Position numbers and translations under genes: made by a program
Sequence record: NC_133119.1
DNA: 64,000 bases
Strand: one strand, 5' to 3'
DNA from: Escherichia phage EscoHU1
Shown here: positions 1 through 64,000 of the stretch, piece by piece
Position numbering within the stretch: the stretch's first letter is position 1
How the letters are laid out: each line of letters begins with the position of its first letter
The notes under the pieces: generated by a model
What the model was told of the DNA's origin: nothing
Seen by the model: the letters and a program-made list of their open reading frames with translations, nothing else
The model's database searches: none

Positions 1-61
1 GCCCAGAGGTTCCCTAGATGAGAATGAGTCTCATTACCGCCCCGGTACTTAGCAAGCTAAT

Positions 62-96
62 AGTCACACCATGTTATCATTACACAGTGTGACTAT
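62..96. other. Hairpin at window left edge (8-bp stem AGTCACAC/GTGTGACT, 15-nt loop) followed by T-run on plus strand
   Basis: Inverted repeat read directly; function unknown. Confidence 0.3.
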
Positions 97-110
97 TTTA
101 TTTTTAATTG

Positions 111-845
111 TTAGGCAACTTTTAATTTATCAATGAATTGTTGCGGCGTGGTACTATATTCCGCGCGTTCTTCCTCGGTCATACCTTCCCAACACATTTT
201 TAAACGTTCGGCTAGGAATTGATAATCGTTATCATCATCTAACGATTCATCAATAAAGGTTTCACCGATCAATGTTACCCCGATTGATAGGATATCGTTA
301 ACGGCTTGAGCGTCCAGCGTTTTAAATCCAGCATTTGCCGCCGCCGATAATACACCTTTATGATCATCAATCATTGTAAAATCAGCGTTCGGGTATAGCT
401 GTTTAAACAGTTCAAAGTAATAAGATTTATATACAGCGTCTTTGCTGTGGTATATTTCGCTAACCTTATCCGCATCAAAGTATTTATGCAAAGTATCGCG
501 GGAAAATACGCGAATATTACTATTTCCGCGCCCTCTTAGACTTTGTTTACGCAAGAAATAATAATCAGATTTACCCATTAAGCGAGCGGTACAAATAAGG
601 TTTAAGGTATTGGGATCATTCATACATTGGCGCATATATTCAACCAATGGTAATAAGGAATCCTGCATAATTAATTCATGTTTGCAGGCTTCGCGGGAAT
701 ACTTAACTAAATCTAAATTCCCGTTATCGTCAAAGCAAGGCGCTACACGATGGAAAGAATTTATAATCGTTCCGTCTAAATCCCAAATCATAACGCGGGA
801 AATATGCGGGAAAGTGTGGGTAATATTCATGTTGACTTGATTCAT
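111..845 (-). CDS. dmp: 5'-deoxyribonucleotidase (HAD-family phosphatase), T5 dmp-like
   Basis: 244 aa ORF; HAD motif IWDLDGTI near N-terminus; size and leftmost position match T5 dmp. Confidence 0.75.
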   Translation of the reverse strand: MNQVNMNITHTFPHISRVMIWDLDGTIINSFHRVAPCFDDNGNLDLVKYSREACKHELIMQDSLLPLVEYMRQCMNDPNTLNLICTARLMGKSDYYFLRKQSLRGRGNSNIRVFSRDTLHKYFDADKVSEIYHSKDAVYKSYYFELFKQLYPNADFTMIDDHKGVLSAAANAGFKTLDAQAVNDILSIGVTLIGETFIDESLDDDNDYQFLAERLKMCWEGMTEEERAEYSTTPQQFIDKLKVA

Positions 846-932
846 TTGTTACATTCTCCATTTAAGGGATTTAGGTTAATTCAATCTTGCCAGCTAATTA
901 TATTAGATTAGCTGGCAATGTTCAATTAACTA

Positions 933-1325
933 TTAGAACGCCAGACCAAAAGCGAGAGCATCGGCGATAAAGCTAAGATCTTCACCATGTACACTAGAGC
1001 GAATCCCCGCGCAAGTGTAAACCATCGCGCTAGCTTCGGGATTGCAAACCGGACACGGCTTAACAACCGCAAACGCTAGACCGGATTTAAGCGCATCAAT
1101 AATAATTGTTTGCACTGTCAAAGTATCAGCGTAAACGCCTTTTGCTTTTGTATGGCTTGCCACTTTGCCGGTATCATAAGCAAAGGTAGTAACCTGCAAA
1201 GCGTCGTTATAATTCAGCAAATCAAAATTAACTTGCCCCGCTTCGACGTGGTAACGTTCGCCATTAGAATAAACTAGAACGATGGAAGAAGTAGCACGAT
1301 CAAAAGGAATGTTTTGGTTTTTCAT
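933..1325 (-). CDS. hypothetical pre-early protein
   Basis: 130 aa ORF, no overlap. Confidence 0.5.
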   Translation of the reverse strand: MKNQNIPFDRATSSIVLVYSNGERYHVEAGQVNFDLLNYNDALQVTTFAYDTGKVASHTKAKGVYADTLTVQTIIIDALKSGLAFAVVKPCPVCNPEASAMVYTCAGIRSSVHGEDLSFIADALAFGLAF

Positions 1326-1359
1326 GTTTATGACTCCAGATTATTTATATTTACGGGAT

Positions 1360-1638
1360 TTATTGAAAAAATACGTTTAAAGATAAATCAATTTTACGAA
1401 AGTATGTTTCGTCGCCGTCTTTCCTTTCTTGATTAAGGTAATCGCCTGTCATTACCTGAATAGAATCTTTTCCGAAAAAGATCATATTTTCGCCAATATT
1501 ACTATCCCATACGGCATACATTCCCGCGTACATCCCACGGGTAACTAAATAAACGAAACTATCAAAAGACATTTCAGACCATGCAATATCTTCTAAACAA
1601 TTGCTATCGGGGATAGATATATTAATTTTACTAGCCAT
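1360..1638 (-). CDS. hypothetical pre-early protein
   Basis: 92 aa ORF. Confidence 0.45.
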   Translation of the reverse strand: MASKINISIPDSNCLEDIAWSEMSFDSFVYLVTRGMYAGMYAVWDSNIGENMIFFGKDSIQVMTGDYLNQERKDGDETYFRKIDLSLNVFFQ

Positions 1639-1690
1639 TTAATAAACCTTTTATTAATGGCGGTATATTTCAACCGCCGATTAAATTTAA

Positions 1691-3355
1691 TTATGCAAAG
1701 AATTTACCGTTTTTGAAATCAATCAAAGTACGTTGCCCGTTTGCATAGGTAATTAAATGCGTTTGCGTCCAGCTTGACGCGCCCACGTTGTAACCCATAT
1801 CAAGCGACCCCGCCACGCCAGCGGTATAAACGCCGCCGTAAATGCTAGCCGTATGAGTATGACCAGTGTTAAGGCGTCCAAGTTTCTTAAACTGCTTAGG
1901 ATTGCCCCGACTGCCGTTAATGCCATTGTGACCATGTACGCCGCACTCAATGCCAGCGATTTTAAATGACTGGTCAGTAGTCAGGAAAATAGCGTTAAAT
2001 TCGCAACCTGCAACGTTTCTAAGCGCGTAATCTAGCACGTTAAAGGTATCATCCTTTTCAGCAATAGCGGCGTAAATCGCAGCGTTTAGACGGTGATACA
2101 ATTCCGCGTTTGCGGGATCGTCTTTAATGTTAGCGTTACGATCATCAAGCCAGCGTGAAAGAGCTAAATCATGGTTAGATTCCACAATGATTGTTTGAGA
2201 GAAATCACGCTCCATTGATTCTAATACGCGTCCAGTATCGATAAGATCATCAATAACTTTATCACGTCCTGCGGCGTACTGTTTAGCAAGGAATACACCA
2301 CTAGCGCGGTTGTGATGGTTGCGCGATGTAAAATCATGCACATCATGAATAAACTGATATTTAGGCTTGAGAATATCAAGCAAGCTGTTTTCACTAGCCC
2401 ATGATGCAACGGCGCAATCATCATCTAATTTTTCGGCGTGAATATCGCCATATTGCAAGCCTAGAACATGATCGGACGTTTTATAACATCCGGTAGGAGT
2501 AGCGCAAACATTCAAATCATAGAACATTCCGCTTTCATCCATTGTTTCAAGCTGGCGAACGAAAAATTCTCCGTCGTCGTCGAACTCCACCAGCAAAGCG
2601 CCGAAATTATGCAGAGCCTCAGCTTTTTGACCTGCTTTCTGCTGAATGTAGTTTTTAAGCGTAGCCGTTCCGGTTGAATACATACGGCGCACTACTTCAC
2701 CTTTTAACGCTGGCACACTTTCAGCGGTGATTTTAGCGTGACCTATTGCCAGCCCTTCAATATTTAAAGCCGTGGCGGTTTCTGCGAATCCTGAAAGCGG
2801 ATAATCTGCCGTTGGTAAAACGTTAATTTCAGCCATGAAAGCAAAGCGGCGGTTATTCAGGAAAACATTTTTATCGCAGATATATTTATCAAATGCGGGA
2901 TCGTATTTGATTCCTTCTGCACCTTCCCCGTTCTGGAATCCATTTTTATTATAAATGAATTTACTAATCAGCAATTCAGCACCGATATATTCAGCAAATT
3001 TTTCCAGACTTGCTAAAAAGTTTTTATGCGGGAAAGTATTATTTTGAATCGACGTTAGAATAAAACGGCGACCGGATTTAACTTCCCATTGTTCAACGGT
3101 ACTAGAAACAATTCCCGCCGCTTCGGGGCGATCATCATTTTTAATCGCCTTTTCAGCTTTTGCCGCTTTCGGTTTCGCTGGCTTGTTTGCTTCCAGCCAA
3201 TCACAAATCGCGGTTGAATGTTTCGGCGTATCATAAACAGCTTTTGAAATATCGTCGCAAACTTCCAATTTAGTAGCGCGTAAACGCTTACCGTAGAAAT
3301 TAAAATCAGCGGCCATTTTCAAAATTTGAGCTTGTTTTTCTGCGGAAATATTCAT
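1691..3355 (-). CDS. A1: A1-like pre-early protein (calcineurin-like metallophosphoesterase motifs)
   Basis: 554 aa ORF; GDIHAE and ESNHDL motifs; size and position match T5 A1. Confidence 0.7.
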   Translation of the reverse strand: MNISAEKQAQILKMAADFNFYGKRLRATKLEVCDDISKAVYDTPKHSTAICDWLEANKPAKPKAAKAEKAIKNDDRPEAAGIVSSTVEQWEVKSGRRFILTSIQNNTFPHKNFLASLEKFAEYIGAELLISKFIYNKNGFQNGEGAEGIKYDPAFDKYICDKNVFLNNRRFAFMAEINVLPTADYPLSGFAETATALNIEGLAIGHAKITAESVPALKGEVVRRMYSTGTATLKNYIQQKAGQKAEALHNFGALLVEFDDDGEFFVRQLETMDESGMFYDLNVCATPTGCYKTSDHVLGLQYGDIHAEKLDDDCAVASWASENSLLDILKPKYQFIHDVHDFTSRNHHNRASGVFLAKQYAAGRDKVIDDLIDTGRVLESMERDFSQTIIVESNHDLALSRWLDDRNANIKDDPANAELYHRLNAAIYAAIAEKDDTFNVLDYALRNVAGCEFNAIFLTTDQSFKIAGIECGVHGHNGINGSRGNPKQFKKLGRLNTGHTHTASIYGGVYTAGVAGSLDMGYNVGASSWTQTHLITYANGQRTLIDFKNGKFFA

Positions 3356-3463
3356 AACTAAATCAACTCCTATAAAGGGATAAATATTAATACTGGCAAT
3401 ATTGCCAAATATAACGCCTTGCCTGAAGTGAGGACAATTTAAAAGGCGTTATAATTTGCAATA

Positions 3464-3709
3464 TTATTCTAGAATTGGCATAAGACTAGAACTAAACCCG
3501 CAACTAATAGCCAGCGTTAAAAATATAATCGCCAGATATTTTTGTTTATTAGCTTGACGTTTAAACATATCAGCGGCATAAGCTGAATTAATGCCGATAA
3601 TAGAGATTATATATTTGCCGTAATTAAATATAAATATAGCGGCAACTATAAATAAACCTAAAATAAACGCTTCACTAGGAAAGAAAATCATTTTAATAAC
3701 TCCGGTCAA
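3464..3709 (-). CDS. small hydrophobic protein
   Basis: 81 aa ORF with two hydrophobic segments. Confidence 0.4.
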   Translation of the reverse strand: MTGVIKMIFFPSEAFILGLFIVAAIFIFNYGKYIISIIGINSAYAADMFKRQANKQKYLAIIFLTLAISCGFSSSLMPILE

Positions 3710-3720
3710 AGGGAAATTAT

Positions 3721-3740
3721 AGCGGGGAATATTCCCCGCT
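3721..3740. terminator. hairpin AGCGGGGAATATTCCCCGCT between minus-strand genes
   Basis: Perfect palindrome; same motif family as 7003-7023. Confidence 0.4.
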
Positions 3741-3749
3741 AATTAAAAT

Positions 3750-4166
3750 TTATTCACCTGCGGCCTGTTTCACTTCCTCCGCTACGCCTAACAATTGCGC
3801 CACGGCTTCCAGCGTTTCCAGTTTTGCACTTTCCAGACTTGCCAGATCATCAGCGTCTTTAATAACGCCAGCATCAATGGCATGTTTAGCCATAACGCGC
3901 ACATAGTGAGCTTTACGGACACTAGACCCGCCGCCAACTTTACGCGGTTTATCGCTTTTCTGGTACGCTTTTGCGCTTGTCAGTTTAGAACGTACAGACA
4001 CCGGACTAGCAGCGCCAACGGCGGCGGCAATTTCTTTTAAGCCGTCACTATTCGCAAACTCAATCCCGCTTTTAGCGACCATTTCAGAATACATAGAAAC
4101 AGCCTTTTCGGTGTTTTCTTCGTTCCAAGAAAATTTTGCGGTTTTTTCGGTTTTAACGTTAGACAT
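3750..4166 (-). CDS. A2: A2-like pre-early protein
   Basis: 138 aa basic/acidic ORF directly downstream of A1; size matches T5 A2. Confidence 0.55.
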   Translation of the reverse strand: MSNVKTEKTAKFSWNEENTEKAVSMYSEMVAKSGIEFANSDGLKEIAAAVGAASPVSVRSKLTSAKAYQKSDKPRKVGGGSSVRKAHYVRVMAKHAIDAGVIKDADDLASLESAKLETLEAVAQLLGVAEEVKQAAGE

Positions 4167-4266
4167 AATTTAATACTCCATTCAATTATTAATTAAGGGA
4201 TTATGATTAACTAATGTTAATCCATATATTCCCCATATTTCAGGGGAATATAAAAGTAACACTAAT

Positions 4267-4518
4267 TTATGCTATGGCTTGCCATTTATCATCTTTCTGA
4301 ATGACCTTTACAACGTCGCCAGATTTAACACGGACGTTATAAATCGGCTTGCCGTTGTTGCTACGTTCCGTTTCCGCGTAAACCGCTTCGATTTTATCGA
4401 AAGGATCAAGCGCCGCACCTTTGATACGTTCGGCTTTTCCGGTTAATTCATCAGTTTTAGTTACAAAAGGAATGAAAACAGATTGACCTACTTTCGGCGC
4501 GGTAATAACGTTTTGCAT
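4267..4518 (-). CDS. hypothetical protein
   Basis: 83 aa ORF. Confidence 0.45.
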   Translation of the reverse strand: MQNVITAPKVGQSVFIPFVTKTDELTGKAERIKGAALDPFDKIEAVYAETERSNNGKPIYNVRVKSGDVVKVIQKDDKWQAIA

Positions 4519-4682
4519 TTTTAATACTCCGGTTTATTGGGGATTATTCCACAATAGCGCCTCGATACTTTGAAACGCTATTAGATTATAATCCGCTAGG
4601 AGTTAGCCTAAACATTACCGTTATCCAAATTTTTAAAGAGCAGTTACTACGGGGAACATCTTAAAACCTATCGGCTAGCGTG

Positions 4683-4901
4683 TCAAGCGTTTTTTAAACT
4701 TTTTTCGATTTGATGTGAGTTATATAAATCAATCATTATATTACGCCACACCATTTCCAGCCCTTGTTGCTTGCCTTTCTTGTATTGCTTGAATCTGTAT
4801 TTTACAGATCGTTGCGCTACTGTCAACAAATTTTTTGTTCTGCTATCCAGTGGGCTAGCAGGTTTCGCACTAATCACTAAAGCGTTTTTTGATTTGATCA
4901 T
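4683..4901 (-). CDS. hypothetical basic protein
   Basis: 72 aa ORF. Confidence 0.3.
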   Translation of the reverse strand: MIKSKNALVISAKPASPLDSRTKNLLTVAQRSVKYRFKQYKKGKQQGLEMVWRNIMIDLYNSHQIEKSLKNA

Positions 4902-5287
4902 TATCGTCGATTCCTTATATTATATAAGTTTACCGCCGATAGGCTTTAAGATATTCCCTAATTTTTAAAGAGCATGGCGGTAAACTTCCCCGCCGTTGTA
5001 GTCTGGCCTTTCGTTTCCGTCTTGCCGTCCTACGAGATAAATAATAGGTTATTCCCGAAAATGGCGCAAGCATATTTTTGTAAAGAAACGTAAAGAAAAC
5101 CACTACTCGCAAACGTCCAGCGGCGCACTAAATTTAATGAAACGGGCGCGCGAATAACACCAAAACAACCATTTTAGCAAGTAATTTTTTCATTTATATT
5201 TGCTTTGCCCTACTTGACAAAATCTAAAATCCTCGTGGTGAGGTTTTCTCGGTGTACCCCTTATGATTGCCTATCTTTTCCTTTGAG

Positions 5288-5319
5288 GCGCTTAGAATCG
5301 CTTACAGAGCGTTTTAGAC
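5288..5319. repeat. 32-bp repeat copy 1 (GCGCTTAGAATCGCTTACAGAGCGTTTTAGAC)
   Basis: Near-identical copy at 9065-9096. Confidence 0.6.
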
Positions 5320-5647
5320 CCTGTTAATAACTTATACAAAAAGCAAAAATGAAATTTAATGAATTATCCACTTGATTTTTCAAAAAAGTATTTTCTGCTG
5401 TTATTTTTCATTGACAAATAAGTTTAGGCGTGTATCAGACCCTTAGCAGACTAACAATCGCTAGGATGATAATCACGCTGGTGGATTGTAACAGCCGAAA
5501 CAGTTAGCAGACTATTAATACTCTAAAAACCTATTAGCCAACTAACTATTTCATATTATATAATATACTTATAAATTAAAGAGAAATAATAACTATAAGA
5601 AACTATCGGCTAAGTGAGAACCACTATCATTTAGGTTATTCACAAAG

Positions 5648-5656
5648 TTATCCACA
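5648..5656 (+). promoter_or_regulatory. DnaA box TTATCCACA
   Basis: Perfect 9-mer consensus. Confidence 0.5.
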
Positions 5657-5696
5657 GCACAAAATAACTTGACGCAATAGGCGACGTTTTGGCGAC

Positions 5697-5705
5697 TTAT
5701 CCACA
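5697..5705 (+). promoter_or_regulatory. DnaA box TTATCCACA
   Basis: Perfect 9-mer consensus, 49 bp from the first. Confidence 0.5.
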
Positions 5706-5725
5706 GACTTATGTACAGGTTATCC

Positions 5726-5745
5726 TACTGTATAAATATACAGGG
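5726..5745. promoter_or_regulatory. LexA-box-like palindrome (CTGT-N8-ACAG core)
   Basis: TACTGTATAAATATACAGGG; core CTGTATAAATATACAG fits the SOS box. Confidence 0.45.
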
Positions 5746-5992
5746 TAGAATGGTAGCAGTAACAACCGCAATCAAATTTAAGCGGCCTAAAACGCGTTCT
5801 AAGCGGTTTTTCAGCATTACCCCTTATTATAATAAAGCCTTGTGTACGCTTACAGAGAGCTAGAAATAGAAAACGCGCGGTTAGCACAAAAATAGGCAGT
5901 AGGCAAGGAATAAAAAACCTTTTCTTTTTTCTTGCCCCTAGCGAACAAATATCTATATCATTCACTCACCGATTAACGAGGGAGACAAAGAA

Positions 5993-6994
5993 ATGTCTAC
6001 TGTAAGAATTGCAGTACCAACAAACGCAACTATTATTAAAGGTAGTTTGCGCAACCTGCTAGATGGTAGTAGTGCGGCAAGTATTCAGCACACCGCCGCA
6101 ATGGTTGAAAAAATTCACGAGGATATTTTAGATAATAATGATACTCATTATTCAGTCGATGATTTCACGCTATTACTAGACCAGACAAGGGCGCTAGTAA
6201 TTTTCAACCGTGATTATCACATTTTCCGTAATAGTCGTGGAACTGATATTGATTTTATCATTGTTGGTTATAGTGAGTCTCATAATGGTTACATTGCGCG
6301 ATTATATAACGTGCAAGAAAAAGAGCAGGTAACAGCAACAAAAGTAAATAGTATCAGGCTTGATAGTGTCGGGTCGTTATTAAATAGTATCTGGCGCGAA
6401 TTATCGTCAAGCTATAAAGGCGCGGATAGTGACGCAATCGAAACAACTGGCGTATTGTGTTTTGAACGCGCTAGCGGTAACATGTTGATTCCTGACGATT
6501 ATTTAGGGTACGGGAATGAATCAAACGTTGCAAACGCTGGATTTACATTAAAACCGCTTGACAACGTAGCAAAACAGGCTGTAGAATCTCAAACTTCAAG
6601 CGCAAATGCGCAAACTACTGAAAATAAAGGAAATATTATGTCTAAAGTATCTTCTATCGTTGCTGCTAATAAATCCGCCGTTGTAAACGCTGCTAAATTG
6701 GAAGCGGGTAAAATTGCACTGACTCAAATCACAAAAGTAGCGGCGAAAAAAGCGCCGTTTATGATTAAAGGGTATATTGATACGCCGATTGGTCGCGTAG
6801 TGATCGCTAACCTGCTGAGTGTAGCGGTTGACCAGTACGCCCCGACTAATGCGAAAGCGAAAGCGGTAGCAGGCGCGGCAATGGAAGCGGCAATGTTGGA
6901 AATGGTACAGAGTTTCAATATTGCGGAAATGATCGATGAAATGGTAAAAGGTATTGACATTTCTACTTTTACCAATAACACCGAAAGCGAGTAA
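5993..6994 (+). CDS. hypothetical protein (plus-strand gene in terminal-repeat region)
   Basis: 333 aa ORF; GAGGGAGA RBS 8 nt upstream of ATG. Confidence 0.55.
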   Translation: MSTVRIAVPTNATIIKGSLRNLLDGSSAASIQHTAAMVEKIHEDILDNNDTHYSVDDFTLLLDQTRALVIFNRDYHIFRNSRGTDIDFIIVGYSESHNGYIARLYNVQEKEQVTATKVNSIRLDSVGSLLNSIWRELSSSYKGADSDAIETTGVLCFERASGNMLIPDDYLGYGNESNVANAGFTLKPLDNVAKQAVESQTSSANAQTTENKGNIMSKVSSIVAANKSAVVNAAKLEAGKIALTQITKVAAKKAPFMIKGYIDTPIGRVVIANLLSVAVDQYAPTNAKAKAVAGAAMEAAMLEMVQSFNIAEMIDEMVKGIDISTFTNNTESE

Positions 6995-7002
6995 TAATAA
7001 CT

Positions 7003-7023
7003 AGCGGGGATTATTTCCCCGCT
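7003..7023 (+). terminator. rho-independent terminator
   Basis: AGCGGGGA-TTATT-TCCCCGCT hairpin then TTTACTATTT. Confidence 0.55.
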
Positions 7024-7059
7024 TTACTATTTCCCTGCTAATTAATAGGAGACTAATTA

Positions 7060-7554
7060 ATGTCAGAAGAAAAATATGGCTTTTCGCTAGAAAGTGTGAA
7101 TGAAGCTAAACACGATATGATCGTTTTAGTTGATTGTCATACTGGTTATTGCGGGGAGGGCTGGACGGAAGAACATTTTGTTCCCGCTGGCTGTGATCTG
7201 GATGCTTTCGCAAACGAACACGCATATGATAATGCTTCTCGTTTCGGTAGCGATGGGGAAGAAGATGAAGAAACAGGGGAATGGATTGAAAATGATAATG
7301 TATATGCGAGTCTTTATCATTATCAATTGAGTAAGTCCGGTACTTATGTAAATGGCGGCGATCCTATTAATATCGTTATGAAACTAATTATTAAACACGG
7401 TGGCGCGGAAATAATTGGTAACAAGGCGTTATTATACGCAAACCGATTAAAACAGCTTGTTTATATTCCTGATAATTCCCGTTGGGATGAATATGCCGTT
7501 TTACAGAAAGAATTAAAACGCTGTTTCGGCGTGGAAGCATTAGAAATAGTCTAA
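7060..7554 (+). CDS. hypothetical acidic protein
   Basis: 164 aa ORF. Confidence 0.5.
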   Translation: MSEEKYGFSLESVNEAKHDMIVLVDCHTGYCGEGWTEEHFVPAGCDLDAFANEHAYDNASRFGSDGEEDEETGEWIENDNVYASLYHYQLSKSGTYVNGGDPINIVMKLIIKHGGAEIIGNKALLYANRLKQLVYIPDNSRWDEYAVLQKELKRCFGVEALEIV

Positions 7555-7663
7555 TGTAAAGTTTTGTAAAGGTCGCTTTAATCGGCGGCCTTTTTTGTTA
7601 TAATGCCTTTACACCGAAACGGTGGATTGAAAATTTTCCCAAAATTTTTTGGAGGCGTTAAAA

Positions 7664-7894
7664 ATGGTTGCTTTCTCTTCTTCTGACTCTCTTTTCACTG
7701 GTAAAGGTTGGGTATCTAATCGCTGGATCATTGATCAAATGGTTTCGGAATTTGGGATAGGTAAAACTTATGTTACTATTCAGGCGCTTTATGATAATGA
7801 TCAGATTGACCAGCAAACCGCCGGATTTTTGCTGGACACGTTGAAATCAGAACATTGCACCAAAAAGCAAGCGGCAAAAATCGTTTTAATGTAA
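7664..7894 (+). CDS. hypothetical protein
   Basis: ATG preceded by GGAGG; start trimmed from track ORF 7649. Confidence 0.45.
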   Translation: MVAFSSSDSLFTGKGWVSNRWIIDQMVSEFGIGKTYVTIQALYDNDQIDQQTAGFLLDTLKSEHCTKKQAAKIVLM

Positions 7895-7947
7895 TTAATA
7901 ACGGGGCGTTACTTTCGCCCCTCATTCCCTAACTAGGAGTTAAGCAA

Positions 7948-8160
7948 ATGTTAAAGAATGTTTCCCTTGCCCGTTCTAAAGGTTTTAAGCTGGTGGATGT
8001 TAACACGTTCGAGCGTCCAGATTGTAAAATCGAATATGTAGCACGCAACAAAAACGCTTTCCGTGTTACAGAAAAGAAATTTGACAAGCGCGGAAATTTG
8101 GTAGCCGAAACGGTTAAACACTTTGCCACCTTTTACGCTGCGTTTCGTGGGGTGTTATGA
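7948..8160 (+). CDS. hypothetical protein
   Basis: 70 aa ORF with AGGAG RBS. Confidence 0.45.
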   Translation: MLKNVSLARSKGFKLVDVNTFERPDCKIEYVARNKNAFRVTEKKFDKRGNLVAETVKHFATFYAAFRGVL

Positions 8161-8269
8161 GATCCTTATATATTGCTCTAGCGTTTGCTACCGTTGGCGT
8201 TGTATGTTCCGTCGCCGCATTTGTTTTAAAAATGTACCTGATATTTTCCCAGCTTTAGGAGCTTGACAA

Positions 8270-8617
8270 ATGGTTATTTACGAGGGCAATCGTTTTGTTG
8301 CTAATTGCCGTCCGGCATTATTAGCAAACTATTTAAATCAGCTTTCACCAGTTTATAAAGGTGTGGTTAATATCTATGAAGGCAAAGCACATTATAAAAT
8401 TTCTGCCGTTGTCGCTCGCGAGCTTGCCTTTCAGTTTCTTACTTTTAACTCATGCGATATTCAGGTTATGGGTGAGTCATTAGTAGCAGAAAATGAAAAT
8501 GAATTTATTGACATTTTCCGCAAAGTATGTACCGAGCGCCTGATTATGAAAGGCGCATATATTCAATCAACCGCTGATAGTATTGAAACAGCGTTTCGAA
8601 AAATTGCATATGAATAG
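8270..8617 (+). CDS. hypothetical protein
   Basis: 115 aa ORF with AGGAG RBS. Confidence 0.5.
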   Translation: MVIYEGNRFVANCRPALLANYLNQLSPVYKGVVNIYEGKAHYKISAVVARELAFQFLTFNSCDIQVMGESLVAENENEFIDIFRKVCTERLIMKGAYIQSTADSIETAFRKIAYE

Positions 8618-8740
8618 CTGGTGGCGTAAAACGCAAAGTCACAAATCTAATAATACCGCTGGGAAACATTCCCAGCGTTTACGATTTGGTAATGGCTTCA
8701 CAATGATATTGATAATCATTCTCATTCTAGGAGCAATGGC

Positions 8741-8980
8741 ATGGCTGTAAGAATTTTACGATATGTAGAACGTAAAGAAACCGATATTATGCAGCATCAT
8801 TTAACTGATGCGCAATATGCGCAATTTTTAGAAATGCAGAAAAGCGGAGCTAGTACGGCGGCGCTAGGGGCGTGGATCAATTCAGTTTCAATATGTACGC
8901 ATTTTGATTCATACGGATATACGCCAGCCGAAACCGTCCAGATCTTTGACGACTACGAGAAGGAATACATAGCAGACTAA
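8741..8980 (+). CDS. hypothetical protein
   Basis: 79 aa ORF with AGGAG RBS. Confidence 0.45.
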   Translation: MAVRILRYVERKETDIMQHHLTDAQYAQFLEMQKSGASTAALGAWINSVSICTHFDSYGYTPAETVQIFDDYEKEYIAD

Positions 8981-8986
8981 TAATAA

Positions 8987-9008
8987 CGGGGCGCAACTAC
9001 CGGCCCCG
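8987..9008 (+). terminator. rho-independent terminator
   Basis: CGGGGC-loop-GCCCCG hairpin then CCTTTTCT. Confidence 0.55.
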
Positions 9009-9064
9009 CCTTTTCTGGCCTTCCTCAAATTTCCCCTTGTAAAATACCTCCTCCAAAAATAAAC

Positions 9065-9096
9065 GCGTTAGAATGCGTTACAGAGCGTTTTAGAGC
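9065..9096. repeat. 32-bp repeat copy 2
   Basis: Matches 5288-5319. Confidence 0.6.
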
Positions 9097-9124
9097 TATA
9101 TTAGAGCTATTCACTACACAGGAA

Positions 9125-9144
9125 TACTGTATAAATATACAGTA
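9125..9144. promoter_or_regulatory. LexA-box-like palindrome TACTGTATAAATATACAGTA
   Basis: 20-mer one base from E. coli SOS-box consensus TACTGTATATATATACAGTA. Confidence 0.5.
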
Positions 9145-9152
9145 GAATAACC

Positions 9153-9173
9153 TGTTGATAAGTCTGTTGATAA
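9153..9173 (-). promoter_or_regulatory. tandem DnaA-box-like 9-mers (TTATCAACA x2)
   Basis: TGTTGATAAGTCTGTTGATAA on plus strand; one mismatch to consensus each. Confidence 0.4.
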
Positions 9174-9264
9174 CGCCTCAAAATCGCTAGGATTTTGTCA
9201 GGTCAAATCGTGCTGTTAATAAACCTGTGAATAAATTAAATAACAGTGTTTCTCACTTCACTTT

Positions 9265-9415
9265 GTAAATGCGAGTCATTCTCGTTATCATTCGCGTTTC
9301 CCTTCCTAAATGCAAATCATTCTCATTCGTATTCCGGTAGTCAAATGATAACCATTCTCATTCGCATTCAACTTCTCAAATGCGAATCAATCTCATTATC
9401 ATTCGCATTTTGGCA
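9265..9415. repeat. about 4 direct repeats (~38 bp unit, AAATGCGAATCATTCTCATT...CATTCGC)
   Basis: Units start near 9269, 9310, 9343, 9381; each has internal TGCGAAT/ATTCGCA inverted repeat. Confidence 0.6.
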
Positions 9416-9447
9416 GGCAGGGCATTTTCATTTTGCCCTGCGCTTTT

Positions 9448-10049
9448 GTGCAAATCCGACATTTGCCCCCACGGATTACGTGCCAGCGTGCATGTGCGAA
9501 TCCGACAATTTTTGGTAGTGTGCAAATCCGATGGCAAATATTTTTTATATGTGCGAATCCGACAATGAATTTTCCTAAAAACTCCAGCAATCACGAGTGC
9601 GGCTCGATTCCTGTGGAATTAGCTAGAATATGCGCAGAACCGACAAGCGTTAAGGTGTGCGAATCCGACAAGATTTTTGTGACTTCGATGAGAGGGTGTG
9701 TAATTGTGTGAGTTTGTGGGAGAGTTGATGCAGCGAGAGAAAATTAGAGGAGAAACTGGAGGGTGCAGCTGTGGTGGCGTGAAACGCCTGGTTTGCTGCG
9801 TTTTTGGGGATAATGTGGGATGTTTTGGGATAATTGGGCATGGAGCGAGATAAAGTGAAATTTTATTAGCAAAATGGGGCAAAATCGCTTGACAAGTGAA
9901 AATTCCTGTGGCTCTAAAAACTCAGGCAAACATGGGCCTTCGGCCCGAAATAATGCTGCTATTTTCAGTGTTCATAAAAACTTTGGAGACTCCTATCAAT
10001 GTGCAAATCCGACCATAAATTTCTAGAAACACAGTGTGCAAATCCGACA
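9448..10049. repeat. iteron array: 14-mer GTGCRAATCCGACA in at least 8 copies (presumed first-step-transfer / injection-stop region)
   Basis: Copies at 9448, 9494, 9519, 9551, 9633 (variant), 9657, 10001, 10036; irregular spacing. Confidence 0.65.
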
Positions 10050-10445
10050 GTAATTTCCAGACTGACAAGAGTCAATTATTTTTCCTAGAAATAACCGCCC
10101 TCCCTATAACCGCCCTGTATTAAACCGCCTATTGCTGGAGTTTCTAGGAACATGAAAACCGCCTGAGTTGGCGAGAGAAACAGATTTAAAGTTTAGTGTA
10201 AACTCTAGAGTTAGTGCTCAACTATTCCTAGAAACTTAGGAGTCTAGAGGAAAGTATTGTGCCATCCTAGCAGATGAGCGGCAACCGGTGTATCATCTTG
10301 AACACAAATATTGCCTTTAAATATTATAAGGTAAGTAAAAGTTAATATACCCCCATTTCATGAGAGTTAGCCCCTCTAGGCGCGTGCGATTTAGTACTAT
10401 CATTTTGGTTCTCGTGAGAAAGAACATATTCTAGAACCACTCCTG
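10021..10445. repeat. dispersed TTCTAGAAA-like palindromic motifs
   Basis: Copies near 10021, 10085, 10143, 10235, 10431. Confidence 0.35.
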
Positions 10446-10596
10446 ACGTCGGAACCTATCAATGTTTTTCTTTGAGAAATGCTATTATAATCTACGGCCT
10501 AGAGGTAAAAACAAGTTGATGTTTTTAATCTATGAGATTATTATAACACATTATTCTCACGAATGTCAAGCATATTTCGTTACTTTTAAATTTTTG

Positions 10597-11325
10597 TCAT
10601 GAGTTTGGAGTTGGGTAAATTTTTATGCAACCTTGACTTAATAGATATTCTTCTGCCTCCACAGCCTTAACGTTGAATATCTCTTTTGCTCCATCGAATT
10701 TATAATGGTTAGCAAATTTGTTCTCGAAGAATTTATGTGCTTGATGCTCTAGTTTATAAGCAAGTTCTTTCGATCCTTTCTTATATTGATAGATACCAAA
10801 TACTTCCATATCTTCGAAACCAGGCACACGCAGTTTATCATACTCTAGATTCTTAAACCTTTGATGTGGCTCTCTAGAAACTCCAATCTTTGTCTTTAAT
10901 TTCTTCCTAGACTGATCTTTATTAGAGAAAATATAGAGATATGTAGGAAACTGAACATCCTCTTCTATTTCAGGTTTCTCTATAGGTGTGTTGAGGTTGC
11001 TTTCTCTAGCACATTGTAAACAGCCGTGCCCCTCTAAGTGGGATCTAGCAGTTTGCATAAAATAACCTTTATGCTTGTAACACCATATCTCTACTAGTTG
11101 GGTGGCTGTTTTATACTTAACTCTTTCGTACCCATATTCTTCTTTCTGGACTTTCAAAGCTTTCTTAATAAAGATAAGGTTTAATGCTTCTTGCTGGAAG
11201 TCTGGGTGAAGTTGTCTAATCTTTGTTATATTGGTAGAACCATTTGACTTCAAAAAGTTTTTAAGAGGAAACTTCCTGGCTTCCTCTCGTAGCTTTTCAT
11301 TTATCTCACTGCGTAAATCATCCAT
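10597..11325 (-). CDS. GIY-YIG-like (T5orf172-type) domain protein with N-terminal Cys/His motif
   Basis: 242 aa ORF; PTYLYIFSNKD...KIGVS resembles GIY-YIG/T5orf172 core; HLEGHGCLQCA. Confidence 0.45.
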   Translation of the reverse strand: MDDLRSEINEKLREEARKFPLKNFLKSNGSTNITKIRQLHPDFQQEALNLIFIKKALKVQKEEYGYERVKYKTATQLVEIWCYKHKGYFMQTARSHLEGHGCLQCARESNLNTPIEKPEIEEDVQFPTYLYIFSNKDQSRKKLKTKIGVSREPHQRFKNLEYDKLRVPGFEDMEVFGIYQYKKGSKELAYKLEHQAHKFFENKFANHYKFDGAKEIFNVKAVEAEEYLLSQGCIKIYPTPNS

Positions 11326-12043
11326 CTTTATTAACCTTTAGAATAACTCCTTTTGATGTCATGAAAAGGAATGTCGCTAAATAAGACGCTTCAGAGTTAA
11401 GGGAGGAATAATCCACATTTCCCCTAGGTCTAGTATCTTGTTCAGAGTCAAGAATTGTTGATACATCAAACTTAACAGACTTCGCAATTATTAGGGCTTG
11501 ATCTTGATCACGTAAGATCTCATAATGAGCTGCTAGCAGTGTTGGAGTAGCCTCAACATTGCTATCGATTATACTTAAGTGTAATTGTGCAAGTGTAGAT
11601 ACTATTCCTAGCTTTAGCTCAGACAATGATGAATATGGAGCTGCTGTGAACTTTTGAAGTCTAGGAAGATGGTCATACTCACATTTCTTCGGTGGGATCA
11701 TTAAGATGTTAGGATAACATTCTAATGCTGTCTTTGCTGATCCTTCCTTAAAACGTGGGAGTTCTATATCTGCAAATACATGATATGAATTAGCCGAGAA
11801 TCCTTTAATAGTTGGATCTACTGTTTGGATTAGGCGACGTAAACTTATGTAAGAAGCTGCTAAGGTAACTTCTTCGCAATCTTTATTATACTTAGGCTGT
11901 CCACTGGCGTCTAAGTATGCTGGATAAAATTCTGAACAAAATGCTACTGCATGGGCTTCTAATTCATTAAGTTCAGAGACACGTTTGCCGTTACAGCCCT
12001 TTGCGAGGCTGATAATTTCTGCTAAGTTCTTTTTAATACTCAT
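11318..12043 (-). CDS. hypothetical protein
   Basis: 241 aa ORF, 8-nt overlap with downstream gene. Confidence 0.5.
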   Translation of the reverse strand: MSIKKNLAEIISLAKGCNGKRVSELNELEAHAVAFCSEFYPAYLDASGQPKYNKDCEEVTLAASYISLRRLIQTVDPTIKGFSANSYHVFADIELPRFKEGSAKTALECYPNILMIPPKKCEYDHLPRLQKFTAAPYSSLSELKLGIVSTLAQLHLSIIDSNVEATPTLLAAHYEILRDQDQALIIAKSVKFDVSTILDSEQDTRPRGNVDYSSLNSEASYLATFLFMTSKGVILKVNKDG

Positions 12044-12651
12044 TAACGACCTCTACCAGCTTTATCTGCATCAATAGCTTCGAACACTTTCGTTAACATT
12101 TCTTCAAGCTCTCCTTCTTTGCTAGGATTGCTCAAACGGATAGTGTATGAATTCCTAGAAACTCCGGAGTCTTCTTGTGCTCCGCGATCTTTTGCAAAGC
12201 TCATCATTGCAACGCCAGCTTTATTACACTCGTCTACGCTAGATGCTTCCCCAAACTTATATGATTGTGTATTGCTTACCACGCCACCACAAGGAACATT
12301 GTGCAAATCCGACATTAATCTTTTATCAGAATTAGTCAGAGCAGTAATATGCCAAGGATCAGTACGAGGAATAGTTGTAGTACTCGGGCGGTTCACCTCA
12401 GTCTTCACAAGTTTGTATCCAGCATCGATTAGTGCATTAATCAGATTATCAGCTGGGATGCGAGCCGTGCCGAAGATCTTACGAGCATTCATGAGCTTAG
12501 CCTGAAACTCTTTACAAGCCTGAATATCAATGTGCAAAAACGACAGTTGCATAGATTTAAACTGTACTGTAGCAGTCAGATCTTTAAAGCTGTAATCCCA
12601 TGTATCAAGTTCATGATCTGCAACTACTTTAATGGTTTGTTGTGTAAACAT
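12043..12651 (-). CDS. hypothetical protein (iteron-like 14-mers inside coding sequence)
   Basis: 202 aa ORF; GTGCAAATCCGACA at 12301 and variant at 12532. Confidence 0.5.
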   Translation of the reverse strand: MFTQQTIKVVADHELDTWDYSFKDLTATVQFKSMQLSFLHIDIQACKEFQAKLMNARKIFGTARIPADNLINALIDAGYKLVKTEVNRPSTTTIPRTDPWHITALTNSDKRLMSDLHNVPCGGVVSNTQSYKFGEASSVDECNKAGVAMMSFAKDRGAQEDSGVSRNSYTIRLSNPSKEGELEEMLTKVFEAIDADKAGRGR

Positions 12652-12836
12652 TATCTATTCTCCGGTTTATCTAATAGCTTACGAGCTGCGATATTATGTT
12701 GTTTAATTTCTCGGTTAAGAATCTCATTCTCACTATTCAATTCTAGATTCTTAACATTGAGGCGACTGCATACAATTATCAAGCCTAGAATGGTTAAGAG
12801 TGAGCCACCTAGTAATACAAGAAGTAGTGTTTCCAT
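12651..12836 (-). CDS. small membrane protein
   Basis: 61 aa ORF with N-terminal TM segment. Confidence 0.35.
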   Translation of the reverse strand: METLLLVLLGGSLLTILGLIIVCSRLNVKNLELNSENEILNREIKQHNIAARKLLDKPENR

Positions 12837-12866
12837 AGCTTATCCCTTATTTTAGTATACACGAAA

Positions 12867-12890
12867 GGCCAGAACAATTAAGTCCTGGCC
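12867..12890 (-). terminator. hairpin GGCCAG-loop-CTGGCC after gene stop
   Basis: Inverted repeat; weak T-run. Confidence 0.35.
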
Positions 12891-12897
12891 TCTAGGA

Positions 12898-13281
12898 TTA
12901 GTGAAGTTGCTTGCCGTTTAAGGCCATATCAGCAGTTTCCAGAAGAGATTCGGTAATCTCACGAGAAACTAGATATTCATCAATTGAGTGGCGGCGTTTA
13001 AAGGCATAAGCATTAACAATCAGATCTAGAGCACCAAGAACATCATGAACAGTTACTTCTTCATCATTATCTAGCTCTTCTTGGGTAATCTCGATTAACT
13101 GGCCAACTGCCATTAAAAGCCCAAGAATATCTGCTGTTTCACTTGCCACCAGCGGATTAGCACATCCTACTGTAAGATCGAAAGCATGATTGACAATTGA
13201 CTGCCCATCAACGCTTCCTTCCTCAATCTGCTTCTCCAACTGCTTCATCTGCTCTAGCACTGGATTTTTCTTTTGTGTCAT
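12898..13281 (-). CDS. hypothetical protein
   Basis: Start moved to internal Met (MTQKKNPV) to reduce overlap. Confidence 0.45.
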   Translation of the reverse strand: MTQKKNPVLEQMKQLEKQIEEGSVDGQSIVNHAFDLTVGCANPLVASETADILGLLMAVGQLIEITQEELDNDEEVTVHDVLGALDLIVNAYAFKRRHSIDEYLVSREITESLLETADMALNGKQLH

Positions 13282-13690
13282 GGTAAAGATTTCCTGTATC
13301 AGTGGGAAGGAATGCCGATTGTGCCTTCGGCGGATGTTGTTTAGCAATCCAGTTGAGGATCAGTACACGGCTAGGAACGATATCGGTGTTATACCAGAAG
13401 TCATGAACCCAATGTCGTGCATCTTCGAACTTACCGAACTTATACGCTTTCTTAAACAGTTCAAAACCAAAACAATCAGGTGCAAAATCTACATCACGAT
13501 AAGGAATTACCTTAGAACCGGTGAGATCTTGAATCGCTGCGTTAATCTCTGTATGTGAGAACTTCGTCTCATGGAAAGTATTAAAGAAGCGGTAGTTAAA
13601 ACGTCCGTTCGTTTCGACAAACAACTGGATGAATAAATCATTAAATTGGCCATCAAACCAGTAATTCTGTAATCTTTGCAGTGCTGTCAT
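13223..13690 (-). CDS. hypothetical protein
   Basis: 155 aa ORF. Confidence 0.5.
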   Translation of the reverse strand: MTALQRLQNYWFDGQFNDLFIQLFVETNGRFNYRFFNTFHETKFSHTEINAAIQDLTGSKVIPYRDVDFAPDCFGFELFKKAYKFGKFEDARHWVHDFWYNTDIVPSRVLILNWIAKQHPPKAQSAFLPTDTGNLYHDTKEKSSARADEAVGEAD

Positions 13691-13887
13691 TTACGAACTC
13701 CATTTATTGCTGCGATAACGCCTTCATACATGAAAGGAAGAACTTGTGAAATGTGGAAATCTTGAACTGTCCAACCAGCTTCTTGGTACATAATGTTAAT
13801 GATTGCACAACTTAACATAAAGGCTGGTAGAACTATAAAGTAATCCCACGTTGCTTTCTGCAAGTTAGGGTTATAAAAATTAATCAT
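13687..13887 (-). CDS. small membrane protein
   Basis: 66 aa ORF. Confidence 0.4.
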   Translation of the reverse strand: MINFYNPNLQKATWDYFIVLPAFMLSCAIINIMYQEAGWTVQDFHISQVLPFMYEGVIAAINGVRK

Positions 13888-13987
13888 CTATTTTTAAGTC
13901 TCCGTATTACTTTGGCCTGCTCAACGATTATGAAAACGGCAACCACTAAACCGAAGATTAGGATTGCCGTAACAGTTGTTAAATCAA

Positions 13988-14320
13988 TCAAGGTAGACGC
14001 CAAACGTAATGGGCTGTCCAAAGTGTTTCTGGTTCATCGTCATGATGCATCACTAGGGACTCTGGAGAATAACTATTAGCCAGTTCTTTACGAACCATTT
14101 CACGTTCTTCACCAGTTTCAATATTTTTAACAATCACTTTCATATTAAGAGGGGTTAGCTCAGAAAGCGGTCGCCATAAGTCTTCCAGATCTGTTTTAGT
14201 TTTATTCTGGATGGATTGCAGGACTTCTAGTGTCTGTGGGTCTACGTTAATAAACCCACGTTCAGTAACAAAACCTAGAAACTCGTCCAGCAGGGTTAGT
14301 TCACTAAAATTAAGCTTCAT
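13988..14320 (-). CDS. hypothetical protein
   Basis: 110 aa ORF. Confidence 0.5.
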   Translation of the reverse strand: MKLNFSELTLLDEFLGFVTERGFINVDPQTLEVLQSIQNKTKTDLEDLWRPLSELTPLNMKVIVKNIETGEEREMVRKELANSYSPESLVMHHDDEPETLWTAHYVWRLP

Positions 14321-14555
14321 CTTTCAGAATATCCTCGATCATGTCAGAAGATTGCTGTAGTTCGTCTACAATGTGTTTAACGTCAGTTTTTGTTACTTTA
14401 CCGGCCAACATCGTGAACAGCATAGCAACGATGATGATTGGAACTGGCAGAACAAACAGTGCTACTTTACCAACGTTCTTTGGAGTCCAGGTGTGATACT
14501 TAGTAACCAGAATACCAACAATAACCAGATAAAAAGCTAAGATAATTAACATCAT
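14310..14555 (-). CDS. membrane protein
   Basis: 81 aa ORF, two TM segments. Confidence 0.45.
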   Translation of the reverse strand: MMLIILAFYLVIVGILVTKYHTWTPKNVGKVALFVLPVPIIIVAMLFTMLAGKVTKTDVKHIVDELQQSSDMIEDILKDEA

Positions 14556-14833
14556 TTCTTAATCTCCGTGATTACCTGAGCGCGCAGGACTTTAATAGGA
14601 AGTTTAGTGTTACCAACAAGAGTTTCAATATTCGTTAGCTTTTCTTTAAGGAGATCTGAGCGTCTTTGCGTGTCCTCGATATCTTTTTCAGCAGCTATAT
14701 ATTTTTCCCAAAGCGCATTGTTGGTGGCCTTCATTGCTTCCATATTTTTATTAGCATTAAGAATGCCAATGATTCCACCAATTGCTGCTAAAGTAGTGAG
14801 AACCAGCAATCCAATTAAAATTTCTGTAATCAT
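14552..14833 (-). CDS. membrane-anchored coiled-coil protein
   Basis: 93 aa ORF. Confidence 0.45.
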   Translation of the reverse strand: MITEILIGLLVLTTLAAIGGIIGILNANKNMEAMKATNNALWEKYIAAEKDIEDTQRRSDLLKEKLTNIETLVGNTKLPIKVLRAQVITEIKK

Positions 14834-15228
14834 TTAAATACTCCGTTGCCACATTCAATATATGGGCTTATAGTTCTATAAAACGTGATTTTTTCTAAAG
14901 ATTGGTCAATTGATTTACAAAATCTTTTGGCCTCTTCAATTTGATGCTTTATTTCTTCCAAGTCTTTCATAACGTGTGCATCTTTTACTTCAGCACCGGA
15001 ATATTTTGAGAGAGCTATATCAAACTCTGCTTGATTAAGCACAAGGTTTGCTTCTGCGAGCATTTTATTACGTTTTGCTTGTTCTTTGATTTCCGGGCTA
15101 ATGTACACTTGTTCAAGAGCTTCTTTCTTCTCATGCTGATTAAGCATGATGTCACTAACACCGAGTGTGATAGCTAGAGAGACTAGGGCATTCAGCCCTA
15201 GTACAAGTAAGAATTTTCCATTAGTCAT
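14830..15228 (-). CDS. membrane-anchored protein
   Basis: 132 aa ORF. Confidence 0.45.
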   Translation of the reverse strand: MTNGKFLLVLGLNALVSLAITLGVSDIMLNQHEKKEALEQVYISPEIKEQAKRNKMLAEANLVLNQAEFDIALSKYSGAEVKDAHVMKDLEEIKHQIEEAKRFCKSIDQSLEKITFYRTISPYIECGNGVFK

Positions 15229-15497
15229 TATTTCTTACCTTTCAGTTGCTTAACTTCACGCTCAAAAGATGCTGCACGACGTTCGGCAGTTGCTTGATGC
15301 TCTTTCGCAAAACGTGCTTCCTGTTTTGCGAGGTTGAATGCCATAGCATTCTTGTTCAGAGAATCGTACATCTTTTTCATTGCCGGAATAGACATCTTCA
15401 TGAGCTGACCTTCAAAACCCTGCATATCGAGGAGAATTGCCAGAACGTTAGCCATTTCAGTTTTAGTCATGTTTTCCATTAGAATTTCCTCTCTCAT
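15228..15497 (-). CDS. hypothetical protein
   Basis: 89 aa ORF, first gene after promoter. Confidence 0.5.
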   Translation of the reverse strand: MREEILMENMTKTEMANVLAILLDMQGFEGQLMKMSIPAMKKMYDSLNKNAMAFNLAKQEARFAKEHQATAERRAASFEREVKQLKGKK

Positions 15498-15511
15498 TAA
15501 TTTATGAACTT

Positions 15512-15540
15512 ATTATACAGAATTTTAAAGCTAAAAGCAA
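15512..15540 (-). promoter_or_regulatory. early sigma70 promoter (-35 TTGCTT, 17 bp, -10 TATAAT)
   Basis: Hexamers read on minus strand; A-rich upstream; RBS and ATG downstream. Confidence 0.7.
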
Positions 15541-15557
15541 CTGAATTTTTTATTTAC

Positions 15558-15989
15558 TTACCAATCGTTAACGAAACCTGAGAACTCAGAAGCAAATACT
15601 AACTCAAATTTCTCAGCAATTTCAGGATGATCCTTACAGATCAGTTCGATGCACTTCTCAGGTTCCATACCATCTTCTTCAGGATCACCGTAATACTTGT
15701 CCCAAAGATCATCAGGAATAACTTGCTCAGCTAGATCTTGGAAGTTCACTAACTGATAGCGTGGAGTATCCTCATTAATAAAGATCTCATGCAATTCCTC
15801 AGATACTTCTCCCTTATAATCGGAAATTAGCAGAGCATTGCAAGCAAAACATTCCCACATCATCAAACGCTCAGAAATCGGGTTCGATTTGTCTTGAACA
15901 TAGGACTGAAAGACTGCCTTAAAAGTAGATTTAACTTGCTCAAACTTATCTGCTGTTGCGATTAAAAGTGCTTTATCAATCTTTTGCAT
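15558..15989 (-). CDS. hypothetical protein
   Basis: 143 aa ORF. Confidence 0.5.
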   Translation of the reverse strand: MQKIDKALLIATADKFEQVKSTFKAVFQSYVQDKSNPISERLMMWECFACNALLISDYKGEVSEELHEIFINEDTPRYQLVNFQDLAEQVIPDDLWDKYYGDPEEDGMEPEKCIELICKDHPEIAEKFELVFASEFSGFVNDW

Positions 15990-16019
15990 TTTGATTCCTT
16001 CTCATCAATTTATAAAGTA

Positions 16020-16048
16020 ATTATACAGAAAACTAAGCATTTTAGCAA
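16020..16048 (-). promoter_or_regulatory. early sigma70 promoter (-35 TTGCTA, -10 TATAAT)
   Basis: 17-bp spacer. Confidence 0.7.
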
Positions 16049-16150
16049 ATGAAGTTTTAAAATAAAAGGCCTAAGCCTAGGCCCGTAAAGAAAGAGATAA
16101 GAACTACTATCCCTATTGCTATAAATATCTCACGAGCCATGCCATCAAAA

Positions 16151-16741
16151 TCAAACATTGATATCTCCTCTCAATACCGCTGCCACATCTTCATCGATTT
16201 GGAGTACTTCACCAGTAGTGCAGTTAACCACTTTATCATAGCTTGTGAATTTGCCAGACACAATATCCTCTAGAGGAATAGGAGTCTTGCTCATCTCAAA
16301 AGAGACGTTGATATAACGTGGGTCACGCACAGAATTAGTGTGCACATGTCCGTGAATGTTTAGCCTACCACGAAGTTCTGCTTCGTGCAATGGACAATGT
16401 GACAGCCAAAACTTCTTGCCACCACCTGTTTGCTTACCTAGAGCCTGAATATCATCATAAACGTCTACAAGATCTTTAATATGCAGACCCTGACGCTCAG
16501 CATCGTGGTTTCCCATAATTAGTTGGTTAGGCACGTTGTGGATAACCGACTTCAACTTGGCCAACCCTTCTCGCCCCACGGCACTATCTCCTAGCAGCAC
16601 AAGTTTTGTACGCTTGCCAATGTGCTTGGACAAAGTATCTAGGATATACTCATCGTGCTCTTTCATGTTCTTAAACCAGGGGCGAAAACGAAGAATCCCT
16701 GGGTGGTCTAAGTGGAGTTCACTCCAGAATTTAACTTTCAT
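16151..16741 (-). CDS. calcineurin-like metallophosphoesterase
   Basis: 196 aa; GDSAVG, GNHD, HGHVH motifs. Confidence 0.65.
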   Translation of the reverse strand: MKVKFWSELHLDHPGILRFRPWFKNMKEHDEYILDTLSKHIGKRTKLVLLGDSAVGREGLAKLKSVIHNVPNQLIMGNHDAERQGLHIKDLVDVYDDIQALGKQTGGGKKFWLSHCPLHEAELRGRLNIHGHVHTNSVRDPRYINVSFEMSKTPIPLEDIVSGKFTSYDKVVNCTTGEVLQIDEDVAAVLRGDINV

Positions 16742-16947
16742 TATTTATTCCTTACACATGTGGATGTAATAGTATAACTATCGTAGAATATACCTTTTGT
16801 GAGTCCAATTTGAATACTGGAATAATCTAGCTCACCTCCAGCTACATCACATAAGTGTTTTGTATCTTCTGCAGTAAATCTCATATTATCGTCGTAGGAA
16901 TCACATCCAGCTAGTATTAGTACTGATAATAGTAGTAATCTCTTCAT
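16741..16947 (-). CDS. putative lipoprotein
   Basis: 68 aa; signal peptide with LAGC lipobox. Confidence 0.5.
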   Translation of the reverse strand: MKRLLLLSVLILAGCDSYDDNMRFTAEDTKHLCDVAGGELDYSSIQIGLTKGIFYDSYTITSTCVRNK

Positions 16948-17315
16948 TACAGAACTTCCTCCGCATATTTATTCCAACCCTGACAATAACTACTAATACC
17001 ACGAAGTTTGAATATTTCATCATAAACCTCATGGTGCTCTTTCGCTTCTTGGTAGCCTTTGTCAACCTCTTCCTGTCGTGCTTGTTCAAATTCAACACGA
17101 TTCTCTAGCATCTTCCAGACTTCTTCGTACTCTGGCCAATCATGCTCTACTACGACTGTTTTAAGATCCTCTTTACCACGTTGTGCTCGACTATACCATA
17201 GTTTGGACAAGATATGCTCCAAAGTAGTAAAGTTACTTTGAGTGATATGCCCTAATTCTATGGCTTTCTCAATATCAGATAGCTTTATAACTACATAACG
17301 TTCTTCACGTTCCAT
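16947..17315 (-). CDS. hypothetical protein
   Basis: 122 aa ORF. Confidence 0.5.
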   Translation of the reverse strand: MEREERYVVIKLSDIEKAIELGHITQSNFTTLEHILSKLWYSRAQRGKEDLKTVVVEHDWPEYEEVWKMLENRVEFEQARQEEVDKGYQEAKEHHEVYDEIFKLRGISSYCQGWNKYAEEVL

Positions 17316-18193
17316 TATAGAATCCTCTGTACACCACAGCTATCATTTTTATCTGTGGTAAATGTCATGATTTTACCGGCTTCATCATTAAGTTGCGCAA
17401 CCGTCAACTGCCCGTTGAAAACACCGCCAGTATCGAGATAAACACGGTTCTTGTACAGAATTGGGTAAGGAACACCAGTGTGACCATGGAATACGAAATC
17501 TACACTTTCAACTTCTGGCACTTCCACAGTCAGTTCATCTTTAAATCCTGCATAACGCTGGAAATAGGGGTGCTCTGCACCTTGCTTAGACAGATGAAAA
17601 CCAATTTCCTGAATTACATCACGATCCCATAGATATGGCTCAATGTAATAACTAGGATGATCATTAGGATCATTTTCACTTGCAGCGATATGATCAATAA
17701 TATCGTCCCAATTAGGTGTATGTACATCTAATCCCGCATCTTTATATCGGAATGGTATTCCACCATGAACAACACCATATTTCTTGCCACGATGGAGTAC
17801 AGTCATGAATACTGGCATTTTAACTGCCATATCTTCTGCGATACCTTTAATTGTATCGGTATCCAGATCATTCATTGCCCACATTCCACCATTATACATC
17901 CAGTTGGCATAATCCCCGGCAATCATAAACTGATCATGGTTGCCACGAACGCTACGGAAGCGTGGGTTATATAAGAATTTGGCTAGAACCTGTAAGTTCT
18001 GCGGGCCACGGTCAATTAAGTCGCCAACACAGACAACATAGTCACGCTTTTCTTTATATCCTGCTAGTTTAAGAGCATCTTCCAGCATATCATTACAGCC
18101 GTGAATATCTCCTACGAAGAACAGGTTAACATCGTCTGGTACTACTAACATTTCGTGCAGGTTAAATTCTTTTTTCATTATCGAGTCATCCAA
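17315..18193 (-). CDS. Ser/Thr protein phosphatase (PPP family)
   Basis: 292 aa; GDIHG, GDLIDRG, GNHD motifs. Confidence 0.8.
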   Translation of the reverse strand: MDDSIMKKEFNLHEMLVVPDDVNLFFVGDIHGCNDMLEDALKLAGYKEKRDYVVCVGDLIDRGPQNLQVLAKFLYNPRFRSVRGNHDQFMIAGDYANWMYNGGMWAMNDLDTDTIKGIAEDMAVKMPVFMTVLHRGKKYGVVHGGIPFRYKDAGLDVHTPNWDDIIDHIAASENDPNDHPSYYIEPYLWDRDVIQEIGFHLSKQGAEHPYFQRYAGFKDELTVEVPEVESVDFVFHGHTGVPYPILYKNRVYLDTGGVFNGQLTVAQLNDEAGKIMTFTTDKNDSCGVQRIL

Positions 18194-18558
18194 TTAGTGT
18201 GTTTTTCAGCTTCTGTATCATTTGGCTCAAAGACAACGTGACAGTCTACTGCTTCCCAGAAAGATTGACGGATGATAGCATTTTGTTCTGCAATATCCAA
18301 TTCTTCCCATTCTTCAAGTGTTTCTAAATCTGTATCAACTTCGGTATCACAGCCCACCAGCCCCAAAGTAACAACAATAGTAACACGGCCTTCACGTTCT
18401 TCGGGATAAGCCTCAGCATATTCCCAAGCAGCCTGTTCAACATAGTATTCTTGCTCCGATTTAGACAAAGAGTTATACTTTTCTTCTGTGATTCCCATCT
18501 CTACAGCTCGAGTACCACAGACCACGTTGTTATGTATTATAAGATATGCGTAATTCAA
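18178..18558 (-). CDS. hypothetical acidic protein
   Basis: 126 aa ORF. Confidence 0.5.
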   Translation of the reverse strand: MNYAYLIIHNNVVCGTRAVEMGITEEKYNSLSKSEQEYYVEQAAWEYAEAYPEEREGRVTIVVTLGLVGCDTEVDTDLETLEEWEELDIAEQNAIIRQSFWEAVDCHVVFEPNDTEAEKHTNWMTR

Positions 18559-18589
18559 TGTGATACTCCTCTCATCAATTTATACATAT

Positions 18590-18618
18590 ATTATATCAAA
18601 ATTTTTAGCAGAAAGCAA
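18590..18618 (-). promoter_or_regulatory. early sigma70 promoter (-35 TTGCTT, -10 TATAAT)
   Basis: 17-bp spacer. Confidence 0.7.
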
Positions 18619-18628
18619 GTAATAAAAA

Positions 18629-18652
18629 ACCCAGATCAGCTAAGATCTGGGT
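18629..18652 (-). terminator. rho-independent terminator
   Basis: ACCCAGATC-loop-GATCTGGGT then T-run on minus strand. Confidence 0.55.
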
Positions 18653-18660
18653 TAGATTTA

Positions 18661-18951
18661 TTAATCTTCTGGATTATCTTCCAGGAAGTTTTTGATTGCA
18701 TCGTGCATAGTTTCTTTACGGAGCTGACGACCAATCAGAATGTGGTTGGCTTCCACACGACCATTAGGGAGACGATCTGCTAGAACTACTACAGGAACCT
18801 GACGAACGCCAAATTTCTGCATAAGTTCTGTGTTATCAGTCTCTTTATGAACTTCTAGACTGTAGTCCTGTACTACTTTATCAAATACAGGCTCGAACAT
18901 TTTGCACGGATTGCAGGTAGATCCCTTTAATAGATATACTAATTTACTCAT
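18661..18951 (-). CDS. thioredoxin/glutaredoxin-like protein (CxxC)
   Basis: 96 aa; CNPC motif near N-terminus. Confidence 0.5.
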   Translation of the reverse strand: MSKLVYLLKGSTCNPCKMFEPVFDKVVQDYSLEVHKETDNTELMQKFGVRQVPVVVLADRLPNGRVEANHILIGRQLRKETMHDAIKNFLEDNPED

Positions 18952-19354
18952 GTTTATTAATGGCCTCCAAAAATGCCTTCATCACTTTAACAGTTGCAGT
19001 GCTAAGATCTAAGGTAGCACCTAAGCACTCAGATACAGCAGCCTGATAAGGGGCTTTTAGCCTGCCTTCCGGTACTTGTACTTTCTTATAGGTTTTCTTT
19101 TTGACTTTATCCAGCATCGTTTCAAGAACATTGAGAGGCAACTTCTGACCTTCAATATTCACGCCAAGCTCTTCCATTAGCATGGTATTTAAGTCAATAC
19201 GAGTAAGTTTCTTGCCCTTGCTAGACATACGAATTCCCGCCTTTTTCTCAAGTTTTGCACGCTCTGGTGAATCGAGGTCACGTAATGCGATGTTCAATTC
19301 ATACGGAGCCATATTGTAATGGTTAGCCATCTGAGTATAGTAACGATCTGACAT
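18944..19354 (-). CDS. hypothetical protein
   Basis: 136 aa ORF. Confidence 0.5.
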   Translation of the reverse strand: MSDRYYTQMANHYNMAPYELNIALRDLDSPERAKLEKKAGIRMSSKGKKLTRIDLNTMLMEELGVNIEGQKLPLNVLETMLDKVKKKTYKKVQVPEGRLKAPYQAAVSECLGATLDLSTATVKVMKAFLEAINKHE

Positions 19355-19397
19355 TTGTGAAACTCCTCTGATTCAATTTATACAAATATTATATAAA

Positions 19398-19426
19398 AAT
19401 TTCAGCGGAAAGTCAACTACTTTTTT
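19398..19426 (-). promoter_or_regulatory. early sigma70 promoter (-35 TTGACT, -10 TATAAT)
   Basis: 17-bp spacer. Confidence 0.7.
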
Positions 19427-19429
19427 ATA

Positions 19430-19846
19430 TTAGTGTGCTTGATGTGGGAATCTCTTCCTAACTAAGTACATAGTTATTGGATATATTGAATACATAAGTA
19501 TAGGGGAGAAAAGGGTGAAATAAGCCGTGACTCCCCCAGCTAACATTAGTGGTATCAATGCTAGAGTAAGGGCCATAAGAATCATACCGAATGAGACAGC
19601 CAGGGCTACTGTGATGCAGTTCTCTAACTCCATCCAAAGCCAACAATATTTCGTATTCCTCTGGCAGTTGCATTTGCAAACGCCGAATGTGCCCATAATT
19701 ATATACTCTAGCCCATGAACGACTTTCTTTAATGTATCATTTTGGGTAACTAGTGCGACAACAGTGAGAATTATCATTAAGATGAAAATTACTAGGCTTA
19801 TTTTCCATATTCCTAGTAATATCATGGTGAATAGTTCTGCAAACAT
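19430..19846 (-). CDS. multi-pass membrane protein (Cys-rich loop)
   Basis: 138 aa, 3-4 TM segments. Confidence 0.45.
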   Translation of the reverse strand: MFAELFTMILLGIWKISLVIFILMIILTVVALVTQNDTLKKVVHGLEYIIMGTFGVCKCNCQRNTKYCWLWMELENCITVALAVSFGMILMALTLALIPLMLAGGVTAYFTLFSPILMYSIYPITMYLVRKRFPHQAH

Positions 19847-19892
19847 GGCTTTCTCCTATCATTAAGTTTTTAAAGCCCCCTTTGCTTTAAAA

Positions 19893-19912
19893 GGCGGGAA
19901 TTACCCCGCCTT
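19893..19912 (-). terminator. rho-independent terminator after endolysin gene
   Basis: GGCGGG-AATTA-CCCCGCC hairpin then T-run on minus strand. Confidence 0.5.
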
Positions 19913-19921
19913 GATTTATTA

Positions 19922-20335
19922 TCAGACTAATTCTACGTGACCACCGTCGTAAGTACCACGATCGATCTCATCATGATAATCACCAGAACTATTCCAGTCG
20001 GCACCAAAACGAAGTTTGACACCAAGTTCCTTACCGGCTTGTTCAAAAGCCTTCTTAACAGCCCAAAATGCTTCCAGATCTTTCCAATCAATCTTTCCAT
20101 TAATATATGGTGCAAAATCGATAGCGTCTCCAGTTACATGCTTACTCTTGCTAGGGTCTTTCAAAAATGAAGTACCATTAGCAATGTTTTGGGCACTTTG
20201 TGCTACTGTACGAATACCCTGTACGATTGTGAAATCATATGGAGATAATTCTAAAGCCCTACGAGCTACCTTCTGTAGCTCGGGCTTAACAGTTGCTAAT
20301 TGTTTTTCGCTATTTTTACCAAATTTAAAACTCAT
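19922..20335 (-). CDS. lys: endolysin, L-alanyl-D-glutamate peptidase-like
   Basis: 137 aa; HVTGDAIDF and DGGHVE Zn-peptidase motifs; size matches T5 endolysin. Confidence 0.8.
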   Translation of the reverse strand: MSFKFGKNSEKQLATVKPELQKVARRALELSPYDFTIVQGIRTVAQSAQNIANGTSFLKDPSKSKHVTGDAIDFAPYINGKIDWKDLEAFWAVKKAFEQAGKELGVKLRFGADWNSSGDYHDEIDRGTYDGGHVELV

Positions 20336-20988
20336 ATAGATCTACCTAATGATCTTTGCTGCGGTGAGCAAAGCTTTGTTAAGTACTCATTAAATTGTTC
20401 CGAGTCAGCTGTATCTACGGGTTTATCCTTCCAGGCAATACCTATGTATCCAGCATAGATATTATTTAGGTTGAAATACGGACAAGTGTAGACGTAATTA
20501 AAAGTAACGTTCTTAAACGCGGGTATATTTGACCCCATATATTTATTTACTTTTACACTTAAATCCGAAGCATAGTTAAAGCCTTCCAGGTGACGTCTAT
20601 AAAGTTCAGACGTCTTGTTTACTGCTTTATCGGCCAAGTCAGCCCTATCCAATTGCGCATTGCTTTCCCATGCAATAATGTTCGAATAATCGTTTATAGC
20701 ATCGGGTTTATACTTGACTACAAAAACAGCATCCGCACCCGTCTGAGAGAAAAGAACCATGCTCTTTTCTCGTGCTACATTAGGAAAGTTATCTATCCTT
20801 TGGGTTTGAACATCCTGTAAAACCGCAGACGTGGAGAAAGTCTTTAAAAATGACATCACCTCGCTAGTGTTACTTACAAACAAGAAAATAATGACAGCAA
20901 CTAAGATAGTTAGCAGACGTTTTAGTAGCGAAGCTGGATCTTTCGCTTCTTGGAGCAGTACCGTTAATAGTTGTAGAAACTTTTCCAC
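20332..20988 (-). CDS. putative holin / membrane protein upstream of endolysin
   Basis: 218 aa with one TM segment; stop overlaps lys start. Confidence 0.45.
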   Translation of the reverse strand: MEKFLQLLTVLLQEAKDPASLLKRLLTILVAVIIFLFVSNTSEVMSFLKTFSTSAVLQDVQTQRIDNFPNVAREKSMVLFSQTGADAVFVVKYKPDAINDYSNIIAWESNAQLDRADLADKAVNKTSELYRRHLEGFNYASDLSVKVNKYMGSNIPAFKNVTFNYVYTCPYFNLNNIYAGYIGIAWKDKPVDTADSEQFNEYLTKLCSPQQRSLGRSI

Positions 20989-21112
20989 TTGTAACCTCCT
21001 CTAACCATTACCATTATACTAATTCTAGAGGAAAATTACAATGTGTTTTTAAAGATCACTTATGGAGCACAATTTTTTGTCGTTGTCAAGAAGAATTTTA
21101 GGCAAAAGAAAA

Positions 21113-21134
21113 GCCAGAGTCGTTAAACTCTGGC
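21113..21134 (-). terminator. rho-independent terminator
   Basis: GCCAGAGT-loop-ACTCTGGC then TTTTCTTTTG on minus strand. Confidence 0.55.
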
Positions 21135-21144
21135 TTAAAACTAC

Positions 21145-21744
21145 TTACACTTCTCCATGTTCTTCTGGGTGCGGAGCTTGAGCTTTACTATATTGCTCTT
21201 TGCGATAATTCGCCAAAATTTCAATACGCTTATTGATTTCTTTGCTGTTGAGGTAGATATTCTTATTCTCTTTTACCATGTCCTCGATCTCGTCAATAGA
21301 GAAGAACGGGAAGTAAACATCGAGCATCATATCTTCTACAAACTGGTTGTAAGATTCATAGGCTTTCTTGATTTCTTGACCTTTCTCACAGAATCCGCCA
21401 GAGAACGTATGCCCCATAAGCGTAGCATGTGGATGTACAACCCAACCGTGGCAAGACAGGAAGATTGTGCAGTAAGCAGAAGCACTAGGACCGAGCAGGT
21501 GTCCAATAACCGTTCCACGACAGTTAGCGATTAAGTTAGATAGTTGTGCAGCAGTATCAACGTAACCACCAGGCCCATTAATCATCAGATTAATTTCATC
21601 ATCTTCACCAGCCTGCATCAGTATCATGGATAGGTCACGATACTCATCCGGTGAGCCTAATTCTTCATCAAAGAAAAAGGTATATTCGTTAGATTGGCGA
21701 ACAGTGTGAAACAGGTTAGTCTTTTCTTCTTTCTTATTAGTCAT
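21145..21744 (-). CDS. ClpP-like serine protease
   Basis: 199 aa; GPGGYVD and GPSASA segments resemble ClpP/S14 fold. Confidence 0.5.
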   Translation of the reverse strand: MTNKKEEKTNLFHTVRQSNEYTFFFDEELGSPDEYRDLSMILMQAGEDDEINLMINGPGGYVDTAAQLSNLIANCRGTVIGHLLGPSASAYCTIFLSCHGWVVHPHATLMGHTFSGGFCEKGQEIKKAYESYNQFVEDMMLDVYFPFFSIDEIEDMVKENKNIYLNSKEINKRIEILANYRKEQYSKAQAPHPEEHGEV

Positions 21745-21756
21745 AGTGATCCTTAA

Positions 21757-22509
21757 TTATCCAACTAGTGGTTCTAGCTCTAAGTCACAGAAGTGATACA
21801 CATCGGTACGAAGTGCATCAAGTCCGTTGAAGGTATTCTCAAATTTATGAGAAATGTATTTTTCAGGAATACCGCTTTCAGACGGATGATCTGTCTCGAT
21901 GCGATACTTATTAGTAATACCAGATTCAACCTTAATAAGCATGGAATCCATATCTAGAGTATTGGTTTCCATGATTAGCTCTCCCTCATTGGGGAAACGC
22001 ACATCGGTAACGATTGCGACGTCTGGGTCGTCTTTATCGATGGATTGCTCCAGAATTATGAGCCAAATGCGTTCATGCACCAGCTGCCTTCCTAACTCAG
22101 TACCTACAAGCTGTAGCATTTTTCTTGGGGAGATAAACACGCTATACAGCGCATCATCAGCTTGCCCAATTAACTGCTGAGGATCAAGGTATTTTCCTTC
22201 AAAAATCGGCCAAACGTACGAGAAGTCCTCAAACTTATCGATACCATACTTAAACCATACGTCTCTAGCTCGCTCCAATTGAGATTGTGTGACCGTAAAC
22301 CATTGGTCAATCTCTTTTCCCCTGCGCTCTCCCAGAAACTCTGGAGTTACCCCGAGGATTACGGATGCAAGTTCGTAAACTGGTTTAGCAAAACTGTAAC
22401 GACGGGATAAACACGTTGGGAACGTGTCATTACACCAGTCAATCATTAATTCTGCAACGGTATCTTTTCCCGCACCAGCCTCACCATGTAAACCGACTAA
22501 TACTGACAT
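21757..22509 (-). CDS. dnk: deoxynucleoside monophosphate kinase
   Basis: 250 aa; P-loop GEAGAGKDT; size matches T5 dNMP kinase. Confidence 0.7.
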   Translation of the reverse strand: MSVLVGLHGEAGAGKDTVAELMIDWCNDTFPTCLSRRYSFAKPVYELASVILGVTPEFLGERRGKEIDQWFTVTQSQLERARDVWFKYGIDKFEDFSYVWPIFEGKYLDPQQLIGQADDALYSVFISPRKMLQLVGTELGRQLVHERIWLIILEQSIDKDDPDVAIVTDVRFPNEGELIMETNTLDMDSMLIKVESGITNKYRIETDHPSESGIPEKYISHKFENTFNGLDALRTDVYHFCDLELEPLVG

Positions 22510-22862
22510 TAATCTTTCCTATTTGTAATGGGTGGATAGTAAACTAAGCAACGTTTTTCTTGTAAATCTTGACGATAGAAGCAAACCATACCAGTCAGTC
22601 GTGAAATGTAAGAGTAAACTGCTTCCTCGCATTTTGCTTTTGCATTCCAATCTTTGTAAGGTACAACAACTACTACGCCATCTTCGCCATTTGTAGCTAA
22701 TTTCTTTTCGAATTTGAAATCAAAGCTACACGGCTGAAGTCCTTTAGGCCAGTCAACATGGGCTTGCTTTAACTCGTGTGAAGGCTCTGGTTTTATTTCT
22801 TCTGCACAGCCTGTGATTGTGATTGCGGCTGCGAGCAGTACTCCAAGTTTCCAGTTAAACAT
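22509..22862 (-). CDS. putative lipoprotein
   Basis: 117 aa; lipobox ITGC. Confidence 0.5.
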   Translation of the reverse strand: MFNWKLGVLLAAAITITGCAEEIKPEPSHELKQAHVDWPKGLQPCSFDFKFEKKLATNGEDGVVVVVPYKDWNAKAKCEEAVYSYISRLTGMVCFYRQDLQEKRCLVYYPPITNRKD

Positions 22863-23242
22863 GCTAATCTTTCCTCGAACTCCTTACTCTGCTTTTTAGC
22901 AATTAATGTAACCAATCCAGGCTTTGCAGCTATAATGTCTTGACGACTAAGTGCTTTATCAAGCTGACTAATTTTCTTGTCTAGATCTGCTTGGGAAACA
23001 TTATTCATTGTGAAATACTGATTCATACGAGTTTCACGAAGTTCACTCTCAGCTTTCACATTATTAAGGGAAGTCTCTAGGGACGTAATCTTTTTAGTAG
23101 CTACTGCAAGATCACCTGCTAGAGTCTCAACCTTATTTACTAAGTGATAAGCACCGAATCCGATGCCTATCGCTAGACCTGCTCCCAGGATATACCACTT
23201 ACCTTGCCATATTCCTGAAAGAAGTTTTTGTATCAAATCCAT
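22793..23242 (-). CDS. membrane-anchored coiled-coil protein
   Basis: 149 aa ORF. Confidence 0.45.
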   Translation of the reverse strand: MDLIQKLLSGIWQGKWYILGAGLAIGIGFGAYHLVNKVETLAGDLAVATKKITSLETSLNNVKAESELRETRMNQYFTMNNVSQADLDKKISQLDKALSRQDIIAAKPGLVTLIAKKQSKEFEERLACLTGNLEYCSQPQSQSQAVQKK

Positions 23243-23897
23243 GTGCTGCTAACCTGTCTTTATCTGATACGGTAATCATATCAGGCTCACCAGTTCCTAG
23301 TACACCGAAGATATACTGTTCGAGAACTTGGTGTAAACGGTATAAGTTACTTTCAATTTCCTGCCACGGAATACCTGACTGGTGGAAACGAATGTTTGTC
23401 TGAATTACGAAGTTACGAACATCATCGTTATCGTTCTTCTTAATACCTTTCACATATGCAATTGGTACGCGCAGTTCAGATAAGATACGTTCTGCTTTAG
23501 GTTTTGCTTCAACCAACATATCTCGCATGGTTTCACGAACATCACCACGATTCTTGTCTAGTAAGTAAGAACGGGCATGTAATCCCATTTCTTCCATTTT
23601 ATCAAATACAGCATCGATGTTGAACGTTTTGAAACTGAATGCCGGATGCCAGCAGGACAGCTCATGTAACCAGTAAACTTCACCTGCAATAAACAGCGGA
23701 TTTACTGAGTATTCGAAATCACCACGGAAGGATAAGGAACCTTCACGAAACACCTGACGATTATGAACAATATTCTTTTCTACATCGTCGGTTACTTTTA
23801 CTAGCAGCTCTTCAGTTTTACGCTCCCAGACACGATCTGGATCAAATAAACTATTCTGCAAATCGTATACATCATTGAACTTTGAAATGATTCTCAT
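23199..23897 (-). CDS. hypothetical protein
   Basis: 232 aa ORF. Confidence 0.5.
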   Translation of the reverse strand: MRIISKFNDVYDLQNSLFDPDRVWERKTEELLVKVTDDVEKNIVHNRQVFREGSLSFRGDFEYSVNPLFIAGEVYWLHELSCWHPAFSFKTFNIDAVFDKMEEMGLHARSYLLDKNRGDVRETMRDMLVEAKPKAERILSELRVPIAYVKGIKKNDNDDVRNFVIQTNIRFHQSGIPWQEIESNLYRLHQVLEQYIFGVLGTGEPDMITVSDKDRLAAHGFDTKTSFRNMAR

Positions 23898-23928
23898 AAA
23901 TTATCCTTTTGCCTCAATCTATAAACAT

Positions 23929-23957
23929 ATTATACAATACTTGTGGCATCTGAGCAA
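23929..23957 (-). promoter_or_regulatory. early sigma70 promoter (-35 TTGCTC, -10 TATAAT)
   Basis: 17-bp spacer. Confidence 0.6.
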
Positions 23958-23979
23958 CTGAAATTTTATTACAAAAATA

Positions 23980-24006
23980 GCCCAGTCGCAAAATTGCAGG
24001 CTGGGC
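23980..24006. terminator. hairpin terminator (GCCCAG-loop-CTGGGC)
   Basis: T-rich on both sides. Confidence 0.5.
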
Positions 24007-24042
24007 TTTGTCATTATTATTCTTGCTAGGAGGTGATTATCA

Positions 24043-24432
24043 TCACTCTTGTTTACTTAATTCTCTAGCACGACGTAGCGATCCAGCGGTTCTCCATAGT
24101 TTAATGTCGTCAACAACTTCTTTGTAGGGAGCAATAGTAAGACCTAGCGGCCCCGCTACCAACAGTCCAAAGAAACCAATTACACGCATGTAAAGCAAGC
24201 ATTCTTTGGGAGTCATTGACTGGACAGCCTGTCTTTCCTCAGCACTGTCGAACTCGTGTTCTTGATCGTCTAAACGTAGGTACTTAATAAACCATTCAGC
24301 AGAATATTCATCCAGATGACGAATAACTGCAATAGCATAGCCTAAACCAATAATAAACCATGCTGCTACAATGAATAAAATAAAGCTCATGATATCTCCA
24401 GTTAAAGTTGAGGTCAGCGACCAACTCACCAC
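24043..24432 (-). CDS. membrane protein
   Basis: 129 aa ORF. Confidence 0.45.
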   Translation of the reverse strand: MVSWSLTSTLTGDIMSFILFIVAAWFIIGLGYAIAVIRHLDEYSAEWFIKYLRLDDQEHEFDSAEERQAVQSMTPKECLLYMRVIGFFGLLVAGPLGLTIAPYKEVVDDIKLWRTAGSLRRARELSKQE

Positions 24433-24506
24433 TTACCGCACTAAGGGGCACGACTCCCTTATCCGTAACAGTTGCAGGTGACGCAACTCGGTCCTACGCG
24501 AGTTCT

Positions 24507-24791
24507 TTACTTGCTCTGCATTTCAGCGCGAAACTTTTTCATCTTACGAGTTTTACGGAAGAAGAAGTAAGTAGCTACTGGCCCGAACAAGGTGTCCATG
24601 ATAAGCATACCTGACATAATGAATTTGAACATCTTTTCATCGTCAAATTCTGCTAATTCTGGTGGACGATATTTGTTTATAACATAAAGAATAACATCTT
24701 TATTTTTAGAGATATACAGATCATCAATCAGGCTGTAAATCGCGACAACTGCACCAATAACAAACCACAAAGCAAATGGAGAGATAATCAT
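24507..24791 (-). CDS. membrane protein
   Basis: 94 aa ORF. Confidence 0.4.
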   Translation of the reverse strand: MIISPFALWFVIGAVVAIYSLIDDLYISKNKDVILYVINKYRPPELAEFDDEKMFKFIMSGMLIMDTLFGPVATYFFFRKTRKMKKFRAEMQSK

Positions 24792-25081
24792 TTAAGATCC
24801 TTTTCATCAATTAGAATAGTAACAAACAATGGTACACAACCTGGGCACAAATCTTTACCAAACTTTTCCATCACATCCCAAAGTGGTAAAGTAATCACAC
24901 CATTCTTAACTCTAGGATCTGTATACTCAGCTATTCGTTTATTTGCAAAATCAGTAGCTAAATCTGAGTTATGCTCGTAGCTATAATCAGTCCAGAATTT
25001 AACATGATCCTTTCTAAGATATTCTAGTACAGCATCAGTTGCTGGAATCTGTACTAGACTGTTGAGATTTAGCTCTTTCAC
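24788..25081 (-). CDS. hypothetical protein
   Basis: 97 aa ORF. Confidence 0.45.
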   Translation of the reverse strand: MKELNLNSLVQIPATDAVLEYLRKDHVKFWTDYSYEHNSDLATDFANKRIAEYTDPRVKNGVITLPLWDVMEKFGKDLCPGCVPLFVTILIDEKDLK

Positions 25082-25454
25082 GTTCTTCTCTCCGACGTTT
25101 GCGTTCTTTCATCATGTAAGCTGCTACAACTTCATGGTAGTAGTCGTTAATGTTACCTTCAGGCAAGAAATGCTTAATCGTTTCTAGCTGGCAGACAACA
25201 CGGTAAAGATGTTTATTTGGTAAACATAATTTCATGCCCATAACAAATCCAGAGAAGCCTGGAACACTGAACATGGGTTGGGCTTCTACGTTGCCCTCTG
25301 GATTGATACTAAGTTCAATCGAGATGCCCATTTTCATGCTATAAAGCTGACAGCCTTCACCCTTGCCAAATCTTGACCAAACAGTGAAGTCCTCATCTAT
25401 CTGATCTTGGATTTCTTCGACTGCATGTTTAATTCTAGGGTCTAAATTACTCAT
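25035..25454 (-). CDS. hypothetical protein
   Basis: Start moved to internal Met to limit overlap. Confidence 0.4.
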   Translation of the reverse strand: MSNLDPRIKHAVEEIQDQIDEDFTVWSRFGKGEGCQLYSMKMGISIELSINPEGNVEAQPMFSVPGFSGFVMGMKLCLPNKHLYRVVCQLETIKHFLPEGNINDYYHEVVAAYMMKERKRRREERERAKSQQSSTDSSN

Positions 25455-25812
25455 CTTCACCTTCAAAGCCGCAGTCATAACGGCAAGTAAAAGAATCAGA
25501 ACTATTAGTACGTTGAGTAGTGATTTCACCACGTTTACTAACAGTAATAGCCGGAGTAGAGAAGTTTTTATTAGTATAGATTTCTACTTTGCCATTACGT
25601 TCTTTAACATCACGTACTTTACCATATTCGGTGGTAATGCCGTTCTGCTGAACTTTAACATTACCATTTTTCATAGAAACTTTGGTAGATGCCAGAGAAC
25701 CGAAACTAACTGCTGAGATTACTAGAGCAATAATAAACTTATTCATCTTCATCGTCCTCTTTACAGTCACGGCATACATCATAATCATTGAAAGAATGTT
25801 CGTGAGCTTCAC
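25447..25812 (-). CDS. secreted protein (signal peptide)
   Basis: 121 aa ORF. Confidence 0.45.
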   Translation of the reverse strand: MKLTNILSMIMMYAVTVKRTMKMNKFIIALVISAVSFGSLASTKVSMKNGNVKVQQNGITTEYGKVRDVKERNGKVEIYTNKNFSTPAITVSKRGEITTQRTNSSDSFTCRYDCGFEGEDE

Positions 25813-26020
25813 ACCACCAAGAACAAGAATCGCACAAGAAAATTTCTGTTTTCTCTATTGCCTGTCCAAGCAGTTCGTCTGCTTCATCTTCTGTAATTTT
25901 CAAACTACAAACATCAGCAACACGTTTAACAATCATTTTACCTGCTTCATGATAAGACATACAAGTCCCAACAACATCATGCTCAAGTACGTGAACAGCA
26001 CAGTCTAGTCGAGTTTTCAT
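25739..26020 (-). CDS. Cys-rich acidic protein
   Basis: 93 aa ORF. Confidence 0.45.
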   Translation of the reverse strand: MKTRLDCAVHVLEHDVVGTCMSYHEAGKMIVKRVADVCSLKITEDEADELLGQAIEKTEIFLCDSCSWWCEAHEHSFNDYDVCRDCKEDDEDE

Positions 26021-26050
26021 TTCAAAGCCCTCTCATCAATTTATATAAAT

Positions 26051-26079
26051 ATTATATCAAAAGGAGAGGGTTTTAGCAA
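26051..26079 (-). promoter_or_regulatory. early sigma70 promoter (-35 TTGCTA, -10 TATAAT)
   Basis: 17-bp spacer. Confidence 0.7.
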
Positions 26080-26096
26080 ATGAATTATTTACGAAA

Positions 26097-26492
26097 TTAG
26101 TCGTAGCACCACCATAACCCACGCTTACGCAGATCATGATCGCGATTATAGTCGTAATTTTCTGGATCTTTCATCACACGATGAAGTTCGCGACGGTTTC
26201 CCTGACGAACCATTTTGTTAGAATGCCACTTAACATTCCTACTAACAGAATCCCACCAGTGCCCATCTTTCTTCTCGTTACGGATGATATTTTCCTGAAT
26301 CTCCTTCTCAATTTCATCCCAAGTTTTAGCCCATGCTTCATTGGATCGAACTTGATAATACTTCCACTGCTTACCATCCCTATCCGTGTAGATATACGGA
26401 ATACGGATATTAGTGCTATGAAAATTATAAGTAGAACGATGTGCATCACGCCAGTGACGATCACCAGATTGTTTACGATATGTACGGCTCAT
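26097..26492 (-). CDS. hypothetical basic protein
   Basis: 131 aa ORF. Confidence 0.45.
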   Translation of the reverse strand: MSRTYRKQSGDRHWRDAHRSTYNFHSTNIRIPYIYTDRDGKQWKYYQVRSNEAWAKTWDEIEKEIQENIIRNEKKDGHWWDSVSRNVKWHSNKMVRQGNRRELHRVMKDPENYDYNRDHDLRKRGLWWCYD

Positions 26493-26550
26493 ATTACCTC
26501 CATTAAGTCTTTTAAATTAACTTAATGTGGGCGAACTTCAAAATATAACA

Positions 26551-26736
26551 TCAGTAATCTCCGTTGTCGTTGTATACTACCCCACTGCTCGGGAGTTCTT
26601 CTACTGTCACATCCTCGAATTCTATAGAACTTCTATGGTTTCTAGCCAGTTCGATTGCTTCTTCTGCAGTTTCTGCAACGACAATAGCTGTACCACCTAA
26701 CCACAGGCCGCTATAGTTCACTTTAAAAATTTTCAT
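26551..26736 (-). CDS. hypothetical protein
   Basis: 61 aa ORF. Confidence 0.4.
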   Translation of the reverse strand: MKIFKVNYSGLWLGGTAIVVAETAEEAIELARNHRSSIEFEDVTVEELPSSGVVYNDNGDY

Positions 26737-26761
26737 TTCGAAAATCCTACATACAAGAAAA

Positions 26762-26789
26762 CCCCAGACTACTTATTCAATAGCTGGGG
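26762..26789 (-). terminator. hairpin terminator (CCCCAG-loop-CTGGGG)
   Basis: T-runs on both sides. Confidence 0.5.
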
Positions 26790-26800
26790 TTTATTATTAA

Positions 26801-27100
26801 TTAGATAATTTCGACAATATCCTGAGTTACAAAACCGTCGAATTCATCAGAGATACCACCTGTAAAGGTGATGCCCATAATCATTGCATCCATCTTTTTA
26901 ATCTCCGAGATTTTCATACCTGCTTTACTATTCTTATAGTATTTGCGAGGATTCCCACACATCCAACAAGAACAGATGCAAGGAGTGGTAGTGATAATGC
27001 CTAACCGCTTAGGACTTTCTTCATGTGGGAAGACTGTCCAATACTTTTTGCGATTGTTTTTCACACGTTGCCGGTGATGGCGTCTTAATGCTCGATCCAC
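26801..27100 (-). CDS. hypothetical protein
   Basis: 99 aa ORF. Confidence 0.45.
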   Translation of the reverse strand: MDRALRRHHRQRVKNNRKKYWTVFPHEESPKRLGIITTTPCICSCWMCGNPRKYYKNSKAGMKISEIKKMDAMIMGITFTGGISDEFDGFVTQDIVEII

Positions 27101-27181
27101 ACATTTCTCCTAAAACTTGGGAGATAAATGGAGTTTGCTCGACTACCTTGCGTAGCTGGGAGAAATCGTATCCAAACCCCA

Positions 27182-27550
27182 TTATATCGCCTGAGTAAAT
27201 GTACGACTAATAACGTCGTTCTGTTGTTCACGCGTCAATGCGTTAAATCGAACAGCATAGCCAGAGACACGGATGGTCAACTGAGGATATTTTTCAGGAT
27301 GTTTCTGTGCATCCAAAAGCTGATCACGGCTTAACACATTGACATTTAGGTGCTGACCACCCTCGACTTGAGGAACCACTTCCACATCTACAATGCGAAA
27401 GGCCTCAGGGTCAAAGTGAGGTGTGATACCTTCTAGATCTTCGACTAGAACTTTCTGTTTAAGTTCACCATCTTTAGAATATAGTTGAATGATCTGATTG
27501 TTATGAACAATGTTAATTACGCCAGACTTAAGACTTTGATATGCTTTCAT
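27182..27550 (-). CDS. grcA: autonomous glycyl radical cofactor (GrcA/YfiD-like)
   Basis: 122 aa; C-terminus [12 protein letters not shown]...[20 protein letters not shown] matches glycyl-radical domain; T4 Y06I is an analogous phage case. Confidence 0.8.
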
Positions 27551-27922
27551 TAGATCTCCCTGATGTTAGAATTTGGCTCAGCTTTTTGTTAACCCAGAAG
27601 CAAGATAAAAACTGGAAGGCAGGCTTGCTTATTATCTAATCACTAGCTACTGTTGGGGTGCTAGCATTCCGGTGAGATTGATGGTCTCGATTAGATAAAT
27701 AAGCACTGGAACTTTGATTTTAACGTTGCGATCTTCCAGGTCTGTTGCAACTACGTGATTGCTCACGCTAAGACAATGGCTATCTAAAGCCCTAGCTTCT
27801 ACATTTATACTCCTGGATAGCATGGAGTTGCAGTCTACTTCCTGCTGTCACGCCCGGCCATTTATAGAATGTGGACTCTCTTCTCAGCAGGATCTGGTAC
27901 AATGACCTGATCCTCTGTTTAG

Positions 27923-27995
27923 TAGTTAGTAGTGGATTTGAACCACTGTAGTCACTCCGTATGAAGGAGGTGCATAACCACTCTGCCAACTAACT
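27923..27995 (-). tRNA. tRNA, anticodon CAU (Met or Ile2); CCA not encoded
   Basis: Manual fold: acceptor AGTTAGT/ACTAACT, T-loop TTCAAAT, loop TTCATAC. Confidence 0.65.
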
Positions 27996-28001
27996 ATAAT
28001 T

Positions 28002-28077
28002 TGGTACTCCGACTTGGGATCGAACCAAGATTTGACGATTATCGGTCGCCTGTTCTAACCGTTTGAACTATCGGAGC
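28002..28077 (-). tRNA. tRNA-Ile (GAU), tentative
   Basis: Acceptor GCTCCGA/TCGGAGT, CCA encoded; loop CCGATAA (C33 unusual). Confidence 0.6.
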
Positions 28078-28078
28078 A

Positions 28079-28372
28079 TTACATCATTTCGTCTAAGTAA
28101 GAGGTATACTGGTATTTAGCTTCTCCAGTTTTATCTACTTCGACTTCTGTTCTAGGTACTTTTCGTACCAGACCATGAATCATCTTATAGTTAATAGACT
28201 TAGATGGTTCGTGATCTTTTGGAAATACTTGTTTAACCGTTACTACTTTGAAGCCTTCACGAGGTGTTAGCACAACAACTTGATCACCCTCTTTGATTTT
28301 CCAAGACTCAGGAAATTCGTAAGTGTAGCGTTGACCACCCGTTTGGAATACGACAGAAAGATAACGTTTCAT
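28079..28372 (-). CDS. hypothetical protein
   Basis: 97 aa ORF downstream of promoter. Confidence 0.45.
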   Translation of the reverse strand: MKRYLSVVFQTGGQRYTYEFPESWKIKEGDQVVVLTPREGFKVVTVKQVFPKDHEPSKSINYKMIHGLVRKVPRTEVEVDKTGEAKYQYTSYLDEMM

Positions 28373-28402
28373 TTGGTTTCCCTCTCATTAATTTATATAA
28401 AT

Positions 28403-28431
28403 ATTATAACAAGAAATAAGAGAGAAGGCAA
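28403..28431 (-). promoter_or_regulatory. early sigma70 promoter (-35 TTGCCT, -10 TATAAT)
   Basis: 17-bp spacer. Confidence 0.6.
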
Positions 28432-28446
28432 ATGAATTTTTAAATT

Positions 28447-28521
28447 TGGTGCTCCCACCAGGAATCGAACCCGGTTCAGATGCTTACAAGGCAACTGCAT
28501 CGCCAGCAATGCTTTAGGAGC
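28447..28521 (-). tRNA. tRNA-Thr (UGU)
   Basis: Full cloverleaf, loop CTTGTAA, CCA encoded. Confidence 0.7.
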
Positions 28522-28688
28522 AATAAACCCGTTATTTCAACGGAATTTCTTTTTCAAATACAGGAGACTTATCAGACATTACTGTCATAGCCAACTGTTG
28601 TAAGAATTCGAAGGAGAGTTTTAAACGTTCTTCACCCAACTCAACCTCAACGCACTTCATTTGTTTATCTACCTTTAGCTTTAGATTA

Positions 28689-28910
28689 TCAGCCATCTTC
28701 GGGTTCTCTTTGCTCAGCTATTGCTAGCCAGTCTGGTAAAAGAAACTTAGTACGAAATTCCTCATATGTTTCTTCTGGATGAAAACTATAGCCTTGCTTT
28801 TCATCATTTAATAAAACCGAACCATCTTCTTGCTCATAAGCTCGATATGTTTCACCAATAATTAAAACTCGTCTATTAGGGTTTTTATTACGAAACTCAA
28901 AAACGTGCAT
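28689..28910 (-). CDS. hypothetical protein
   Basis: 73 aa ORF. Confidence 0.4.
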   Translation of the reverse strand: MHVFEFRNKNPNRRVLIIGETYRAYEQEDGSVLLNDEKQGYSFHPEETYEEFRTKFLLPDWLAIAEQREPEDG

Positions 28911-28926
28911 AACGTTTCCTTATATT

Positions 28927-29001
28927 TGGTGCGGGATACGAGAGTCGAACTCGTGTCTACTGGTTGGAAGCCAGTTATTCTAGCCACTGAACTAATCACG
29001 C
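28927..29001 (-). tRNA. tRNA-Gly (UCC)
   Basis: Loop CTTCCAA, T-loop TTCGACT, CCA encoded. Confidence 0.75.
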
Positions 29002-29007
29002 ATAAAT

Positions 29008-29083
29008 TGGCTGGAGAAGGAGGAATCGAACCTACCATTAACGGAGTCAAAGGCCGTTGTGCTAACCGTTACACTACTCTCCA
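29008..29083 (-). tRNA. tRNA-Gln (UUG)
   Basis: U1:A72, G73, loop CTTTGAC. Confidence 0.7.
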
Positions 29084-29089
29084 AGTATT

Positions 29090-29165
29090 TGGCTGGGATG
29101 CCACGGATCGAACGTGGGACCTTCGGAGTCAGAGGCCGACGATCTGCCAATTGATCTACATCCCA
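29090..29165 (-). tRNA. tRNA-Gln (CUG)
   Basis: U1:A72, G73, loop CTCTGAC. Confidence 0.7.
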
Positions 29166-29172
29166 ATAATTT

Positions 29173-29373
29173 TTATTCTACAGGAACCGTGGCAATTGGA
29201 TCTGGTTCTTCTAGACGTTTACCATTATGATCAACACGAATAATACCACAACCTTCACAGATTACAACAGCACCATAGCCTTCTTTAACTTCAGCTTCTG
29301 TAATCAGACCAGAAAGATCACCAGTATCTTTGCCCCACATATCGATAGAGCATTCTTTGCAGAAATCAGCCAT
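29173..29373 (-). CDS. small Cys-containing protein
   Basis: 66 aa ORF. Confidence 0.4.
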   Translation of the reverse strand: MADFCKECSIDMWGKDTGDLSGLITEAEVKEGYGAVVICEGCGIIRVDHNGKRLEEPDPIATVPVE

Positions 29374-29397
29374 ATTTTAGTTCCTATATAAGTTAAT

Positions 29398-29472
29398 TGG
29401 TGCATCCTCAGGGAATCGAACCCCGATCGTAAAGTTCGTAGCTTTACATTCTTTCCATTGAAATAAGGACGC
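29398..29472 (-). tRNA. tRNA-Arg (ACG)
   Basis: Anticodon stem TAAAG/CTTTA, loop CTACGAA. Confidence 0.75.
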
Positions 29473-29478
29473 AATATT

Positions 29479-29555
29479 TGGGGTGGCTAGTGGAATTCGA
29501 ATCCACATAGGCCTGATTCACAATCAGGATCATTAACCAATTATGATATAGCCAC
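29479..29555 (-). tRNA. tRNA-His (GUG)
   Basis: GTGGCTATA...TAGCCACCCCA closely matches E. coli tRNA-His ends; loop TTGTGAA. Confidence 0.85.
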
Positions 29556-29588
29556 AATTGAAAACTCGCAGGGTTAGCGAAACCATCC

Positions 29589-29768
29589 TCAAATAGCATT
29601 TTCTAGAATACTAATCAAGTTATCTTCTATTGCACGAAGCTCAAGACGAGTACGAATTTTCAATTGTGGCGGCTCTCCGAAACTCATCACACTAACAACT
29701 AGTTGATTACACCTGTATTCTCGCCCAGGAAATTCTCTAGAAAGGTGCACCGTTACTCTTTGAGCCAT
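29589..29768 (-). CDS. possible small protein (59 aa, below ORF-track cutoff)
   Basis: ATG..TGA frame found by hand; weak RBS. Confidence 0.25.
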   Translation of the reverse strand: MAQRVTVHLSREFPGREYRCNQLVVSVMSFGEPPQLKIRTRLELRAIEDNLISILENAI

Positions 29769-29774
29769 TGAATA

Positions 29775-29905
29775 TCAAGAAGCAGAAGGACTTGAACCTT
29801 CACGAGATAGACCATTTATCTCAGCCTCGTTTTCGGGTATCTTATGAGGAGTGGATGTTCCCCTTACGCCCTTTAGGAAGCCCCGTCTACCGATTCCGGC
29901 ATACT
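29775..29905 (-). other. tRNA-like element (class-II-type D-arm and T-arm but no closable acceptor stem); pseudogene or stable RNA
   Basis: GCCGGAATCGGTAGACGG and GAAGGTTCAAGTCCTTC arms about 85 nt apart. Confidence 0.3.
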
Positions 29906-29913
29906 TCAAGATT

Positions 29914-30003
29914 TGGCAGAAGATAATGGAGTCGAACCATCACCATATCACTACAGCGGGCCGGTTTTCAAGACCGGTTACGTACCACTACGTCCTATCT
30001 TCT
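29914..30003 (-). tRNA. tRNA-Ser (UGA)
   Basis: 90 nt with long variable arm; ACCGGTCTTGAAAACCGG as in E. coli tRNA-Ser; G73. Confidence 0.8.
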
Positions 30004-30358
30004 ATTGTTCGTATATTACAAAGTTTACAGATTCAGAGTAATAACCATTACTAGAACCATGCCATTTAACGGTTACACAGCCTTTAGCTGTGGCAAACTT
30101 ATACCATGTATGGGTTACTGAATCCCAATCTTCTGTAGCGTGTGTGATTACTTCCTCTGCTTCTATGATTGGATAACCTAAAAGGTCATGTAAATCACCA
30201 ATAATATCATCTATATGAACATCTTCACAGCAGTCCTGCTCATGATAAAACTTATAGTTCTTACCATCAGTACAAATGAAGATAAGAGTATCTTGGTCTT
30301 GGCATACACTAGTAAAAATTTTGCCAAGCATTTCATTATAGATTGTCACTTCTGACAT
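30002..30358 (-). CDS. hypothetical acidic protein
   Basis: 118 aa ORF. Confidence 0.45.
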   Translation of the reverse strand: MSEVTIYNEMLGKIFTSVCQDQDTLIFICTDGKNYKFYHEQDCCEDVHIDDIIGDLHDLLGYPIIEAEEVITHATEDWDSVTHTWYKFATAKGCVTVKWHGSSNGYYSESVNFVIYEQ

Positions 30359-30380
30359 ATTAGTTTCCTAGTAAGTTGTT

Positions 30381-30470
30381 TGGCGGAAGAAGAGAGATTC
30401 GAACTCTCAAGCCGTTTTACCAGTCAGCCACTTTCCAAGCGGTTTTCGTCACCTATCGATTTGCTCTTCC
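30381..30470 (-). tRNA. tRNA-Ser (GGA), tentative
   Basis: 90 nt, T-arm GAGAGTTCGAATCTCTC, G73, CCA; loop TTGGAAA; D-arm atypical. Confidence 0.55.
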
Positions 30471-30644
30471 GTAGATCTCAGGATTAAATCATAAACTTCA
30501 TTAGCGGATACTGGAAGTATGAGATTATACATCTTTTGGTCATACCTCTGACCATACTCTATAAACACATACTCTTTAGTTAATGTATTAACAGCTAACC
30601 AGATATCAGTTATAGGAGTTTTCATCATGAGTTAATCCAATGTT

Positions 30645-30725
30645 TGGTAGGGATGGAGGGACTCGAACCCACACCCGAAGACTAGAACCTAAATCTAGCG
30701 CGTCTGCCAATTTCGCCACATCCCC
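30645..30725 (-). tRNA. tRNA-Leu (UAG)
   Basis: Leu-type D-arm GCGAAATTGGCAGACGC; stem CTAGA/TCTAG, loop TTTAGGT. Confidence 0.7.
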
Positions 30726-30732
30726 ATTTTAT

Positions 30733-30951
30733 TTAGTTAGAAATAAATAGTAACCCTGCAACAATGGAACCTATGCCACTGAATACCATTATCAGCATAG
30801 CTTCTAAGCTGATAAAGCGGACGTTATATGGAGCGCCCCAAGAATAATCAGTAAAGAAAGTTTTCTTTTCTTTAGCTAAATCTTTAATAGTTCTAAAATA
30901 GATAGCTAGTGCTAAAGCTGCAAGAACTACAGAGGCTGCTAAGAATACCAT
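30733..30951 (-). CDS. small membrane protein
   Basis: 72 aa, two TM segments. Confidence 0.4.
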   Translation of the reverse strand: MVFLAASVVLAALALAIYFRTIKDLAKEKKTFFTDYSWGAPYNVRFISLEAMLIMVFSGIGSIVAGLLFISN

Positions 30952-30969
30952 ATTATTTCCTTAATTTGT

Positions 30970-31045
30970 TTGGTGGAGTCACTCAGAATTGAACTGAGTT
31001 CCACTGCTTGCAAGGCAGTAAGTTTAACCAAATAACCTATGACCC
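30970..31045 (-). tRNA. tRNA-Ala (UGC)
   Basis: G3:U70 pair, loop CTTGCAA, 3' end GACTCCACCA. Confidence 0.8.
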
Positions 31046-31050
31046 CGAAT

Positions 31051-31129
31051 TTGGTGGAGAATAAGAGATTCGAACTCTTCTGATATCCTCGGTGCAAGCG
31101 AGGTGTCCACTCCAAGCAGACCCATTCCC
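31051..31129 (-). tRNA. second tRNA with anticodon UGC (Ala-like, enlarged D-loop)
   Basis: 79 nt; G3:U70; loop CTTGCAC. Confidence 0.55.
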
Positions 31130-31392
31130 CAAAATCTTTAAGTTTACTAAGGCTATTAGCTCGGTGTGCGTATTACCCTCAGACATTAGCCAGTAGAGGA
31201 TAACCGCTCTTCACAAACCCGATACACTATTCAGTTGCCGCTGAATCTAGTGGACTAATCTAGAACTTATTGCAAAGTATCCCCCGCCATTAGGGGTCTA
31301 ATTGCAATTGTGCTTTTTGGCAGCCAGTCCTAGGTCGAGCTAATACCTTAGTGAACTTTGATGAGGATTTCTCCTCATCAATTTATATAAAT

Positions 31393-31421
31393 ATTATAAC
31401 AAGAAATTAAGCATCAAGCAA
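31393..31421 (-). promoter_or_regulatory. early sigma70 promoter (-35 TTGCTT, -10 TATAAT)
   Basis: 17-bp spacer. Confidence 0.7.
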
Positions 31422-31773
31422 GTACATTTTTAGCGATTTCTTGTAGTTCCTTAACGTCGCTAACGAAAAGGTAATCAGAGCTTCCAGAGTGCATACTCTG
31501 CATAACCACACCATCCTCTGGTGCATCTTCCTTCAAAGTAAGTCCTAACCAGAACTTGGCAAAACTAGGTGTTACCTCACCTTGACTTGCCTTGAACACA
31601 TCGCCTTCTGTGATCTCTTGACCAGTAGAGAGTCCCATGTACGGTACGTTCAGATCAATATCTTTGTAGAATTCAGCTAGATCTTGTTCGAAGTCCCAAC
31701 CTTTAGAGATAGCGAACTCCATTGTTACATGACCGAAATAGCCTTGAACCTTGCTTGATAATTGCATTTGCAA
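31414..31773 (-). CDS. hypothetical protein
   Basis: 119 aa ORF. Confidence 0.45.
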   Translation of the reverse strand: MQMQLSSKVQGYFGHVTMEFAISKGWDFEQDLAEFYKDIDLNVPYMGLSTGQEITEGDVFKASQGEVTPSFAKFWLGLTLKEDAPEDGVVMQSMHSGSSDYLFVSDVKELQEIAKNVLA

Positions 31774-31792
31774 TTCCTTATTTTGAGTTAAT

Positions 31793-31866
31793 TGGTACTC
31801 GGTGATAGAATCGAACTATCGCAACCGCCGTGTAAAGACGGGGTTCTCCCATTAAACTAACCGAGC
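31793..31866 (-). tRNA. tRNA-Val (UAC)
   Basis: Stem CCGTC/GGCGG, loop TTTACAC, CCA encoded. Confidence 0.7.
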
Positions 31867-31999
31867 AAAAGACGTCCTATAATATAGGCTTCAACTACAA
31901 ATTCACAGAAACCTGCTAAAAACATACCTATTGTAAAATCGGCAGAGAATACATAGGAATCTTTTATTTTCTGCTTCATTAAGTAAAACCAGATAGTCA

Positions 32000-32317
32000 T
32001 TAAAATCTCTCCATTCTAAAGCCAATGAAGTAAGGTGCATTACATGGAACATGCTTAAGATCTTTAAGAGTAATTTTACGTCCTAAGCGTCGTTCCATAC
32101 AAGTGAAACATAGAACAATATCTTTGGGCTGCTCTTTTCTTATCTGATCCCATACCCAATCTTCAACCATACACATTTCATGGTATTGTTCACAGTCTCG
32201 ACAATAATGACACTGATGTTCTGGTACTTTTTGATTTTTAATACACAGTTCAGTAAAGCGTTTTCCTGCTCTGCCAGACATTTCTGATATTGTTTCTAGA
32301 ACTTTGTTAATATTCAT
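32000..32317 (-). CDS. Cys-rich zinc-finger-like protein
   Basis: 105 aa; CHYCRDC and CFTC motifs. Confidence 0.45.
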   Translation of the reverse strand: MNINKVLETISEMSGRAGKRFTELCIKNQKVPEHQCHYCRDCEQYHEMCMVEDWVWDQIRKEQPKDIVLCFTCMERRLGRKITLKDLKHVPCNAPYFIGFRMERF

Positions 32318-32334
32318 AACAAATTCCTTTAAAT

Positions 32335-32412
32335 TGGTTGACCGTCTGGGATTCGAACCCAGAACCTACGAGGTAAAAGCTCGGTACTCTTATCCAGTTG
32401 AGTTAACGGTCA
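32335..32412 (-). tRNA. tRNA-Lys (UUU)
   Basis: Loop CTTTTAC; T-arm CTGGGTTCGAATCCCAG. Confidence 0.7.
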
Positions 32413-32600
32413 ATTTAATACATGTATACTTCTTTAATAGAGTAGACTTTCAAGTAAGGATGATTAATACCAAATTCCGCCATCACTTCGTTTTCATCTT
32501 TACCGTAGTGCGCTAGTGGATACTTCTTACGATCTTTGCTAGAACGTAAATCACTTACCTTTAAACGAAATAATTTCATTTCGAAATCCTTCTATTAAAT

Positions 32601-32678
32601 TGGAAGCGGGTGCAGGAATCGAACCTACCTCTTTCTAGCTTATGAGACTAGCGATCTCTACCAGAGATCTAACCCGCA
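32601..32678 (-). tRNA. tRNA, anticodon CAU (Met/fMet/Ile2), 1:72 mismatch
   Basis: Loop CTCATAA; acceptor position 1 unpaired. Confidence 0.6.
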
Positions 32679-32684
32679 ATTATT

Positions 32685-32761
32685 TGGTCTCCAATGAAGG
32701 ACTCGAACCTTCAACCCCACCGCCCCAAACGGTGTACTCTAGCCAATTGAGCTAATCGGAG
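32685..32761 (-). tRNA. tRNA-Pro (UGG)
   Basis: C1:G72, stem CACCG/CGGTG, loop TTTGGGG. Confidence 0.8.
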
Positions 32762-32793
32762 AATATTCTTTGTTAACTCACTTTATAAAATAT

Positions 32794-32822
32794 ATTATAC
32801 AGACATTTAAGTATAATAGCAA
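32794..32822 (-). promoter_or_regulatory. early sigma70 promoter (-35 TTGCTA, -10 TATAAT) preceding tRNA-Pro
   Basis: 17-bp spacer. Confidence 0.7.
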
Positions 32823-32978
32823 ATGAGTTTTTAATAAATTTACTTATTGCGTAGGCCACCTGGAGGGTTCAAGCCCCACGGCTGACAAAGAAGTTTGCGA
32901 GACTTCTCTTAAATGCCAGAATAGACCCGCCGATCTATCGGAACCTACTCGATAAGTAAACTTTCATTTACTTACTTA

Positions 32979-33365
32979 TTATGTGCTGTGTATTTCTCGA
33001 TGACAATTCGCACACACTAAAATACATTTCTGTAATTCTTCTCTCAGCTTATCCCTGGAAATACCAGAGGATCTGAATTGACTAATATTATAGTCTTTTG
33101 AGTTTTCATCAATATGATGAAAATCCAGAGCTTGTTTGCATTTATTATACCCACAAATAGAACATTCTAATATAGGGAAGTATTCTGCAATAATAGAATC
33201 AACAGTTTCACGTCTTTTTGCATTTTCGCTAATCTTACATGTTGGCTTCCACTTTTGTTTACCCGAGGGATATATTCCATTAGTATAGAAATATTCCTTG
33301 GTTAGTGGGTGTTCCACACCACAGTTTTTACAAAACTTGTATTCCATAGCTCCTCGAACAGTCAA
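32979..33365 (-). CDS. HNH homing endonuclease
   Basis: 128 aa; DFHHIDENSKDYN...CANCHREIH. Confidence 0.7.
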   Translation of the reverse strand: MTVRGAMEYKFCKNCGVEHPLTKEYFYTNGIYPSGKQKWKPTCKISENAKRRETVDSIIAEYFPILECSICGYNKCKQALDFHHIDENSKDYNISQFRSSGISRDKLREELQKCILVCANCHREIHST

Positions 33366-33483
33366 TCTAGGCAGGACTTGAACCTGCTATCACTTGTGCG
33401 GATTTACGAGAACCATTCTTTCACTCGAATCGAACGAGCTTCTACCCTCGGCAAGCTGGTGCCCCCTCTCCACCACGCTAGAA
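33366..33483 (-). other. tRNA-like element with two T-arm-like hairpins, no canonical cloverleaf
   Basis: GCAGGTTCAAGTCCTGC and GCTCGTTCGATTCGAGT on minus strand. Confidence 0.25.
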
Positions 33484-33491
33484 TGTTTATT

Positions 33492-33567
33492 TGGTACACC
33501 CACTAGGACTTGAACCTAGAACCCTCCGCTTAAGAGGCGGTAGCTCTAACCATTGAGCTATGGATGT
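33492..33567 (-). tRNA. tRNA-Lys (CUU), tentative
   Basis: D-stem GCTC/GAGC, loop CTCTTAA, A73. Confidence 0.55.
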
Positions 33568-33678
33568 ATATTAGTCCATTGTACATCTACAAAAGAAACC
33601 CCATTTACCGCAGTGTGGACACTGTCCTCCAGAGTTTCTAGCAAAGGATTTGAACTTCATTCAACACTCCTTTAAAGT

Positions 33679-33755
33679 TGGCGCGACCGATGGGATTCGA
33701 ACCCACATTCTCTCCCGTGACAGGGGAGTACCATTACCAAGCCAGCCCCGATCGC
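33679..33755 (-). tRNA. tRNA-Asp (GUC)
   Basis: Stem CTCCC/GGGAG, loop CTGTCAC, G73. Confidence 0.8.
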
Positions 33756-33764
33756 ATAATTTGT

Positions 33765-33950
33765 TTACTCAGCTTTGAGTTTTTCGATAGCTTCCTTAAC
33801 CTCTTTTAGAGCTTCACGACGTGCATTCTGTTGCTGCATATCTTGTATTAACGTCAGTTTTTGGTTTTCAATTTCTTGATCCCAGACCTTAATATTATTA
33901 ATTAGATTATCACGATCAGCTTCTAGTCGAGCAATTGCACGAGTTGTCAT
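33765..33950 (-). CDS. small coiled-coil protein
   Basis: 61 aa ORF. Confidence 0.4.
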   Translation of the reverse strand: MTTRAIARLEADRDNLINNIKVWDQEIENQKLTLIQDMQQQNARREALKEVKEAIEKLKAE

Positions 33951-33977
33951 ATCTATTTCCTCAGTTGTTAATGAAAT

Positions 33978-34060
33978 TGGCGGGCCGTGTAGGATTCGAA
34001 CCTACGTTGTCTTTCGACATGGATTAACAGTCCACCGCCAAACCGCTTGGCTAACGACCC
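33978..34060 (-). tRNA. tRNA-Asn (GUU) with 13-nt variable arm
   Basis: Anticodon arm TGGACTGTTAATCCA as E. coli tRNA-Asn; G73; 83 nt. Confidence 0.65.
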
Positions 34061-34067
34061 TAAAATT

Positions 34068-34143
34068 TGGACGACCGCATGAGATTCGAACTCACATAAG
34101 GAGGTTTTGCAGGCCTCCGCCTAAGCCATTCAGCCAACGGTCG
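34068..34143 (-). tRNA. tRNA-Cys (GCA)
   Basis: Loop CTGCAAA, U73, 3' end GTCGTCCA. Confidence 0.7.
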
Positions 34144-34321
34144 ATTTATCTTGTTTTTCGAGATCAACGAACTCTAAATCGTTGAAGTCTCCTAGAGTAC
34201 GGGAGTAATAACCGTCTCCAGCATCATAGCCTGATTTACCACACTTACACATCTTAAACTCACGTAGACGTGTAAAGATATGTTCAGAGCCACAACACTT
34301 AAATTTAACTAACTTTTTCAT
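34130..34321 (-). CDS. small zinc-ribbon-like protein
   Basis: 63 aa; CxGS...CKC; 3' end overlaps tRNA-Cys by about 14 nt. Confidence 0.35.
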   Translation of the reverse strand: MKKLVKFKCCGSEHIFTRLREFKMCKCGKSGYDAGDGYYSRTLGDFNDLEFVDLEKQDKSTVG

Positions 34322-34560
34322 CCAACACGCTCCGGTAAATCTTCGAGTTTATATTGAGTAGCCACATTAGCAGCATCTAGTAACAAACCCATATGTTTAA
34401 GAATTCTAGTGATAGCCTCGCCTTCTGCTTCTTCTACAAAGCAACGTAGTTGCATGAAGTCAATACCACCATCCATACCAGAGAAAATGTTAAGTAAGCG
34501 AAGCATTACCAGCTTACGTTCTTTTAATTCTTGTTCTGTCATGTTGCTTCTCCAGTTCAA
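34318..34560 (-). CDS. hypothetical protein
   Basis: 80 aa ORF. Confidence 0.4.
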   Translation of the reverse strand: MNWRSNMTEQELKERKLVMLRLLNIFSGMDGGIDFMQLRCFVEEAEGEAITRILKHMGLLLDAANVATQYKLEDLPERVG

Positions 34561-34571
34561 TTTATGTAATA

Positions 34572-34600
34572 ATTATACAGAACTTTAAGCGGTTAAGCAA
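34572..34600 (-). promoter_or_regulatory. early sigma70 promoter (-35 TTGCTT, -10 TATAAT)
   Basis: 17-bp spacer. Confidence 0.7.
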
Positions 34601-34880
34601 CTACATTTTTCAGAAATATGATGCCTTTCTTTTTCTTCTTATATTTCCATGTTAATGGATTCTGTCGATTATGAACGCTTGAGATCTTTGTCTCGTCAAA
34701 GTTCTTCAGTACCATGTAATCACAGGCCAACTGTTCCAGTGGGATGTGATCTCCGTCAAAAGCATAAACATAAGGCTGTTGACTGGCACGATAATGATAT
34801 ACTTTGTTAATTCTGCGTTTCAGTGACTTATCCGCACAGTAAATAAAGAAGTTTTCAGGATGCATCAGCATCTCCTTCAA
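34593..34880 (-). CDS. hypothetical protein
   Basis: 95 aa ORF. Confidence 0.4.
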   Translation of the reverse strand: MKEMLMHPENFFIYCADKSLKRRINKVYHYRASQQPYVYAFDGDHIPLEQLACDYMVLKNFDETKISSVHNRQNPLTWKYKKKKKGIIFLKNVVA

Positions 34881-34882
34881 AT

Positions 34883-34957
34883 TGGTGCACCCCGTTGGTA
34901 ACGATCCAACCTCTCAAGCTCTTCAGGCAAGCGCTAATCCATCTCAGCTAAAGGTGC
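34883..34957 (-). tRNA. tRNA-Phe-like (GAA), two U-U mismatches in anticodon stem, non-canonical T-loop
   Basis: Acceptor GCACCTT/GGGGTGC + ACCA; loop CTGAAGA; T-loop ATCGTTA. Confidence 0.5.
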
Positions 34958-34963
34958 AAATAT

Positions 34964-35043
34964 TGGCAAACCTACTAGGACTCGAACCTAGACCGTACGG
35001 TTTTGGAGACCGACATGCTGTCCAGTAACACTCTAGGGATGCA
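34964..35043 (-). tRNA. tRNA-Trp-like (CCA), 5' acceptor strand does not pair
   Basis: TCGGTCTCCAAAACCGT arm, T-arm, G73-CCA like E. coli tRNA-Trp; 5' half aberrant. Confidence 0.4.
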
Positions 35044-35048
35044 GAAAT

Positions 35049-35125
35049 TGGCGTCCTGTGCGGGGATCGAACCCGCAAATCCTACCTTGAAAGGGTAGTG
35101 ACTTTACCAGTTTGTCTAACAGGAC
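35049..35125 (-). tRNA. tRNA-Glu (UUC)
   Basis: GTCCTGT...ACAGGACGCCA ends, loop CTTTCAA. Confidence 0.8.
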
Positions 35126-35132
35126 TTAAATT

Positions 35133-35223
35133 TGGTGTTGGATGATGGAGTCGAACCACCCGAGACCCTTCCGAGTCGGCAGATTTACAGTCTGCTTCGC
35201 TACCTCTACGATACTAATCCAAC
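35133..35223 (-). tRNA. tRNA-Tyr (GUA)
   Basis: 91 nt; anticodon arm GCAGACTGTAAATCTGC identical to E. coli tRNA-Tyr. Confidence 0.85.
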
Positions 35224-35348
35224 ATATTTGAATGAAAAGTAAGTCGGTTAAACTCAAGGTGGAATATTTCAGGAAATCCTGACTTTACCCCTAAAAGCAA
35301 CTCGCTTAGTTACTTCTCATTCAGATATGTTTTCCAAATTAGATAACT

Positions 35349-35377
35349 ATTATACCAAGTTTTGAAGGACTGAGCAA
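35349..35377 (-). promoter_or_regulatory. early sigma70 promoter (-35 TTGCTC, -10 TATAAT) preceding tRNA-Tyr
   Basis: 17-bp spacer. Confidence 0.6.
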
Positions 35378-35413
35378 GTCAAATTTTAAAGAACTTGCTC
35401 AGTGCTATATCAG

Positions 35414-35689
35414 TTACTCGAAGCTAGGAGTGACACTCAGTTTGAATGGAAGCTCGAACACTTCTTCATAATCATCATTGAGCGTAATTACACGACCTTC
35501 TAGCTTAGTCATGGTGATTTCGATATCAGCCCTTGCATCAGGAGCCATACCAGCTTCCACACATTTAGCTTTGACTTCCGGCAGAAGTTCTACATCGTAG
35601 AAATAAAGCCATTCAATCTCACCCTCCCAGCCACCCCAGGATTTACAAACAGCACTTTCAACACCAGTTGCAGTAACACGTTTTGACAT
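35414..35689 (-). CDS. hypothetical acidic protein
   Basis: 91 aa ORF. Confidence 0.45.
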   Translation of the reverse strand: MSKRVTATGVESAVCKSWGGWEGEIEWLYFYDVELLPEVKAKCVEAGMAPDARADIEITMTKLEGRVITLNDDYEEVFELPFKLSVTPSFE

Positions 35690-35719
35690 TCGTTAACCCC
35701 TTCATCAATTTATATAACT

Positions 35720-35749
35720 ATTATATCAGAAATCTTAAGTAAAAAGCAA
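35720..35749 (-). promoter_or_regulatory. early sigma70 promoter (-35 TTGCTT, 18 bp, -10 TATAAT)
   Basis: Hexamers read on minus strand. Confidence 0.65.
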
Positions 35750-35779
35750 GTACATTTTTAAAATTTCTGCTTGGAGGAG

Positions 35780-36052
35780 TTAAACTCCTGATTCTTCAGC
35801 CAGATCAAGCCCAACCAACGTGATTGCCATAATAGCTGCGCCATGTTCTTTCTCTCCTAGCTCTTTGGCTTGAGTGAGAATATTGAGGAATTGCTTTTGA
35901 AAATCTGCAACTTCTTCTGTCATGCCTGCTTCAGCAATAATTCCTTTCAGCATAAAGCGTTGTGCTGTAATTTCAGGATTAGCCATTTGTTTTCTCCAGT
36001 TATTTAGAATGTAAGCCAAACTTAGGATCATAGCGATCGTAAGTCGTACCAT
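35780..36052 (-). CDS. hypothetical protein
   Basis: 90 aa ORF. Confidence 0.45.
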   Translation of the reverse strand: MVRLTIAMILSLAYILNNWRKQMANPEITAQRFMLKGIIAEAGMTEEVADFQKQFLNILTQAKELGEKEHGAAIMAITLVGLDLAEESGV

Positions 36053-36137
36053 TAGTTGAAGCCTTGATGCTATGAAAACGACAGTACATAAATTTACGTA
36101 GTGCTTTCTTAATAGCTTTCATTTTATTTCCTTAATT

Positions 36138-36214
36138 TGGTAGGGGTGGTGGGATTCGAACCCACAAAACCCGAATTTTAAGTCCGGTACCTATGCCAAT
36201 TCGATTACACCCCC
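36138..36214 (-). tRNA. tRNA with anticodon UAA (Leu by anticodon) in class-I frame
   Basis: 77 nt; stem CCGGA/TTCGG, loop CTTAAAA, 5-nt variable loop. Confidence 0.6.
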
Positions 36215-36223
36215 ATGTAATCT

Positions 36224-36571
36224 TTAGAGTTCGTAACCCTGAATATATCGAGCAAAACCAGTAATCTCGAACTGAATTGCCCATGCTACTTCCATATGCT
36301 CAATCTTACTAAAATGAGCGTCAGACTGTTCTAGGAAATAACGAGAGATTATAGGGAACTCAATGTCAAAATCTTCCTTATCCATACCATAGAAGAAGTT
36401 TCCAGAAATATTACGAACTTCACGAAAGAAATCCTCAATCTGAAAATCCATCAGAGGATAAGTATATTCCTCTTTGCTATCATCCGTTTGGAAGAAGCGG
36501 AAATGCACAAGGCAAGAGCCAATCAGATTTACTGCTGGAGTAGTGTAAATATCCATGTTAACCTCGATCAA
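36224..36571 (-). CDS. hypothetical acidic protein
   Basis: 115 aa ORF. Confidence 0.45.
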   Translation of the reverse strand: MIEVNMDIYTTPAVNLIGSCLVHFRFFQTDDSKEEYTYPLMDFQIEDFFREVRNISGNFFYGMDKEDFDIEFPIISRYFLEQSDAHFSKIEHMEVAWAIQFEITGFARYIQGYEL

Positions 36572-36743
36572 TATCTAGAGAAATTCCAAATTCTGGATTA
36601 ATACCAGAACCATTACATGCTGCACATTCCCACTCTTCAAAACGCATATCGCCAGGTTCAGCATCATTAATAGTACCTGTTCCATGGCAGTGAGCACACA
36701 TGCACTCTTCTAGTTCTTGTTTAAGCTCTTGAAACTTAGACAT
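36558..36743 (-). CDS. small Cys-rich protein
   Basis: 61 aa; CAHCHGTG...CAACNGSG. Confidence 0.4.
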   Translation of the reverse strand: MSKFQELKQELEECMCAHCHGTGTINDAEPGDMRFEEWECAACNGSGINPEFGISLDIDRG

Positions 36744-36760
36744 ATAGTCTCCTAGTTAAT

Positions 36761-36838
36761 TGGTGGCTCCCGGAGGATTCGAACCTACCTACCTTTCGCT
36801 TATGAGGCGACGGCTCATACCAAATGAGCTTGAGAACC
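36761..36838 (-). tRNA. tRNA, anticodon CAU (third CAU species)
   Basis: Acceptor GGTTCTC/GGGAGCC, loop CTCATAA, CCA encoded. Confidence 0.65.
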
Positions 36839-36843
36839 AAATT

Positions 36844-36915
36844 TGGAGGAAGATGCCAGACTCGAACTGGCACACCGTGTCTCCACAGCTACTGGCTGTT
36901 TAGCAAACAGCTCCC
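36844..36915 (-). other. tRNA-like element (T-arm, acceptor, CCA) with truncated anticodon region
   Basis: GCCAGTTCGAGTCTGGC + ATCTTCC-T-CCA; only about 16 nt between D-arm and T-arm. Confidence 0.3.
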
Positions 36916-36951
36916 TTACCTTTAGGGTTAATCTTCCAAATTTATGAATAT

Positions 36952-36980
36952 ATTATATTAGAAATTTAGCTTCATGGCAA
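36952..36980 (-). promoter_or_regulatory. early sigma70 promoter (-35 TTGCCA, -10 TATAAT)
   Basis: 17-bp spacer; overlaps stop of upstream gene. Confidence 0.6.
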
Positions 36981-37431
36981 GAAAATTTTTCAAGTTTTCT
37001 GTATTCATTTCATCTAAATCCATGAGGGAAGTAAACCCATTTAGTTTTTTAGCAAACTTCTCACCAGCAGAATCATTATCGCCTACGGCTACTACTTTAA
37101 AAGGTTGTAATTTTAGCTGCTTTAGCAATGCTTTGCTAGGGGAAGATCCTAGCATTGCTAGTGCGGGATATCCCGCGTTGTGTAGTGCCACAGCTTTAAA
37201 TACAGATTCTGCAACTAATACTAGGTCTTCATTACCTGTAAGAGTTTCTAAACCCCATAGACATTGAGTAGAAGAATGCGTAAAATATTTAGCTTCAGAA
37301 GGACATTTTCCATGACCTTTAGCTGCACTAGGGTTATATGTTTGATATCCACGTAACATGCCAGAGAAATCATACAGTGGAACTGTTAACCATCCATGTG
37401 GAGAGCCAACAGTGATACTTACCACTATCAA
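36958..37431 (-). CDS. hypothetical protein (possible Toprim-like fold)
   Basis: 157 aa; LVLVAESV...VVAVGDNDSAGEKF. Confidence 0.4.
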   Translation of the reverse strand: MIVVSITVGSPHGWLTVPLYDFSGMLRGYQTYNPSAAKGHGKCPSEAKYFTHSSTQCLWGLETLTGNEDLVLVAESVFKAVALHNAGYPALAMLGSSPSKALLKQLKLQPFKVVAVGDNDSAGEKFAKKLNGFTSLMDLDEMNTENLKNFLAMKLNF

Positions 37432-37505
37432 AGCCCCTAGATAAAAGATGTTGTTTTAACTCGTCAACAGTCATATATGACTCCTATCTATAATTTATAG
37501 AATAT

Positions 37506-37534
37506 ATTATATAGAAAATTTCGGCATTAAGCAA
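37506..37534 (-). promoter_or_regulatory. early sigma70 promoter (-35 TTGCTT, -10 TATAAT)
   Basis: 17-bp spacer. Confidence 0.7.
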
Positions 37535-37542
37535 GTGAAATT

Positions 37543-37839
37543 TTACTGAACACTGCACTGATACACTTGTTTGATACGTGTCACTGACTTCTTAGTTGGA
37601 TTGATAGAAGAACCTTGCCACCAACGTGATTCTGAGCTGAGAACAGCACCAGGAACAGCTTGTTCTTTTGGCAGAACAATATCAAAACATTGCTCACCCA
37701 TATTATCTTTAATGTGTGACCAAATATCCAAAGTAAATCGTTCTAACTTATTACAAACCTGAACTTGACAAAGTTCCTGTTGCGGAGCAGCAAATACAGA
37801 AGTAGATACTAGAGTCAATGCAAGTACAATGCGTTTCAT
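37543..37839 (-). CDS. secreted protein (signal peptide)
   Basis: 98 aa; MKRIVLALTLVSTSVFAAP. Confidence 0.45.
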   Translation of the reverse strand: MKRIVLALTLVSTSVFAAPQQELCQVQVCNKLERFTLDIWSHIKDNMGEQCFDIVLPKEQAVPGAVLSSESRWWQGSSINPTKKSVTRIKQVYQCSVQ

Positions 37840-37869
37840 GTTTGATTCCTCTCTCGAATTTATAAATAT

Positions 37870-37898
37870 ATTATACAGAAATTTTCTATATTAAGCAA
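37870..37898 (-). promoter_or_regulatory. early sigma70 promoter (-35 TTGCTT, -10 TATAAT)
   Basis: 17-bp spacer. Confidence 0.7.
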
Positions 37899-37916
37899 GT
37901 GAAAATTTCTGTATAA

Positions 37917-37937
37917 TAGCCCTCGCTTAGAGGGCTA
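37917..37937 (-). terminator. hairpin terminator (TAGCCCTC-GCTTA-GAGGGCTA)
   Basis: Directly after PnuC-like stop. Confidence 0.45.
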
Positions 37938-37945
37938 TAACTACT

Positions 37946-38638
37946 TTATTTGTTAACGCGTACAAAGTATCCTTTATAGGCTCCAAGAATGGAGTTACCT
38001 AAGAATACTAGCCACATTGCTAGGATTGCATAAGATGCACCTGTAGATTGAGCAGTTACAAGCCAAATGTATACAGTACCAATGTTAATAGCAATCCAGA
38101 TCAGCCATTGTTCAGCATATTGCTTGACCATAAGCCACATAGCAATCACACTACCAACCGCAGTAAATGCATCGAGCATCGGGAATGGATCAGCTGTAGT
38201 AGCAAGGAAGCTACCGTAACCTAAAGTAGCTACTGCTAGAACCCCTAGAGTCAGCAAAGCTTGGGCTTTAGTCAGAATCTTAGTTGGAACATCTGGCAGA
38301 TTACTTGGCTTATTTTTATGCCATAAGTACATTCCGTAGAACTGCATAGGAACGTAGTACAATAGGTTTAATGCTGCGTTACCATAAAGATCTGCATTTA
38401 AAGCTGTAATACCATAGGTAAGAACACCAACTAAGCCCCAAATATAGTTGGAAACGCGTCCTTTTGCAACCAAAATAACACAAACTACGTTGGTTATCGC
38501 AGTAGCCCAATCTAGAGGTGTACCATTATAGTTAGCTAAACTAATGAAGGCAACCGCTATGAACAGCCACAGATATTCCAGAGGTTTCCAGTTTTTAAAG
38601 TCATTTACGAGATAGTTAGTCATATTAAAACTCTCCAA
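37946..38638 (-). CDS. pnuC: nicotinamide riboside/NMN transporter PnuC-like
   Basis: 230 aa multi-TM; family resemblance (WLFIAVAFISL...YGMYLW). Confidence 0.65.
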   Translation of the reverse strand: MESFNMTNYLVNDFKNWKPLEYLWLFIAVAFISLANYNGTPLDWATAITNVVCVILVAKGRVSNYIWGLVGVLTYGITALNADLYGNAALNLLYYVPMQFYGMYLWHKNKPSNLPDVPTKILTKAQALLTLGVLAVATLGYGSFLATTADPFPMLDAFTAVGSVIAMWLMVKQYAEQWLIWIAINIGTVYIWLVTAQSTGASYAILAMWLVFLGNSILGAYKGYFVRVNK

Positions 38639-39680
38639 CGTTAAAGTGATGAATCAGCCAGTCTACTGCGTTTACTGCTTCGTCCATACGAACTTTGTAG
38701 TCCGGGGAGTCGATGTAAACAGTACGCCCTTCAGGGAACTGATTTGGAAATTCTTTCTTCATCTGCTCGAACAGTTCAGAAGTAATTGAACGATCGGAGT
38801 TAATACGTAAACCATCATCTACCCACTTGACAGTAGGCGCTAGAACAATTACTAAATCGTAATGTTCTTCTTTTGCAATTGCTGTAACCACAGGGTTCTT
38901 ACGATGTTCATAAAGTCTGTGGTAGAACTCAGTAATAAAAGCATTTGTATCCACAAACATGATCTTATTTGCAGTACGTTCTGCTTCAAATTCTAGCTCT
39001 TTGTGTCTGAACGCAATTTTACTATAATCTTCGCTGGTAAGCAGATTTTCGTTACCAACTAGATCAACTTCACAATACGTTCGGCCATATTCTTCTACCC
39101 ACGAAGTGTTGTATAGCTTCGCAAGGTATTTTGTTAAAGTAGTCTTTCCCGAGCTTTCAGTCCCAATGATTACAACCTTACGCACGTAATCTTTACGAAC
39201 TACGCTAGGAAGAAACTCCCAATACTTCATAAGATCATTACGAATCATTGTAGCTGAGATTGGAACACGAGTCCGATCAGAATCTACAATATAATGACCA
39301 AACTTCGGCAGATATTTCTTATATTCTGCATCATAGTCTAGTTCGCTAGAGAAAATGGTGATCTCAGGCAAATGTCCATAATTTTCATTAAGGATTCTAG
39401 CATATTCCGGCCAACCATTCGGATATTCAGGAATATCATCTTCAATAATGTACTCTACCGAAACGTGCTCAATATCCGCGTAAGTTTGTTCTAACCAACG
39501 AAGTCGATTCTTTAACTGTAATACTTCCTGATCACGTGTGTTCTGCTTATCCAGCCAACGATTATCATGACTAACTACAACAATAACTCGTTCACACATA
39601 GTTGCTGCTGTGTTTATTAGGTTAATATGACCACGCGTTAATGGTGCGAACTTACCAATTACTAGACCAGTCTTAATCAT
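38625..39680 (-). CDS. nadR: NadR-like bifunctional NMN adenylyltransferase / ribosylnicotinamide kinase
   Basis: GKFAPLTRGH nucleotidyltransferase motif + P-loop GTESSGKTT; start set at MIKTGLVIGKF after GAGG RBS. Confidence 0.7.
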   Translation of the reverse strand: MIKTGLVIGKFAPLTRGHINLINTAATMCERVIVVVSHDNRWLDKQNTRDQEVLQLKNRLRWLEQTYADIEHVSVEYIIEDDIPEYPNGWPEYARILNENYGHLPEITIFSSELDYDAEYKKYLPKFGHYIVDSDRTRVPISATMIRNDLMKYWEFLPSVVRKDYVRKVVIIGTESSGKTTLTKYLAKLYNTSWVEEYGRTYCEVDLVGNENLLTSEDYSKIAFRHKELEFEAERTANKIMFVDTNAFITEFYHRLYEHRKNPVVTAIAKEEHYDLVIVLAPTVKWVDDGLRINSDRSITSELFEQMKKEFPNQFPEGRTVYIDSPDYKVRMDEAVNAVDWLIHHFNVGEF

Positions 39681-39710
39681 ATTTGATTCCTCTCTCAAAT
39701 TTATAAATAT

Positions 39711-39739
39711 ATTATACAGAGAATTTAGCATTCAAGCAA
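39711..39739 (-). promoter_or_regulatory. early sigma70 promoter (-35 TTGCTT, -10 TATAAT)
   Basis: 17-bp spacer. Confidence 0.7.
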
Positions 39740-39855
39740 TCGAATTTTTTAACTTTTTAGAGGAAAATCGCAGGGCACTTAAGGGTAGCAGATGAGTGGT
39801 GAGGACCAGAAATTGTTACCCCAATAAAAATCCGGGGGCAATTTTTAAAGACCCC

Positions 39856-39884
39856 TTGACATTTTCGCTGGGATAGGATAAAGT
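39856..39884 (+). promoter_or_regulatory. candidate plus-strand promoter (-35 TTGACA, -10 TAAAGT)
   Basis: 17-bp spacer; -10 is weak. Confidence 0.3.
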
Positions 39885-39945
39885 ATATGTTATGGATGAG
39901 TGATCAAAGAGACACACATTTTCTATATACTAGGAGGTGTCAAAA

Positions 39946-40974
39946 ATGACAGAAGAAGTAGCTAAGAAACCTGAATCTCTAAGTGAAGTAGCAGCAGAAC
40001 TGCATCGTCACGAAGAATCAGACAAGAAAAAGTGGGAAAAGCTTAAAGCTCAAGAGCGAGCTGACGAGCATCATTATCATCATCACCATCATGAACACTA
40101 TGAGGAAGATGATGAAGACGACGAAGAAGAAGATGAACATGAACATCATGGTTATCACAAATATGGAGAAAGAAAAATGCAAGAACCAGTAAACGTATTC
40201 ACTAACGGCTTCCCTGGCCTGATGGGTGGTTACCCAGCTAACGCAGGTGCTTTCGGTGGAGAAGGTATGGGTCTATTCGGAGCTATCCTAATCGGTGCTC
40301 TATTAACAGGCGGATTCGGTGGATTTGGTGGATTTGGCGGACGTGGAGCAGGTGCTGTGGCTGAATTAACTGGTGTAGAAACTGTTCTGAGTAACCAAAA
40401 TACGTCAAGTATCCTATCTGCAATCAATACTGCTCGTACTGAAGCTAACCAGGGAACTGGTGCTGTTCTAAGCGCAGTAAATGGTGTAGGTGCTGCAGGT
40501 GCTGCTAGCACTCAGCAGATTCTGACTTCTCTGTACGGTACTGGTGCTAACCTGTCCAATCAGATCTGTCAGGAAACTCGTAGCGTTATTCAGGGTCAGT
40601 TTGACCTGTCTCGCCAGATCGATCAGTCCTTCGCGGCTAACCAGATCGCTCGTGCTCAAGACAAGTTTGATGCTGCTCAGATCGCTTTCCAGCAGACTAT
40701 TCAGACTAACAACCAGTTCGCTGCTGTAGCTGCACAGGCGTGCGCTAACCAGAACGCTCTGGAACGTCAGATCGCTGAATGTTGCTGTGAACTTCAGACT
40801 GCAATCGCTGGTGTAACTACTGCGCGTATTCAGGATGAATTAGATGAATGCCGTCTGCGTGAAGCAATCGCTGCAGGTAATGGTGCTAATGGTCAGGTAA
40901 TCAACCAAATCGCTGTAAGTCTTGGTGCTATCACTCAGACTCTAGCTGGTCTGCAGGCTAAACTGCCGGCTTAA
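39946..40974 (+). CDS. low-complexity protein: His/acidic-rich N-terminus, Gly-rich segment, Q/A-rich C-terminus
   Basis: AGGAGG RBS then ATG (track's GTG start at 39937 trimmed); HHYHHHHHEHYEEDDEDDEEEDEHEHH; GGFGGFGGFGG. Confidence 0.55.
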   Translation: MTEEVAKKPESLSEVAAELHRHEESDKKKWEKLKAQERADEHHYHHHHHEHYEEDDEDDEEEDEHEHHGYHKYGERKMQEPVNVFTNGFPGLMGGYPANAGAFGGEGMGLFGAILIGALLTGGFGGFGGFGGRGAGAVAELTGVETVLSNQNTSSILSAINTARTEANQGTGAVLSAVNGVGAAGAASTQQILTSLYGTGANLSNQICQETRSVIQGQFDLSRQIDQSFAANQIARAQDKFDAAQIAFQQTIQTNNQFAAVAAQACANQNALERQIAECCCELQTAIAGVTTARIQDELDECRLREAIAAGNGANGQVINQIAVSLGAITQTLAGLQAKLPA

Positions 40975-40996
40975 TAATTAAGGGGAGGAGCCCATT

Positions 40997-41431
40997 ATGA
41001 GTAAATATGGTTTTGTGAACAACGGATTTAATCAACAAATGGGCTCCCAGCAGCCCGTTCCGGGTCTAGATAACCCTTACTTACAACAGTTGCAACAGCG
41101 TTTGGCAGAAGCACAAAATATGCAACAGCAGTTCCAACAACCTGGAACTGCTAACCCTATGCAGATGATGCAACAGCAAATGGTAGGGCAGCCGCAAATG
41201 CCTCAACAAATGCAGCCTCAGATGCAGCAAATGCAACAAATGCCTCAACAGCAGCAAGTTCAACAACTCCAACATCCGCAGGTATCTGCGGAAGGACAGG
41301 CTGTTCTAGCCCTTTTCGAAGACTTCGCTAAAACAGAGGATGGGAAGCAACTTGTATCGCTTATGGGTAAGTTTAACAGCTTCTGTCAGAGTCAGGTTGC
41401 AAAAGCTCAGAATGGGGGTAATAACTCCTAA
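40997..41431 (+). CDS. Gln-rich protein
   Basis: 144 aa; GGAGG RBS; long Q/M/P repeats. Confidence 0.5.
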   Translation: MSKYGFVNNGFNQQMGSQQPVPGLDNPYLQQLQQRLAEAQNMQQQFQQPGTANPMQMMQQQMVGQPQMPQQMQPQMQQMQQMPQQQQVQQLQHPQVSAEGQAVLALFEDFAKTEDGKQLVSLMGKFNSFCQSQVAKAQNGGNNS

Positions 41432-41440
41432 GGAGAAATT

Positions 41441-41635
41441 ATGTGTTGTAGAAAACCTGTGTCATGCTGTCCTATGCCTGTAGCACGTTGTTGCTCTCCA
41501 GCAATGTTTACACAAATACCGGTGTTCAATCCCTTTGCCTTTAAGCCTACTCTTATCCTGCCCCCTAGAGTAGATTTTCAGTCAAGATTGGTCTCCCGTA
41601 TGGGTGGTTGCTGTACACCGAGAGTATGGTTCTAA
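41441..41635 (+). CDS. small Cys-rich protein
   Basis: 64 aa; AGGAG RBS; 9 Cys. Confidence 0.4.
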   Translation: MCCRKPVSCCPMPVARCCSPAMFTQIPVFNPFAFKPTLILPPRVDFQSRLVSRMGGCCTPRVWF

Positions 41636-41648
41636 ACCAAAAAACAAA

Positions 41649-41673
41649 AGCCCCTACGTCTTTTGACTAGGGG
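41649..41673. terminator. bidirectional rho-independent terminator
   Basis: GCCCCTA-loop-TAGGGGC with T-runs on both sides. Confidence 0.65.
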
Positions 41674-41682
41674 CTTTCTTGT

Positions 41683-42213
41683 TTATAAATTTAAGTAATC
41701 TAGAGAAGGTATCACACCATCAAATTCTTCTAGGATAGCAAACTCTCCAGCAAATTCTTTCCTCATTTCGTTAGCTTTTGCTATCGCACTTCCAAGATCT
41801 TCGTAACCAAAAGATCCTCCTGATCTTTTAATACCTTCCTTATCTCTTATTAATACTCTCCATTTTTGCCTGTTCTTCTCCCAGCATACATTAGCATACC
41901 CAGACTTAGACTTTAATTTCTTATTTCTTTGATTTTGAGAATCTGTAGATTCTCTTAGATTGTCCCATGCATTATTATTTCTAATCCTATCTTTATGATC
42001 GACCATGCTAGGTAGGTATCCTTTTACATAAAGGAATGCTAGAACATGGGCTAAGTACATTTTTCCAGAGATCTGAATTCTGATATATCCATCAGATGTT
42101 AGGCTTCCCGCAATGCTGCCGGCCTTCTTGTTTCCTCTACTAACCTTATATGTAAACAATCCAGTTTCTTGATCATAGTCAAAAAGCTCTTTCAATTTTT
42201 CTTGAGTTAACAT
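41683..42213 (-). CDS. HNH endonuclease with AP2-like DNA-binding domain
   Basis: 176 aa; YLAHVLAF...VDHKDRIRNNNAWDNLR; C-terminal GYANVCWEK...RSGGSFGYEDLGSAIAKANEMR. Confidence 0.7.
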   Translation of the reverse strand: MLTQEKLKELFDYDQETGLFTYKVSRGNKKAGSIAGSLTSDGYIRIQISGKMYLAHVLAFLYVKGYLPSMVDHKDRIRNNNAWDNLRESTDSQNQRNKKLKSKSGYANVCWEKNRQKWRVLIRDKEGIKRSGGSFGYEDLGSAIAKANEMRKEFAGEFAILEEFDGVIPSLDYLNL

Positions 42214-42287
42214 AAGTTCCTTAAATACAGAAAAGCCCTGCGCTCTCCAGGGAACGCAGGGCTTACTTCAGAGATTACATGCTGGTA

Positions 42288-43232
42288 TTACTTATTACGC
42301 ATATCCATGATCATCTGGCCATCGTAACCAGTTCCCACTACTGTTTGCGGTACACCACCTTGGTATTTTTCAGCACGAAGCATTTCAACTTCCAGCTGCT
42401 TCCAACGAATCATTTCAGGAGTAATGGTACGTTGCAGAGCGGCGTTAGCTTCAGCTTCTTTCTTAGCTGCGTACAGTTTAGCATCTGCGTCACGTTCGTT
42501 AGCTACTGCCATGTTTTCACGAGCAGAGCGATCTGCTTCAGCTTGCTTAACTTTCTGCTGTGCTTCTTGTTCAACACGAGCCAGTTCAGCTTTTGCTGCG
42601 TTAACTTGTTCTTCACGAACTTTTGTGTTCTGTACCTGTTCCATAATTACCGGTGGCAGAGTAATATCCTGAAGGAATACTTGCTTAACGGTGTAACCAT
42701 AAGGGCGCGCATACTCTTCTACTTCTTGCTGAATAGCAGTTTGCAGTTGAGCCTGAATCTTAGCGTCGAACAGATCTTGTGCTTTTGGTACAGACTTACC
42801 AAACTCACGAATCGTAGATAGCATCTTCTCTTCAACGTATTTGTTAAGAGCTTGATCCTGAGTACCTGCGTTAACACGGTTCATAGGAGCTTTAGCTCCA
42901 TCAAACTGTAACATAACGGTAATGTCAACAGTAGACTTAAACTTATCCTGGCTAGGAACCTGAAGTTTATCCAGTTTCATAGAAATATCTTTCGTACTAA
43001 AAGTATCAAAAGAGGCTAATGGGTTAACAATATGGAAGCCTGGCAATACAGGATTCGGGCTAACTTTACCCAGGAAAGTTTGAGTCTTAACAGTACCATC
43101 CTGAACAACTGTATAGGAATTGAGAGCCAGAATAAGAGCACCAAGACCAACAGCAGCACCAACACCCCAACGTTTAATAGTACGAATTACTTTTTGCTCA
43201 GAAGTCAGTTCTTTAGTGTTTTTAGTAAACAT
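42288..43232 (-). CDS. SPFH/band-7 (stomatin/prohibitin/HflK-like) membrane protein
   Basis: N-terminal TM then SPFH-like core and long coiled coil; start moved to MFTKNTKEL to clear the tRNA. Confidence 0.65.
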   Translation of the reverse strand: MFTKNTKELTSEQKVIRTIKRWGVGAAVGLGALILALNSYTVVQDGTVKTQTFLGKVSPNPVLPGFHIVNPLASFDTFSTKDISMKLDKLQVPSQDKFKSTVDITVMLQFDGAKAPMNRVNAGTQDQALNKYVEEKMLSTIREFGKSVPKAQDLFDAKIQAQLQTAIQQEVEEYARPYGYTVKQVFLQDITLPPVIMEQVQNTKVREEQVNAAKAELARVEQEAQQKVKQAEADRSARENMAVANERDADAKLYAAKKEAEANAALQRTITPEMIRWKQLEVEMLRAEKYQGGVPQTVVGTGYDGQMIMDMRNK

Positions 43233-43265
43233 ATATTTCCTTTGTTTAGTTACAGTTAATAAAAT

Positions 43266-43340
43266 TGGCCGAGGTGACAGGATTCGAACCTGCATAAAGG
43301 AATTTAGAAGACTCCTGCCTATCCCTTAGACTACACCCCG
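43266..43340 (-). tRNA. tRNA-Arg (UCU)
   Basis: Loop CTTCTAA, T-arm GCAGGTTCGAATCCTGT, G73-CCA. Confidence 0.75.
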
Positions 43341-44199
43341 TTTAGGTATTTTTAAGAACTCTCGTAAAAGTCCATAAAAATACCCGACGGTAGGTAGGGT
43401 CAGCCCCCTCAGATTAAGCTCTGCAGCCCTTCCGTCAGACAATATCTTCCAGTTTAAGTCAGGGTGACTTTGTGGTTATGTTCTCCGTATGTGAAGAACT
43501 CGGTTAGGCTTAGGTCATGACTCCCAGCCTGCTGCTGCCGCTCAACAGGAATTATCGCGAATTACCTGTACTATTGGGCACCATTAGTGACATCTCTCAT
43601 GTCAGCATTTCCCACTCTCATATTCACGCGGTCTGTTAGAATCGCACCTCCGATTTTCGATGCGAAGCTGGATGCCTAGTCTCTAGGTTAAACGGGGCAC
43701 ACACTAGGCAGTGATCCCGAGTTCCGAGTTTGGTTGAGGCCGTCAGGTTTCCTCGTGGTTTAGCTGTTTCGATTCTAACCTAATACTGATCAGGCGGTGT
43801 ACCTCCTGAACCGTCATAGTATGTACTACAGCAGCGAATGCTTATCCGGTATAAGCCCGAGTTATCTGATTCTTTCCGACCGCAGGATTCGAACCTGCAT
43901 CTTCCACCAGTTACGGTTTGATATTACCGTTTATACTAGGACGGCAGTGTTATCACATAAGTCAGTTCGACACCCCACTAACATAAACTAGAGAAGAGTT
44001 TACGAGATTTCGGGACAGCTCCCGAGTTTTCCGCAGATTTTCAGTTCCCTATCAATAGCAATAAGCGTTAGCTCGTAGCCTCTCTCAGAGTACTTACTAG
44101 TCTCCAACTCACCGACTCTATTCAGTGGAATAGCTATCCTAGTAGGAATCACTAAACTCACTCAGCGTAATCGGCTCGCTGTTCTCTAATTTATGAATC
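43341..44199 (-). ncRNA. candidate structured non-coding RNA / long leader (GC-richer ORF-free island)
   Basis: About 860 nt with no ORF of 60 aa or more on the transcribed strand; immediately downstream of promoter 44200-44228; T-arm-like hairpin at about 43875-43895. Confidence 0.35.
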
Positions 44200-44228
44200 T
44201 ATTATACAGAATTTTGAAGCGTTTAGCA
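44200..44228 (-). promoter_or_regulatory. early sigma70 promoter (-35 TTGCTA, -10 TATAAT) reading into the ORF-free island
   Basis: 17-bp spacer. Confidence 0.7.
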
Positions 44229-44237
44229 AATCAATTT

Positions 44238-44681
44238 TTAATTAAATTCGCCAGCAACCTGAGCAGCAATGCCACCATCGTAACGACCAGGAAACTCTTC
44301 CTTAATCGCTTTCATCAGCATACCCTTTGTAATCCCAGGATTCAACTTAACTAATTCTGCAAAGTATTTGCGAATCTCAGAATCAGATAACTGAGGCGGC
44401 AGATACTGTTGTAGCCATTTGTTCAGTATATATTCATACTGAGCAGACTGCAAGCTATAATTATCAAGGTCTTGACCGTGAAGTTTAGCTTTCGTCTGAT
44501 TAATGCTTTTCAGTTGAGCTTTTAGATAAGATACAAACTGTTCAGAAGTAATGAAGTCTTTATCAACACGCTGAAGATCTCCGATTATGGTCTGGTAGCT
44601 TTTAGCTACTTCTTTATCAGAACCATCAACCTTAGATTCCTGCAAAGCCCTACGCAAAACATCTAGAATATTCTCTTCCAT
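44238..44681 (-). CDS. GatB/YqeY-domain-like protein
   Basis: 147 aa; C-terminus GMLMKAIKEEFPGRYDGGIAAQVAGEF. Confidence 0.5.
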   Translation of the reverse strand: MEENILDVLRRALQESKVDGSDKEVAKSYQTIIGDLQRVDKDFITSEQFVSYLKAQLKSINQTKAKLHGQDLDNYSLQSAQYEYILNKWLQQYLPPQLSDSEIRKYFAELVKLNPGITKGMLMKAIKEEFPGRYDGGIAAQVAGEFN

Positions 44682-44689
44682 TATTTAAT

Positions 44690-44851
44690 TCCCAGTGCTT
44701 GGTTAAAAGATTGTTCTGTCATAACTGCCGAGACTTTGGCGAAATCAAACTTCTTAGGGTTTGTAGTAATTTCAGCAACGTTAGTAGTTTTAACTGTTTT
44801 CGTAGTACGGATACCACGAGTATTAACACCAATAATTACAACTGATTTCAT
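44690..44851 (-). CDS. possible small protein (about 55 aa)
   Basis: ATG after GAGAGG RBS downstream of promoter 44883-44911; below ORF-track cutoff. Confidence 0.35.
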
Positions 44852-44882
44852 ATTTCGCTTCCTCTCATTAATTTATGAAAGT

Positions 44883-44911
44883 ATTATACAGAAATTTAAG
44901 TCTTTAAGCAA
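44883..44911 (-). promoter_or_regulatory. early sigma70 promoter (-35 TTGCTT, -10 TATAAT)
   Basis: 17-bp spacer. Confidence 0.7.
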
Positions 44912-44919
44912 TCGAATTT

Positions 44920-45387
44920 TTAAGTTTTCTTAACCACAGGCTTATAGAACGTATGACCTTGAATCTTCGTTGTTTTCTTAAACTTCTTTGTCCAGTACGG
45001 TTTATCTTTACCACTATGAAAGTATAACGCTCCATGTGTTGGATCTTGTGGTAAATCAACGTAGTATATCACTCTAGCTAAATTCTTAGCAACTTGCCAA
45101 GCCTCATCGGTTTTATCAACTTTTGGTCTCTTGGCCACCCAAGAGAACTGGTTAGACTGATATACTACTTTACAGTAAGAATCAGGAAAAGTACCAGAGT
45201 TAACACGGTTTTTAGTAACCTGTGCAACTGCGATCATTCCTTTAGTGCCCTCACCTCGTGCTTCGAAGTAGATGTTTTTTGCAATGCAATCAATCTGCTT
45301 TGAGTCGTAGGTCGCATGACTATTGAAGCTATAGGTTAGGGCAGCTATTAAAAGCAAAGCTGCCTTCATTTTATTTACTCCGGCCAA
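44920..45387 (-). CDS. secreted cell-wall hydrolase (SleB/CwlJ-like)
   Basis: 155 aa; signal peptide; YFEARGEG...AVAQVTKNR. Confidence 0.55.
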   Translation of the reverse strand: MAGVNKMKAALLLIAALTYSFNSHATYDSKQIDCIAKNIYFEARGEGTKGMIAVAQVTKNRVNSGTFPDSYCKVVYQSNQFSWVAKRPKVDKTDEAWQVAKNLARVIYYVDLPQDPTHGALYFHSGKDKPYWTKKFKKTTKIQGHTFYKPVVKKT

Positions 45388-45692
45388 TCGTACTCAATAC
45401 GATTAGGGCTTTCTTGATACCCTTCGTCTAGGAGATCATTACGCATGGTCTCTTTAGCTACTGGGTTCGAGGTTACTAGTACCACTTTCTTGGGTCTCTG
45501 ACCAAATTCTAGGAGTAAACGAAGAATTTGATAACCTTCCATACCATCTACAGCCAGATCGTTATCCATATAAACGAAATGACCGGTGGTATCGGTTTTA
45601 TTCAGAAACTCAACAGCGGCTTCGGGGGTTCGAATGATAATGTCCATTCCATGAAGGTTACGCACATCATCAATCAGAATATGAAAAATCAT
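45375..45692 (-). CDS. hypothetical protein
   Basis: 105 aa ORF. Confidence 0.45.
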   Translation of the reverse strand: MIFHILIDDVRNLHGMDIIIRTPEAAVEFLNKTDTTGHFVYMDNDLAVDGMEGYQILRLLLEFGQRPKKVVLVTSNPVAKETMRNDLLDEGYQESPNRIEYDWPE

Positions 45693-45722
45693 AATAGCCT
45701 CGTCTCATCAATTTAAAAATAT

Positions 45723-45751
45723 ATTATACAGAAAACTAAACTAATTAGCAA
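45723..45751 (-). promoter_or_regulatory. early sigma70 promoter (-35 TTGCTA, -10 TATAAT)
   Basis: 17-bp spacer. Confidence 0.7.
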
Positions 45752-46131
45752 ATACATTTTTAAATTGAGAGACTAGTAAACCGATAAACAGCCTAGAGGC
45801 GCCACAGGCCATATCTTATGAGCCATGTACCTTTGATCTAGGGTTTGAATCATCAACGAATACTTTGCATCTTTTAGCTTTAGAAGGTTAGAAGTTTGAG
45901 TTCTTTTAACTTTTCAGCTTTCATACTTGAGCGTTGATCTTTGAAGTTGTGTTGGTACTACCAACGACCGTTTTTACAGTTCAGCTTAAGAGGCTGGTGT
46001 AATAAACATAATCTCCAATAGATTATACTTTATAGTATGGTCAGCGGTCTTATTTAACCTCGTATTTCAACCGCTGCTGCGAGGTAAGATGCTTGGGCTT
46101 TCGTCTACCGATTTACTAGTCTTTTAAATTA

Positions 46132-46770
46132 TTACTCTACTTCGATGAAAGTAGAGGCGTTGGACTCAGACAGAACAAAGTCAACGTTAGTTGCAAAGTC
46201 CTGGTATTCTTCGTCGTGTTGCTTGATCAGCTTTTCTAGCTCCAGCGGATCGATCAGGAACGGAGTGTTCTTGAGTTCCAGCAGGTTAAGCTGCATCTTA
46301 ACTTCATCCTCGGAAGTCTTCTTGTCGCGGGTAGCCATGGTATCCTGCAGACGCTCATACTTGGCGTCAAACTGAGCCTTCTGAGTGTTAAACTTAACAG
46401 TAGCAGCATGGAACTGCTTACGCATGTTAGCCAGCAACTGAGCTTTGAGTTCCATAGAACGCTTAGCTTCGATTGCTTCCGCAACAGTCATAGAGCGAGA
46501 ACCGATCTCTACAACAGTTTCAGCATTGCTCTTGATCAGCGCTGCTTTCAGATGATCACGCTGGGTCATCATATCCAGCAGAGACTGGAAATCAGTTTTA
46601 ATACGAGTAGACAGAGCATCTACTTCGATTGCAGCACCAACGACAACTTGATTCTTGTCTTTACCTTCACCAACAGCAATCAAAAGCTGTTGTTCAGTAG
46701 CTTTACGGATTTTAGCTTCCAGAGACTTGATAGTTGCCAGAGCACGAGTTTTAGAGATACGAGTAGACAT
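46132..46770 (-). CDS. hypothetical coiled-coil protein
   Basis: 212 aa ORF. Confidence 0.5.
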   Translation of the reverse strand: MSTRISKTRALATIKSLEAKIRKATEQQLLIAVGEGKDKNQVVVGAAIEVDALSTRIKTDFQSLLDMMTQRDHLKAALIKSNAETVVEIGSRSMTVAEAIEAKRSMELKAQLLANMRKQFHAATVKFNTQKAQFDAKYERLQDTMATRDKKTSEDEVKMQLNLLELKNTPFLIDPLELEKLIKQHDEEYQDFATNVDFVLSESNASTFIEVE

Positions 46771-46824
46771 TATTTGCTTCCTTATATGAAGTTTGAGATT
46801 TGAATTTGTTTTAAAAACGGTCTA

Positions 46825-47007
46825 TTACAGACCGATTGCCAGCAGAGTGCGCAGAACAGTATCAGAACTGTTATCAATATTCGGATTGGCGCGATTCAGT
46901 ACGTTAAAGATTTTCTGGATGCCGGACTGACGTTCAGCCATATGACGCAGACCCAGGTTACGTTTTGCTACTTTACCATTTTTACGGACGTTTTTAGATA
47001 CTGGCAT
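46825..47007 (-). CDS. small basic protein
   Basis: 60 aa ORF. Confidence 0.35.
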   Translation of the reverse strand: MPVSKNVRKNGKVAKRNLGLRHMAERQSGIQKIFNVLNRANPNIDNSSDTVLRTLLAIGL

Positions 47008-47047
47008 AATTGTTTTCCTTTTGTTGTTCTCTCAAATTTATGAATAT

Positions 47048-47076
47048 ATTATACAGGATTTTGGAGCTGAAAGCAA
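47048..47076 (-). promoter_or_regulatory. early sigma70 promoter (-35 TTGCTT, -10 TATAAT)
   Basis: 17-bp spacer. Confidence 0.7.
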
Positions 47077-47077
47077 A

Positions 47078-47779
47078 TCAAATTTTGATTTTTTCGATCA
47101 TGACGGCTACACAATAACTTTCAACTAAAGCATCGAATGCTGGATCATGCTTCACAGGATAGATTCCATAACGAATGGTGTCCATCTTTTCCATTTTAGC
47201 TTTTGCCCAGCTAGCACCTTCGGCTTCTAGATCTTTATAGCTATAACCAGCTTGCATCCACTGATTACGGAAAGATCGAACGTTACCTAAGTTCCAGAAT
47301 TTCCACGGAACTATTTCTTCATGGGTTCCGGCATGGAACGTATTTGCAGAGTAGATTGTCATATCAAACTCTGGGCCATTGCCGTAATACAGAGCATTAT
47401 CTCCTAGAGACAATTCCATAATGTTCTGAGCCATAGAGAAGGCAGCATAATTAGAGCCTACGTCATTAGTGCAGTGATGCTTACCATCACGGAAGGCAAT
47501 CAGTTTAGGATTACGACCATTTAGAGCCTCCATAATATGGAGCGCAGATGGACTGTTTTTAGCTTGATCCATCCAGAATGCAATAGTAGAGGCAGTTACC
47601 TTAGCACCCGCATTAAGCTGATCTTGAACGTCTAGAGTAACGAATACCAGATCAGGATCTTTATCAATTCCGTGCATCGCTACAAAAGCGAAAGAAGGCA
47701 TTGCAATATGAGTAGTACCGCAATTTCCTGGAGTACCTAGAGATTCAATGTCCAGCATACCAAAGGGCTTGAATTTCAT
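47078..47779 (-). CDS. hypothetical protein, possible DEDD-type exonuclease
   Basis: 233 aa; N-terminal MLDIESLG motif; assignment tentative. Confidence 0.4.
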   Translation of the reverse strand: MKFKPFGMLDIESLGTPGNCGTTHIAMPSFAFVAMHGIDKDPDLVFVTLDVQDQLNAGAKVTASTIAFWMDQAKNSPSALHIMEALNGRNPKLIAFRDGKHHCTNDVGSNYAAFSMAQNIMELSLGDNALYYGNGPEFDMTIYSANTFHAGTHEEIVPWKFWNLGNVRSFRNQWMQAGYSYKDLEAEGASWAKAKMEKMDTIRYGIYPVKHDPAFDALVESYCVAVMIEKIKI

Positions 47780-47809
47780 AATTATGTCCTTTATTGTTGT
47801 AGAAAGCTA

Positions 47810-48022
47810 TTAAAGAGCTGTCTCTTTAATAGAATCCCACTGTTTGGGGTCTTTCAGAGGAAGTTCCTCTTCTTCAAACAGGTCTGTTCCATTTTCGTTA
47901 ACATCCCAGTTTTCTTCCATGATCTCTTCTAGAAGCTCATGTTTAGAAAGACGAGTGTAGTCTCTAGCAGATTTATGAGTGCTAGCACGATTAAAATCAT
48001 TCTTTGCAACGAAGTTACGCAT
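47810..48022 (-). CDS. hypothetical protein
   Basis: 70 aa ORF. Confidence 0.4.
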   Translation of the reverse strand: MRNFVAKNDFNRASTHKSARDYTRLSKHELLEEIMEENWDVNENGTDLFEEEELPLKDPKQWDSIKETAL

Positions 48023-48039
48023 AGTTTCTCCAAATAAGA

Positions 48040-48053
48040 GGGGCTTTCGCCCC
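48040..48053 (-). terminator. short hairpin terminator (GGGGC-TTTC-GCCCC)
   Basis: After stop of gene 48064-48279. Confidence 0.4.
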
Positions 48054-48063
48054 CTGATTTAAA

Positions 48064-48279
48064 TTACTTGCCCAGCAGTTTAAGGATATTTTCCTTAATA
48101 GTTTGAGCAGATTTTTCACTCTTATTGGTTTCAGCCAGTTTCAGAGCGAGTTCTTCCTGCTGTTTCTGAATATCAGCAGCAGTTTTCTGGTCAGCTTCAA
48201 TACGAGCTTGAAGTTCATCAGTAATAGTGGTAAAGGAAGCAACGATTTCAGTAACGGAACGTGGTTTCTTAGAGAACAT
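48064..48279 (-). CDS. small coiled-coil protein
   Basis: 71 aa ORF. Confidence 0.4.
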   Translation of the reverse strand: MFSKKPRSVTEIVASFTTITDELQARIEADQKTAADIQKQQEELALKLAETNKSEKSAQTIKENILKLLGK

Positions 48280-48315
48280 AAAAATATCCTTAATTAGTCA
48301 GAGAAAGAGTTAATA

Positions 48316-48331
48316 TATGGGGCTTTCGCCC
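48316..48331 (-). terminator. short hairpin (TGGGGC-TTTC-GCCCCA)
   Basis: After stop of gene 48341-48856. Confidence 0.35.
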
Positions 48332-48340
48332 CATTAATCA

Positions 48341-48856
48341 TTACTTCGCTTTACGCTTACGAGCAGGTTTAGCGGATTTACGCTCAGAAGCACCAGTAAA
48401 CTTAATACCGATACCATAGCACAGAGCGCGAACGTTGTCACGGCTATACTCTACACCGAAAATATTCGGTTTAACGGAGCCAAACTGTCCACGGGATTCA
48501 CGCATTACGTCAGCCATTGGCTTACGCTTCTGATTGACTGCTTTTTCATAGTCTTTCAGAGCCATACCGTTGCGGGCGAACATCTCAGCACCGCCGTTAA
48601 AGCTCAGAGTTACTGGTACAGACTTATGACCTTCACCTTTTATGAACACAACCTGCTTAGCAGTTGCGCGAGTAGAGTTCTTGGCCTTCGGCTTCTGGCG
48701 AACCGGAGCCGGAGACTTCAGGGCAGTCTGAGCCTGAGCATCAGTAGGATGCTTACGCAGATGACGTTCCAGACGAGTCTTACGATTGGCTTCGGTCTGA
48801 GTGAAAGTTTTAACTGCCGGAGCTGCCTGAGTTTTTGCGTTTTTCTGCTTAGCCAT
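48341..48856 (-). CDS. basic, probably nucleic-acid-binding protein
   Basis: 171 aa, Lys/Arg-rich termini. Confidence 0.45.
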   Translation of the reverse strand: MAKQKNAKTQAAPAVKTFTQTEANRKTRLERHLRKHPTDAQAQTALKSPAPVRQKPKAKNSTRATAKQVVFIKGEGHKSVPVTLSFNGGAEMFARNGMALKDYEKAVNQKRKPMADVMRESRGQFGSVKPNIFGVEYSRDNVRALCYGIGIKFTGASERKSAKPARKRKAK

Positions 48857-48894
48857 TATTTGTTTTCCTTTTTGTTGATCAATTTATGAGATAT

Positions 48895-48923
48895 ATTATA
48901 CGAAATTTTGAAGCGTTTAGCAA
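48895..48923 (-). promoter_or_regulatory. early sigma70 promoter (-35 TTGCTA, -10 TATAAT)
   Basis: 17-bp spacer. Confidence 0.7.
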
Positions 48924-48939
48924 ATGAATTTTTTAAAAA

Positions 48940-49218
48940 TTATCTGCCGATCATCTTAGCTTGTTCCTCACTGGAAACGTACTGATAACCACCCTTGTTA
49001 TATGCAGGAGCAGTACACAGTTTCTTGCGCTCAATTTCTTCTTGAGCTTTGCGTTCCCTTTCGGCTAATTCTTCATCTAGGTAAACTAGACGTTGCTCCG
49101 GAGGTGGTGGAAGCCTAGTTTCTGGCTCACCAATATTTGCCTTTCTGATCTGACGCGGAGATTGTGCGCGTTTTCTCAAAGGTTTAAATCCTAATGAGTT
49201 TGAGTTGTAAATTCGCAT
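48940..49218 (-). CDS. hypothetical protein
   Basis: 92 aa ORF. Confidence 0.4.
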   Translation of the reverse strand: MRIYNSNSLGFKPLRKRAQSPRQIRKANIGEPETRLPPPPEQRLVYLDEELAERERKAQEEIERKKLCTAPAYNKGGYQYVSSEEQAKMIGR

Positions 49219-49245
49219 AAAGCCCTCCTCACTTTCAATACGAAT

Positions 49246-49274
49246 ATTATACTAAATTCGAGGGCTTTAAGCAA
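49246..49274 (-). promoter_or_regulatory. early sigma70 promoter (-35 TTGCTT, -10 TATAAT) inside a 9-bp inverted repeat
   Basis: AAAGCCCTC...GAGGGCTTT flanks the -10. Confidence 0.6.
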
Positions 49275-49294
49275 GTGAATTTTTAAATTATTTA

Positions 49295-49783
49295 TTACAT
49301 CTCAGCAAGTTCTTGCTCAGTAATTACAGTATTGCATAGAGCATCAACTTCTTCGTTACCACGAATACCTGAGTGACCTTTAACCTTAACAAAGGTTGGG
49401 TTAGTATCATGGAAATTAATATACTGTTGAGTTAGTTTAAACGCTTCTTGCCAGAGTTCTAGATTAAGAGGAGTTTCACCATCTCCTTTCTTCCATCCTT
49501 TCTTCTGCCAAGACCACATCCAGCTTTCCATACCATTTTTGCAGTAAGCAGAATCAGTGTAGATAATTACTGGACGATTATCTTTCTTAGTAGACCAACG
49601 AAGAACTTCAACAATTGCAGTAAGTTCCATTTCGTTATTAGTAGTTTTATGGCTGAAGCCAGATTTAGAGCCAATACGATCATCATTATCATTATAGACA
49701 ACGAATCCCCACGCACCTAAACCAGGATTGCCCTTACATGCACCATCTGTATATATGTGGAAAACCGACATTATTTGCTCCAA
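49295..49783 (-). CDS. rnh: ribonuclease H (RNase HI)
   Basis: 162 aa; TDGACKGNPG, ELTA, TDS, KGHSG..NEEVD motifs. Confidence 0.8.
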   Translation of the reverse strand: MEQIMSVFHIYTDGACKGNPGLGAWGFVVYNDNDDRIGSKSGFSHKTTNNEMELTAIVEVLRWSTKKDNRPVIIYTDSAYCKNGMESWMWSWQKKGWKKGDGETPLNLELWQEAFKLTQQYINFHDTNPTFVKVKGHSGIRGNEEVDALCNTVITEQELAEM

Positions 49784-50040
49784 TCAATTTCAAGCCAAAA
49801 ACCTTCACGCTGCTCATACTTAGCTTCCACAACATAACCTAGTTTGCTAAGTTTTTGCATGACGCTATTTCTAGCATTTTCTGAATATTCAGTCAATCCC
49901 TGGATGTGACAGTTAAATTCTTTATCTTTGATGGCTTTGTCAATCTCTACGGCAATAAGTGACTCTAAGTCAATTACTTCCTTTTTAATACTAGCAATAG
50001 TATTTTGTTTTGCTTCTAAAGCAGATAAAAGAATAGACAT
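49771..50040 (-). CDS. hypothetical protein
   Basis: 89 aa ORF. Confidence 0.45.
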   Translation of the reverse strand: MSILLSALEAKQNTIASIKKEVIDLESLIAVEIDKAIKDKEFNCHIQGLTEYSENARNSVMQKLSKLGYVVEAKYEQREGFWLEIDWSK

Positions 50041-50294
50041 TATTTTTCACCTTCTATAATGACCCTAGTCGCTGGTGGAACTGGCGGCATAGGTGGGATA
50101 CGTGGATGACCTCTCTGTGCATCATTTGGTGCTCTTGGTGGTTCAAGTCTAATTGCCCTTAATTCCTTTTCTAGGAATTGTTCTAACGCCCGTTCTATGA
50201 AATGATCGAAAGGTAAATGGTAATACTGAGACAGAGCTAAGAACCTGCGTTCTTGACTTTGTGTTAAATAAACTTTCTTTTTAAAGAGTCCCAT
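50040..50294 (-). CDS. hypothetical protein
   Basis: Start set at MGLFKKK after GGAGA RBS; track ORF extends into promoter. Confidence 0.45.
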   Translation of the reverse strand: MGLFKKKVYLTQSQERRFLALSQYYHLPFDHFIERALEQFLEKELRAIRLEPPRAPNDAQRGHPRIPPMPPVPPATRVIIEGEK

Positions 50295-50318
50295 AAGTGT
50301 CTCCAATTTATAAAATAT

Positions 50319-50347
50319 ATTATATTTTAATTTCACTCAGTAAGCAA
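50319..50347 (-). promoter_or_regulatory. early sigma70 promoter (-35 TTGCTT, -10 TATAAT)
   Basis: 17-bp spacer. Confidence 0.7.
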
Positions 50348-50364
50348 ATGAAATTTAAATATAA

Positions 50365-50380
50365 TAGCCCCGAAGGGCTA
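50365..50380 (-). terminator. hairpin terminator (TAGCCC-CGAA-GGGCTA)
   Basis: Directly after thyA stop. Confidence 0.45.
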
Positions 50381-50386
50381 TTTGAA

Positions 50387-51241
50387 TTAGACTGTGAATG
50401 GGTATGCAATAGCAGGATGGTGTTCATAGCCACGAACAGTAAAATCATCTTTATTTACCCACGTTAATACATCATCCAAAGTTTGGATATTTGGATTGAT
50501 TTCTAAAGTAGGAGATGCAAAAGGTTCACGATCGAATTGCTTGTGTTCCAGCAGAACATTATACTGATCTTCATAGATATGAAGATTAATAATCTTTTGA
50601 CGAGCAATACCTGGCTTAAGACCTGTAATCTGTGCCATAATAGCTAGAAGTGCATAGCATTGCACCATATTAAATACTTGGCCCAGCAAGAAATCATTAG
50701 ACCTCTGGAAAGAGTTTAGGTATAGTGTATCACCTAAAATAGAGAATTGATGGGTATGCATACACGGACGTAGGCATCCTTTACGAAATTCCCCAGGGTT
50801 CCAAAAAGTTAAAATTTCTCCACGATCGTCAATCCCTCTTTTCAAATTATGATAGACTTTGGCTAACTGATCAAATACCATACCATCAGAATTAGTCCAA
50901 TGACGTCCTTGAACACCATAGACTCGTCCCATATCATCCTCGCCTTTACGGAATGGATTACCTAGCCAGGCAATATTTTCATTTGCATTAGCATTCCATG
51001 TATTAACACCAATAGCGCGGAATTGTGCTGCTGAGTCGTACCCACGGAGATATCCGATCATTTCCATTATTGCTTGTTTAGCAAATGCTTTACGAGTAGT
51101 TACTAGCGGCAGTTCTCCTGCTCCTACGTTAAAGGTAAAGTCTGCATCAATAATGGTTAGGCAACGAACCCCTGTTCTAGGATTCGTTACCCATACACCC
51201 TCTTCAAGAATACGTTTTCCAGTTTCAATATATTGCTTCAT
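50387..51241 (-). CDS. thyA: thymidylate synthase
   Basis: 284 aa; [10 protein letters not shown] and PCMHTHQF active-site region. Confidence 0.85.
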
Positions 51242-51768
51242 TTAAATATCACCAATTCTTGTAAGAATGAAAGCGTTTTATCTGCATTCTGTCCTGCCAC
51301 ATAGTCCATTCTAGTTGCCATTGAATTAGTTAAAGTAATATGATGATGCAGATGTACATCAGCAGATAATGGTGTGGCTGAAGTAATAGTAGAGATATAC
51401 GCCATATCTAGATGATTTTTGACATACATTTCAAGAAGCAGAGTTGCTCCCCCTAATACTACAGTTACCTCTTCCTTGAGAAAATCAGGCAGACGGTATC
51501 CAATGTTGCTTATGCGTGTAGCTGATCTTATAGAGTTCGGTAGTGGTCTATTTGCATAAATAAATAGGTCAGAATCTCCTAGTATTCTTTTTTGCAGAGT
51601 CTCAGGGAATGCTAACCAAGTTCCTGCTCCTACAATAATATTGTCAGGTGCCAGAGAATCCAATGTAGCATAGAAGATATCTAGTTCTTCTTTGAAAGAA
51701 CCCCAGGGGAGCTTACCATTGAGGCCGAACTCCCCATTCGGCCCAGTTGCATAGATTGCTGTTATCAT
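51238..51768 (-). CDS. frd: dihydrofolate reductase
   Basis: 176 aa; [19 protein letters not shown]-terminus; overlaps thyA start. Confidence 0.7.
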
Positions 51769-52913
51769 TAGAACATATCCTCAAATTCGTTGCCAAGATC
51801 TTTCAGAGTATCAGCAGAGGTTTCAGTTACTTGACCTACACGGTACGCTGCACCAATCTGAATCTCTTGTGGAGCAGGTTGTAAAGATGTAGTATCCAAC
51901 CAGTTCATAATCCACGGAATAGGGTTCTTAGTAATTACAGGTAAGTGGCTTGGCCATTCTACACCAATGTGCATAAATGCGTTACGTCCTACAAAGTAAA
52001 GGTATTCTTCAAGCAATTCTGCGTTCAAACCAATCAGACTGCGGCCTTTAAAGATAAAGTGGCCCCATTCAATCTCAGTTTTCAGAGTTTTTAGGAGTTG
52101 TGCTGGTGCTTTAGCTAATGCTTCATCTACCAGATCTTTATCAAACTGCTGGAACATAATCTGGATGATAGCTTTAGACATTTGAGTATGTAGAGCTTCA
52201 TCTTTAGCGATTAATTGCAGGTTCTTAGCAATACCTTGCAGAATATCGTTCTCTGCTAGAGCAAAGGTACATGCAAAGGATGCGTAGAACTGCATTGCTT
52301 CCAGACCGTAGATTGCAAAGTAAGCATCTAACAGCTTAGCCTGAGTTTCACGTTTAACTTCAGGGAACTCAGTTTCTGGATAAGTATTATCACCACGATG
52401 ATCACGTACTGCAAGGAAATACTGACCTAACAGATACAATTCATCAAACAGTTCAACAGAATCTGCGATACGTGCAAATGCTTCTTGGTTTTTAGTTACA
52501 GAATCAATAAATTCTGCTGGATCAGTCAGAACGTTACGAATAATATTACTATACGCACGGCTGTGCAGATCTTCGAAGTAGCTCCACTGCTTGAGCATAC
52601 CCTCCAATTCAGGACGGCTTACAAGCGGCATAATAGCTGCTTCAGGAGCACGGCTAATGAAAGAATCTGTTTGGGTCTGCCATGCTAAGTTCAGGAGAGT
52701 AATTTCCTGAATATCACGCGGGAGGTTTGGCCATTGTTTCTTATCGGCTTCCAGACTGATTTCAGTTTCAGTCCAAAATTGAGAACGTTGCAGAAGTGCT
52801 AGACGCTCAAGTTCAGGATGTGCTACACGAACGTAATCTGCGATACCAAGAGAATCGCCCAGGAAAAGGTCAGCGTTAGTATGATCCCAATTCAGGTTTA
52901 GTAAAGTAGTCAT
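51768..52913 (-). CDS. nrdB: ribonucleotide reductase small subunit (class Ia beta)
   Basis: 381 aa; position directly downstream of nrdA and family resemblance. Confidence 0.8.
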   Translation of the reverse strand: MTTLLNLNWDHTNADLFLGDSLGIADYVRVAHPELERLALLQRSQFWTETEISLEADKKQWPNLPRDIQEITLLNLAWQTQTDSFISRAPEAAIMPLVSRPELEGMLKQWSYFEDLHSRAYSNIIRNVLTDPAEFIDSVTKNQEAFARIADSVELFDELYLLGQYFLAVRDHRGDNTYPETEFPEVKRETQAKLLDAYFAIYGLEAMQFYASFACTFALAENDILQGIAKNLQLIAKDEALHTQMSKAIIQIMFQQFDKDLVDEALAKAPAQLLKTLKTEIEWGHFIFKGRSLIGLNAELLEEYLYFVGRNAFMHIGVEWPSHLPVITKNPIPWIMNWLDTTSLQPAPQEIQIGAAYRVGQVTETSADTLKDLGNEFEDMF

Positions 52914-52944
52914 TGATTTTCCTCTTTCTCACTATTTCAGGAAT

Positions 52945-52973
52945 ATTATAGCAAATCTGGTAGCGATTAGCAA
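52945..52973 (-). promoter_or_regulatory. early sigma70 promoter (-35 TTGCTA, -10 TATAAT) before nrdB
   Basis: 17-bp spacer. Confidence 0.7.
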
Positions 52974-52991
52974 GTAAAATTTCAAAGAAAA

Positions 52992-53011
52992 AGGAGACCC
53001 GAAGATCTCCT
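52992..53011. terminator. hairpin terminator (AGGAGA-loop-TCTCCT) with T-runs on both sides
   Basis: After nrdA stop. Confidence 0.5.
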
Positions 53012-53019
53012 TGTTTTTA

Positions 53020-55350
53020 TTATAACTGACAGCCTCCTGATGCACAGCCTACTGCTTCTTCACCAGCTCCACCACCATTTTCAGTATTAAAATTAGCATA
53101 ATACCAAGTTTTTATACCATACTTAACAGCGATCATGAAGTCACGAACTACTACTGGGCCTGGAATGATTTCATTCTCGAATTTAGAGTAGTCATAATAC
53201 GACTGGAAGCTTGAAGACTGATTCAGGAACTTCTGGTAAACAGCATTCCACTTAATATACTCTACCCTATCAATGTCATAAGCCAGTTTATAGCTCATTA
53301 ATGTATCCCAATCAGTTGCACCTGGAGCAATTGCAATTACTTTATTCACTGCACTACCCTTGATAGATACAATCTTACGAGGCGGTTCAATAGAGTTAGT
53401 AACACCTAGCAGTACAGAGGAACTTTCACCCGGCATCTGAGCAGTCAGAACGGAGTTACGCATACCATATTTCAGGATATCTGCACGTAGAGATTCCCAA
53501 TCCATTTCTAGATCTACAGTTACCAGTTCATCAACAGTTTTCTTGTACGTGTCGATTACCAGAGTTCCTTGTGAAGGCTTAGTACGATTAAACCAGTCAC
53601 ATGCACCTTGTTCTTTAGCCAGACGTACAGAGGCTTTATGCAGGAAGTAGGACAGCTTTTCAGCTTCACGGTGAATCCAGTTACGGGCTTCAACACCTTC
53701 GTAAGCCAAACCTTCTGCTGCCATTGCACCTGCTGCGTTCATCAGGCCAATACCAACGTTTCGACGTTTCTTAGCCGTGTATTCCATAGTTGGGAATGGG
53801 TAATCCTGAATCTCGATGATTGTATCAACGAATTTCAGAAGAATGTAGCAAGTTTTCTCCCATTCAGCCAGAGATTCCATACGACCTAGTACAACACCAC
53901 CTAAGTTACACAGAGATACTTCACCAATATCTTCTGGACGCATATCGTCTAACTGATCTTGGGTCTTATACAGCTCCGTAATGTGATGGAATGGACGGGT
54001 TGGCTGAGTAATTTCAACACAAAGGTTGGTCATACGAATCGGGTCAAGGAAGTTACCATGACGGTTAGATTCACCAATGTGATGAGCATACATACGCCCT
54101 GTTTCCATACGGATACGTAACCAAGTATCTAGGATTTCTTTTGCAGAGATTCTAGGAGCTGCTGGAATTGTTTTTCCTTCGTGGTCGATCTTTGTAAGAG
54201 ATGCCACACGTTTCTCCGCTGCCACGTAGATTTCTTCAAACTTAGCCTCATCTTCTCCATAAAACGCTTCATGAACTTCTGGTGCGTAGAAGTAGGACAT
54301 TAGCGTAATATCTTCGTTTTTCAGGTAACGTTTTAACAGAAGGTTGTTAAAGCTCAGAGAGTAATCCATCTTATCGATTTTATTCTCGTCTGTAGCACGT
54401 TGCTGCTTAACCTGCATCAACTGAATGATTTCAGGATCGAAGTATGGGTAAGACACAGTAGCAGAACCACCACGGGTTTGCTGAGTGTTAGCTTTTACTG
54501 ATCGGTCAATGTGTCGATAATATGGCAGTTTTCCGGAATGCGGGAATGCCCCATTTCGCACCGGATCAGCAATTGATCGGCTTTCAAGATGATACCCGAT
54601 TCCCGCTCTGGCCGCGACCATTTTGAATACGATGTGCTCGGCTGTGTCGATGCTGTCCAGTGTGTCAGTGGAATCCACGAGGCAGCAACTAGCAAATCCA
54701 CGGTCACTAGAGCGCAGACCAACCAGTGGCGGCGTAGGAACGTTGATTTTGTGGAGTGACATTGCGTTGTAGAGGTCGATTGCATCTAGGATTGTCCAGT
54801 TAGGTTGAGATAACATCGCCATTGCCATACCCATGTAGGCAAACTGCGGGGTTTCATAAATTTCACCAGTTGCAATATTACGACGGGAATACTTGTCGAA
54901 GAACTGTTTCAGTCCACCACTAGTGAATAAACGATCGCGATCATGATCAATAACTTGGTTCAGAGCGTCAAACTGATCATCGCTAATCCATGCACTCATG
55001 TCTTCCCAAGCGCCGACACGAACCATATGATCGTGGAAGAAACGCAGAGAAGGAGGTTCAAAGGAATCATATAGGCGTTTACGCATCTGCGCAAGACGTA
55101 ATTCCTTTGCTACAGTATCATATGCTGGGTTGTCTTTGATAAGACCTTCAGCGGCTTTAATTAACACATCTTGGAGTGTATCGGAGTCTACAACACCTTT
55201 GGGCAGATTTTTCAGGGCAGCCATAACTACGGCAGACCAACTTACGTCAGTATCTTTACATGCCCACGCAGCCCAATCATTGAGTTTTTCAGGAGCAAAG
55301 TCCTGAACAGTACCGTCACGTTTAATTACTTTTTCGATACGATGGCTCAT
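53020..55350 (-). CDS. nrdA: ribonucleotide reductase large subunit (class Ia alpha)
   Basis: MSHRIEKVIKRDGT start aligns with E. coli NrdA N-terminus; AAGGAAAG RBS; track's 35-aa extension trimmed. Confidence 0.85.
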   Translation of the reverse strand: MSHRIEKVIKRDGTVQDFAPEKLNDWAAWACKDTDVSWSAVVMAALKNLPKGVVDSDTLQDVLIKAAEGLIKDNPAYDTVAKELRLAQMRKRLYDSFEPPSLRFFHDHMVRVGAWEDMSAWISDDQFDALNQVIDHDRDRLFTSGGLKQFFDKYSRRNIATGEIYETPQFAYMGMAMAMLSQPNWTILDAIDLYNAMSLHKINVPTPPLVGLRSSDRGFASCCLVDSTDTLDSIDTAEHIVFKMVAARAGIGYHLESRSIADPVRNGAFPHSGKLPYYRHIDRSVKANTQQTRGGSATVSYPYFDPEIIQLMQVKQQRATDENKIDKMDYSLSFNNLLLKRYLKNEDITLMSYFYAPEVHEAFYGEDEAKFEEIYVAAEKRVASLTKIDHEGKTIPAAPRISAKEILDTWLRIRMETGRMYAHHIGESNRHGNFLDPIRMTNLCVEITQPTRPFHHITELYKTQDQLDDMRPEDIGEVSLCNLGGVVLGRMESLAEWEKTCYILLKFVDTIIEIQDYPFPTMEYTAKKRRNVGIGLMNAAGAMAAEGLAYEGVEARNWIHREAEKLSYFLHKASVRLAKEQGACDWFNRTKPSQGTLVIDTYKKTVDELVTVDLEMDWESLRADILKYGMRNSVLTAQMPGESSSVLLGVTNSIEPPRKIVSIKGSAVNKVIAIAPGATDWDTLMSYKLAYDIDRVEYIKWNAVYQKFLNQSSSFQSYYDYSKFENEIIPGPVVVRDFMIAVKYGIKTWYYANFNTENGGGAGEEAVGCASGGCQL

Positions 55351-55471
55351 TTGGCTTTCCTTTTTGTAGTTATCAGGATTTAGGAAATAGTTTACTTTAT
55401 TCTCAGTCATTTGGCAAATAAAATTTTCTGATAGAAAAGGCCCAAGTATTTTCATACCCAGGCCTTCTATA

Positions 55472-55714
55472 TTACCAGTCTAGTTTTTCGGCTTGATTAA
55501 TTACTTTTGCTTTCGCATTTGCCCTCAAAAGAATATCTACTGATGTTGAAAGTTCATTATAATTAAAAGGCCGATTTGGATTAGAGGCTACAATTTTCCA
55601 CGCTAGGGTAGTCTTAGGACTTTCTTCCCCTTCCTTACGTGTAATCATATTAGCAGCACTCAGTGAAGTACGGTGGATCTTAGTTTTGCGGTGCAGATGT
55701 ACGACGTTTCCCAT
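55472..55714 (-). CDS. hypothetical protein
   Basis: 80 aa ORF. Confidence 0.4.
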   Translation of the reverse strand: MGNVVHLHRKTKIHRTSLSAANMITRKEGEESPKTTLAWKIVASNPNRPFNYNELSTSVDILLRANAKAKVINQAEKLDW

Positions 55715-55715
55715 A

Positions 55716-56477
55716 TTACACCTTCCCCATATCCTTAAAGATATCGTAGAATGCTTTAGACTCTGGTGAGCGAACGTTGTCGATCAGTTCGATCATAGAG
55801 AAAGGGGAGTTTTCGTACTTCTCATAGACTTCCATAAGAAGTGCTAGACCTGAATCACCCTTGATGTCTTTCTGAGCTATATCCCCACAGATAATTAAAC
55901 GACAATCTTGTCCTACACGAGTCAAGAGACAGACCATTGCTTCAACGGAGATATTCTGAGCTTCATCGACAATTACATAGGAGTTGTTGAAAGTTCGGCC
56001 ACGGGCGTGTTCGATAGCCAGGAATTTGATTTTCTGACGTTCGACATATCCTTTGTAGGCGTGATCACCGATTGCCCATTTCATGCCATCGGCTATTGGT
56101 TCCAACCAAGGCTCTAGCTTTTCTGCTAGATCACCTGGGAGCATACCAAGAGATTTACCTAGAGGTTCGTTCGGACGCACGAGGATCACTTGCTCAATAT
56201 CTGAGTGAATGTCTACGAGTTCCTGAGCTGCAAGAACGGATGGGATAAAGGTTTTACCAGTACCTGGTTCACCGATACCCACAGTCACTGTGTTATTCTT
56301 GATCATATTGATATATGATTTTTGCTCACAGTTTTTACCAACTAGGGATTTAGCAACTGGATTGGCATAATCACCAGAGAAATCTGCTTGAATTACGTTA
56401 CTCTCGTACTTGTTGCCACGCTTTCTTGAACCATTGCGGTTCTCTCTTTTTTGACGTGCTTTTCCCATAAATAACAC
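55716..56477 (-). CDS. phoH: PhoH-like ATPase
   Basis: 253 aa; P-loop GEPGTGKT and PhoH-type downstream motifs. Confidence 0.8.
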   Translation of the reverse strand: MLFMGKARQKRENRNGSRKRGNKYESNVIQADFSGDYANPVAKSLVGKNCEQKSYINMIKNNTVTVGIGEPGTGKTFIPSVLAAQELVDIHSDIEQVILVRPNEPLGKSLGMLPGDLAEKLEPWLEPIADGMKWAIGDHAYKGYVERQKIKFLAIEHARGRTFNNSYVIVDEAQNISVEAMVCLLTRVGQDCRLIICGDIAQKDIKGDSGLALLMEVYEKYENSPFSMIELIDNVRSPESKAFYDIFKDMGKV

Positions 56478-56541
56478 TCCTATAGTGTACTTCGCTAACA
56501 GAGGATCAACAAAAAGATCTTGTTTATCAACTTACAAATAT

Positions 56542-56570
56542 ATTATACCAATATATGTGGTAGAAAGCAA
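56542..56570 (-). promoter_or_regulatory. early sigma70 promoter (-35 TTGCTT, -10 TATAAT) before phoH
   Basis: 17-bp spacer. Confidence 0.7.
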
Positions 56571-56762
56571 CTACAATTTTAAATAAGCCTATGATATTGC
56601 ATTTAAATAAAAAATTTGCTTGCTTTTATTGGGAAATGTATGGTACTAGATAATCATTTTATATCGCGTACACGGGGGCGTGATTATACTATTTTTAGTA
56701 GAGGTTGGCAAATAAAATTTTTTGACTCAGATCAATTTACAGAATGTTATAGTAAAATATTG

Positions 56763-56791
56763 TTGACATCCGCCTTCGAATGAGTTATAAT
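56763..56791 (+). promoter_or_regulatory. consensus sigma70 promoter (-35 TTGACA, 17 bp, -10 TATAAT) before nrdD
   Basis: Both hexamers perfect; AAGGAGAG RBS and ATG at 56821. Confidence 0.8.
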
Positions 56792-56820
56792 AGTAGTCTT
56801 AGTTAGAGAAGGAGAGTATA

Positions 56821-58695
56821 ATGAATCGCAATGAAGAACTAAAGTATAAAGGAATGCAGTCCTTGATTAGAAACTGCAAAGAAATTATCGAAGGATCAGC
56901 AGATGAAGAGCTACTCTTTAATAATGCGAACAAACCAAGTGAACGTTTCCCTACACAAAGGGATATGCTTGCAGGGGAATTGAGTAAATATCTGATTCTG
57001 GAAGAAATGCCAATCCAGATTCGAAATGCTCACATGATTGGTGATATTCACTTCCATGATGCTGATTACGCTGCGTTAGGTATGACTAACTGTTGCCTGG
57101 TTGCTTTGGAAGATATGTTGAAGAATGGTATGAAGGTTGGTAATGCTGAAATCAGTACACCAAACTCTATTACTACTGCGGCTGCTATCACAGCTCAGAT
57201 TATCACTCAGGTTAGCTCCCATCAATATGGTGGTACTTCTGTAGACCGATTAGATGAAGTACTGGCTCCTTATGTTCGTAAGTCTTATGATAAGAATCAT
57301 GCGTTTGCAAAGCGTTGGACTAAGGATGAAGCCAAAGCATCTGTAATGGCTACGGAAATGACTGAGAAAGAAGTTTACGATGCCTGTCAAGGTCTAGAGT
57401 ATGAAATCAATACGATGTTCAACTCTAATGGTCAGAGTCCATTTATTACCTTTGGTTTTGGTCTAGGAACTTCCTGGGAAGCACGTCTTGTACAGAAAGC
57501 AATCTTAGAAGTGCGTATGGATGGTTTGGGTATCAATAAACGTACAGCTATCTTTCCTAAACTGGTATTTGTTTTGCGTGATGGCGTAAATATGAAACCT
57601 GGTGATGTTAACTATGATATCAAGAAGTTAGCTATGAAATGTACTGCTGAACGTATATATCCTGACTACATCAGTTATGATAAGGTTGTAGAAGTTACGG
57701 GAGACTACAAAGTCTCTATGGGCTGTCGTTCATTCCTGGCTGCTGCGGAAGATGGTGAAACTTCTGGTCGTAACAACTTAGGCGTTGTTTCCGTAAACCT
57801 TCCTCGAATCGCTATCGAAGCGGAAGGAAATATTGATATATTCTTCGATCTGCTTGAGCTGCGTGTGGATACCGCGTTAAAAGCATTGGAGTGGAGGGTT
57901 GATCGCTTAAAATACATTCAAGCTAAAGCTGCGCCCATCCTCTATATGTCAGGAGCCTTTGGATTACGTCTGGGGCCAGATGAATATGTATTTGATCATT
58001 TCTACAAGCGTGCTTCTGTATCTCTAGGATATATTGGTTGCCACGAAATGTTGCAGCTCATGTTTGGTAAAGATGTAGATACAATGTCTGAGTCTTGTAC
58101 CAAGTTCGTTCAACGTGTGCTACAATATATGCGTGATCGTGCTGATCAGAAGAAGGAAGAGACTCAACTAGGGTATAGTCTGTATGCTACACCATCTGAA
58201 TCTCTATGTGATCGCTTCTGTCGCCTAGACCGTGAGTATTTCCCAGAGCATGAAGATATTCTGGCTAAAGGATATTACACTAATTCCCATCACCTTGATG
58301 TGGAACGTAAGGTTGCTCCAAATGTGAAGTTTGATTATGAGTCTAACTTTACTCCTATTGCTTCTGGTGGGTGCATTTCCTATGTGGAATTACCGGATAT
58401 GAAACGATTCCCTGATGCACTGGAATGGGTTATTAACTATGCTGCAAGTAAAGTTCATTACTTCGGTATTAATACTCCAGTAGACTCTTGTGGGGAATGT
58501 GGGTTCTTGGGTGAAACTATAGCTTCTGAGGATGGTTTCAAATGCCCAATTTGTGGCAATCATGATCCTGAGACTCTTGAGGTAACTCGTCGAGTTTGTG
58601 GATATCTTGGAAATCCAGGTGCTCGTCCATTTAACCCAGGTAAACAACATGAGGTTATGGGTCGAGTGAAACATCAGGACATTCGCGCTAAATAA
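56821..58695 (+). CDS. nrdD: anaerobic ribonucleoside-triphosphate reductase (class III)
   Basis: 624 aa; C-terminal Cys cluster and glycyl-radical motif TRRVCGYLG. Confidence 0.85.
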   Translation: MNRNEELKYKGMQSLIRNCKEIIEGSADEELLFNNANKPSERFPTQRDMLAGELSKYLILEEMPIQIRNAHMIGDIHFHDADYAALGMTNCCLVALEDMLKNGMKVGNAEISTPNSITTAAAITAQIITQVSSHQYGGTSVDRLDEVLAPYVRKSYDKNHAFAKRWTKDEAKASVMATEMTEKEVYDACQGLEYEINTMFNSNGQSPFITFGFGLGTSWEARLVQKAILEVRMDGLGINKRTAIFPKLVFVLRDGVNMKPGDVNYDIKKLAMKCTAERIYPDYISYDKVVEVTGDYKVSMGCRSFLAAAEDGETSGRNNLGVVSVNLPRIAIEAEGNIDIFFDLLELRVDTALKALEWRVDRLKYIQAKAAPILYMSGAFGLRLGPDEYVFDHFYKRASVSLGYIGCHEMLQLMFGKDVDTMSESCTKFVQRVLQYMRDRADQKKEETQLGYSLYATPSESLCDRFCRLDREYFPEHEDILAKGYYTNSHHLDVERKVAPNVKFDYESNFTPIASGGCISYVELPDMKRFPDALEWVINYAASKVHYFGINTPVDSCGECGFLGETIASEDGFKCPICGNHDPETLEVTRRVCGYLGNPGARPFNPGKQHEVMGRVKHQDIRAK

Positions 58696-58701
58696 TGAAT
58701 C

Positions 58702-58726
58702 AGCCAGGTTGCTAGTCGACCTGGCT
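58702..58726 (+). terminator. rho-independent terminator after nrdD
   Basis: AGCCAGGT-loop-ACCTGGCT then TTTTATTTTATTT. Confidence 0.7.
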
Positions 58727-58793
58727 TTTATTTTATTTGCTTTCGAGCTAAAACTTATGTATAATTGATTTATAAATTTGAGAGGAGAAAGCT

Positions 58794-59075
58794 ATGAGCG
58801 AATTGCTTCCGAAAGTAGATGTTTCCCATCTTGGAGAGCCTAGTGAAGAACGTAAGGCTCTAGATTGGTTGGGCGGATTTGATTATCGTCGTGTTGTTGC
58901 AACATGGAATGATAAGAAAGTTAAGAAGTTTCGGATACATTATGTAGGTAAAGACAAGTGGCTCTGGATTGATTATGAAGAATCGAAGGGGTCTACTAAG
59001 GCTGTGAAAATTTATCGTATGTATGGGTATTATTATGCTCACTGTGATAAGAATGAATTTACAGTACAGAACTAA
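58794..59075 (+). CDS. hypothetical protein
   Basis: 93 aa; GAGGAG RBS. Confidence 0.45.
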   Translation: MSELLPKVDVSHLGEPSEERKALDWLGGFDYRRVVATWNDKKVKKFRIHYVGKDKWLWIDYEESKGSTKAVKIYRMYGYYYAHCDKNEFTVQN

Positions 59076-59084
59076 GGAACAAGA

Positions 59085-59288
59085 ATGAAAAACGTAAAAC
59101 ATCTTAAGTATCGCTTAATTTACAACGGACGTATGGAAACAGAAGATCTAGCTCAGCTAGCGATCAATTCAGATGAAGTTACAGTTCGTGCTTTGTCCAT
59201 CGAGAAGCTGCGTGCTTCTTACGAAAATCGTATTATGGAATTGGAGGAAAAACTTTATGGACTTCTTGAATCAGAATCTAAAAAGTAA
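59085..59288 (+). CDS. hypothetical protein
   Basis: 67 aa ORF. Confidence 0.4.
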   Translation: MKNVKHLKYRLIYNGRMETEDLAQLAINSDEVTVRALSIEKLRASYENRIMELEEKLYGLLESESKK

Positions 59289-59451
59289 TTTAGAAAATAT
59301 GCTTATGGAGCAGTGGAATGCTGGGTATAATGCTGGAGTAGCTACCTGTATTGCTGGTTTGGATATGCTTATTAAGCAAGAGAAGGTTCGCCCAGAAGAA
59401 GCAATTCTGCTCCAAAATATCATCGAAGGATTCAAGCAAGGAATCGTATAA
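59257..59451 (+). CDS. hypothetical protein
   Basis: GGAGG RBS then ATG; stop overlaps Sir2-like start. Confidence 0.4.
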   Translation: MDFLNQNLKSNLENMLMEQWNAGYNAGVATCIAGLDMLIKQEKVRPEEAILLQNIIEGFKQGIV

Positions 59452-60302
59452 TGCGTAGACTAATCGTTGTTAGTGGTGCAGGTTTGAGTGTAGATAGTGG
59501 TGTTCGTGCTTTCCGTACTGATACTGCTAGTGGGAAATCCTTGTGGGATGAGTACGATCTAGAGGAAGTATGTAGCTTGCCTAACTTTGAAGCTGGCTTC
59601 CGTCGCTTCTGTGGTGAAGATGACCCTAACTACTTCAGTGCTCGTTTCCCTGGCATTGATGAAGATGGTAACGATCTGTATCTCAAGACTCATGAGTTCT
59701 ACAACATGCGTCGTCAGGAATTACAGACTGTTGAGCCTAACATTGCCCATCTGCGAATTGCAGAATGGTTCCAGCGTTATGGTGCGGATAGCGTGAAGAA
59801 CTTCACTACTAACGTTGATGACCTTCTGGAACGTGCTGGTATCCCTCGTGATGAAATCATTCACGCTCACGGGTACTTGAAAGAGGTGATCTATCGTCAG
59901 GGTCGCAACCAAATCATCGAAGATGTTGGGTATACTGCGATTGCCCCTGAGGATTACGAATGGGTAAAACCAAACGTAACATTCTTTGGTGAGACGGCTC
60001 CGTGGTATATGGGTCAGATTAACCTGTTTGATACACTTACTAGCAATGATATGGTTATTGTAGTAGGTTGTAGCAACCAAGTAATCGACTTCAACTGGGA
60101 GCTATTTCCTGCTGTATGTCGTGGAACTAAGATGATGGTTGTTAACCCACAAGTTCGTTATGACGAACAGCTTGAGTATGAGAAACGTGGTGTTACTGTA
60201 TGGCGTGCTGGAGCTGCCGAAGTTTTTGGTAACAAACAATTCATTGGCCAAGTTGAAGCTTTTATGGAAGGAACTATTTATGCACCAGAAAAGCATAGGT
60301 GA
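59451..60302 (+). CDS. Sir2-like (sirtuin-family) NAD-dependent enzyme, no obvious zinc ribbon
   Basis: 283 aa; GAGLSVDSGVRAFR, TTNVDDLLERAG, HAHG, VTFFGE. Confidence 0.65.
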   Translation: MRRLIVVSGAGLSVDSGVRAFRTDTASGKSLWDEYDLEEVCSLPNFEAGFRRFCGEDDPNYFSARFPGIDEDGNDLYLKTHEFYNMRRQELQTVEPNIAHLRIAEWFQRYGADSVKNFTTNVDDLLERAGIPRDEIIHAHGYLKEVIYRQGRNQIIEDVGYTAIAPEDYEWVKPNVTFFGETAPWYMGQINLFDTLTSNDMVIVVGCSNQVIDFNWELFPAVCRGTKMMVVNPQVRYDEQLEYEKRGVTVWRAGAAEVFGNKQFIGQVEAFMEGTIYAPEKHR

Positions 60303-60442
60303 TCTTTTAGTATGGCCGGACGGTAGTTGGTGCTACCGTTTCGAATTTGCTACCGATGACTTCTCATGGAAGAGTGATGATTTCTGTGTTATCTACGAAG
60401 ATACAGCAGAATGGAAAGAATTCCTGATTAAGGAGGGAGAAT

Positions 60443-60628
60443 ATGGTGAAGAAGATTTTTAAGGGTATCTGGAAAGGTCTAGTATGGTTTGTCAACCTAA
60501 TTGGTGTGATTACCATTTATTCTCTGTTCCTATCTGTTATATGGGGTAAAGGTGAACTGAAGGTTCCAGTTCCTTTTACTGATGAAGTTAAAGTCTGGAC
60601 GTGGGATGCTACTGGTGGAAATAAGTAA
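60443..60628 (+). CDS. small membrane protein
   Basis: 61 aa with TM segment. Confidence 0.4.
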   Translation: MVKKIFKGIWKGLVWFVNLIGVITIYSLFLSVIWGKGELKVPVPFTDEVKVWTWDATGGNK

Positions 60629-61121
60629 TACTCCTGTGATTTTCCTGGATATTGATGGGGTGCTCAATTCGAGCATCTCTCACCATCATGCCCCAGATAA
60701 TGAAAAGCTGTTCTTTGGCAGTGATTGGGTTTATAAACCATTACTCCAGGCTTTTCAGAACTTCCTTAAACCTTCTCCAATAATGATTGTTGGGGTATCT
60801 TCATGGTTTTCTGTACGAAACGAGATGGAGAACGTTCAGATTATGACCGGGCTCGGTTTGATCGATCGTTTCCTTGGTACAACAGATTTTACTGGAGGTG
60901 GTTTATCTCGAGGTAATTCTGTCTTACGTTTCGTAGAAAAACATAAGCTCAAGCATTGGTGCGTCCTAGATGATGCTGGTGCTATGATGTACCAATTTCC
61001 TACTGTTATTGTAAATGGCAGGACTGGAATAAACCTTCAAGATTTAAATGCTATCAGCTATATGCTGGAATTTAGTCCAGATCTTGAAATGTGTAAGGCT
61101 CTTCAGAAACTTAAGGTATAA
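60582..61121 (+). CDS. HAD-like hydrolase
   Basis: FLDIDGVLN motif; true start may be the internal Met at 60606. Confidence 0.45.
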   Translation: MKLKSGRGMLLVEISNTPVIFLDIDGVLNSSISHHHAPDNEKLFFGSDWVYKPLLQAFQNFLKPSPIMIVGVSSWFSVRNEMENVQIMTGLGLIDRFLGTTDFTGGGLSRGNSVLRFVEKHKLKHWCVLDDAGAMMYQFPTVIVNGRTGINLQDLNAISYMLEFSPDLEMCKALQKLKV

Positions 61122-61123
61122 GC

Positions 61124-61552
61124 ATGTTCAATAATATTTTCATGAAAGAGGTAAATCCTATGCTTCTCAACTTCTGGTGCTCTCTCCCTAATGGTATGTA
61201 TAATGAAACCATCAATCTGCTCAAGATTTGGTGTGAGAATAACGATATCTTCTTATCCTTTAAAGGCCCGCTAGAGGAAGCTCCGTGTATTGGAGTTAGC
61301 GTGGATTTAGGGGAGGGAGTAGAAGAGATTGTAGACTGGAAAGAACTCGATGAAATGGGTCTGGTTTTTGCCTTGAACCATAAGCTGTTTATGCCTGCAA
61401 ATCACCGTCTTATTGTAAATTATCGCACTGGTGAAGCTCCTGCTTTCCAGGTAAATGAACGTGAGGGCTGGTCATATTCGCCCGAGGAAGTAAATGAGGG
61501 GATTCAGAAACTTCGTCGTTTCGGATATATGATCCCAGGTTTAACTGCTTAA
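61124..61552 (+). CDS. hypothetical protein, tandem paralog A
   Basis: 142 aa; C-terminal half similar to next ORF. Confidence 0.5.
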   Translation: MFNNIFMKEVNPMLLNFWCSLPNGMYNETINLLKIWCENNDIFLSFKGPLEEAPCIGVSVDLGEGVEEIVDWKELDEMGLVFALNHKLFMPANHRLIVNYRTGEAPAFQVNEREGWSYSPEEVNEGIQKLRRFGYMIPGLTA

Positions 61553-61561
61553 GGAGGCAGA

Positions 61562-61957
61562 ATGGAACAAGTATTTTGGCGTCAGATAGATCCTAGTTTG
61601 GTAGAGCGTGCTGAGGGGCTCCTTGCACGTTGGTTGGGGGTTGACAAGGTTAGTGTAACATTTCCGTTTACTTCTGTAACAGACCCTAGTGTAGGTGTCT
61701 TTGTGGACGAAAATGAAGATGATGGTTGGGAAGCTGACTGGAATGAATTGTCCAGCATGGGCTTGATTGTTGCCCTCAACTTCTCTATATTCCATCCACG
61801 TGGCTTAGCCATTACACGTGACCCCGAAACTGGTGAATCCCCTTATCTTTTGCAAGTAGAAGATGATATTTGGGAGTACACCGAAGATATTCTCGAAGAA
61901 GCTAAAGGTCAATTAAATCGCATTGGAATCTATGTCCCAGGCCTAAATGATGATTGA
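61562..61957 (+). CDS. hypothetical protein, tandem paralog B
   Basis: 131 aa; GGAGG RBS; shares ...GL[IV][FV]ALN...[IM]PGL with previous ORF. Confidence 0.5.
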   Translation: MEQVFWRQIDPSLVERAEGLLARWLGVDKVSVTFPFTSVTDPSVGVFVDENEDDGWEADWNELSSMGLIVALNFSIFHPRGLAITRDPETGESPYLLQVEDDIWEYTEDILEEAKGQLNRIGIYVPGLNDD

Positions 61958-61980
61958 TTTTCATTAGCTCAATCCTGATT

Positions 61981-62001
61981 ACCGAGTCAAAATGACTCGG
62001 T
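61981..62001 (+). terminator. rho-independent terminator
   Basis: ACCGAGTCA-AAAT-GACTCGGT then TTTCTCT. Confidence 0.65.
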
Positions 62002-62062
62002 TTTCTCTGTGCTCAAGGACACTGATAGCACCTTCGGAAAAATTTTACTTGCAGGATGCTCA

Positions 62063-62075
62063 AAATCTTGATATA
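62063..62075 (+). promoter_or_regulatory. candidate extended -10 promoter (TGATATAAT)
   Basis: TG-N-TATAAT read directly; no clear -35. Confidence 0.35.
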
Positions 62076-62573
62076 ATATTTATATTGAATTGAGAGACAT
62101 TAGTAAAAATTGATTTTGCTAATTTTTCTTGTTTACAATCCGCAATACGGAACAGTTAGGCTGCCCCATTAAGGGTTGTTTTAACTATTACTAGTGTTTA
62201 TACTGCATTAGTTAATTATCAATTAAGTGATCTGCGTACCCTGAATTCGGAAAGGTAAATCCAAACCGTGCATATTTAGCTCGTTATATAGGCAGAGTTT
62301 TATATGGGGGTGCGAACGAAAAGAGCAGCGAATGGTGACACGTCCAGTAGCCACCTACCAATAGGATAGTGAGGGCAATCAGAATCGGCTTAGCGGCCAA
62401 TGACCTAGGTTCTGATCTGGATAAGAGTTAAGAGAGCGCAGCACTGAGGTATGATAACTTATTCATACTGCTTGATGATGATTAATGTTTGTGTAAATGG
62501 TAGTAATAGTTGTTCTATTCTTCTGAATAGTCCTAAAGAAAGATATCCGAATAACCAACATAGGAGTATTGTT

Positions 62574-64000
62574 GTGTTCTCAATCCTACAAGGTCACGCA
62601 GGATTTTCCAGAGATAAAGCCACTGGCATCTGGAAAGAGATCAAAGTGGAAGATTACACCTTTGCAAAGCGATTCTCTAAAGAGCATCCAGAAGGTAAAC
62701 CAGCTTCCATGCCCTTCAAATTTGATGTACTTGAAGAACTTGACCCGCAAAACCTTGCTGAAATGTTACCTATCATGCGTCGTCTTACCAAAGACCCGCA
62801 TATTGTAGCTATTCGTGGTAAATGTTTAGCCCCAAAAGATAATGTGCGTCGTACCAGGGGAAACTTTAACGTATCCAATCCTAGTCATATTATTGCTATG
62901 GACGTGGATGGTATTGTAGATACTGGTGGTTATGACAAGTTTAATCTTGTTGGCATGGCACGTCATATTATTAAGATGTTGAATAGTATTAGCGAGGATA
63001 TGTTTCCTCTTGATGCAGGGTTTATTGCCCATGCATCGTCTTCGGCTGGATTAAAACCAGGTATCCGAATGCACTTAATGCTAGAATCTAATGTCAAGGT
63101 AACGCAGGGACAGTTAAAGTTCTTATTTACATCTATCAATGACAGTAGTAAGCAAAAGTATGGCTTTGATATTGCTGACTTAGCTTATTATTCTTCTGTT
63201 CAGCTTCACTATTTTGCAGATCCCTTATTTGATGATGGTATAGTCGATCCGTTTAAAGCGGAGAATAAACCACGTCTTGTATATGTTAAGGGTTCGAAGG
63301 TGAATCTACCTAATAACCTAGTTGACTTTGAAACAACTAGAGGTGAGTTTAAAGAAGAGTTCTACTCCTTACTTGATCAAATTAAAGGCAAGAAGGCTGC
63401 ATCTGATAAAGTGGAAGAAACCATCAGCGAACTAGAAGAAGCTGAGGATGGAGTGTACCTGCGTATTATCCCAAAACTTTATCACAGAGCGTTAGAAGAT
63501 GGTGTTGACTTTACGTGGTTAGAACGTGAGATTAAACCAGCTTTATCTGAGTATATTGCGACTAAAGATAATAGTCGTAATATTCAAGATTACTTTAATA
63601 ACGGTCGTAAGCAGGCTCTCAAAGCCTTTGTAAATAACTCCAAACGTGAGATTCCACCAAACTTAAAAGGTGTACCATTAAAACGTCTAGACACAGATTC
63701 TCCACCAGAAGTTCCGTACCTGAAAATTAACATTGTACCCCCAAAAGGACATTTAACATTTGTTAAGGCAAGTCTTGGTACGGGTAAAACTACAGCAGTA
63801 ACTAAGTGGCTAGATGCAGGTGTTCTTCCAGGAAACTTTATTGCAATCACAAATACTAGGGCACTTGTATCTTCTAACGCGAAGAAATTCGGTGCTGGTC
63901 AGTATGATAAGTCAGTTGATATGCTGAACTTCAAACGTGGTGCCATTGATCGTATGTCTTCAACTATTCACTCTATCCATAAGTTCAAGAGCTTTGTGGG
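62574..64000 (+). CDS. replication protein, primase-helicase-like, N-terminal part (runs off window)
   Basis: Open frame from GTG after TAGGAG RBS to window end; Walker A LGTGKTT near 63780; start uncertain. Confidence 0.5.
   Translation, partial: MFSILQGHAGFSRDKATGIWKEIKVEDYTFAKRFSKEHPEGKPASMPFKFDVLEELDPQNLAEMLPIMRRLTKDPHIVAIRGKCLAPKDNVRRTRGNFNVSNPSHIIAMDVDGIVDTGGYDKFNLVGMARHIIKMLNSISEDMFPLDAGFIAHASSSAGLKPGIRMHLMLESNVKVTQGQLKFLFTSINDSSKQKYGFDIADLAYYSSVQLHYFADPLFDDGIVDPFKAENKPRLVYVKGSKVNLPNNLVDFETTRGEFKEEFYSLLDQIKGKKAASDKVEETISELEEAEDGVYLRIIPKLYHRALEDGVDFTWLEREIKPALSEYIATKDNSRNIQDYFNNGRKQALKAFVNNSKREIPPNLKGVPLKRLDTDSPPEVPYLKINIVPPKGHLTFVKASLGTGKTTAVTKWLDAGVLPGNFIAITNTRALVSSNAKKFGAGQYDKSVDMLNFKRGAIDRMSSTIHSIHKFKSFV

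What the first reader, a model, noticed from the sequence alone, without database searches (positions are those of the whole stretch)
39856..41673. Self-contained plus-strand island of three low-complexity proteins (His/acidic-rich, Gln-rich, Cys-rich)
Inside a long minus-strand region sits an opposite-strand unit with its own candidate promoter and a strong bidirectional terminator. Its first product has a His/acidic tract (HHYHHHHHEHYEEDDEDDEEEDEHEHH), a Gly-rich GGFGGFGGFGG segment and a Q/A-rich tail with a CCC motif. The second is dominated by Q/M/P repeats. The third is a 64-aa peptide with 9 Cys. This composition suggests metal binding or condensate/amyloid-like behaviour and I cannot tie any of the three to a known phage function.
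Basis: seen in the sequence. Interest (0 to 1): 0.6.

Follow-up and report, generated by a model that had tools for sequence, protein, structure and literature searches.

The report
Mobile three-gene accessory operon in T5-like phage
The plus-strand island is real: it is the already annotated but uncharacterised T5.077–T5.079 operon, a dispensable three-gene cassette (a membrane protein with a CCC motif, a small helical partner and a tiny protein with paired cysteines) that also occurs in N4-like and lambda-like phages, and its eye-catching His/acidic and Gln-rich tracts are only variable linkers.

Summary
The window is Escherichia phage EscoHU1, a T5-like phage. In detail: three plus-strand ORFs (39946-40974, 40997-41431, 41441-41635) lie between a sigma-70-type promoter and a strong bidirectional terminator. 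One correction: ORF3 has 8 Cys in four CC pairs, not 9.

The unit equals T5 genes T5.077-079, with promoter P12 and a terminator annotated in GenBank. All three genes have unknown function. No Pfam, PDB or PADLOC relative was found, and the only PHROG matches are families of unknown function.

The His/acidic tract and the Q/M/P repeats are the least conserved parts. They vary by indels, evolve near neutrally, and are short or absent in relatives. The conserved parts are:
- ORF1: a Gly-rich hydrophobic segment and a helical domain with a CCC motif.
- ORF2: helices at both ends.
- ORF3: the N-terminal Cys and an internal CC pair.

The same triad sits as an opposite-strand island in an N4-like phage and a lambdoid phage, so it is a mobile, moron-like cassette.

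It is dispensable. About 175 T5-like genomes match only the island's left flank; the one examined, S114, is a deletion derivative. T5Mos lacks P12 and half of T5.077. A CRISPRi-ART screen scores all three genes "Not Fit".

Function is inferred only. My best guess is a membrane-anchored module for inter-phage competition that uses thiol chemistry, held with low confidence.

The parts
39791..39855 (+). Left end of the island-specific DNA, upstream of the promoter
   Evidence: Homology between the island-less Salmonella phage S114 and the window stops at 39790 and resumes at 42219. Among island-bearing T5-like phages, sequence conservation already begins at about 39681.
39856..39884 (+). Sigma-70-type promoter (T5 P12 equivalent): TTGACA-17 nt-TAAAGT, followed by ATATG
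   Evidence: The equivalent T5 site is annotated 'promoter P12'. Its form differs from the phage's stereotyped early promoters, TTGCT(T/A)-17-TATAAT-ATATT.
39885..39945 (+). 5' untranslated leader with the Shine-Dalgarno AGGAGG at 39932-39937
   Evidence: Identical or nearly so across seven T5-like phages. This is the most conserved block of the island, with conservation 0.997.
39946..40974 (+). ORF1 (T5.077 homologue, PHROG 8119), 342 aa. It has an N-terminal helix, a variable His/acidic linker, a Gly-rich hydrophobic segment and a long helical Cys-bearing domain.
   Evidence: CAI is 0.49, against a window mean of 0.29 (sd 0.10), rank 5 of 117. dN/dS is 0.11-0.23.
40069..40158 (+). ORF1 His/acidic tract (aa 42-71), a variable linker
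   Evidence: It is not conserved in alignment A1. dN/dS is 0.99 against T5. The tract varies by indels, and the poly-His run is present in 4 of 22 islands.
40258..40338 (+). ORF1 Gly-rich hydrophobic segment (aa 105-131, GEGMGLFGAILIGALLTGGFGGFGGFG), a predicted membrane anchor with a glycine-zipper pattern
   Evidence: Kyte-Doolittle 19-residue maximum is 1.72. This is the most constrained part of ORF1, with dN/dS 0.05-0.09. A comparable hydrophobic segment is found across the wider family. AlphaFold2 did not model it.
40780..40788 (+). ORF1 CCC motif (Cys279-281) within the conserved QIAECCCELQTAIAG helix
   Evidence: Conserved in at least 90% of sequences in A1 and A2. CCC is present in 62 of 78 members of the wider family.
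40997..41431 (+). ORF2 (T5.078 homologue, PHROG 7894), 144 aa. A conserved N-terminal helix and a C-terminal helical hairpin are joined by a variable Q/M/P linker (about 41135-41281).
   Evidence: AlphaFold2 gives helix 27-46, a disordered middle, and a hairpin at 98-139 with pLDDT 84-90.
41441..41635 (+). ORF3 (T5.079 homologue), 64 aa. A basic micro-protein with four vicinal CC pairs, preceded by the SD TAAGGAG.
   Evidence: It is exactly 64 aa and intact in 20 of 22 distinct T5-like islands. Positional homologues starting MCC or MCGC occur in every lineage that has the cassette, with M1, C2 and an internal CC invariant.
41642..41684 (.). Bidirectional intrinsic terminator (AAAAGCCCCTA...TAGGGGCTTT, with an A-run before it and a T-run after it)
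   Evidence: dG -22.8 kcal/mol, z = -5.7. The T5 equivalent is annotated as an efficient bidirectional terminator. It is retained in degenerate form in the deletion derivative S114.

Best explanation
What is shown. This is the T5.077-T5.078-T5.079 operon. It is a conserved but dispensable, self-contained accessory ('moron'-type) cassette that moves between unrelated enterobacterial phages.

It encodes three proteins:
1. An apparently abundant protein with a variable N-terminal region, a Gly-rich hydrophobic segment that probably anchors it in the inner membrane, and a roughly 200-residue all-helical domain carrying a near-invariant CCC motif.
2. A small partner made of an N-terminal helix and a C-terminal helical hairpin, joined by a flexible Q/P-rich linker.
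3. A basic micro-protein of 49-69 aa with no acidic residues. Its conserved features are an N-terminal Cys cluster and an internal vicinal CC pair.

What is inferred. The three products probably form one membrane-associated complex in which the conserved cysteines do the chemistry (a disulfide or thiolate network, or soft-metal binding).

The cassette is expressed from its own host-type promoter, independently of the carrier phage's programme. In virulent phages that probably means early in infection. In the lambdoid carrier it probably means expression from the prophage.

The most likely benefit is protection of the occupied cell against competitors, for example exclusion of superinfecting phages at the envelope. 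The cassette does not appear to contribute to replication, virion assembly or lysis.

The anatomy, mobility and dispensability are shown with confidence of about 0.85. The exclusion/competition role is a guess at about 0.25-0.3.
For: Identity. ORF1 is 100% identical to EscoHU1_076. Synteny with T5.077-079, P12 and the terminator is clear.

Mobility. The same triad lies on the strand opposite to its neighbours in four settings:
- divergent T5-like contigs;
- a lambdoid phage, between the Q antiterminator and the holin/lysozyme/Rz genes;
- an N4-like Gamaleyavirus carrying vRNAP.

The ORF2 homologues there are confirmed by PHROG 7894, with E = 3e-25 and 8e-14. Nucleotide similarity between carriers is confined to the cassette. 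L006 and L009 share 72.7% identity over 626 nt of ORF1, and their flanks share nothing.

Moron-like traits. The cassette has its own promoter and terminator. Its GC content is 46.6% against 40.1% for the window. Its promoter differs from the phage's stereotyped early promoters.

Dispensability.
- About 216 phage records carry the whole island, while about 175 T5-like records match only its left flank.
- S114 is a deletion derivative that keeps the last ~32 nt of ORF3 and the terminator.
- The viable strain T5Mos has a deletion of 30661-38625 (PMC11464382). The coordinate system was verified. The deletion removes P12 and codons 1-187 of T5.077.
- A CRISPRi-ART knock-down screen scores T5.077, T5.078 and T5.079 as 'Not Fit' (PMC11879866 supplement).

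Selection and expression. All three ORFs are under purifying selection, strongest on the hydrophobic segment (dN/dS 0.05-0.09) and the CCC region (0.12). ORF1 has a CAI of 0.49, about 2 sd above the window mean. The SD CTAAGGAG of ORF3 is kept even where it lies inside the ORF2 coding sequence.

Possible prophage expression. In the lambdoid carrier the cassette is antisense to the late operon, and its bidirectional terminator lies just downstream of a promoter-like site next to Q. This layout resembles lambda bor, which is expressed in lysogens (my own knowledge).

Neighbourhood. In T5 the surrounding region is rich in accessory and anti-defence genes: tRNA-Lys against PARIS and T5.076 against retrons.
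Against: - There is no experimental or homology-based evidence for any function.
- Membrane insertion and topology are predicted only from hydropathy. The segment is short and Gly-rich, has almost no flanking charges, and AlphaFold2 left it unstructured (pLDDT 25-37).
- Known superinfection-exclusion factors are usually single proteins, and none is homologous to these.
- No consensus sigma-70 promoter was found upstream of ORF1 in the lambdoid or N4-like copies. Autonomous expression is therefore supported only for the T5-like copies.
- The cassette was not found in 5,426 complete E. coli genomes or in plasmids, so a lysogenic-conversion role is untested.
- Its position in the T5 accessory region fits a counter-defence role equally well.
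- ORF3 is rarely called by gene finders (one cluster in 5.8 billion proteins), and its translation has not been shown.
Confidence: 0.35

Rival explanations
1. Counter-defence module. The cassette neutralises a host immune system, for example a membrane-associated or redox/metal-dependent effector, and is kept in the phage's anti-defence-rich accessory region.
For: In T5 the cassette sits among accessory genes with shown anti-defence roles. T5.076, next door, subverts retrons, and the tRNA cluster neutralises PARIS. In EscoHU1 its neighbour is a NadR/PnuC NAD-salvage pair. The cassette is dispensable on laboratory K-12, as expected for a conditionally useful gene. It has spread horizontally across phage families.
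Against: In the lambdoid carrier it is antisense to the late operon, not part of an early lytic operon. No similarity to known anti-defence proteins was found. A three-protein membrane-anchored design is unusual for anti-defence factors.
Confidence: 0.2
2. Metal handling. The conserved Cys motifs (CCC, CC pairs) and the N-terminal His/Asp residues bind soft metals such as Cu(I), Zn or Cd. The cassette then buffers or sequesters metal in the infected or lysogenic cell.
For: Vicinal cysteines are the most conserved feature of ORF3, and CCC is a family-wide hallmark of ORF1 (62 of 78 members). H22 and D26 in the N-terminal helix are conserved or invariant. Remote relatives also have His-rich N-termini. 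There is a weak sub-threshold hit to the His-rich loop of ZIP transporters (E = 0.043).
Against: The His/acidic tract is not conserved and evolves near neutrally. ORF3 is 12.5% Cys and contains 7 aromatic residues, unlike metallothioneins. No CxxC or CxC metal-site pattern is present, and there are no Pfam metal-binding domains. It is unclear why three unrelated phage types would all need metal buffering.
Confidence: 0.12
3. Virion, assembly or lysis function. ORF1 would be an ejection or membrane-piercing protein, or an i-spanin/holin-like lysis factor, with ORF3 as a Pro-rich o-spanin-like partner.
For: ORF1 has a hydrophobic segment followed by a long helical domain with Cys, like i-spanins. 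ORF3 is small and Pro-rich (16% Pro). A remote relative in a TAG-recoded gut phage carries 7 in-frame TAG codons and lies among probable late genes.
Against: The cassette is absent from about 175 T5-like genomes, and deleting it or knocking it down causes no defect. It is antisense to the late operon in the lambdoid carrier, which already has its own holin, lysozyme and Rz (PF03245). ORF3 has no signal peptide or lipobox.
Confidence: 0.04
4. Low-complexity-driven condensate or amyloid formation by the Q-rich ORF2 and the Gly/Phe-rich ORF1.
For: ORF2 is 28% Gln. ORF1 has GGFGGFGGFGG repeats. Both regions are predicted disordered.
Against: The Q/M/P tract varies in length and is nearly absent in divergent homologues. 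Selection acts on the flanking helices, not on the repeats.
Confidence: 0.04

Closest known systems
T5 genes T5.077, T5.078 and T5.079 with promoter P12 and the bidirectional terminator (NC_005859 37954-39720); PHROG 8119 and PHROG 7894
   Same: These are direct orthologues. ORF1 is about 77% identical at the protein level. Gene order, intergenic spacing, promoter and terminator are the same.
   Different: EscoHU1 has a longer poly-His/acidic insert. Its left neighbour is NadR/PnuC instead of T5.076. An HNH endonuclease gene is inserted just after the terminator. No function is known for any member.
Phage 'morons' such as lambda bor (an independently transcribed accessory gene antisense to the late operon; my own knowledge of Hendrix/Juhala morons and of bor)
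   Same: It is an autonomous promoter-plus-terminator unit lying between conserved genes. It is present or absent among close relatives, has a different base composition, is dispensable, and is antisense to flanking transcription.
   Different: It has three genes rather than one. It is carried mainly by virulent phages. It has no homology to bor, lom or any characterised moron product.
Membrane-located superinfection-exclusion proteins (T4 Imm/Sp, P22 SieA, HK97 gp15, T5 Llp; my own knowledge)
   Same: This is a functional analogy only. Both are small accessory envelope proteins expressed from host-type promoters and dispensable in the laboratory. Llp is likewise transcribed divergently from its neighbour in T5-like phages (PMC8624392).
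   Different: No sequence or fold similarity was found. This is a three-component design with conserved vicinal cysteines. No exclusion phenotype has been tested.
PHROG 16490 family in gut Firmicutes and TAG-recoded phages
   Same: These are remote homologues of ORF1, found by a profile search (151 representatives at E <= 1e-3). They share the same layout: a short N-terminus, a hydrophobic/Gly-rich segment, and a helical domain with a C-x-CCC motif.
   Different: They are followed by different partners: a BclA_C-like beta protein (PHROG 20016) and an RG/Y-rich protein (PHROG 28802), not ORF2 and ORF3. They are probably late genes in those phages.
Rz/Rz1 two-component spanins
   Same: There is a superficial resemblance: a membrane-anchored helical Cys-containing protein plus a small Pro-rich Cys-containing protein encoded nearby.
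   Different: ORF3 has no lipobox or signal sequence. The cassette is not linked to holin or endolysin genes in T5-like phages. It coexists with a genuine Rz in the lambdoid carrier, and it is dispensable.

Membership tests
T5.077-079 operon family (PHROG 8119 / PHROG 7894 / T5.079) | Full-length sequence homology of ORF1 and ORF2 to the family profiles | tested here: met
   PHROG 8119 E = 3.2e-176 and PHROG 7894 E = 1.9e-66. ORF1 is 77% identical to T5.077 by tblastn.
T5.077-079 operon family (PHROG 8119 / PHROG 7894 / T5.079) | Conserved gene order ORF1-ORF2-ORF3, with promoter P12 and the bidirectional terminator | tested here: met
Phage moron (autonomous accessory transcription unit) | Own promoter upstream and own terminator downstream | tested here: met
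   The promoter matches 10 of 12 consensus positions, is conserved, and is annotated P12 in T5. The terminator has dG -22.8 kcal/mol and z = -5.7. Promoter activity in vivo was not tested. No consensus promoter was found in the lambdoid or N4-like copies.
Phage moron (autonomous accessory transcription unit) | Present or absent between otherwise collinear related genomes, and dispensable | tested here: met
   About 216 records carry the island and about 175 do not. S114 is a deletion derivative. T5Mos and the CRISPRi-ART screen show dispensability.
Phage moron (autonomous accessory transcription unit) | Base composition different from the surrounding genome; found in unrelated phages | tested here: met
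   GC content is 46.6% against 40.1%. The cassette occurs in lambdoid and N4-like carriers.
Two-component spanin (Rz/Rz1) | The o-spanin has a signal peptide with a lipobox; the genes are linked to holin and endolysin; they are needed for lysis | tested here: not met
   ORF3 starts MCCRKP, with no hydrophobic signal sequence or lipobox. The lambdoid carrier has its own PF03245 Rz. The cassette is dispensable.
Metallothionein / His-rich metal-binding protein | A conserved metal-ligand tract (a His run or CxC/CxxC clusters), very high Cys content and few aromatic residues | tested here: not met
   The His tract is not conserved and has dN/dS of about 1. ORF3 is 12.5% Cys with 7 aromatic residues. 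There is no Pfam hit above threshold. Actual metal binding cannot be tested here.
Prion-like / Q-rich condensate-forming protein | The Q/N-rich domain is the conserved, functionally required element | tested here: not met
   The Q/M/P tract is a linker of variable length that is nearly absent in divergent homologues. The conserved parts are the flanking helices.
cAMP-dependent protein kinase catalytic subunit (the label on ORF2 homologues in several GenBank records) | A protein kinase catalytic domain | tested here: not met
   ORF2 has no kinase domain in Pfam and is only 144 aa. The label appears. It is probably an annotation artefact of the Gln-rich tract.
Known anti-phage defence or superinfection-exclusion proteins | Homology to a described defence or exclusion protein | tested here: not met
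   PADLOC gives no significant hit. The only PHROG matches are to families of unknown function. An exclusion phenotype cannot be tested with these tools.

The most novel reading that the evidence does not exclude
The cassette is a previously unrecognised kind of portable, three-component envelope system. Its parts are a CCC-motif membrane protein, a two-ended helical adaptor and a vicinal-dithiol micro-protein. Unrelated phages (T5-like, N4-like, lambdoid) would exchange it to exclude competitors or disarm a host defence through thiol or disulfide chemistry at the inner membrane. ORF1 would also be the first studied representative of a large uncharacterised 'CCC' protein family spread through gut phages.
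Probability: 0.25. Interest if true: 0.7.

Novelty: new member of a known kind. Interest (0 to 1): 0.42.

Why it matters
T5 is a classic model phage, yet this operon has sat in its genome as 'hypothetical' for twenty years.

Three results turn it from a compositional curiosity into a defined experimental target:
- It is a portable unit shared with N4-like and lambdoid phages.
- It is repeatedly lost without cost in the laboratory.
- Its conserved core is a set of vicinal cysteines, not the flashy low-complexity tracts.

Accessory cassettes of this kind have often turned out to be exclusion, defence or counter-defence systems (my own knowledge of the field).

The work also flags three practical points:
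- A micro-protein (T5.079) that most annotations miss.
- A wrong 'cAMP-dependent protein kinase' label that has propagated through GenBank.
- A large CCC-motif protein family in gut phages with no known function.

Tried and rejected
- Family libraries. Pfam, PHROGs and PADLOC scans of all three proteins and of distant relatives gave only sub-threshold noise or 'unknown function' families.
- Solved structures. A profile search of PDB sequences returned nothing.
- AlphaFold2 on ORF1. The model had low confidence (pLDDT 49) and was unusable for fold comparison. A Foldseek search against BFVD gave no hit better than E = 1.8.
- AlphaFold2 on ORF2. The helical hairpin was modelled confidently, but Foldseek found no PDB match.
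- Rfam. An E-value scan of 36-46 kb found only tRNAs outside the island, plus a chance 'Histone3' hit. There is no riboswitch or sRNA family in the leader.
- Complete E. coli genomes and plasmids. Searches with the lambdoid copy found no match.
- GTDB genomes, IMG/VR and metagenome scans. These returned only T5-like copies and remote gut-phage relatives, with no new carrier types.
- Protein database search for ORF3. It found a single cluster, because gene callers usually skip this ORF.
- Literature. The text search for 'T5.077/078/079' found nothing in main texts; the genes appear only in the CRISPRi-ART supplement. 'ORF072/073' led to an unrelated Pseudomonas phage. The gpT5.026 paper covers P15A but not P12.
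- Spanin and virion readings were considered and rejected for the reasons given under rival explanations.
- Hydrophobic periodicity. ORF1 residues 140-342 show a period of about 3.7, which is hendecad-like. The signal is too weak to build on.
Full report
**What the window is.** ORF1 of the finding is 100% identical to protein EscoHU1_076 of Escherichia phage EscoHU1. The island DNA matches 395 T5-like phage records of the family Demerecviridae. The region lies inside the phage's tRNA-rich early region: 19 tRNA genes between 30 and 50 kb, all on the - strand.

**Check of the observation.**
- The three + strand ORFs are present, inside a block of - strand genes about 45 kb long.
- ORF1 starts at the ATG at 39946, behind the SD AGGAGG, and not at the GTG at 39937.
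- The His/acidic tract, the GGFGGFGGFGG segment, the CCC motif and the Q/M/P richness are as described.
- ORF3 has 8 cysteines, not 9, arranged as four vicinal CC pairs.
- The promoter-like site TTGACA-17-TAAAGT at 39856-39884 is not significant as a bare consensus match. It is, however, nearly invariant in T5-like phages and corresponds to the annotated promoter P12 of T5.
- The terminator hairpin at 41642-41684 folds at -22.8 kcal/mol with z = -5.7. It has an A-run before it and a T-run after it, and T5 annotates the equivalent site as an efficient bidirectional terminator.

**It is already annotated, but nothing is known about it.** The unit equals T5.077, T5.078 and T5.079 (NC_005859 38064-39671), all labelled 'hypothetical protein'.
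- ORF1 belongs to PHROG 8119 and ORF2 to PHROG 7894, both of unknown function. ORF3 matches nothing.
- Pfam, PADLOC, a PDB profile search and Foldseek add nothing.
- Most genome records do not call ORF3 at all.
- Several records label ORF2 'cAMP-dependent protein kinase catalytic subunit'. No kinase domain exists, so this is an annotation artefact.

**What is conserved and what is not.** I aligned ORF1 with homologues down to 30% identity (A1; A2).
- Conserved parts of ORF1:
  - an N-terminal helix (V15, L19, H22, D26);
  - the motif KMQEPVNVFTNG;
  - the Gly-rich hydrophobic segment;
  - a C-terminal region around QIAECCCELQTAIAG and GQVINQIAVSLGAITQTLAALQ.
- The His/acidic tract falls in a gap-rich, unconserved stretch. 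It is the most variable part of the island and has dN/dS 0.99 against T5. For comparison, dN/dS is 0.05-0.09 for the hydrophobic segment and 0.12 for the CCC region.
- The long poly-His run occurs in only 4 of 22 distinct T5-like islands. T5 itself has EEEHREHDDKDEEDDDDEHCHKY at that position.
- In ORF2 the N-terminal helix (PYLQQLQQRL.EAQ) and the C-terminal 45 residues (EGQAVLALFEEFAKTDDGKQLVS.MGKFNSFCQS) are invariant or nearly so. The Q/M/P repeats form a linker of 0 to about 50 residues.
- AlphaFold2 models ORF2 as a helix (27-46), a disordered middle and a confident helical hairpin (98-139, pLDDT 84-90).
- AlphaFold2 on ORF1 has low confidence (pLDDT 49). It predicts an N-terminal helix and an all-helical region from 142 to 339.

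**ORF3 is very probably a real gene.**
- It is preceded by TAAGGAG at ideal spacing. That SD is kept even in the N4-like copy, where it lies inside the ORF2 coding sequence and ORF3 overlaps ORF2.
- It is intact and exactly 64 aa in 20 of 22 distinct T5-like islands, with dN/dS of 0.18-0.46.
- Every lineage with the cassette has a small ORF at the same position, starting MCC or MCGC and containing an internal CC pair. M1, C2 and that CC pair are invariant across 8 sequences from three phage backgrounds.
- None of these peptides contains an acidic residue.

One point is unexplained: synonymous divergence in ORF3 (dS 0.07-0.2) is well below that of ORF1 and ORF2 (0.4-0.6).

**The cassette is mobile.** The same triad lies on the strand opposite to its neighbours in each of these settings:
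- Divergent T5-like contigs (L006, L051, L053).
- A lambdoid phage. There it sits between the Q antiterminator and the holin/lysozyme/Rz genes, next to NinB/NinG and terminase genes (L007 and L008).
- An N4-like Gamaleyavirus that carries the virion RNA polymerase (L009 and L010).

ORF2 homology in the last two is confirmed by PHROG 7894. Nucleotide similarity between carriers is limited to the cassette, for example 72.7% over 626 nt of ORF1 between L006 and L009, with unrelated flanks.

Three further features fit foreign, autonomous DNA:
- The island's GC content is 46.6%, against 40.1% for the window.
- Its promoter differs from the phage's stereotyped early promoters, TTGCT(T/A)-17-TATAAT-ATATT, of which at least ten lie on the - strand. 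That motif is the early-promoter signature described in PMC7472727.
- In T5-like and N4-like carriers it sits in or beside the tRNA cluster. In the lambdoid carrier it occupies the classic accessory-gene site after Q and is antisense to the late operon, with a bidirectional terminator right after ORF3.

In the lambdoid and N4-like copies a small zinc-ribbon ORF (MDRRYCP.CGTL.HKC..CG.WFTK) lies divergently just upstream. T5-like copies lack it.

**The cassette is dispensable.**
- Of 395 T5-like records that match the query, about 216 carry the whole island. About 175 match only the first 91 nt of the left flank.
- Salmonella phage S114 goes directly from the NadR promoter region to the terminator. 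The alignment shows that it retains the last ~32 nt of ORF3 and a degenerate terminator, so it is a deletion derivative.
- The viable laboratory strain T5Mos carries a deletion of 30661-38625 (PMC11464382). I confirmed that those coordinates are in the NC_005859 system. The deletion removes P12 and codons 1-187 of T5.077.
- The genome-wide CRISPRi-ART knock-down screen of T5 scores T5.077, T5.078 and T5.079 as 'Not Fit' and annotates all three as unknown (PMC11879866 supplement).

This excludes an essential role in replication, morphogenesis or lysis on laboratory hosts.

**The wider family.** An exhaustive profile search found 151 cluster representatives at E <= 1e-3. Most are proteins of 250-340 aa from gut metagenomes. 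They share the same plan: a short N-terminus, a hydrophobic/Gly-rich segment, and a helical domain with a C-x-CCC motif. Many fall in PHROG 16490, also of unknown function.
- One sits in a TAG-recoded, 30% GC phage contig and has 7 in-frame TAG codons.
- Others are in contigs binned with Clostridia, Oscillospiraceae and Akkermansia.
- These remote relatives are followed by different partners: a BclA_C-like protein (PHROG 20016) and an RG/Y-rich protein (PHROG 28802). The ORF2/ORF3 partnership is therefore specific to the enterobacterial cassette.
- No Pfam family covers the group.

**How it most likely works.**

Shown:
- It is an autonomous, portable, non-essential operon.
- ORF1 is codon-adapted: CAI 0.49, rank 5 of 117 genes in the window.
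- Selection is strongest on the hydrophobic segment and the CCC region.

Inferred:
- ORF1 is anchored in the inner membrane through a glycine-zipper-like segment and oligomerises through its long helices.
- ORF2 bridges two partners with its two structured ends.
- ORF3 and the CCC motif supply a cysteine-based site, either a disulfide/thiolate network or a soft-metal site.
- The cassette has spread across phages with different lifestyles. It is antisense to the late operon in a temperate carrier, and it is dispensable in the laboratory.
- I therefore favour a role in competition at the cell envelope, analogous to superinfection exclusion.
- Counter-defence is the main rival.
- Metal buffering, virion or lysis roles, and condensate formation are less likely, for the reasons given under rival explanations.

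None of these functions has been tested. Topology, complex formation, ORF3 translation and the timing of P12 all remain open.

**Verdict.** The feature is real and its anatomy was accurately described. It is already annotated in T5, and the emphasis on the low-complexity tracts was misplaced. It is best filed as a moron-type accessory operon of unknown function, with moderate interest because of its mobility and its unusual conserved cysteine architecture.

Noticed in passing
window 41683-42213 (- strand): An HNH homing-endonuclease gene (PHROG 99, E = 2e-63) is inserted between the island's terminator and a second terminator that precedes the T5.080 homologue. It is absent at this position in T5, STG2, S114 and other relatives.
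   Followed up: partly
window 37946-39731 (- strand): A PnuC-like nicotinamide riboside transporter and a NadR-like NMN adenylyltransferase/ribosylnicotinamide kinase lie immediately left of the island. In T5 that position holds T5.076, a Toprim protein reported to subvert retron defence. This suggests an accessory or anti-defence neighbourhood.
   Followed up: partly
window, - strand, e.g. 56570, 50347, 47076, 45751, 39739, 37898, 37534, 36980, 32822: At least ten stereotyped promoters of the form TTGCT(T/A)-17 nt-TATAAT-ATATT were found. They match the ATATT discriminator signature of T5 early promoters described in PMC7472727. The island's own promoter does not follow this pattern.
   Followed up: partly
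window 41441-41635: Synonymous divergence in ORF3 (dS 0.07-0.2) is two- to five-fold lower than in ORF1 and ORF2 (0.4-0.6) for the same phage pairs. The two C-terminal variants (TPRVWF and NKSIWF) are distributed mosaically. This hints at recombination or an extra nucleotide-level constraint.
   Followed up: no
L007 3716-3919 (-) and L009 3756-3911 (-): A small zinc-ribbon ORF (MDRRYCP.CGTL.HKC..CG.WFTK...) lies divergently just upstream of ORF1 in both the lambdoid and the N4-like carrier. The two copies share 85% nucleotide identity over 53 nt. T5-like copies lack it. It may be a regulator that travels with the cassette.
   Followed up: partly
L004 1771-2757; L015-L019: Remote ORF1 relatives (PHROG 16490, with a C-x-CCC motif) occur in a TAG-recoded, 30% GC phage contig and in contigs binned with Clostridia, Oscillospiraceae and Akkermansia. 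They are followed by a BclA_C-like protein (PHROG 20016) and an RG/Y-rich protein (PHROG 28802). This is a large uncharacterised family of gut-phage proteins.
   Followed up: partly
GenBank records of T5-like phages (e.g. OM386657, MW567727, AY587007 'kapc'): ORF2 homologues are labelled 'cAMP-dependent protein kinase catalytic subunit' although they are about 140 aa and have no kinase domain. The error has propagated and is probably seeded by the Gln-rich tract.
   Followed up: yes
L013 (Salmonella phage GSW6) and L026 (Salmonella phage SE11): In GSW6 the ORF3 stop codon is lost and the ORF reads through. In SE11 ORF1 is interrupted. These are either natural decay of the cassette or sequencing errors.
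   Followed up: no
window 42881-42925 (+): There is an Rfam 'Histone3' stem-loop hit below the gathering score (23.8 bits against a threshold of 34) inside the T5.080-homologue gene. It is almost certainly a chance match.
   Followed up: no

What the first reader, a model, noticed from the sequence alone, without database searches (positions are those of the whole stretch)
42288..43232. SPFH/band-7 membrane protein in an early operon
A stomatin/prohibitin/HflKC-like protein with a long coiled coil is unusual cargo for a lytic phage. Such proteins scaffold membrane microdomains and regulate FtsH. It could modulate host membrane proteases, lysis timing or superinfection exclusion. It is flanked by an HNH-AP2 endonuclease gene, which hints at mobility.
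Basis: partly seen in the sequence, partly recalled or inferred. Interest (0 to 1): 0.45.

Follow-up and report, generated by a model that had tools for sequence, protein, structure and literature searches.

The report
Conserved T5-type phage SPFH membrane protein
The gene is real and does encode a membrane-anchored SPFH (stomatin/prohibitin-like) protein, but it is the ordinary, long-annotated T5.080 gene found in nearly all T5-like and many T4-like phages, and its function is still untested.

Summary
The gene at 42288..43232 (minus strand) encodes 314 aa with one N-terminal membrane helix, a Band_7/SPFH domain (Pfam E=4.6e-19), a 76-residue helix and a conserved C-terminal tail. The AlphaFold model matches erlin, prohibitin, HflC/K, stomatin and QmcA subunits over their full length.

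The window is a T5-like phage and the gene is the ortholog of T5.080. It is not unusual cargo:
- DNA matches occur in 446 T5-like records.
- Protein relatives occur in 734 phage records, including T4-like Klebsiella and Aeromonas phages, where the domain was noted in 2006.
- Solo chromosomal copies exist in Morganella and Providencia.

dN/dS of 0.02-0.08 shows it is translated and constrained. A published T5 knock-down screen found it dispensable.

The gene is transcribed alone behind a long non-coding RNA and tRNA-Arg. The HNH gene is a separate ~590-bp insertion beyond its terminator, seen in only one other genome, so it says nothing about SPFH mobility.

The "lipoprotein" label is unsupported because there is no lipobox. 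The SPFH domain probably faces the periplasm, as in HflK/C. The most likely mechanism is a homo-oligomeric cage that modulates inner-membrane protein turnover (FtsH). That is inference, about 0.3. The feature is already known; interest is modest.

The parts
44201..44229 (-). Sigma-70-type promoter-like site (TTGCTA-17-TATAAT) at the position of T5 early promoter P16-17, overlapping the 3' end of the upstream YqeY-like gene
   Evidence: Consensus scan. The T5 record places promoter P16-17 at the same relative position. The sequence is conserved with Sepoy. Function is inferred, not shown.
43341..44200 (-). ORF-free leader homologous in blocks to the T5 stable RNA 'RNAX'. It contains a tRNA-like element at 43874..43945.
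   Evidence: No ORF of 60 aa or more on the minus strand. Alignment to the T5 RNAX region (annotation). Rfam tRNA match of 29.3 bits against a gathering score of 29.
43266..43340 (-). tRNA-Arg (anticodon UCU), 33 nt upstream of the SPFH start codon and co-oriented with it
   Evidence: ARAGORN. Rfam tRNA 49.3 bits. Same arrangement in T5.
43238..43243 (-). Ribosome-binding site AAAGGA, 5 nt before the ATG
   Evidence: Read directly from the sequence. Invariant in T5 and duplicated with the start in Sepoy.
42288..43232 (-). SPFH/band-7 protein gene, 314 aa plus stop, ortholog of T5.080. Layout: K/R-rich tail at residues 1-21, membrane helix at about 22-42, SPFH core at 40-191, long helix at 194-269, second helix at 272-289, and conserved C-terminal strands at 297-311.
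43107..43169 (-). Codons for the single N-terminal membrane helix (residues about 22-42). It is a signal anchor, not a lipoprotein signal.
   Evidence: Hydropathy maximum at residues 24-43 (19-residue windows starting at 24 and 25 tie). No Cys in the first 45 residues of the window protein, and none at a conserved position in the 43 aligned relatives.
42233..42264 (-). Intrinsic terminator hairpin (13 pairs, 8 G-C) ending the SPFH unit. Its 3' arm carries A^GCGC (42240..42244), the site annotated in T5 as a major single-strand nick.
   Evidence: Terminator scan. Nick annotation in T5 and its exact position. Invariant across window, MSP1 and T5.
41683..42213 (-). Free-standing HNH homing-endonuclease gene (176 aa). 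It is an independent ~590-bp insertion between the SPFH terminator and the bidirectional terminator and is not part of the SPFH unit.
   Evidence: HNH_3 E=2e-13. PHROG 99. Absent from T5 and Sepoy, present in MSP1. AP2 match is sub-threshold.
41640..41677 (.). Bidirectional terminator shared with the convergent plus-strand genes (T5.077-079 homologs)
   Evidence: Hairpin read from the sequence. The T5 record annotates an 'efficient bidirectional rho-independent transcription terminator' at the same place.

Best explanation
SHOWN (about 0.95).
- The gene is the T5.080 ortholog of a T5-like phage.
- It is a translated, strongly constrained accessory protein of the SPFH superfamily.
- Its domain order (N-terminal membrane helix, SPFH core, long CC1 helix, CC2 helix, C-terminal strands) is that of subunits which build domed oligomeric cages on membranes, such as HflK/C, prohibitin, erlin, stomatin and QmcA.
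- It is transcribed from an early-type promoter behind a long non-coding RNA and tRNA-Arg, as the only ORF of the unit.

INFERRED (about 0.6).
- The K/R-rich tail stays in the cytoplasm and the SPFH domain faces the periplasm, the orientation of HflK/C and not of QmcA or YqiK.
- With no partner gene, the protein assembles as a homo-oligomeric ring or cage on the outer face of the inner membrane.

MOST LIKELY MECHANISM (about 0.3-0.35).
- Like the other non-cytosolic SPFH cages (HflK/C with FtsH, prohibitin with the m-AAA protease, erlin with ERAD), the cage fences off a patch of inner membrane.
- It thereby changes which membrane proteins the host FtsH quality-control protease can reach, for example by enclosing FtsH or shielding phage membrane proteins.
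- The benefit is conditional, because the gene is dispensable on a laboratory host.
For: - Architecture: the TM-SPFH-CC1-CC2-CT layout of the model equals the cage-subunit layout described in PMC12624060.
- Expression and constraint: RBS, promoter and terminator are present. dN/dS is 0.02-0.08. Residues 38-312 are about 80% identical to T4-like copies although synonymous sites are saturated.
- Topology: all 43 aligned relatives have a positively charged N-tail followed by one membrane helix. Seven or eight of 118 distant family representatives replace the anchor with a true lipoprotein signal such as LLGSC or LLGAC, which also places the domain outside the cytoplasm.
- Gene context: no NfeD gene lies nearby in the phage, the T4-likes or the bacterial copies. 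In E. coli the periplasmic, FtsH-regulating HflK/C also lack an nfeD neighbour, whereas the cytoplasmic QmcA and YqiK each have one (PMC10434171).
- Link to degradation: the non-cytosolic SPFH complexes (HflK/C, PHB1/2, erlin1/2) all act on membrane-protein degradation (PMC12624060, PMC12048511).
- Host-directed action: solo chromosomal copies in Morganella and Providencia sit among housekeeping genes. The protein can therefore work with conserved host components alone.
- Dispensability: T5.080 knock-down was scored 'Not Fit' in CRISPRi-ART (PMC11879866 supplement).
Against: - No experiment addresses localisation, oligomerisation or FtsH binding.
- By sequence the family is not HflK/C-like. 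There is no NCBIfam hit. HflK and HflC are not found in PDB sequence searches at E<=1, while QmcA (E=8e-7) and prohibitin-2 (E=8.5e-5) are. The family profile scores QmcA 31.5, HflC 19.8 and HflK 0.5 bits.
- My charge-count topology rule gives a tie for E. coli HflK and HflC themselves, so the periplasmic orientation rests mainly on the N-tail and the lipobox-bearing relatives.
- HflK/C is a hetero-oligomer of two paralogs, whereas here there is one gene.
- Being in two plastic genome regions with no conserved neighbours gives no guilt-by-association support for any mechanism.
Confidence: 0.33

Rival explanations
1. FtsH-independent membrane scaffold or stabiliser. The cage organises lipid and protein microdomains and keeps the inner membrane sealed and energised during infection, in the manner of flotillins and PspA-linked SPFH proteins. 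This would protect burst size under envelope stress.
For: The fold is shared with flotillin and stomatin. Bacterial SPFH proteins are tied to membrane-stress tolerance (HflKC and aminoglycoside or oxidative stress, PMC10434171; a B. subtilis SPFH protein linking PspA to the membrane, PMC8581546). The gene stands alone in both phages and bacteria. It is dispensable in rich laboratory conditions, as expected for a stress-conditional function.
Against: Flotillin-type bacterial proteins face the cytoplasm and pair with NfeD. Here the domain is predicted to be periplasmic and no NfeD gene is present. There is no direct evidence.
Confidence: 0.25
2. Superinfection exclusion or envelope immunity. A periplasm-facing ring covers inner-membrane entry routes or energising motors (such as ExbBD/TolQR-type stators or injection conduits) and blocks DNA entry of competing phages or colicin import once the cell is infected.
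Against: The PADLOC defence library gives no match. No known exclusion protein has this fold. The Morganella and Providencia copies are not in prophages or defence islands.
Confidence: 0.15
3. Lysis-timing modulator. The cage sequesters or stabilises holin, antiholin or spanin components at the inner membrane.
For: In T4-like phages the gene lies in the tk-rI region. It is two genes after the rI antiholin in Matisse and a few kb from rI in 44RR2.8t. A cell-wall hydrolase gene lies 1.7 kb upstream in the window.
Against: The tk-rI interval and the T5 tRNA arm are plastic regions with unrelated cargo. In T5-likes the gene is not next to the holin/endolysin cassette. The early-type promoter is an odd fit for a lysis function. 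Bacterial chromosomal copies have no lysis context.
Confidence: 0.1
4. Counter-defence. The cage neutralises a membrane-embedded abortive-infection sensor or effector of some hosts.
For: The gene is an accessory gene exchanged between unrelated lytic phage families. It is dispensable on a defence-poor K-12 host. It sits in a genome arm rich in host-takeover genes; the CRISPRi-ART annotation table labels the nearby T5.076 as 'anti-defense'.
Against: There is no evidence for any target. Conservation is very high, unlike the rapid diversification typical of anti-defence genes (dN/dS 0.02-0.08). Housekeeping-context copies exist in bacteria.
Confidence: 0.1
5. The SPFH gene is mobile cargo of the adjacent HNH homing endonuclease.
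For: The two genes are adjacent.
Against: The HNH gene is a clean insertion downstream of the SPFH terminator. It is absent from T5, Sepoy and all but one of 446 matching genomes, while the SPFH gene is present in all of them.
Confidence: 0.02

Closest known systems
Phage T5 gene T5.080 (YP_006908, annotated 'lipoprotein') and its orthologs in Markadamsvirinae
   Same: Same position (RNAX, tRNA-Arg, gene, terminator with nick site), same length and 91% amino-acid identity. Other T5-like phages carry copies that are 98-99.7% identical, some already annotated as 'SPFH domain-containing/band 7' or 'PHB domain-containing'.
   Different: Nothing of substance differs. Here and in MSP1 an HNH gene has been inserted after the terminator. 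Some relatives such as Sepoy have an extra 66-aa ORF between the tRNA and the gene.
SPFH proteins of T4-like phages (44RRORF098c, Aeh1ORF064c, RB43ORF139c; Slopekvirus and Karamvirus 'lipoprotein')
   Same: Same family, with 61-82% identity over residues 38-312 and the same single N-terminal membrane helix. Their SPFH domain was reported in 2006 (PMC1524935).
   Different: The N-terminal tails differ, as does the genomic setting (the tk-rI plastic region, not the tRNA arm).
E. coli HflK/HflC (modulators of FtsH)
   Different: There is no detectable sequence-family relationship. There is one gene and not a K/C pair. HflK's long cytoplasmic N-terminus is absent. FtsH binding is untested.
E. coli QmcA (with NfeD partner YbbJ) and eukaryotic prohibitins and erlins
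   Same: These are the best sequence matches among solved structures (QmcA E=8e-7, prohibitin-2 E=8.5e-5) and the best structural matches (erlin, prohibitin). Prohibitin and erlin share the non-cytosolic orientation and the link to membrane-protein degradation.
   Different: QmcA faces the cytoplasm and is encoded next to an NfeD gene. Neither applies here. Identity is only 12-20%.
Solo chromosomal SPFH genes of Morganella and Providencia, and sporadic copies in Vibrionaceae
   Same: Same subfamily, 55-58% identical, with the same architecture and no partner gene.
   Different: They are cellular genes in housekeeping or island contexts. The direction of transfer between phage and host is unknown.

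Membership tests
SPFH / Band 7 superfamily (Pfam PF01145) | Sequence match to the Band_7 profile above the curated threshold | tested here: met
   E=4.6e-19, 69.6 bits against a cut-off of 23.6, residues 50-224.
SPFH / Band 7 superfamily (Pfam PF01145) | SPFH alpha/beta fold followed by CC1 and CC2 helices and a C-terminal segment, preceded by an N-terminal membrane anchor | tested here: met
SPFH / Band 7 superfamily (Pfam PF01145) | Assembly into a large ring or cage oligomer on a membrane | not testable with these tools
   Only monomer prediction was available. It is inferred from the conserved CC1/CC2/C-terminal elements.
HflK/HflC (FtsH modulators) | Match to the HflK or HflC equivalog models, or sequence-level relationship | tested here: not met
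   No NCBIfam family at E<=0.1. HflK/C are absent from PDB sequence hits at E<=1. The family profile scores HflC 19.8 and HflK 0.5 bits, against 31.5 for QmcA.
HflK/HflC (FtsH modulators) | Two adjacent paralogous genes forming a hetero-oligomer | tested here: not met
   A single SPFH gene is present in the window, T5, the T4-likes and the bacterial loci.
HflK/HflC (FtsH modulators) | N-in / C-out topology with the SPFH domain in the periplasm | tested here: inconclusive
   A K/R-rich N-tail precedes the helix in all 43 relatives, and some distant relatives carry a lipoprotein signal. Both favour a periplasmic domain. However, the same charge count gives a tie for E. coli HflK and HflC. Experimental mapping is needed.
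HflK/HflC (FtsH modulators) | Physical complex with FtsH and an effect on its substrates | not testable with these tools
   Requires pull-down, cryo-EM or degradation assays. The known HflK Arg191 contact with FtsH residues 62-64 cannot be mapped reliably at about 15% identity.
Flotillin-like / QmcA-YqiK type (SPFH-NfeD operons) | Adjacent NfeD-family partner gene | tested here: not met
   No NfeD match in the neighbouring ORFs scanned against Pfam: eight in the window, and the ORFs flanking the Morganella and Providencia copies. The 64-aa ORF at 41441..41635 was scanned against PHROGs only. No NfeD gene is listed in the annotated T4-like loci or the called genes of the Vibrionaceae loci. In E. 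coli, qmcA is followed by ybbJ.
Flotillin-like / QmcA-YqiK type (SPFH-NfeD operons) | SPFH domain facing the cytoplasm | tested here: inconclusive
   The prediction favours the opposite orientation. QmcA has no N-tail.
Bacterial lipoprotein (the label carried by T5.080 and PHROG 200) | Signal peptide ending in a lipobox with an invariant Cys | tested here: not met
   There is no Cys in the first 45 residues of the window protein. None is at a conserved position in the 43 relatives, and only 1 of 118 close homologs has a lipobox-like motif. The label probably came from distant lipobox-bearing relatives.
Known anti-phage defence components (PADLOC) | Match to a defence-system protein model | tested here: not met
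   No family at E<=0.1.
HNH-AP2 homing endonuclease (the neighbour gene) | HNH_3 nuclease motif plus an AP2 DNA-binding domain | tested here: inconclusive
   HNH_3 E=2e-13 is met. AP2 reaches only E=0.072, 13.8 bits against a cut-off of 33.3. PHROG 99 'HNH endonuclease' scores E=2e-63.

The most novel reading that the evidence does not exclude
A family of lytic-phage SPFH proteins, exchanged between T5-like siphoviruses, T4-like myoviruses and Morganellaceae chromosomes, acts as a viral mimic of HflK/C. A single-gene, periplasm-facing homo-oligomeric cage would capture or insulate host FtsH, or another inner-membrane machine such as a stator-type motor or a defence sensor. That would rewire membrane-protein turnover during infection. 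It would be the first functionally defined viral SPFH cage.
Probability: 0.25. Interest if true: 0.65.

Novelty: already known. Interest (0 to 1): 0.3.

Why it matters
As an observation it adds nothing new. The gene has been annotated in T5 since 2005, and proteins up to 99.7% identical are already in GenBank, some of them (e.g. at 98.7% identity) labelled SPFH/band 7.

The open question is its function. This small, distinct SPFH subfamily has about 350 clusters at E<=1e-10 among 1.8 billion representatives. It is near-universal in T5-like phages, shared at about 80% identity with unrelated T4-like phages and under very strong purifying selection. Yet it is dispensable in the laboratory and has never been studied.

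Recent cryo-EM work defined SPFH cages as regulators of membrane-protein degradation. A single-gene phage version would therefore be a compact, tractable model, and possibly a tool for perturbing FtsH or inner-membrane organisation.

A practical correction also follows: the widespread 'lipoprotein' annotation for this family (PHROG 200, RefSeq) is not supported for the enterobacterial phage members.

Tried and rejected
- Longer ORF starting at 43295: rejected. The extension overlaps tRNA-Arg and orthologs start at the 43232 ATG.
- Lipoprotein: rejected because there is no lipobox.
- HflK/C orthology: rejected on sequence grounds.
- NfeD partner search in the window, T4-like phages and bacterial loci: none found.
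- Defence-system homology (PADLOC): none.
- HNH-driven mobility of the SPFH gene: rejected by comparative alignment.
- Conserved-neighbour analysis for a functional clue: contexts differ between T5-likes, T4-likes, Morganella, Providencia, Photobacterium and Thaumasiovibrio. Proximity to rI (T4-likes) and to NAD-salvage genes (window, Matisse) is suggestive at most.
- Literature searches for any functional study of phage SPFH, band-7 or prohibitin proteins, or of T5.080: only genome-annotation mentions and one genome-wide knock-down data point.
- Simple positive-inside charge count: it fails to resolve the E. coli HflK/C controls, so I down-weighted it.
- AlphaFold-database fold search: the library was unavailable.
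- Subfamily assignment from structural scores: erlin, prohibitin, HflC, HflK and QmcA are too close in Z to discriminate.
Full report
**What the window is.** The 64-kb window carries 28 tRNA genes, most of them between 27.9 and 36.9 kb. The region around the finding matches 446 phage records by megablast. Nearly all are Salmonella and Escherichia T5-like phages (Demerecviridae, mostly Epseptimavirus) at 91-96% identity. The finding therefore lies in the early-gene arm of a T5-like lytic phage.

**Checking the observation.**
- The minus strand has an ORF from 43295 to 42288. Its first 21 codons overlap tRNA-Arg(UCU) at 43266..43340.
- The ATG at 43232 is preceded by AAAGGA with a 5-nt spacer. 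It is the start used in T5, Sepoy and MSP1.
- Pfam Band_7/SPFH matches residues 50-224 at E=4.6e-19, 69.6 bits against a cut-off of 23.6. PHROG 200 matches end to end at E=1e-84.
- An AlphaFold2 model built on a 43-sequence alignment has mean pLDDT 75.6. It shows a helix at 11-37, which includes the hydrophobic membrane segment at about 22-42, an alpha/beta core at 40-191, a 76-residue helix at 194-269, a second helix at 272-289 and two short C-terminal strands.
- Foldseek against the PDB aligns 270-305 columns with erlin1/2 (E=2e-14), prohibitin, stomatin, HflK/C, QmcA and flotillin.
- The ORF is translated and constrained. dN/dS is 0.02-0.08 against other T5-like copies. Identity to a T4-like copy is 76% over the full-length alignment although nucleotide identity is 69% and synonymous sites are saturated.

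**How common it is.**
- The gene is the ortholog of T5.080 (91% identity). The T5 record annotates that gene as 'lipoprotein; similar to Aeh1ORF064c and 44RRORF098c; contains single transmembrane domain'.
- Its DNA is found in 446 records. A neighbouring core gene (the T5.087 homolog) is found at 80% identity or more in 436 records. The gene is therefore essentially universal in this phage group.
- tblastn finds relatives in 734 phage records. These include T4-like Slopekvirus and Karamvirus at about 78-82% over residues 38-312, and Aeromonas T4-likes at 61-65%. Proteus phages at about 76-80% and Vibrio phages at 23-44% also match.
- The SPFH domain in 44RR2.8t, Aeh1 and RB43 was tabulated in 2006 (PMC1524935).
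- Structure search of viral proteins finds SPFH proteins in Vibrio, Rhizobium and Streptomyces phages and in many giant viruses.
- 'Unusual cargo for a lytic phage' is therefore not correct. A 2026 paper still states that the reason for its presence in phage genomes is unclear (PMC13239085). I found no functional study.

**The family.**
- A profile search of 1.84 billion cluster representatives returns only 2023 hits at E<=1e-3, 351 at E<=1e-10 and 88 at E<=1e-30. This is a small, distinct branch of the very large SPFH superfamily.
- It is remote from the characterised families. There is no NCBIfam hit. Against PDB sequences the profile finds QmcA (E=8e-7) and prohibitin-2 (E=8.5e-5), but not HflK/C at E<=1. 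Scored directly, QmcA gets 31.5 bits, HflC 19.8 and HflK 0.5.
- Cellular members exist. Solo genes 55-58% identical occur in Morganella and Providencia among housekeeping genes, with different flanks in the two genera and no prophage genes.
- More distant copies occur in Vibrionaceae. One lies in an island with an integrase and transposases, and one lies after rpoD.
- No NfeD-type partner or second SPFH gene accompanies any copy.

**Transcription unit.**
- In T5 the annotated order is promoter P16-17, stable RNA 'RNAX' (719 nt), tRNA-Arg, T5.080 and a bidirectional terminator.
- The window has the same order. A TTGCTA-17-TATAAT site lies at 44229..44201. An ORF-free leader at 43341..44200 aligns in blocks with RNAX and contains a tRNA-like element. 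tRNA-Arg and the gene follow, and then a 13-pair hairpin terminator at 42264..42233.
- The gene is thus the only protein-coding gene of its unit, and not part of a multi-gene operon.
- 'Early' is inferred from position and strand among the tRNA and nucleotide-metabolism genes and from general knowledge of T5. I found no time-resolved data.

**The HNH neighbour.**
- The 176-aa ORF at 41683..42213 has an HNH_3 domain (E=2e-13) and matches PHROG 99. The AP2 match is sub-threshold.
- Alignment with T5, Sepoy and MSP1 shows a clean ~590-bp insertion between the SPFH terminator and the bidirectional terminator. T5 and Sepoy lack it, and only MSP1 shares it among the 446 records.
- It is a free-standing homing-endonuclease gene that landed beside the SPFH unit. 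It says nothing about mobility of the SPFH gene.

**Topology and the 'lipoprotein' label.**
- All 43 aligned relatives have a K/R-rich N-terminal tail and one hydrophobic helix. In the window protein the tail has 6 K/R against 2 D/E. None has a conserved lipobox cysteine, so the inherited label is unsupported for these members.
- Seven or eight of 118 distant representatives do carry a true lipoprotein signal such as LLGSC or LLGAC. That probably explains the label. It also argues that the SPFH domain of this family sits outside the cytoplasm.
- Together with the positive N-tail, this favours an N-in, periplasmic-domain orientation. That is the orientation of HflK/C. QmcA and YqiK face the cytoplasm and have NfeD neighbours (PMC10434171).
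- As a control, my charge count gives a tie for E. coli HflK and HflC. I treat the orientation as probable (about 0.6) and not as shown.

**Function.**
- The only experimental datum is the CRISPRi-ART screen of T5, where T5.080 knock-down was 'Not Fit' (PMC11879866 supplement). The gene is dispensable on a laboratory host.
- Occasional decay fits this. The RB43 copy has a frameshifted C-terminus and the mar004NP2 copy is split in two pieces.
- Against that stands strong purifying selection and retention across two unrelated lytic phage families. The benefit is therefore real but conditional.
- The non-cytosolic SPFH cages with this architecture all act on membrane-protein degradation: HflK/C with FtsH, prohibitin with the m-AAA protease, and erlin with ERAD. 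The top structural matches here are exactly these.
- I therefore favour a homo-oligomeric periplasm-facing cage that alters access of host FtsH to membrane substrates, at about 0.3-0.35.
- The rivals are an FtsH-independent membrane stabiliser (0.25), superinfection exclusion (0.15), lysis timing (0.1, hinted only by proximity to rI in T4-likes) and counter-defence (0.1; no PADLOC match).
- None can be decided by sequence alone.

**Verdict.** The feature is a long-annotated, near-universal accessory gene of T5-like phages, so it is already known. The claims of unusualness, operon membership and HNH-linked mobility do not hold. The functional question remains open and is moderately interesting.

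Noticed in passing
window 43341..44200 (-), with a tRNA-like element at 43874..43945 (-): An 860-nt ORF-free leader lies between the promoter-like site and tRNA-Arg. It aligns in conserved blocks with the T5 stable RNA 'RNAX' of unknown function. It contains a second tRNA-like element that just reaches the Rfam tRNA gathering score (29.3 against 29) but was not called by ARAGORN. Part of it is deleted in phage Sepoy.
   Followed up: partly
window 42240..42244 (-), inside the terminator 42233..42264: The 3' arm of the SPFH terminator carries A^GCGC at exactly the position where the T5 record annotates a 'major DNA single-chain interruption' (nick consensus Pu-pGCGC). The motif is invariant in window, MSP1 and T5. 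The HNH gene insertion begins about 20 bp downstream of it.
   Followed up: partly
window 41683..42213 (-): A free-standing HNH_3 endonuclease gene is present at this site only in this phage and phage MSP1 among 446 related genomes. It has its own RBS but no promoter-like site, so it is probably expressed by read-through of the weak SPFH terminator.
   Followed up: partly
window 39937..41635 (+): A convergent trio homologous to T5.077-079 (PHROG 8119, PHROG 7894 and an unassigned 64-aa ORF; the two larger proteins have no Pfam match and the 64-aa ORF was scanned against PHROGs only). It comprises a 345-aa protein with a His/Asp/Glu-rich N-terminus, a Gly-rich hydrophobic stretch and a long Ala/Gln-rich region, a Gln-rich 144-aa protein, and a Cys-rich 64-aa protein. 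Function is unknown. One relative is annotated, implausibly, as a cAMP-dependent kinase subunit in Sepoy.
   Followed up: no
window 37946..39731 (-): A PnuC nicotinamide-mononucleotide transporter and a NadR-like NMN adenylyltransferase/kinase pair (NAD salvage) lie 2.5 kb from the SPFH gene. T5 has no such pair at the corresponding position next to T5.077. In the T4-like phage Matisse a NUDIX/cytidyltransferase NAD-salvage gene directly follows the SPFH gene. This is possibly coincidence between plastic regions.
   Followed up: no
L018 5968..6939 (Morganella morganii chromosome); L010 5971..6912 (Providencia sp.): Solo chromosomal homologs, 55-58% identical to the phage protein and 90% identical to each other, sit among housekeeping genes with different flanks in the two genera. 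The direction of phage-host transfer is unresolved.
   Followed up: partly
L002 5109..5309 (Salmonella phage Sepoy): Some Epseptimaviruses carry an extra 66-aa ORF inserted between tRNA-Arg and the SPFH gene, with the RBS and start sequence AAGGAAATATATGTTTAC duplicated at the junction. It is absent from the window and from T5.
   Followed up: no
window 44238..44681 (-): The gene upstream of the SPFH unit is a YqeY/GatB-like protein (PHROG 1460 'tRNA amidotransferase'; Pfam YqeY 25.4 bits, just below the cut-off of 27). Its 3' end overlaps the promoter-like site of the RNAX/tRNA-Arg/SPFH unit.
   Followed up: no
L006 (contig labelled Flagellimonas marina, 178,077 bp): A 178-kb contig in a Flagellimonas genome assembly encodes a copy 77% identical to the query, and its size matches T4-like Karamvirus and Slopekvirus genomes. 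It is probably a contaminating phage genome and not a bacterial locus. A 174-kb 'Klebsiella pneumoniae plasmid' record (P0026) looks similar.
   Followed up: no
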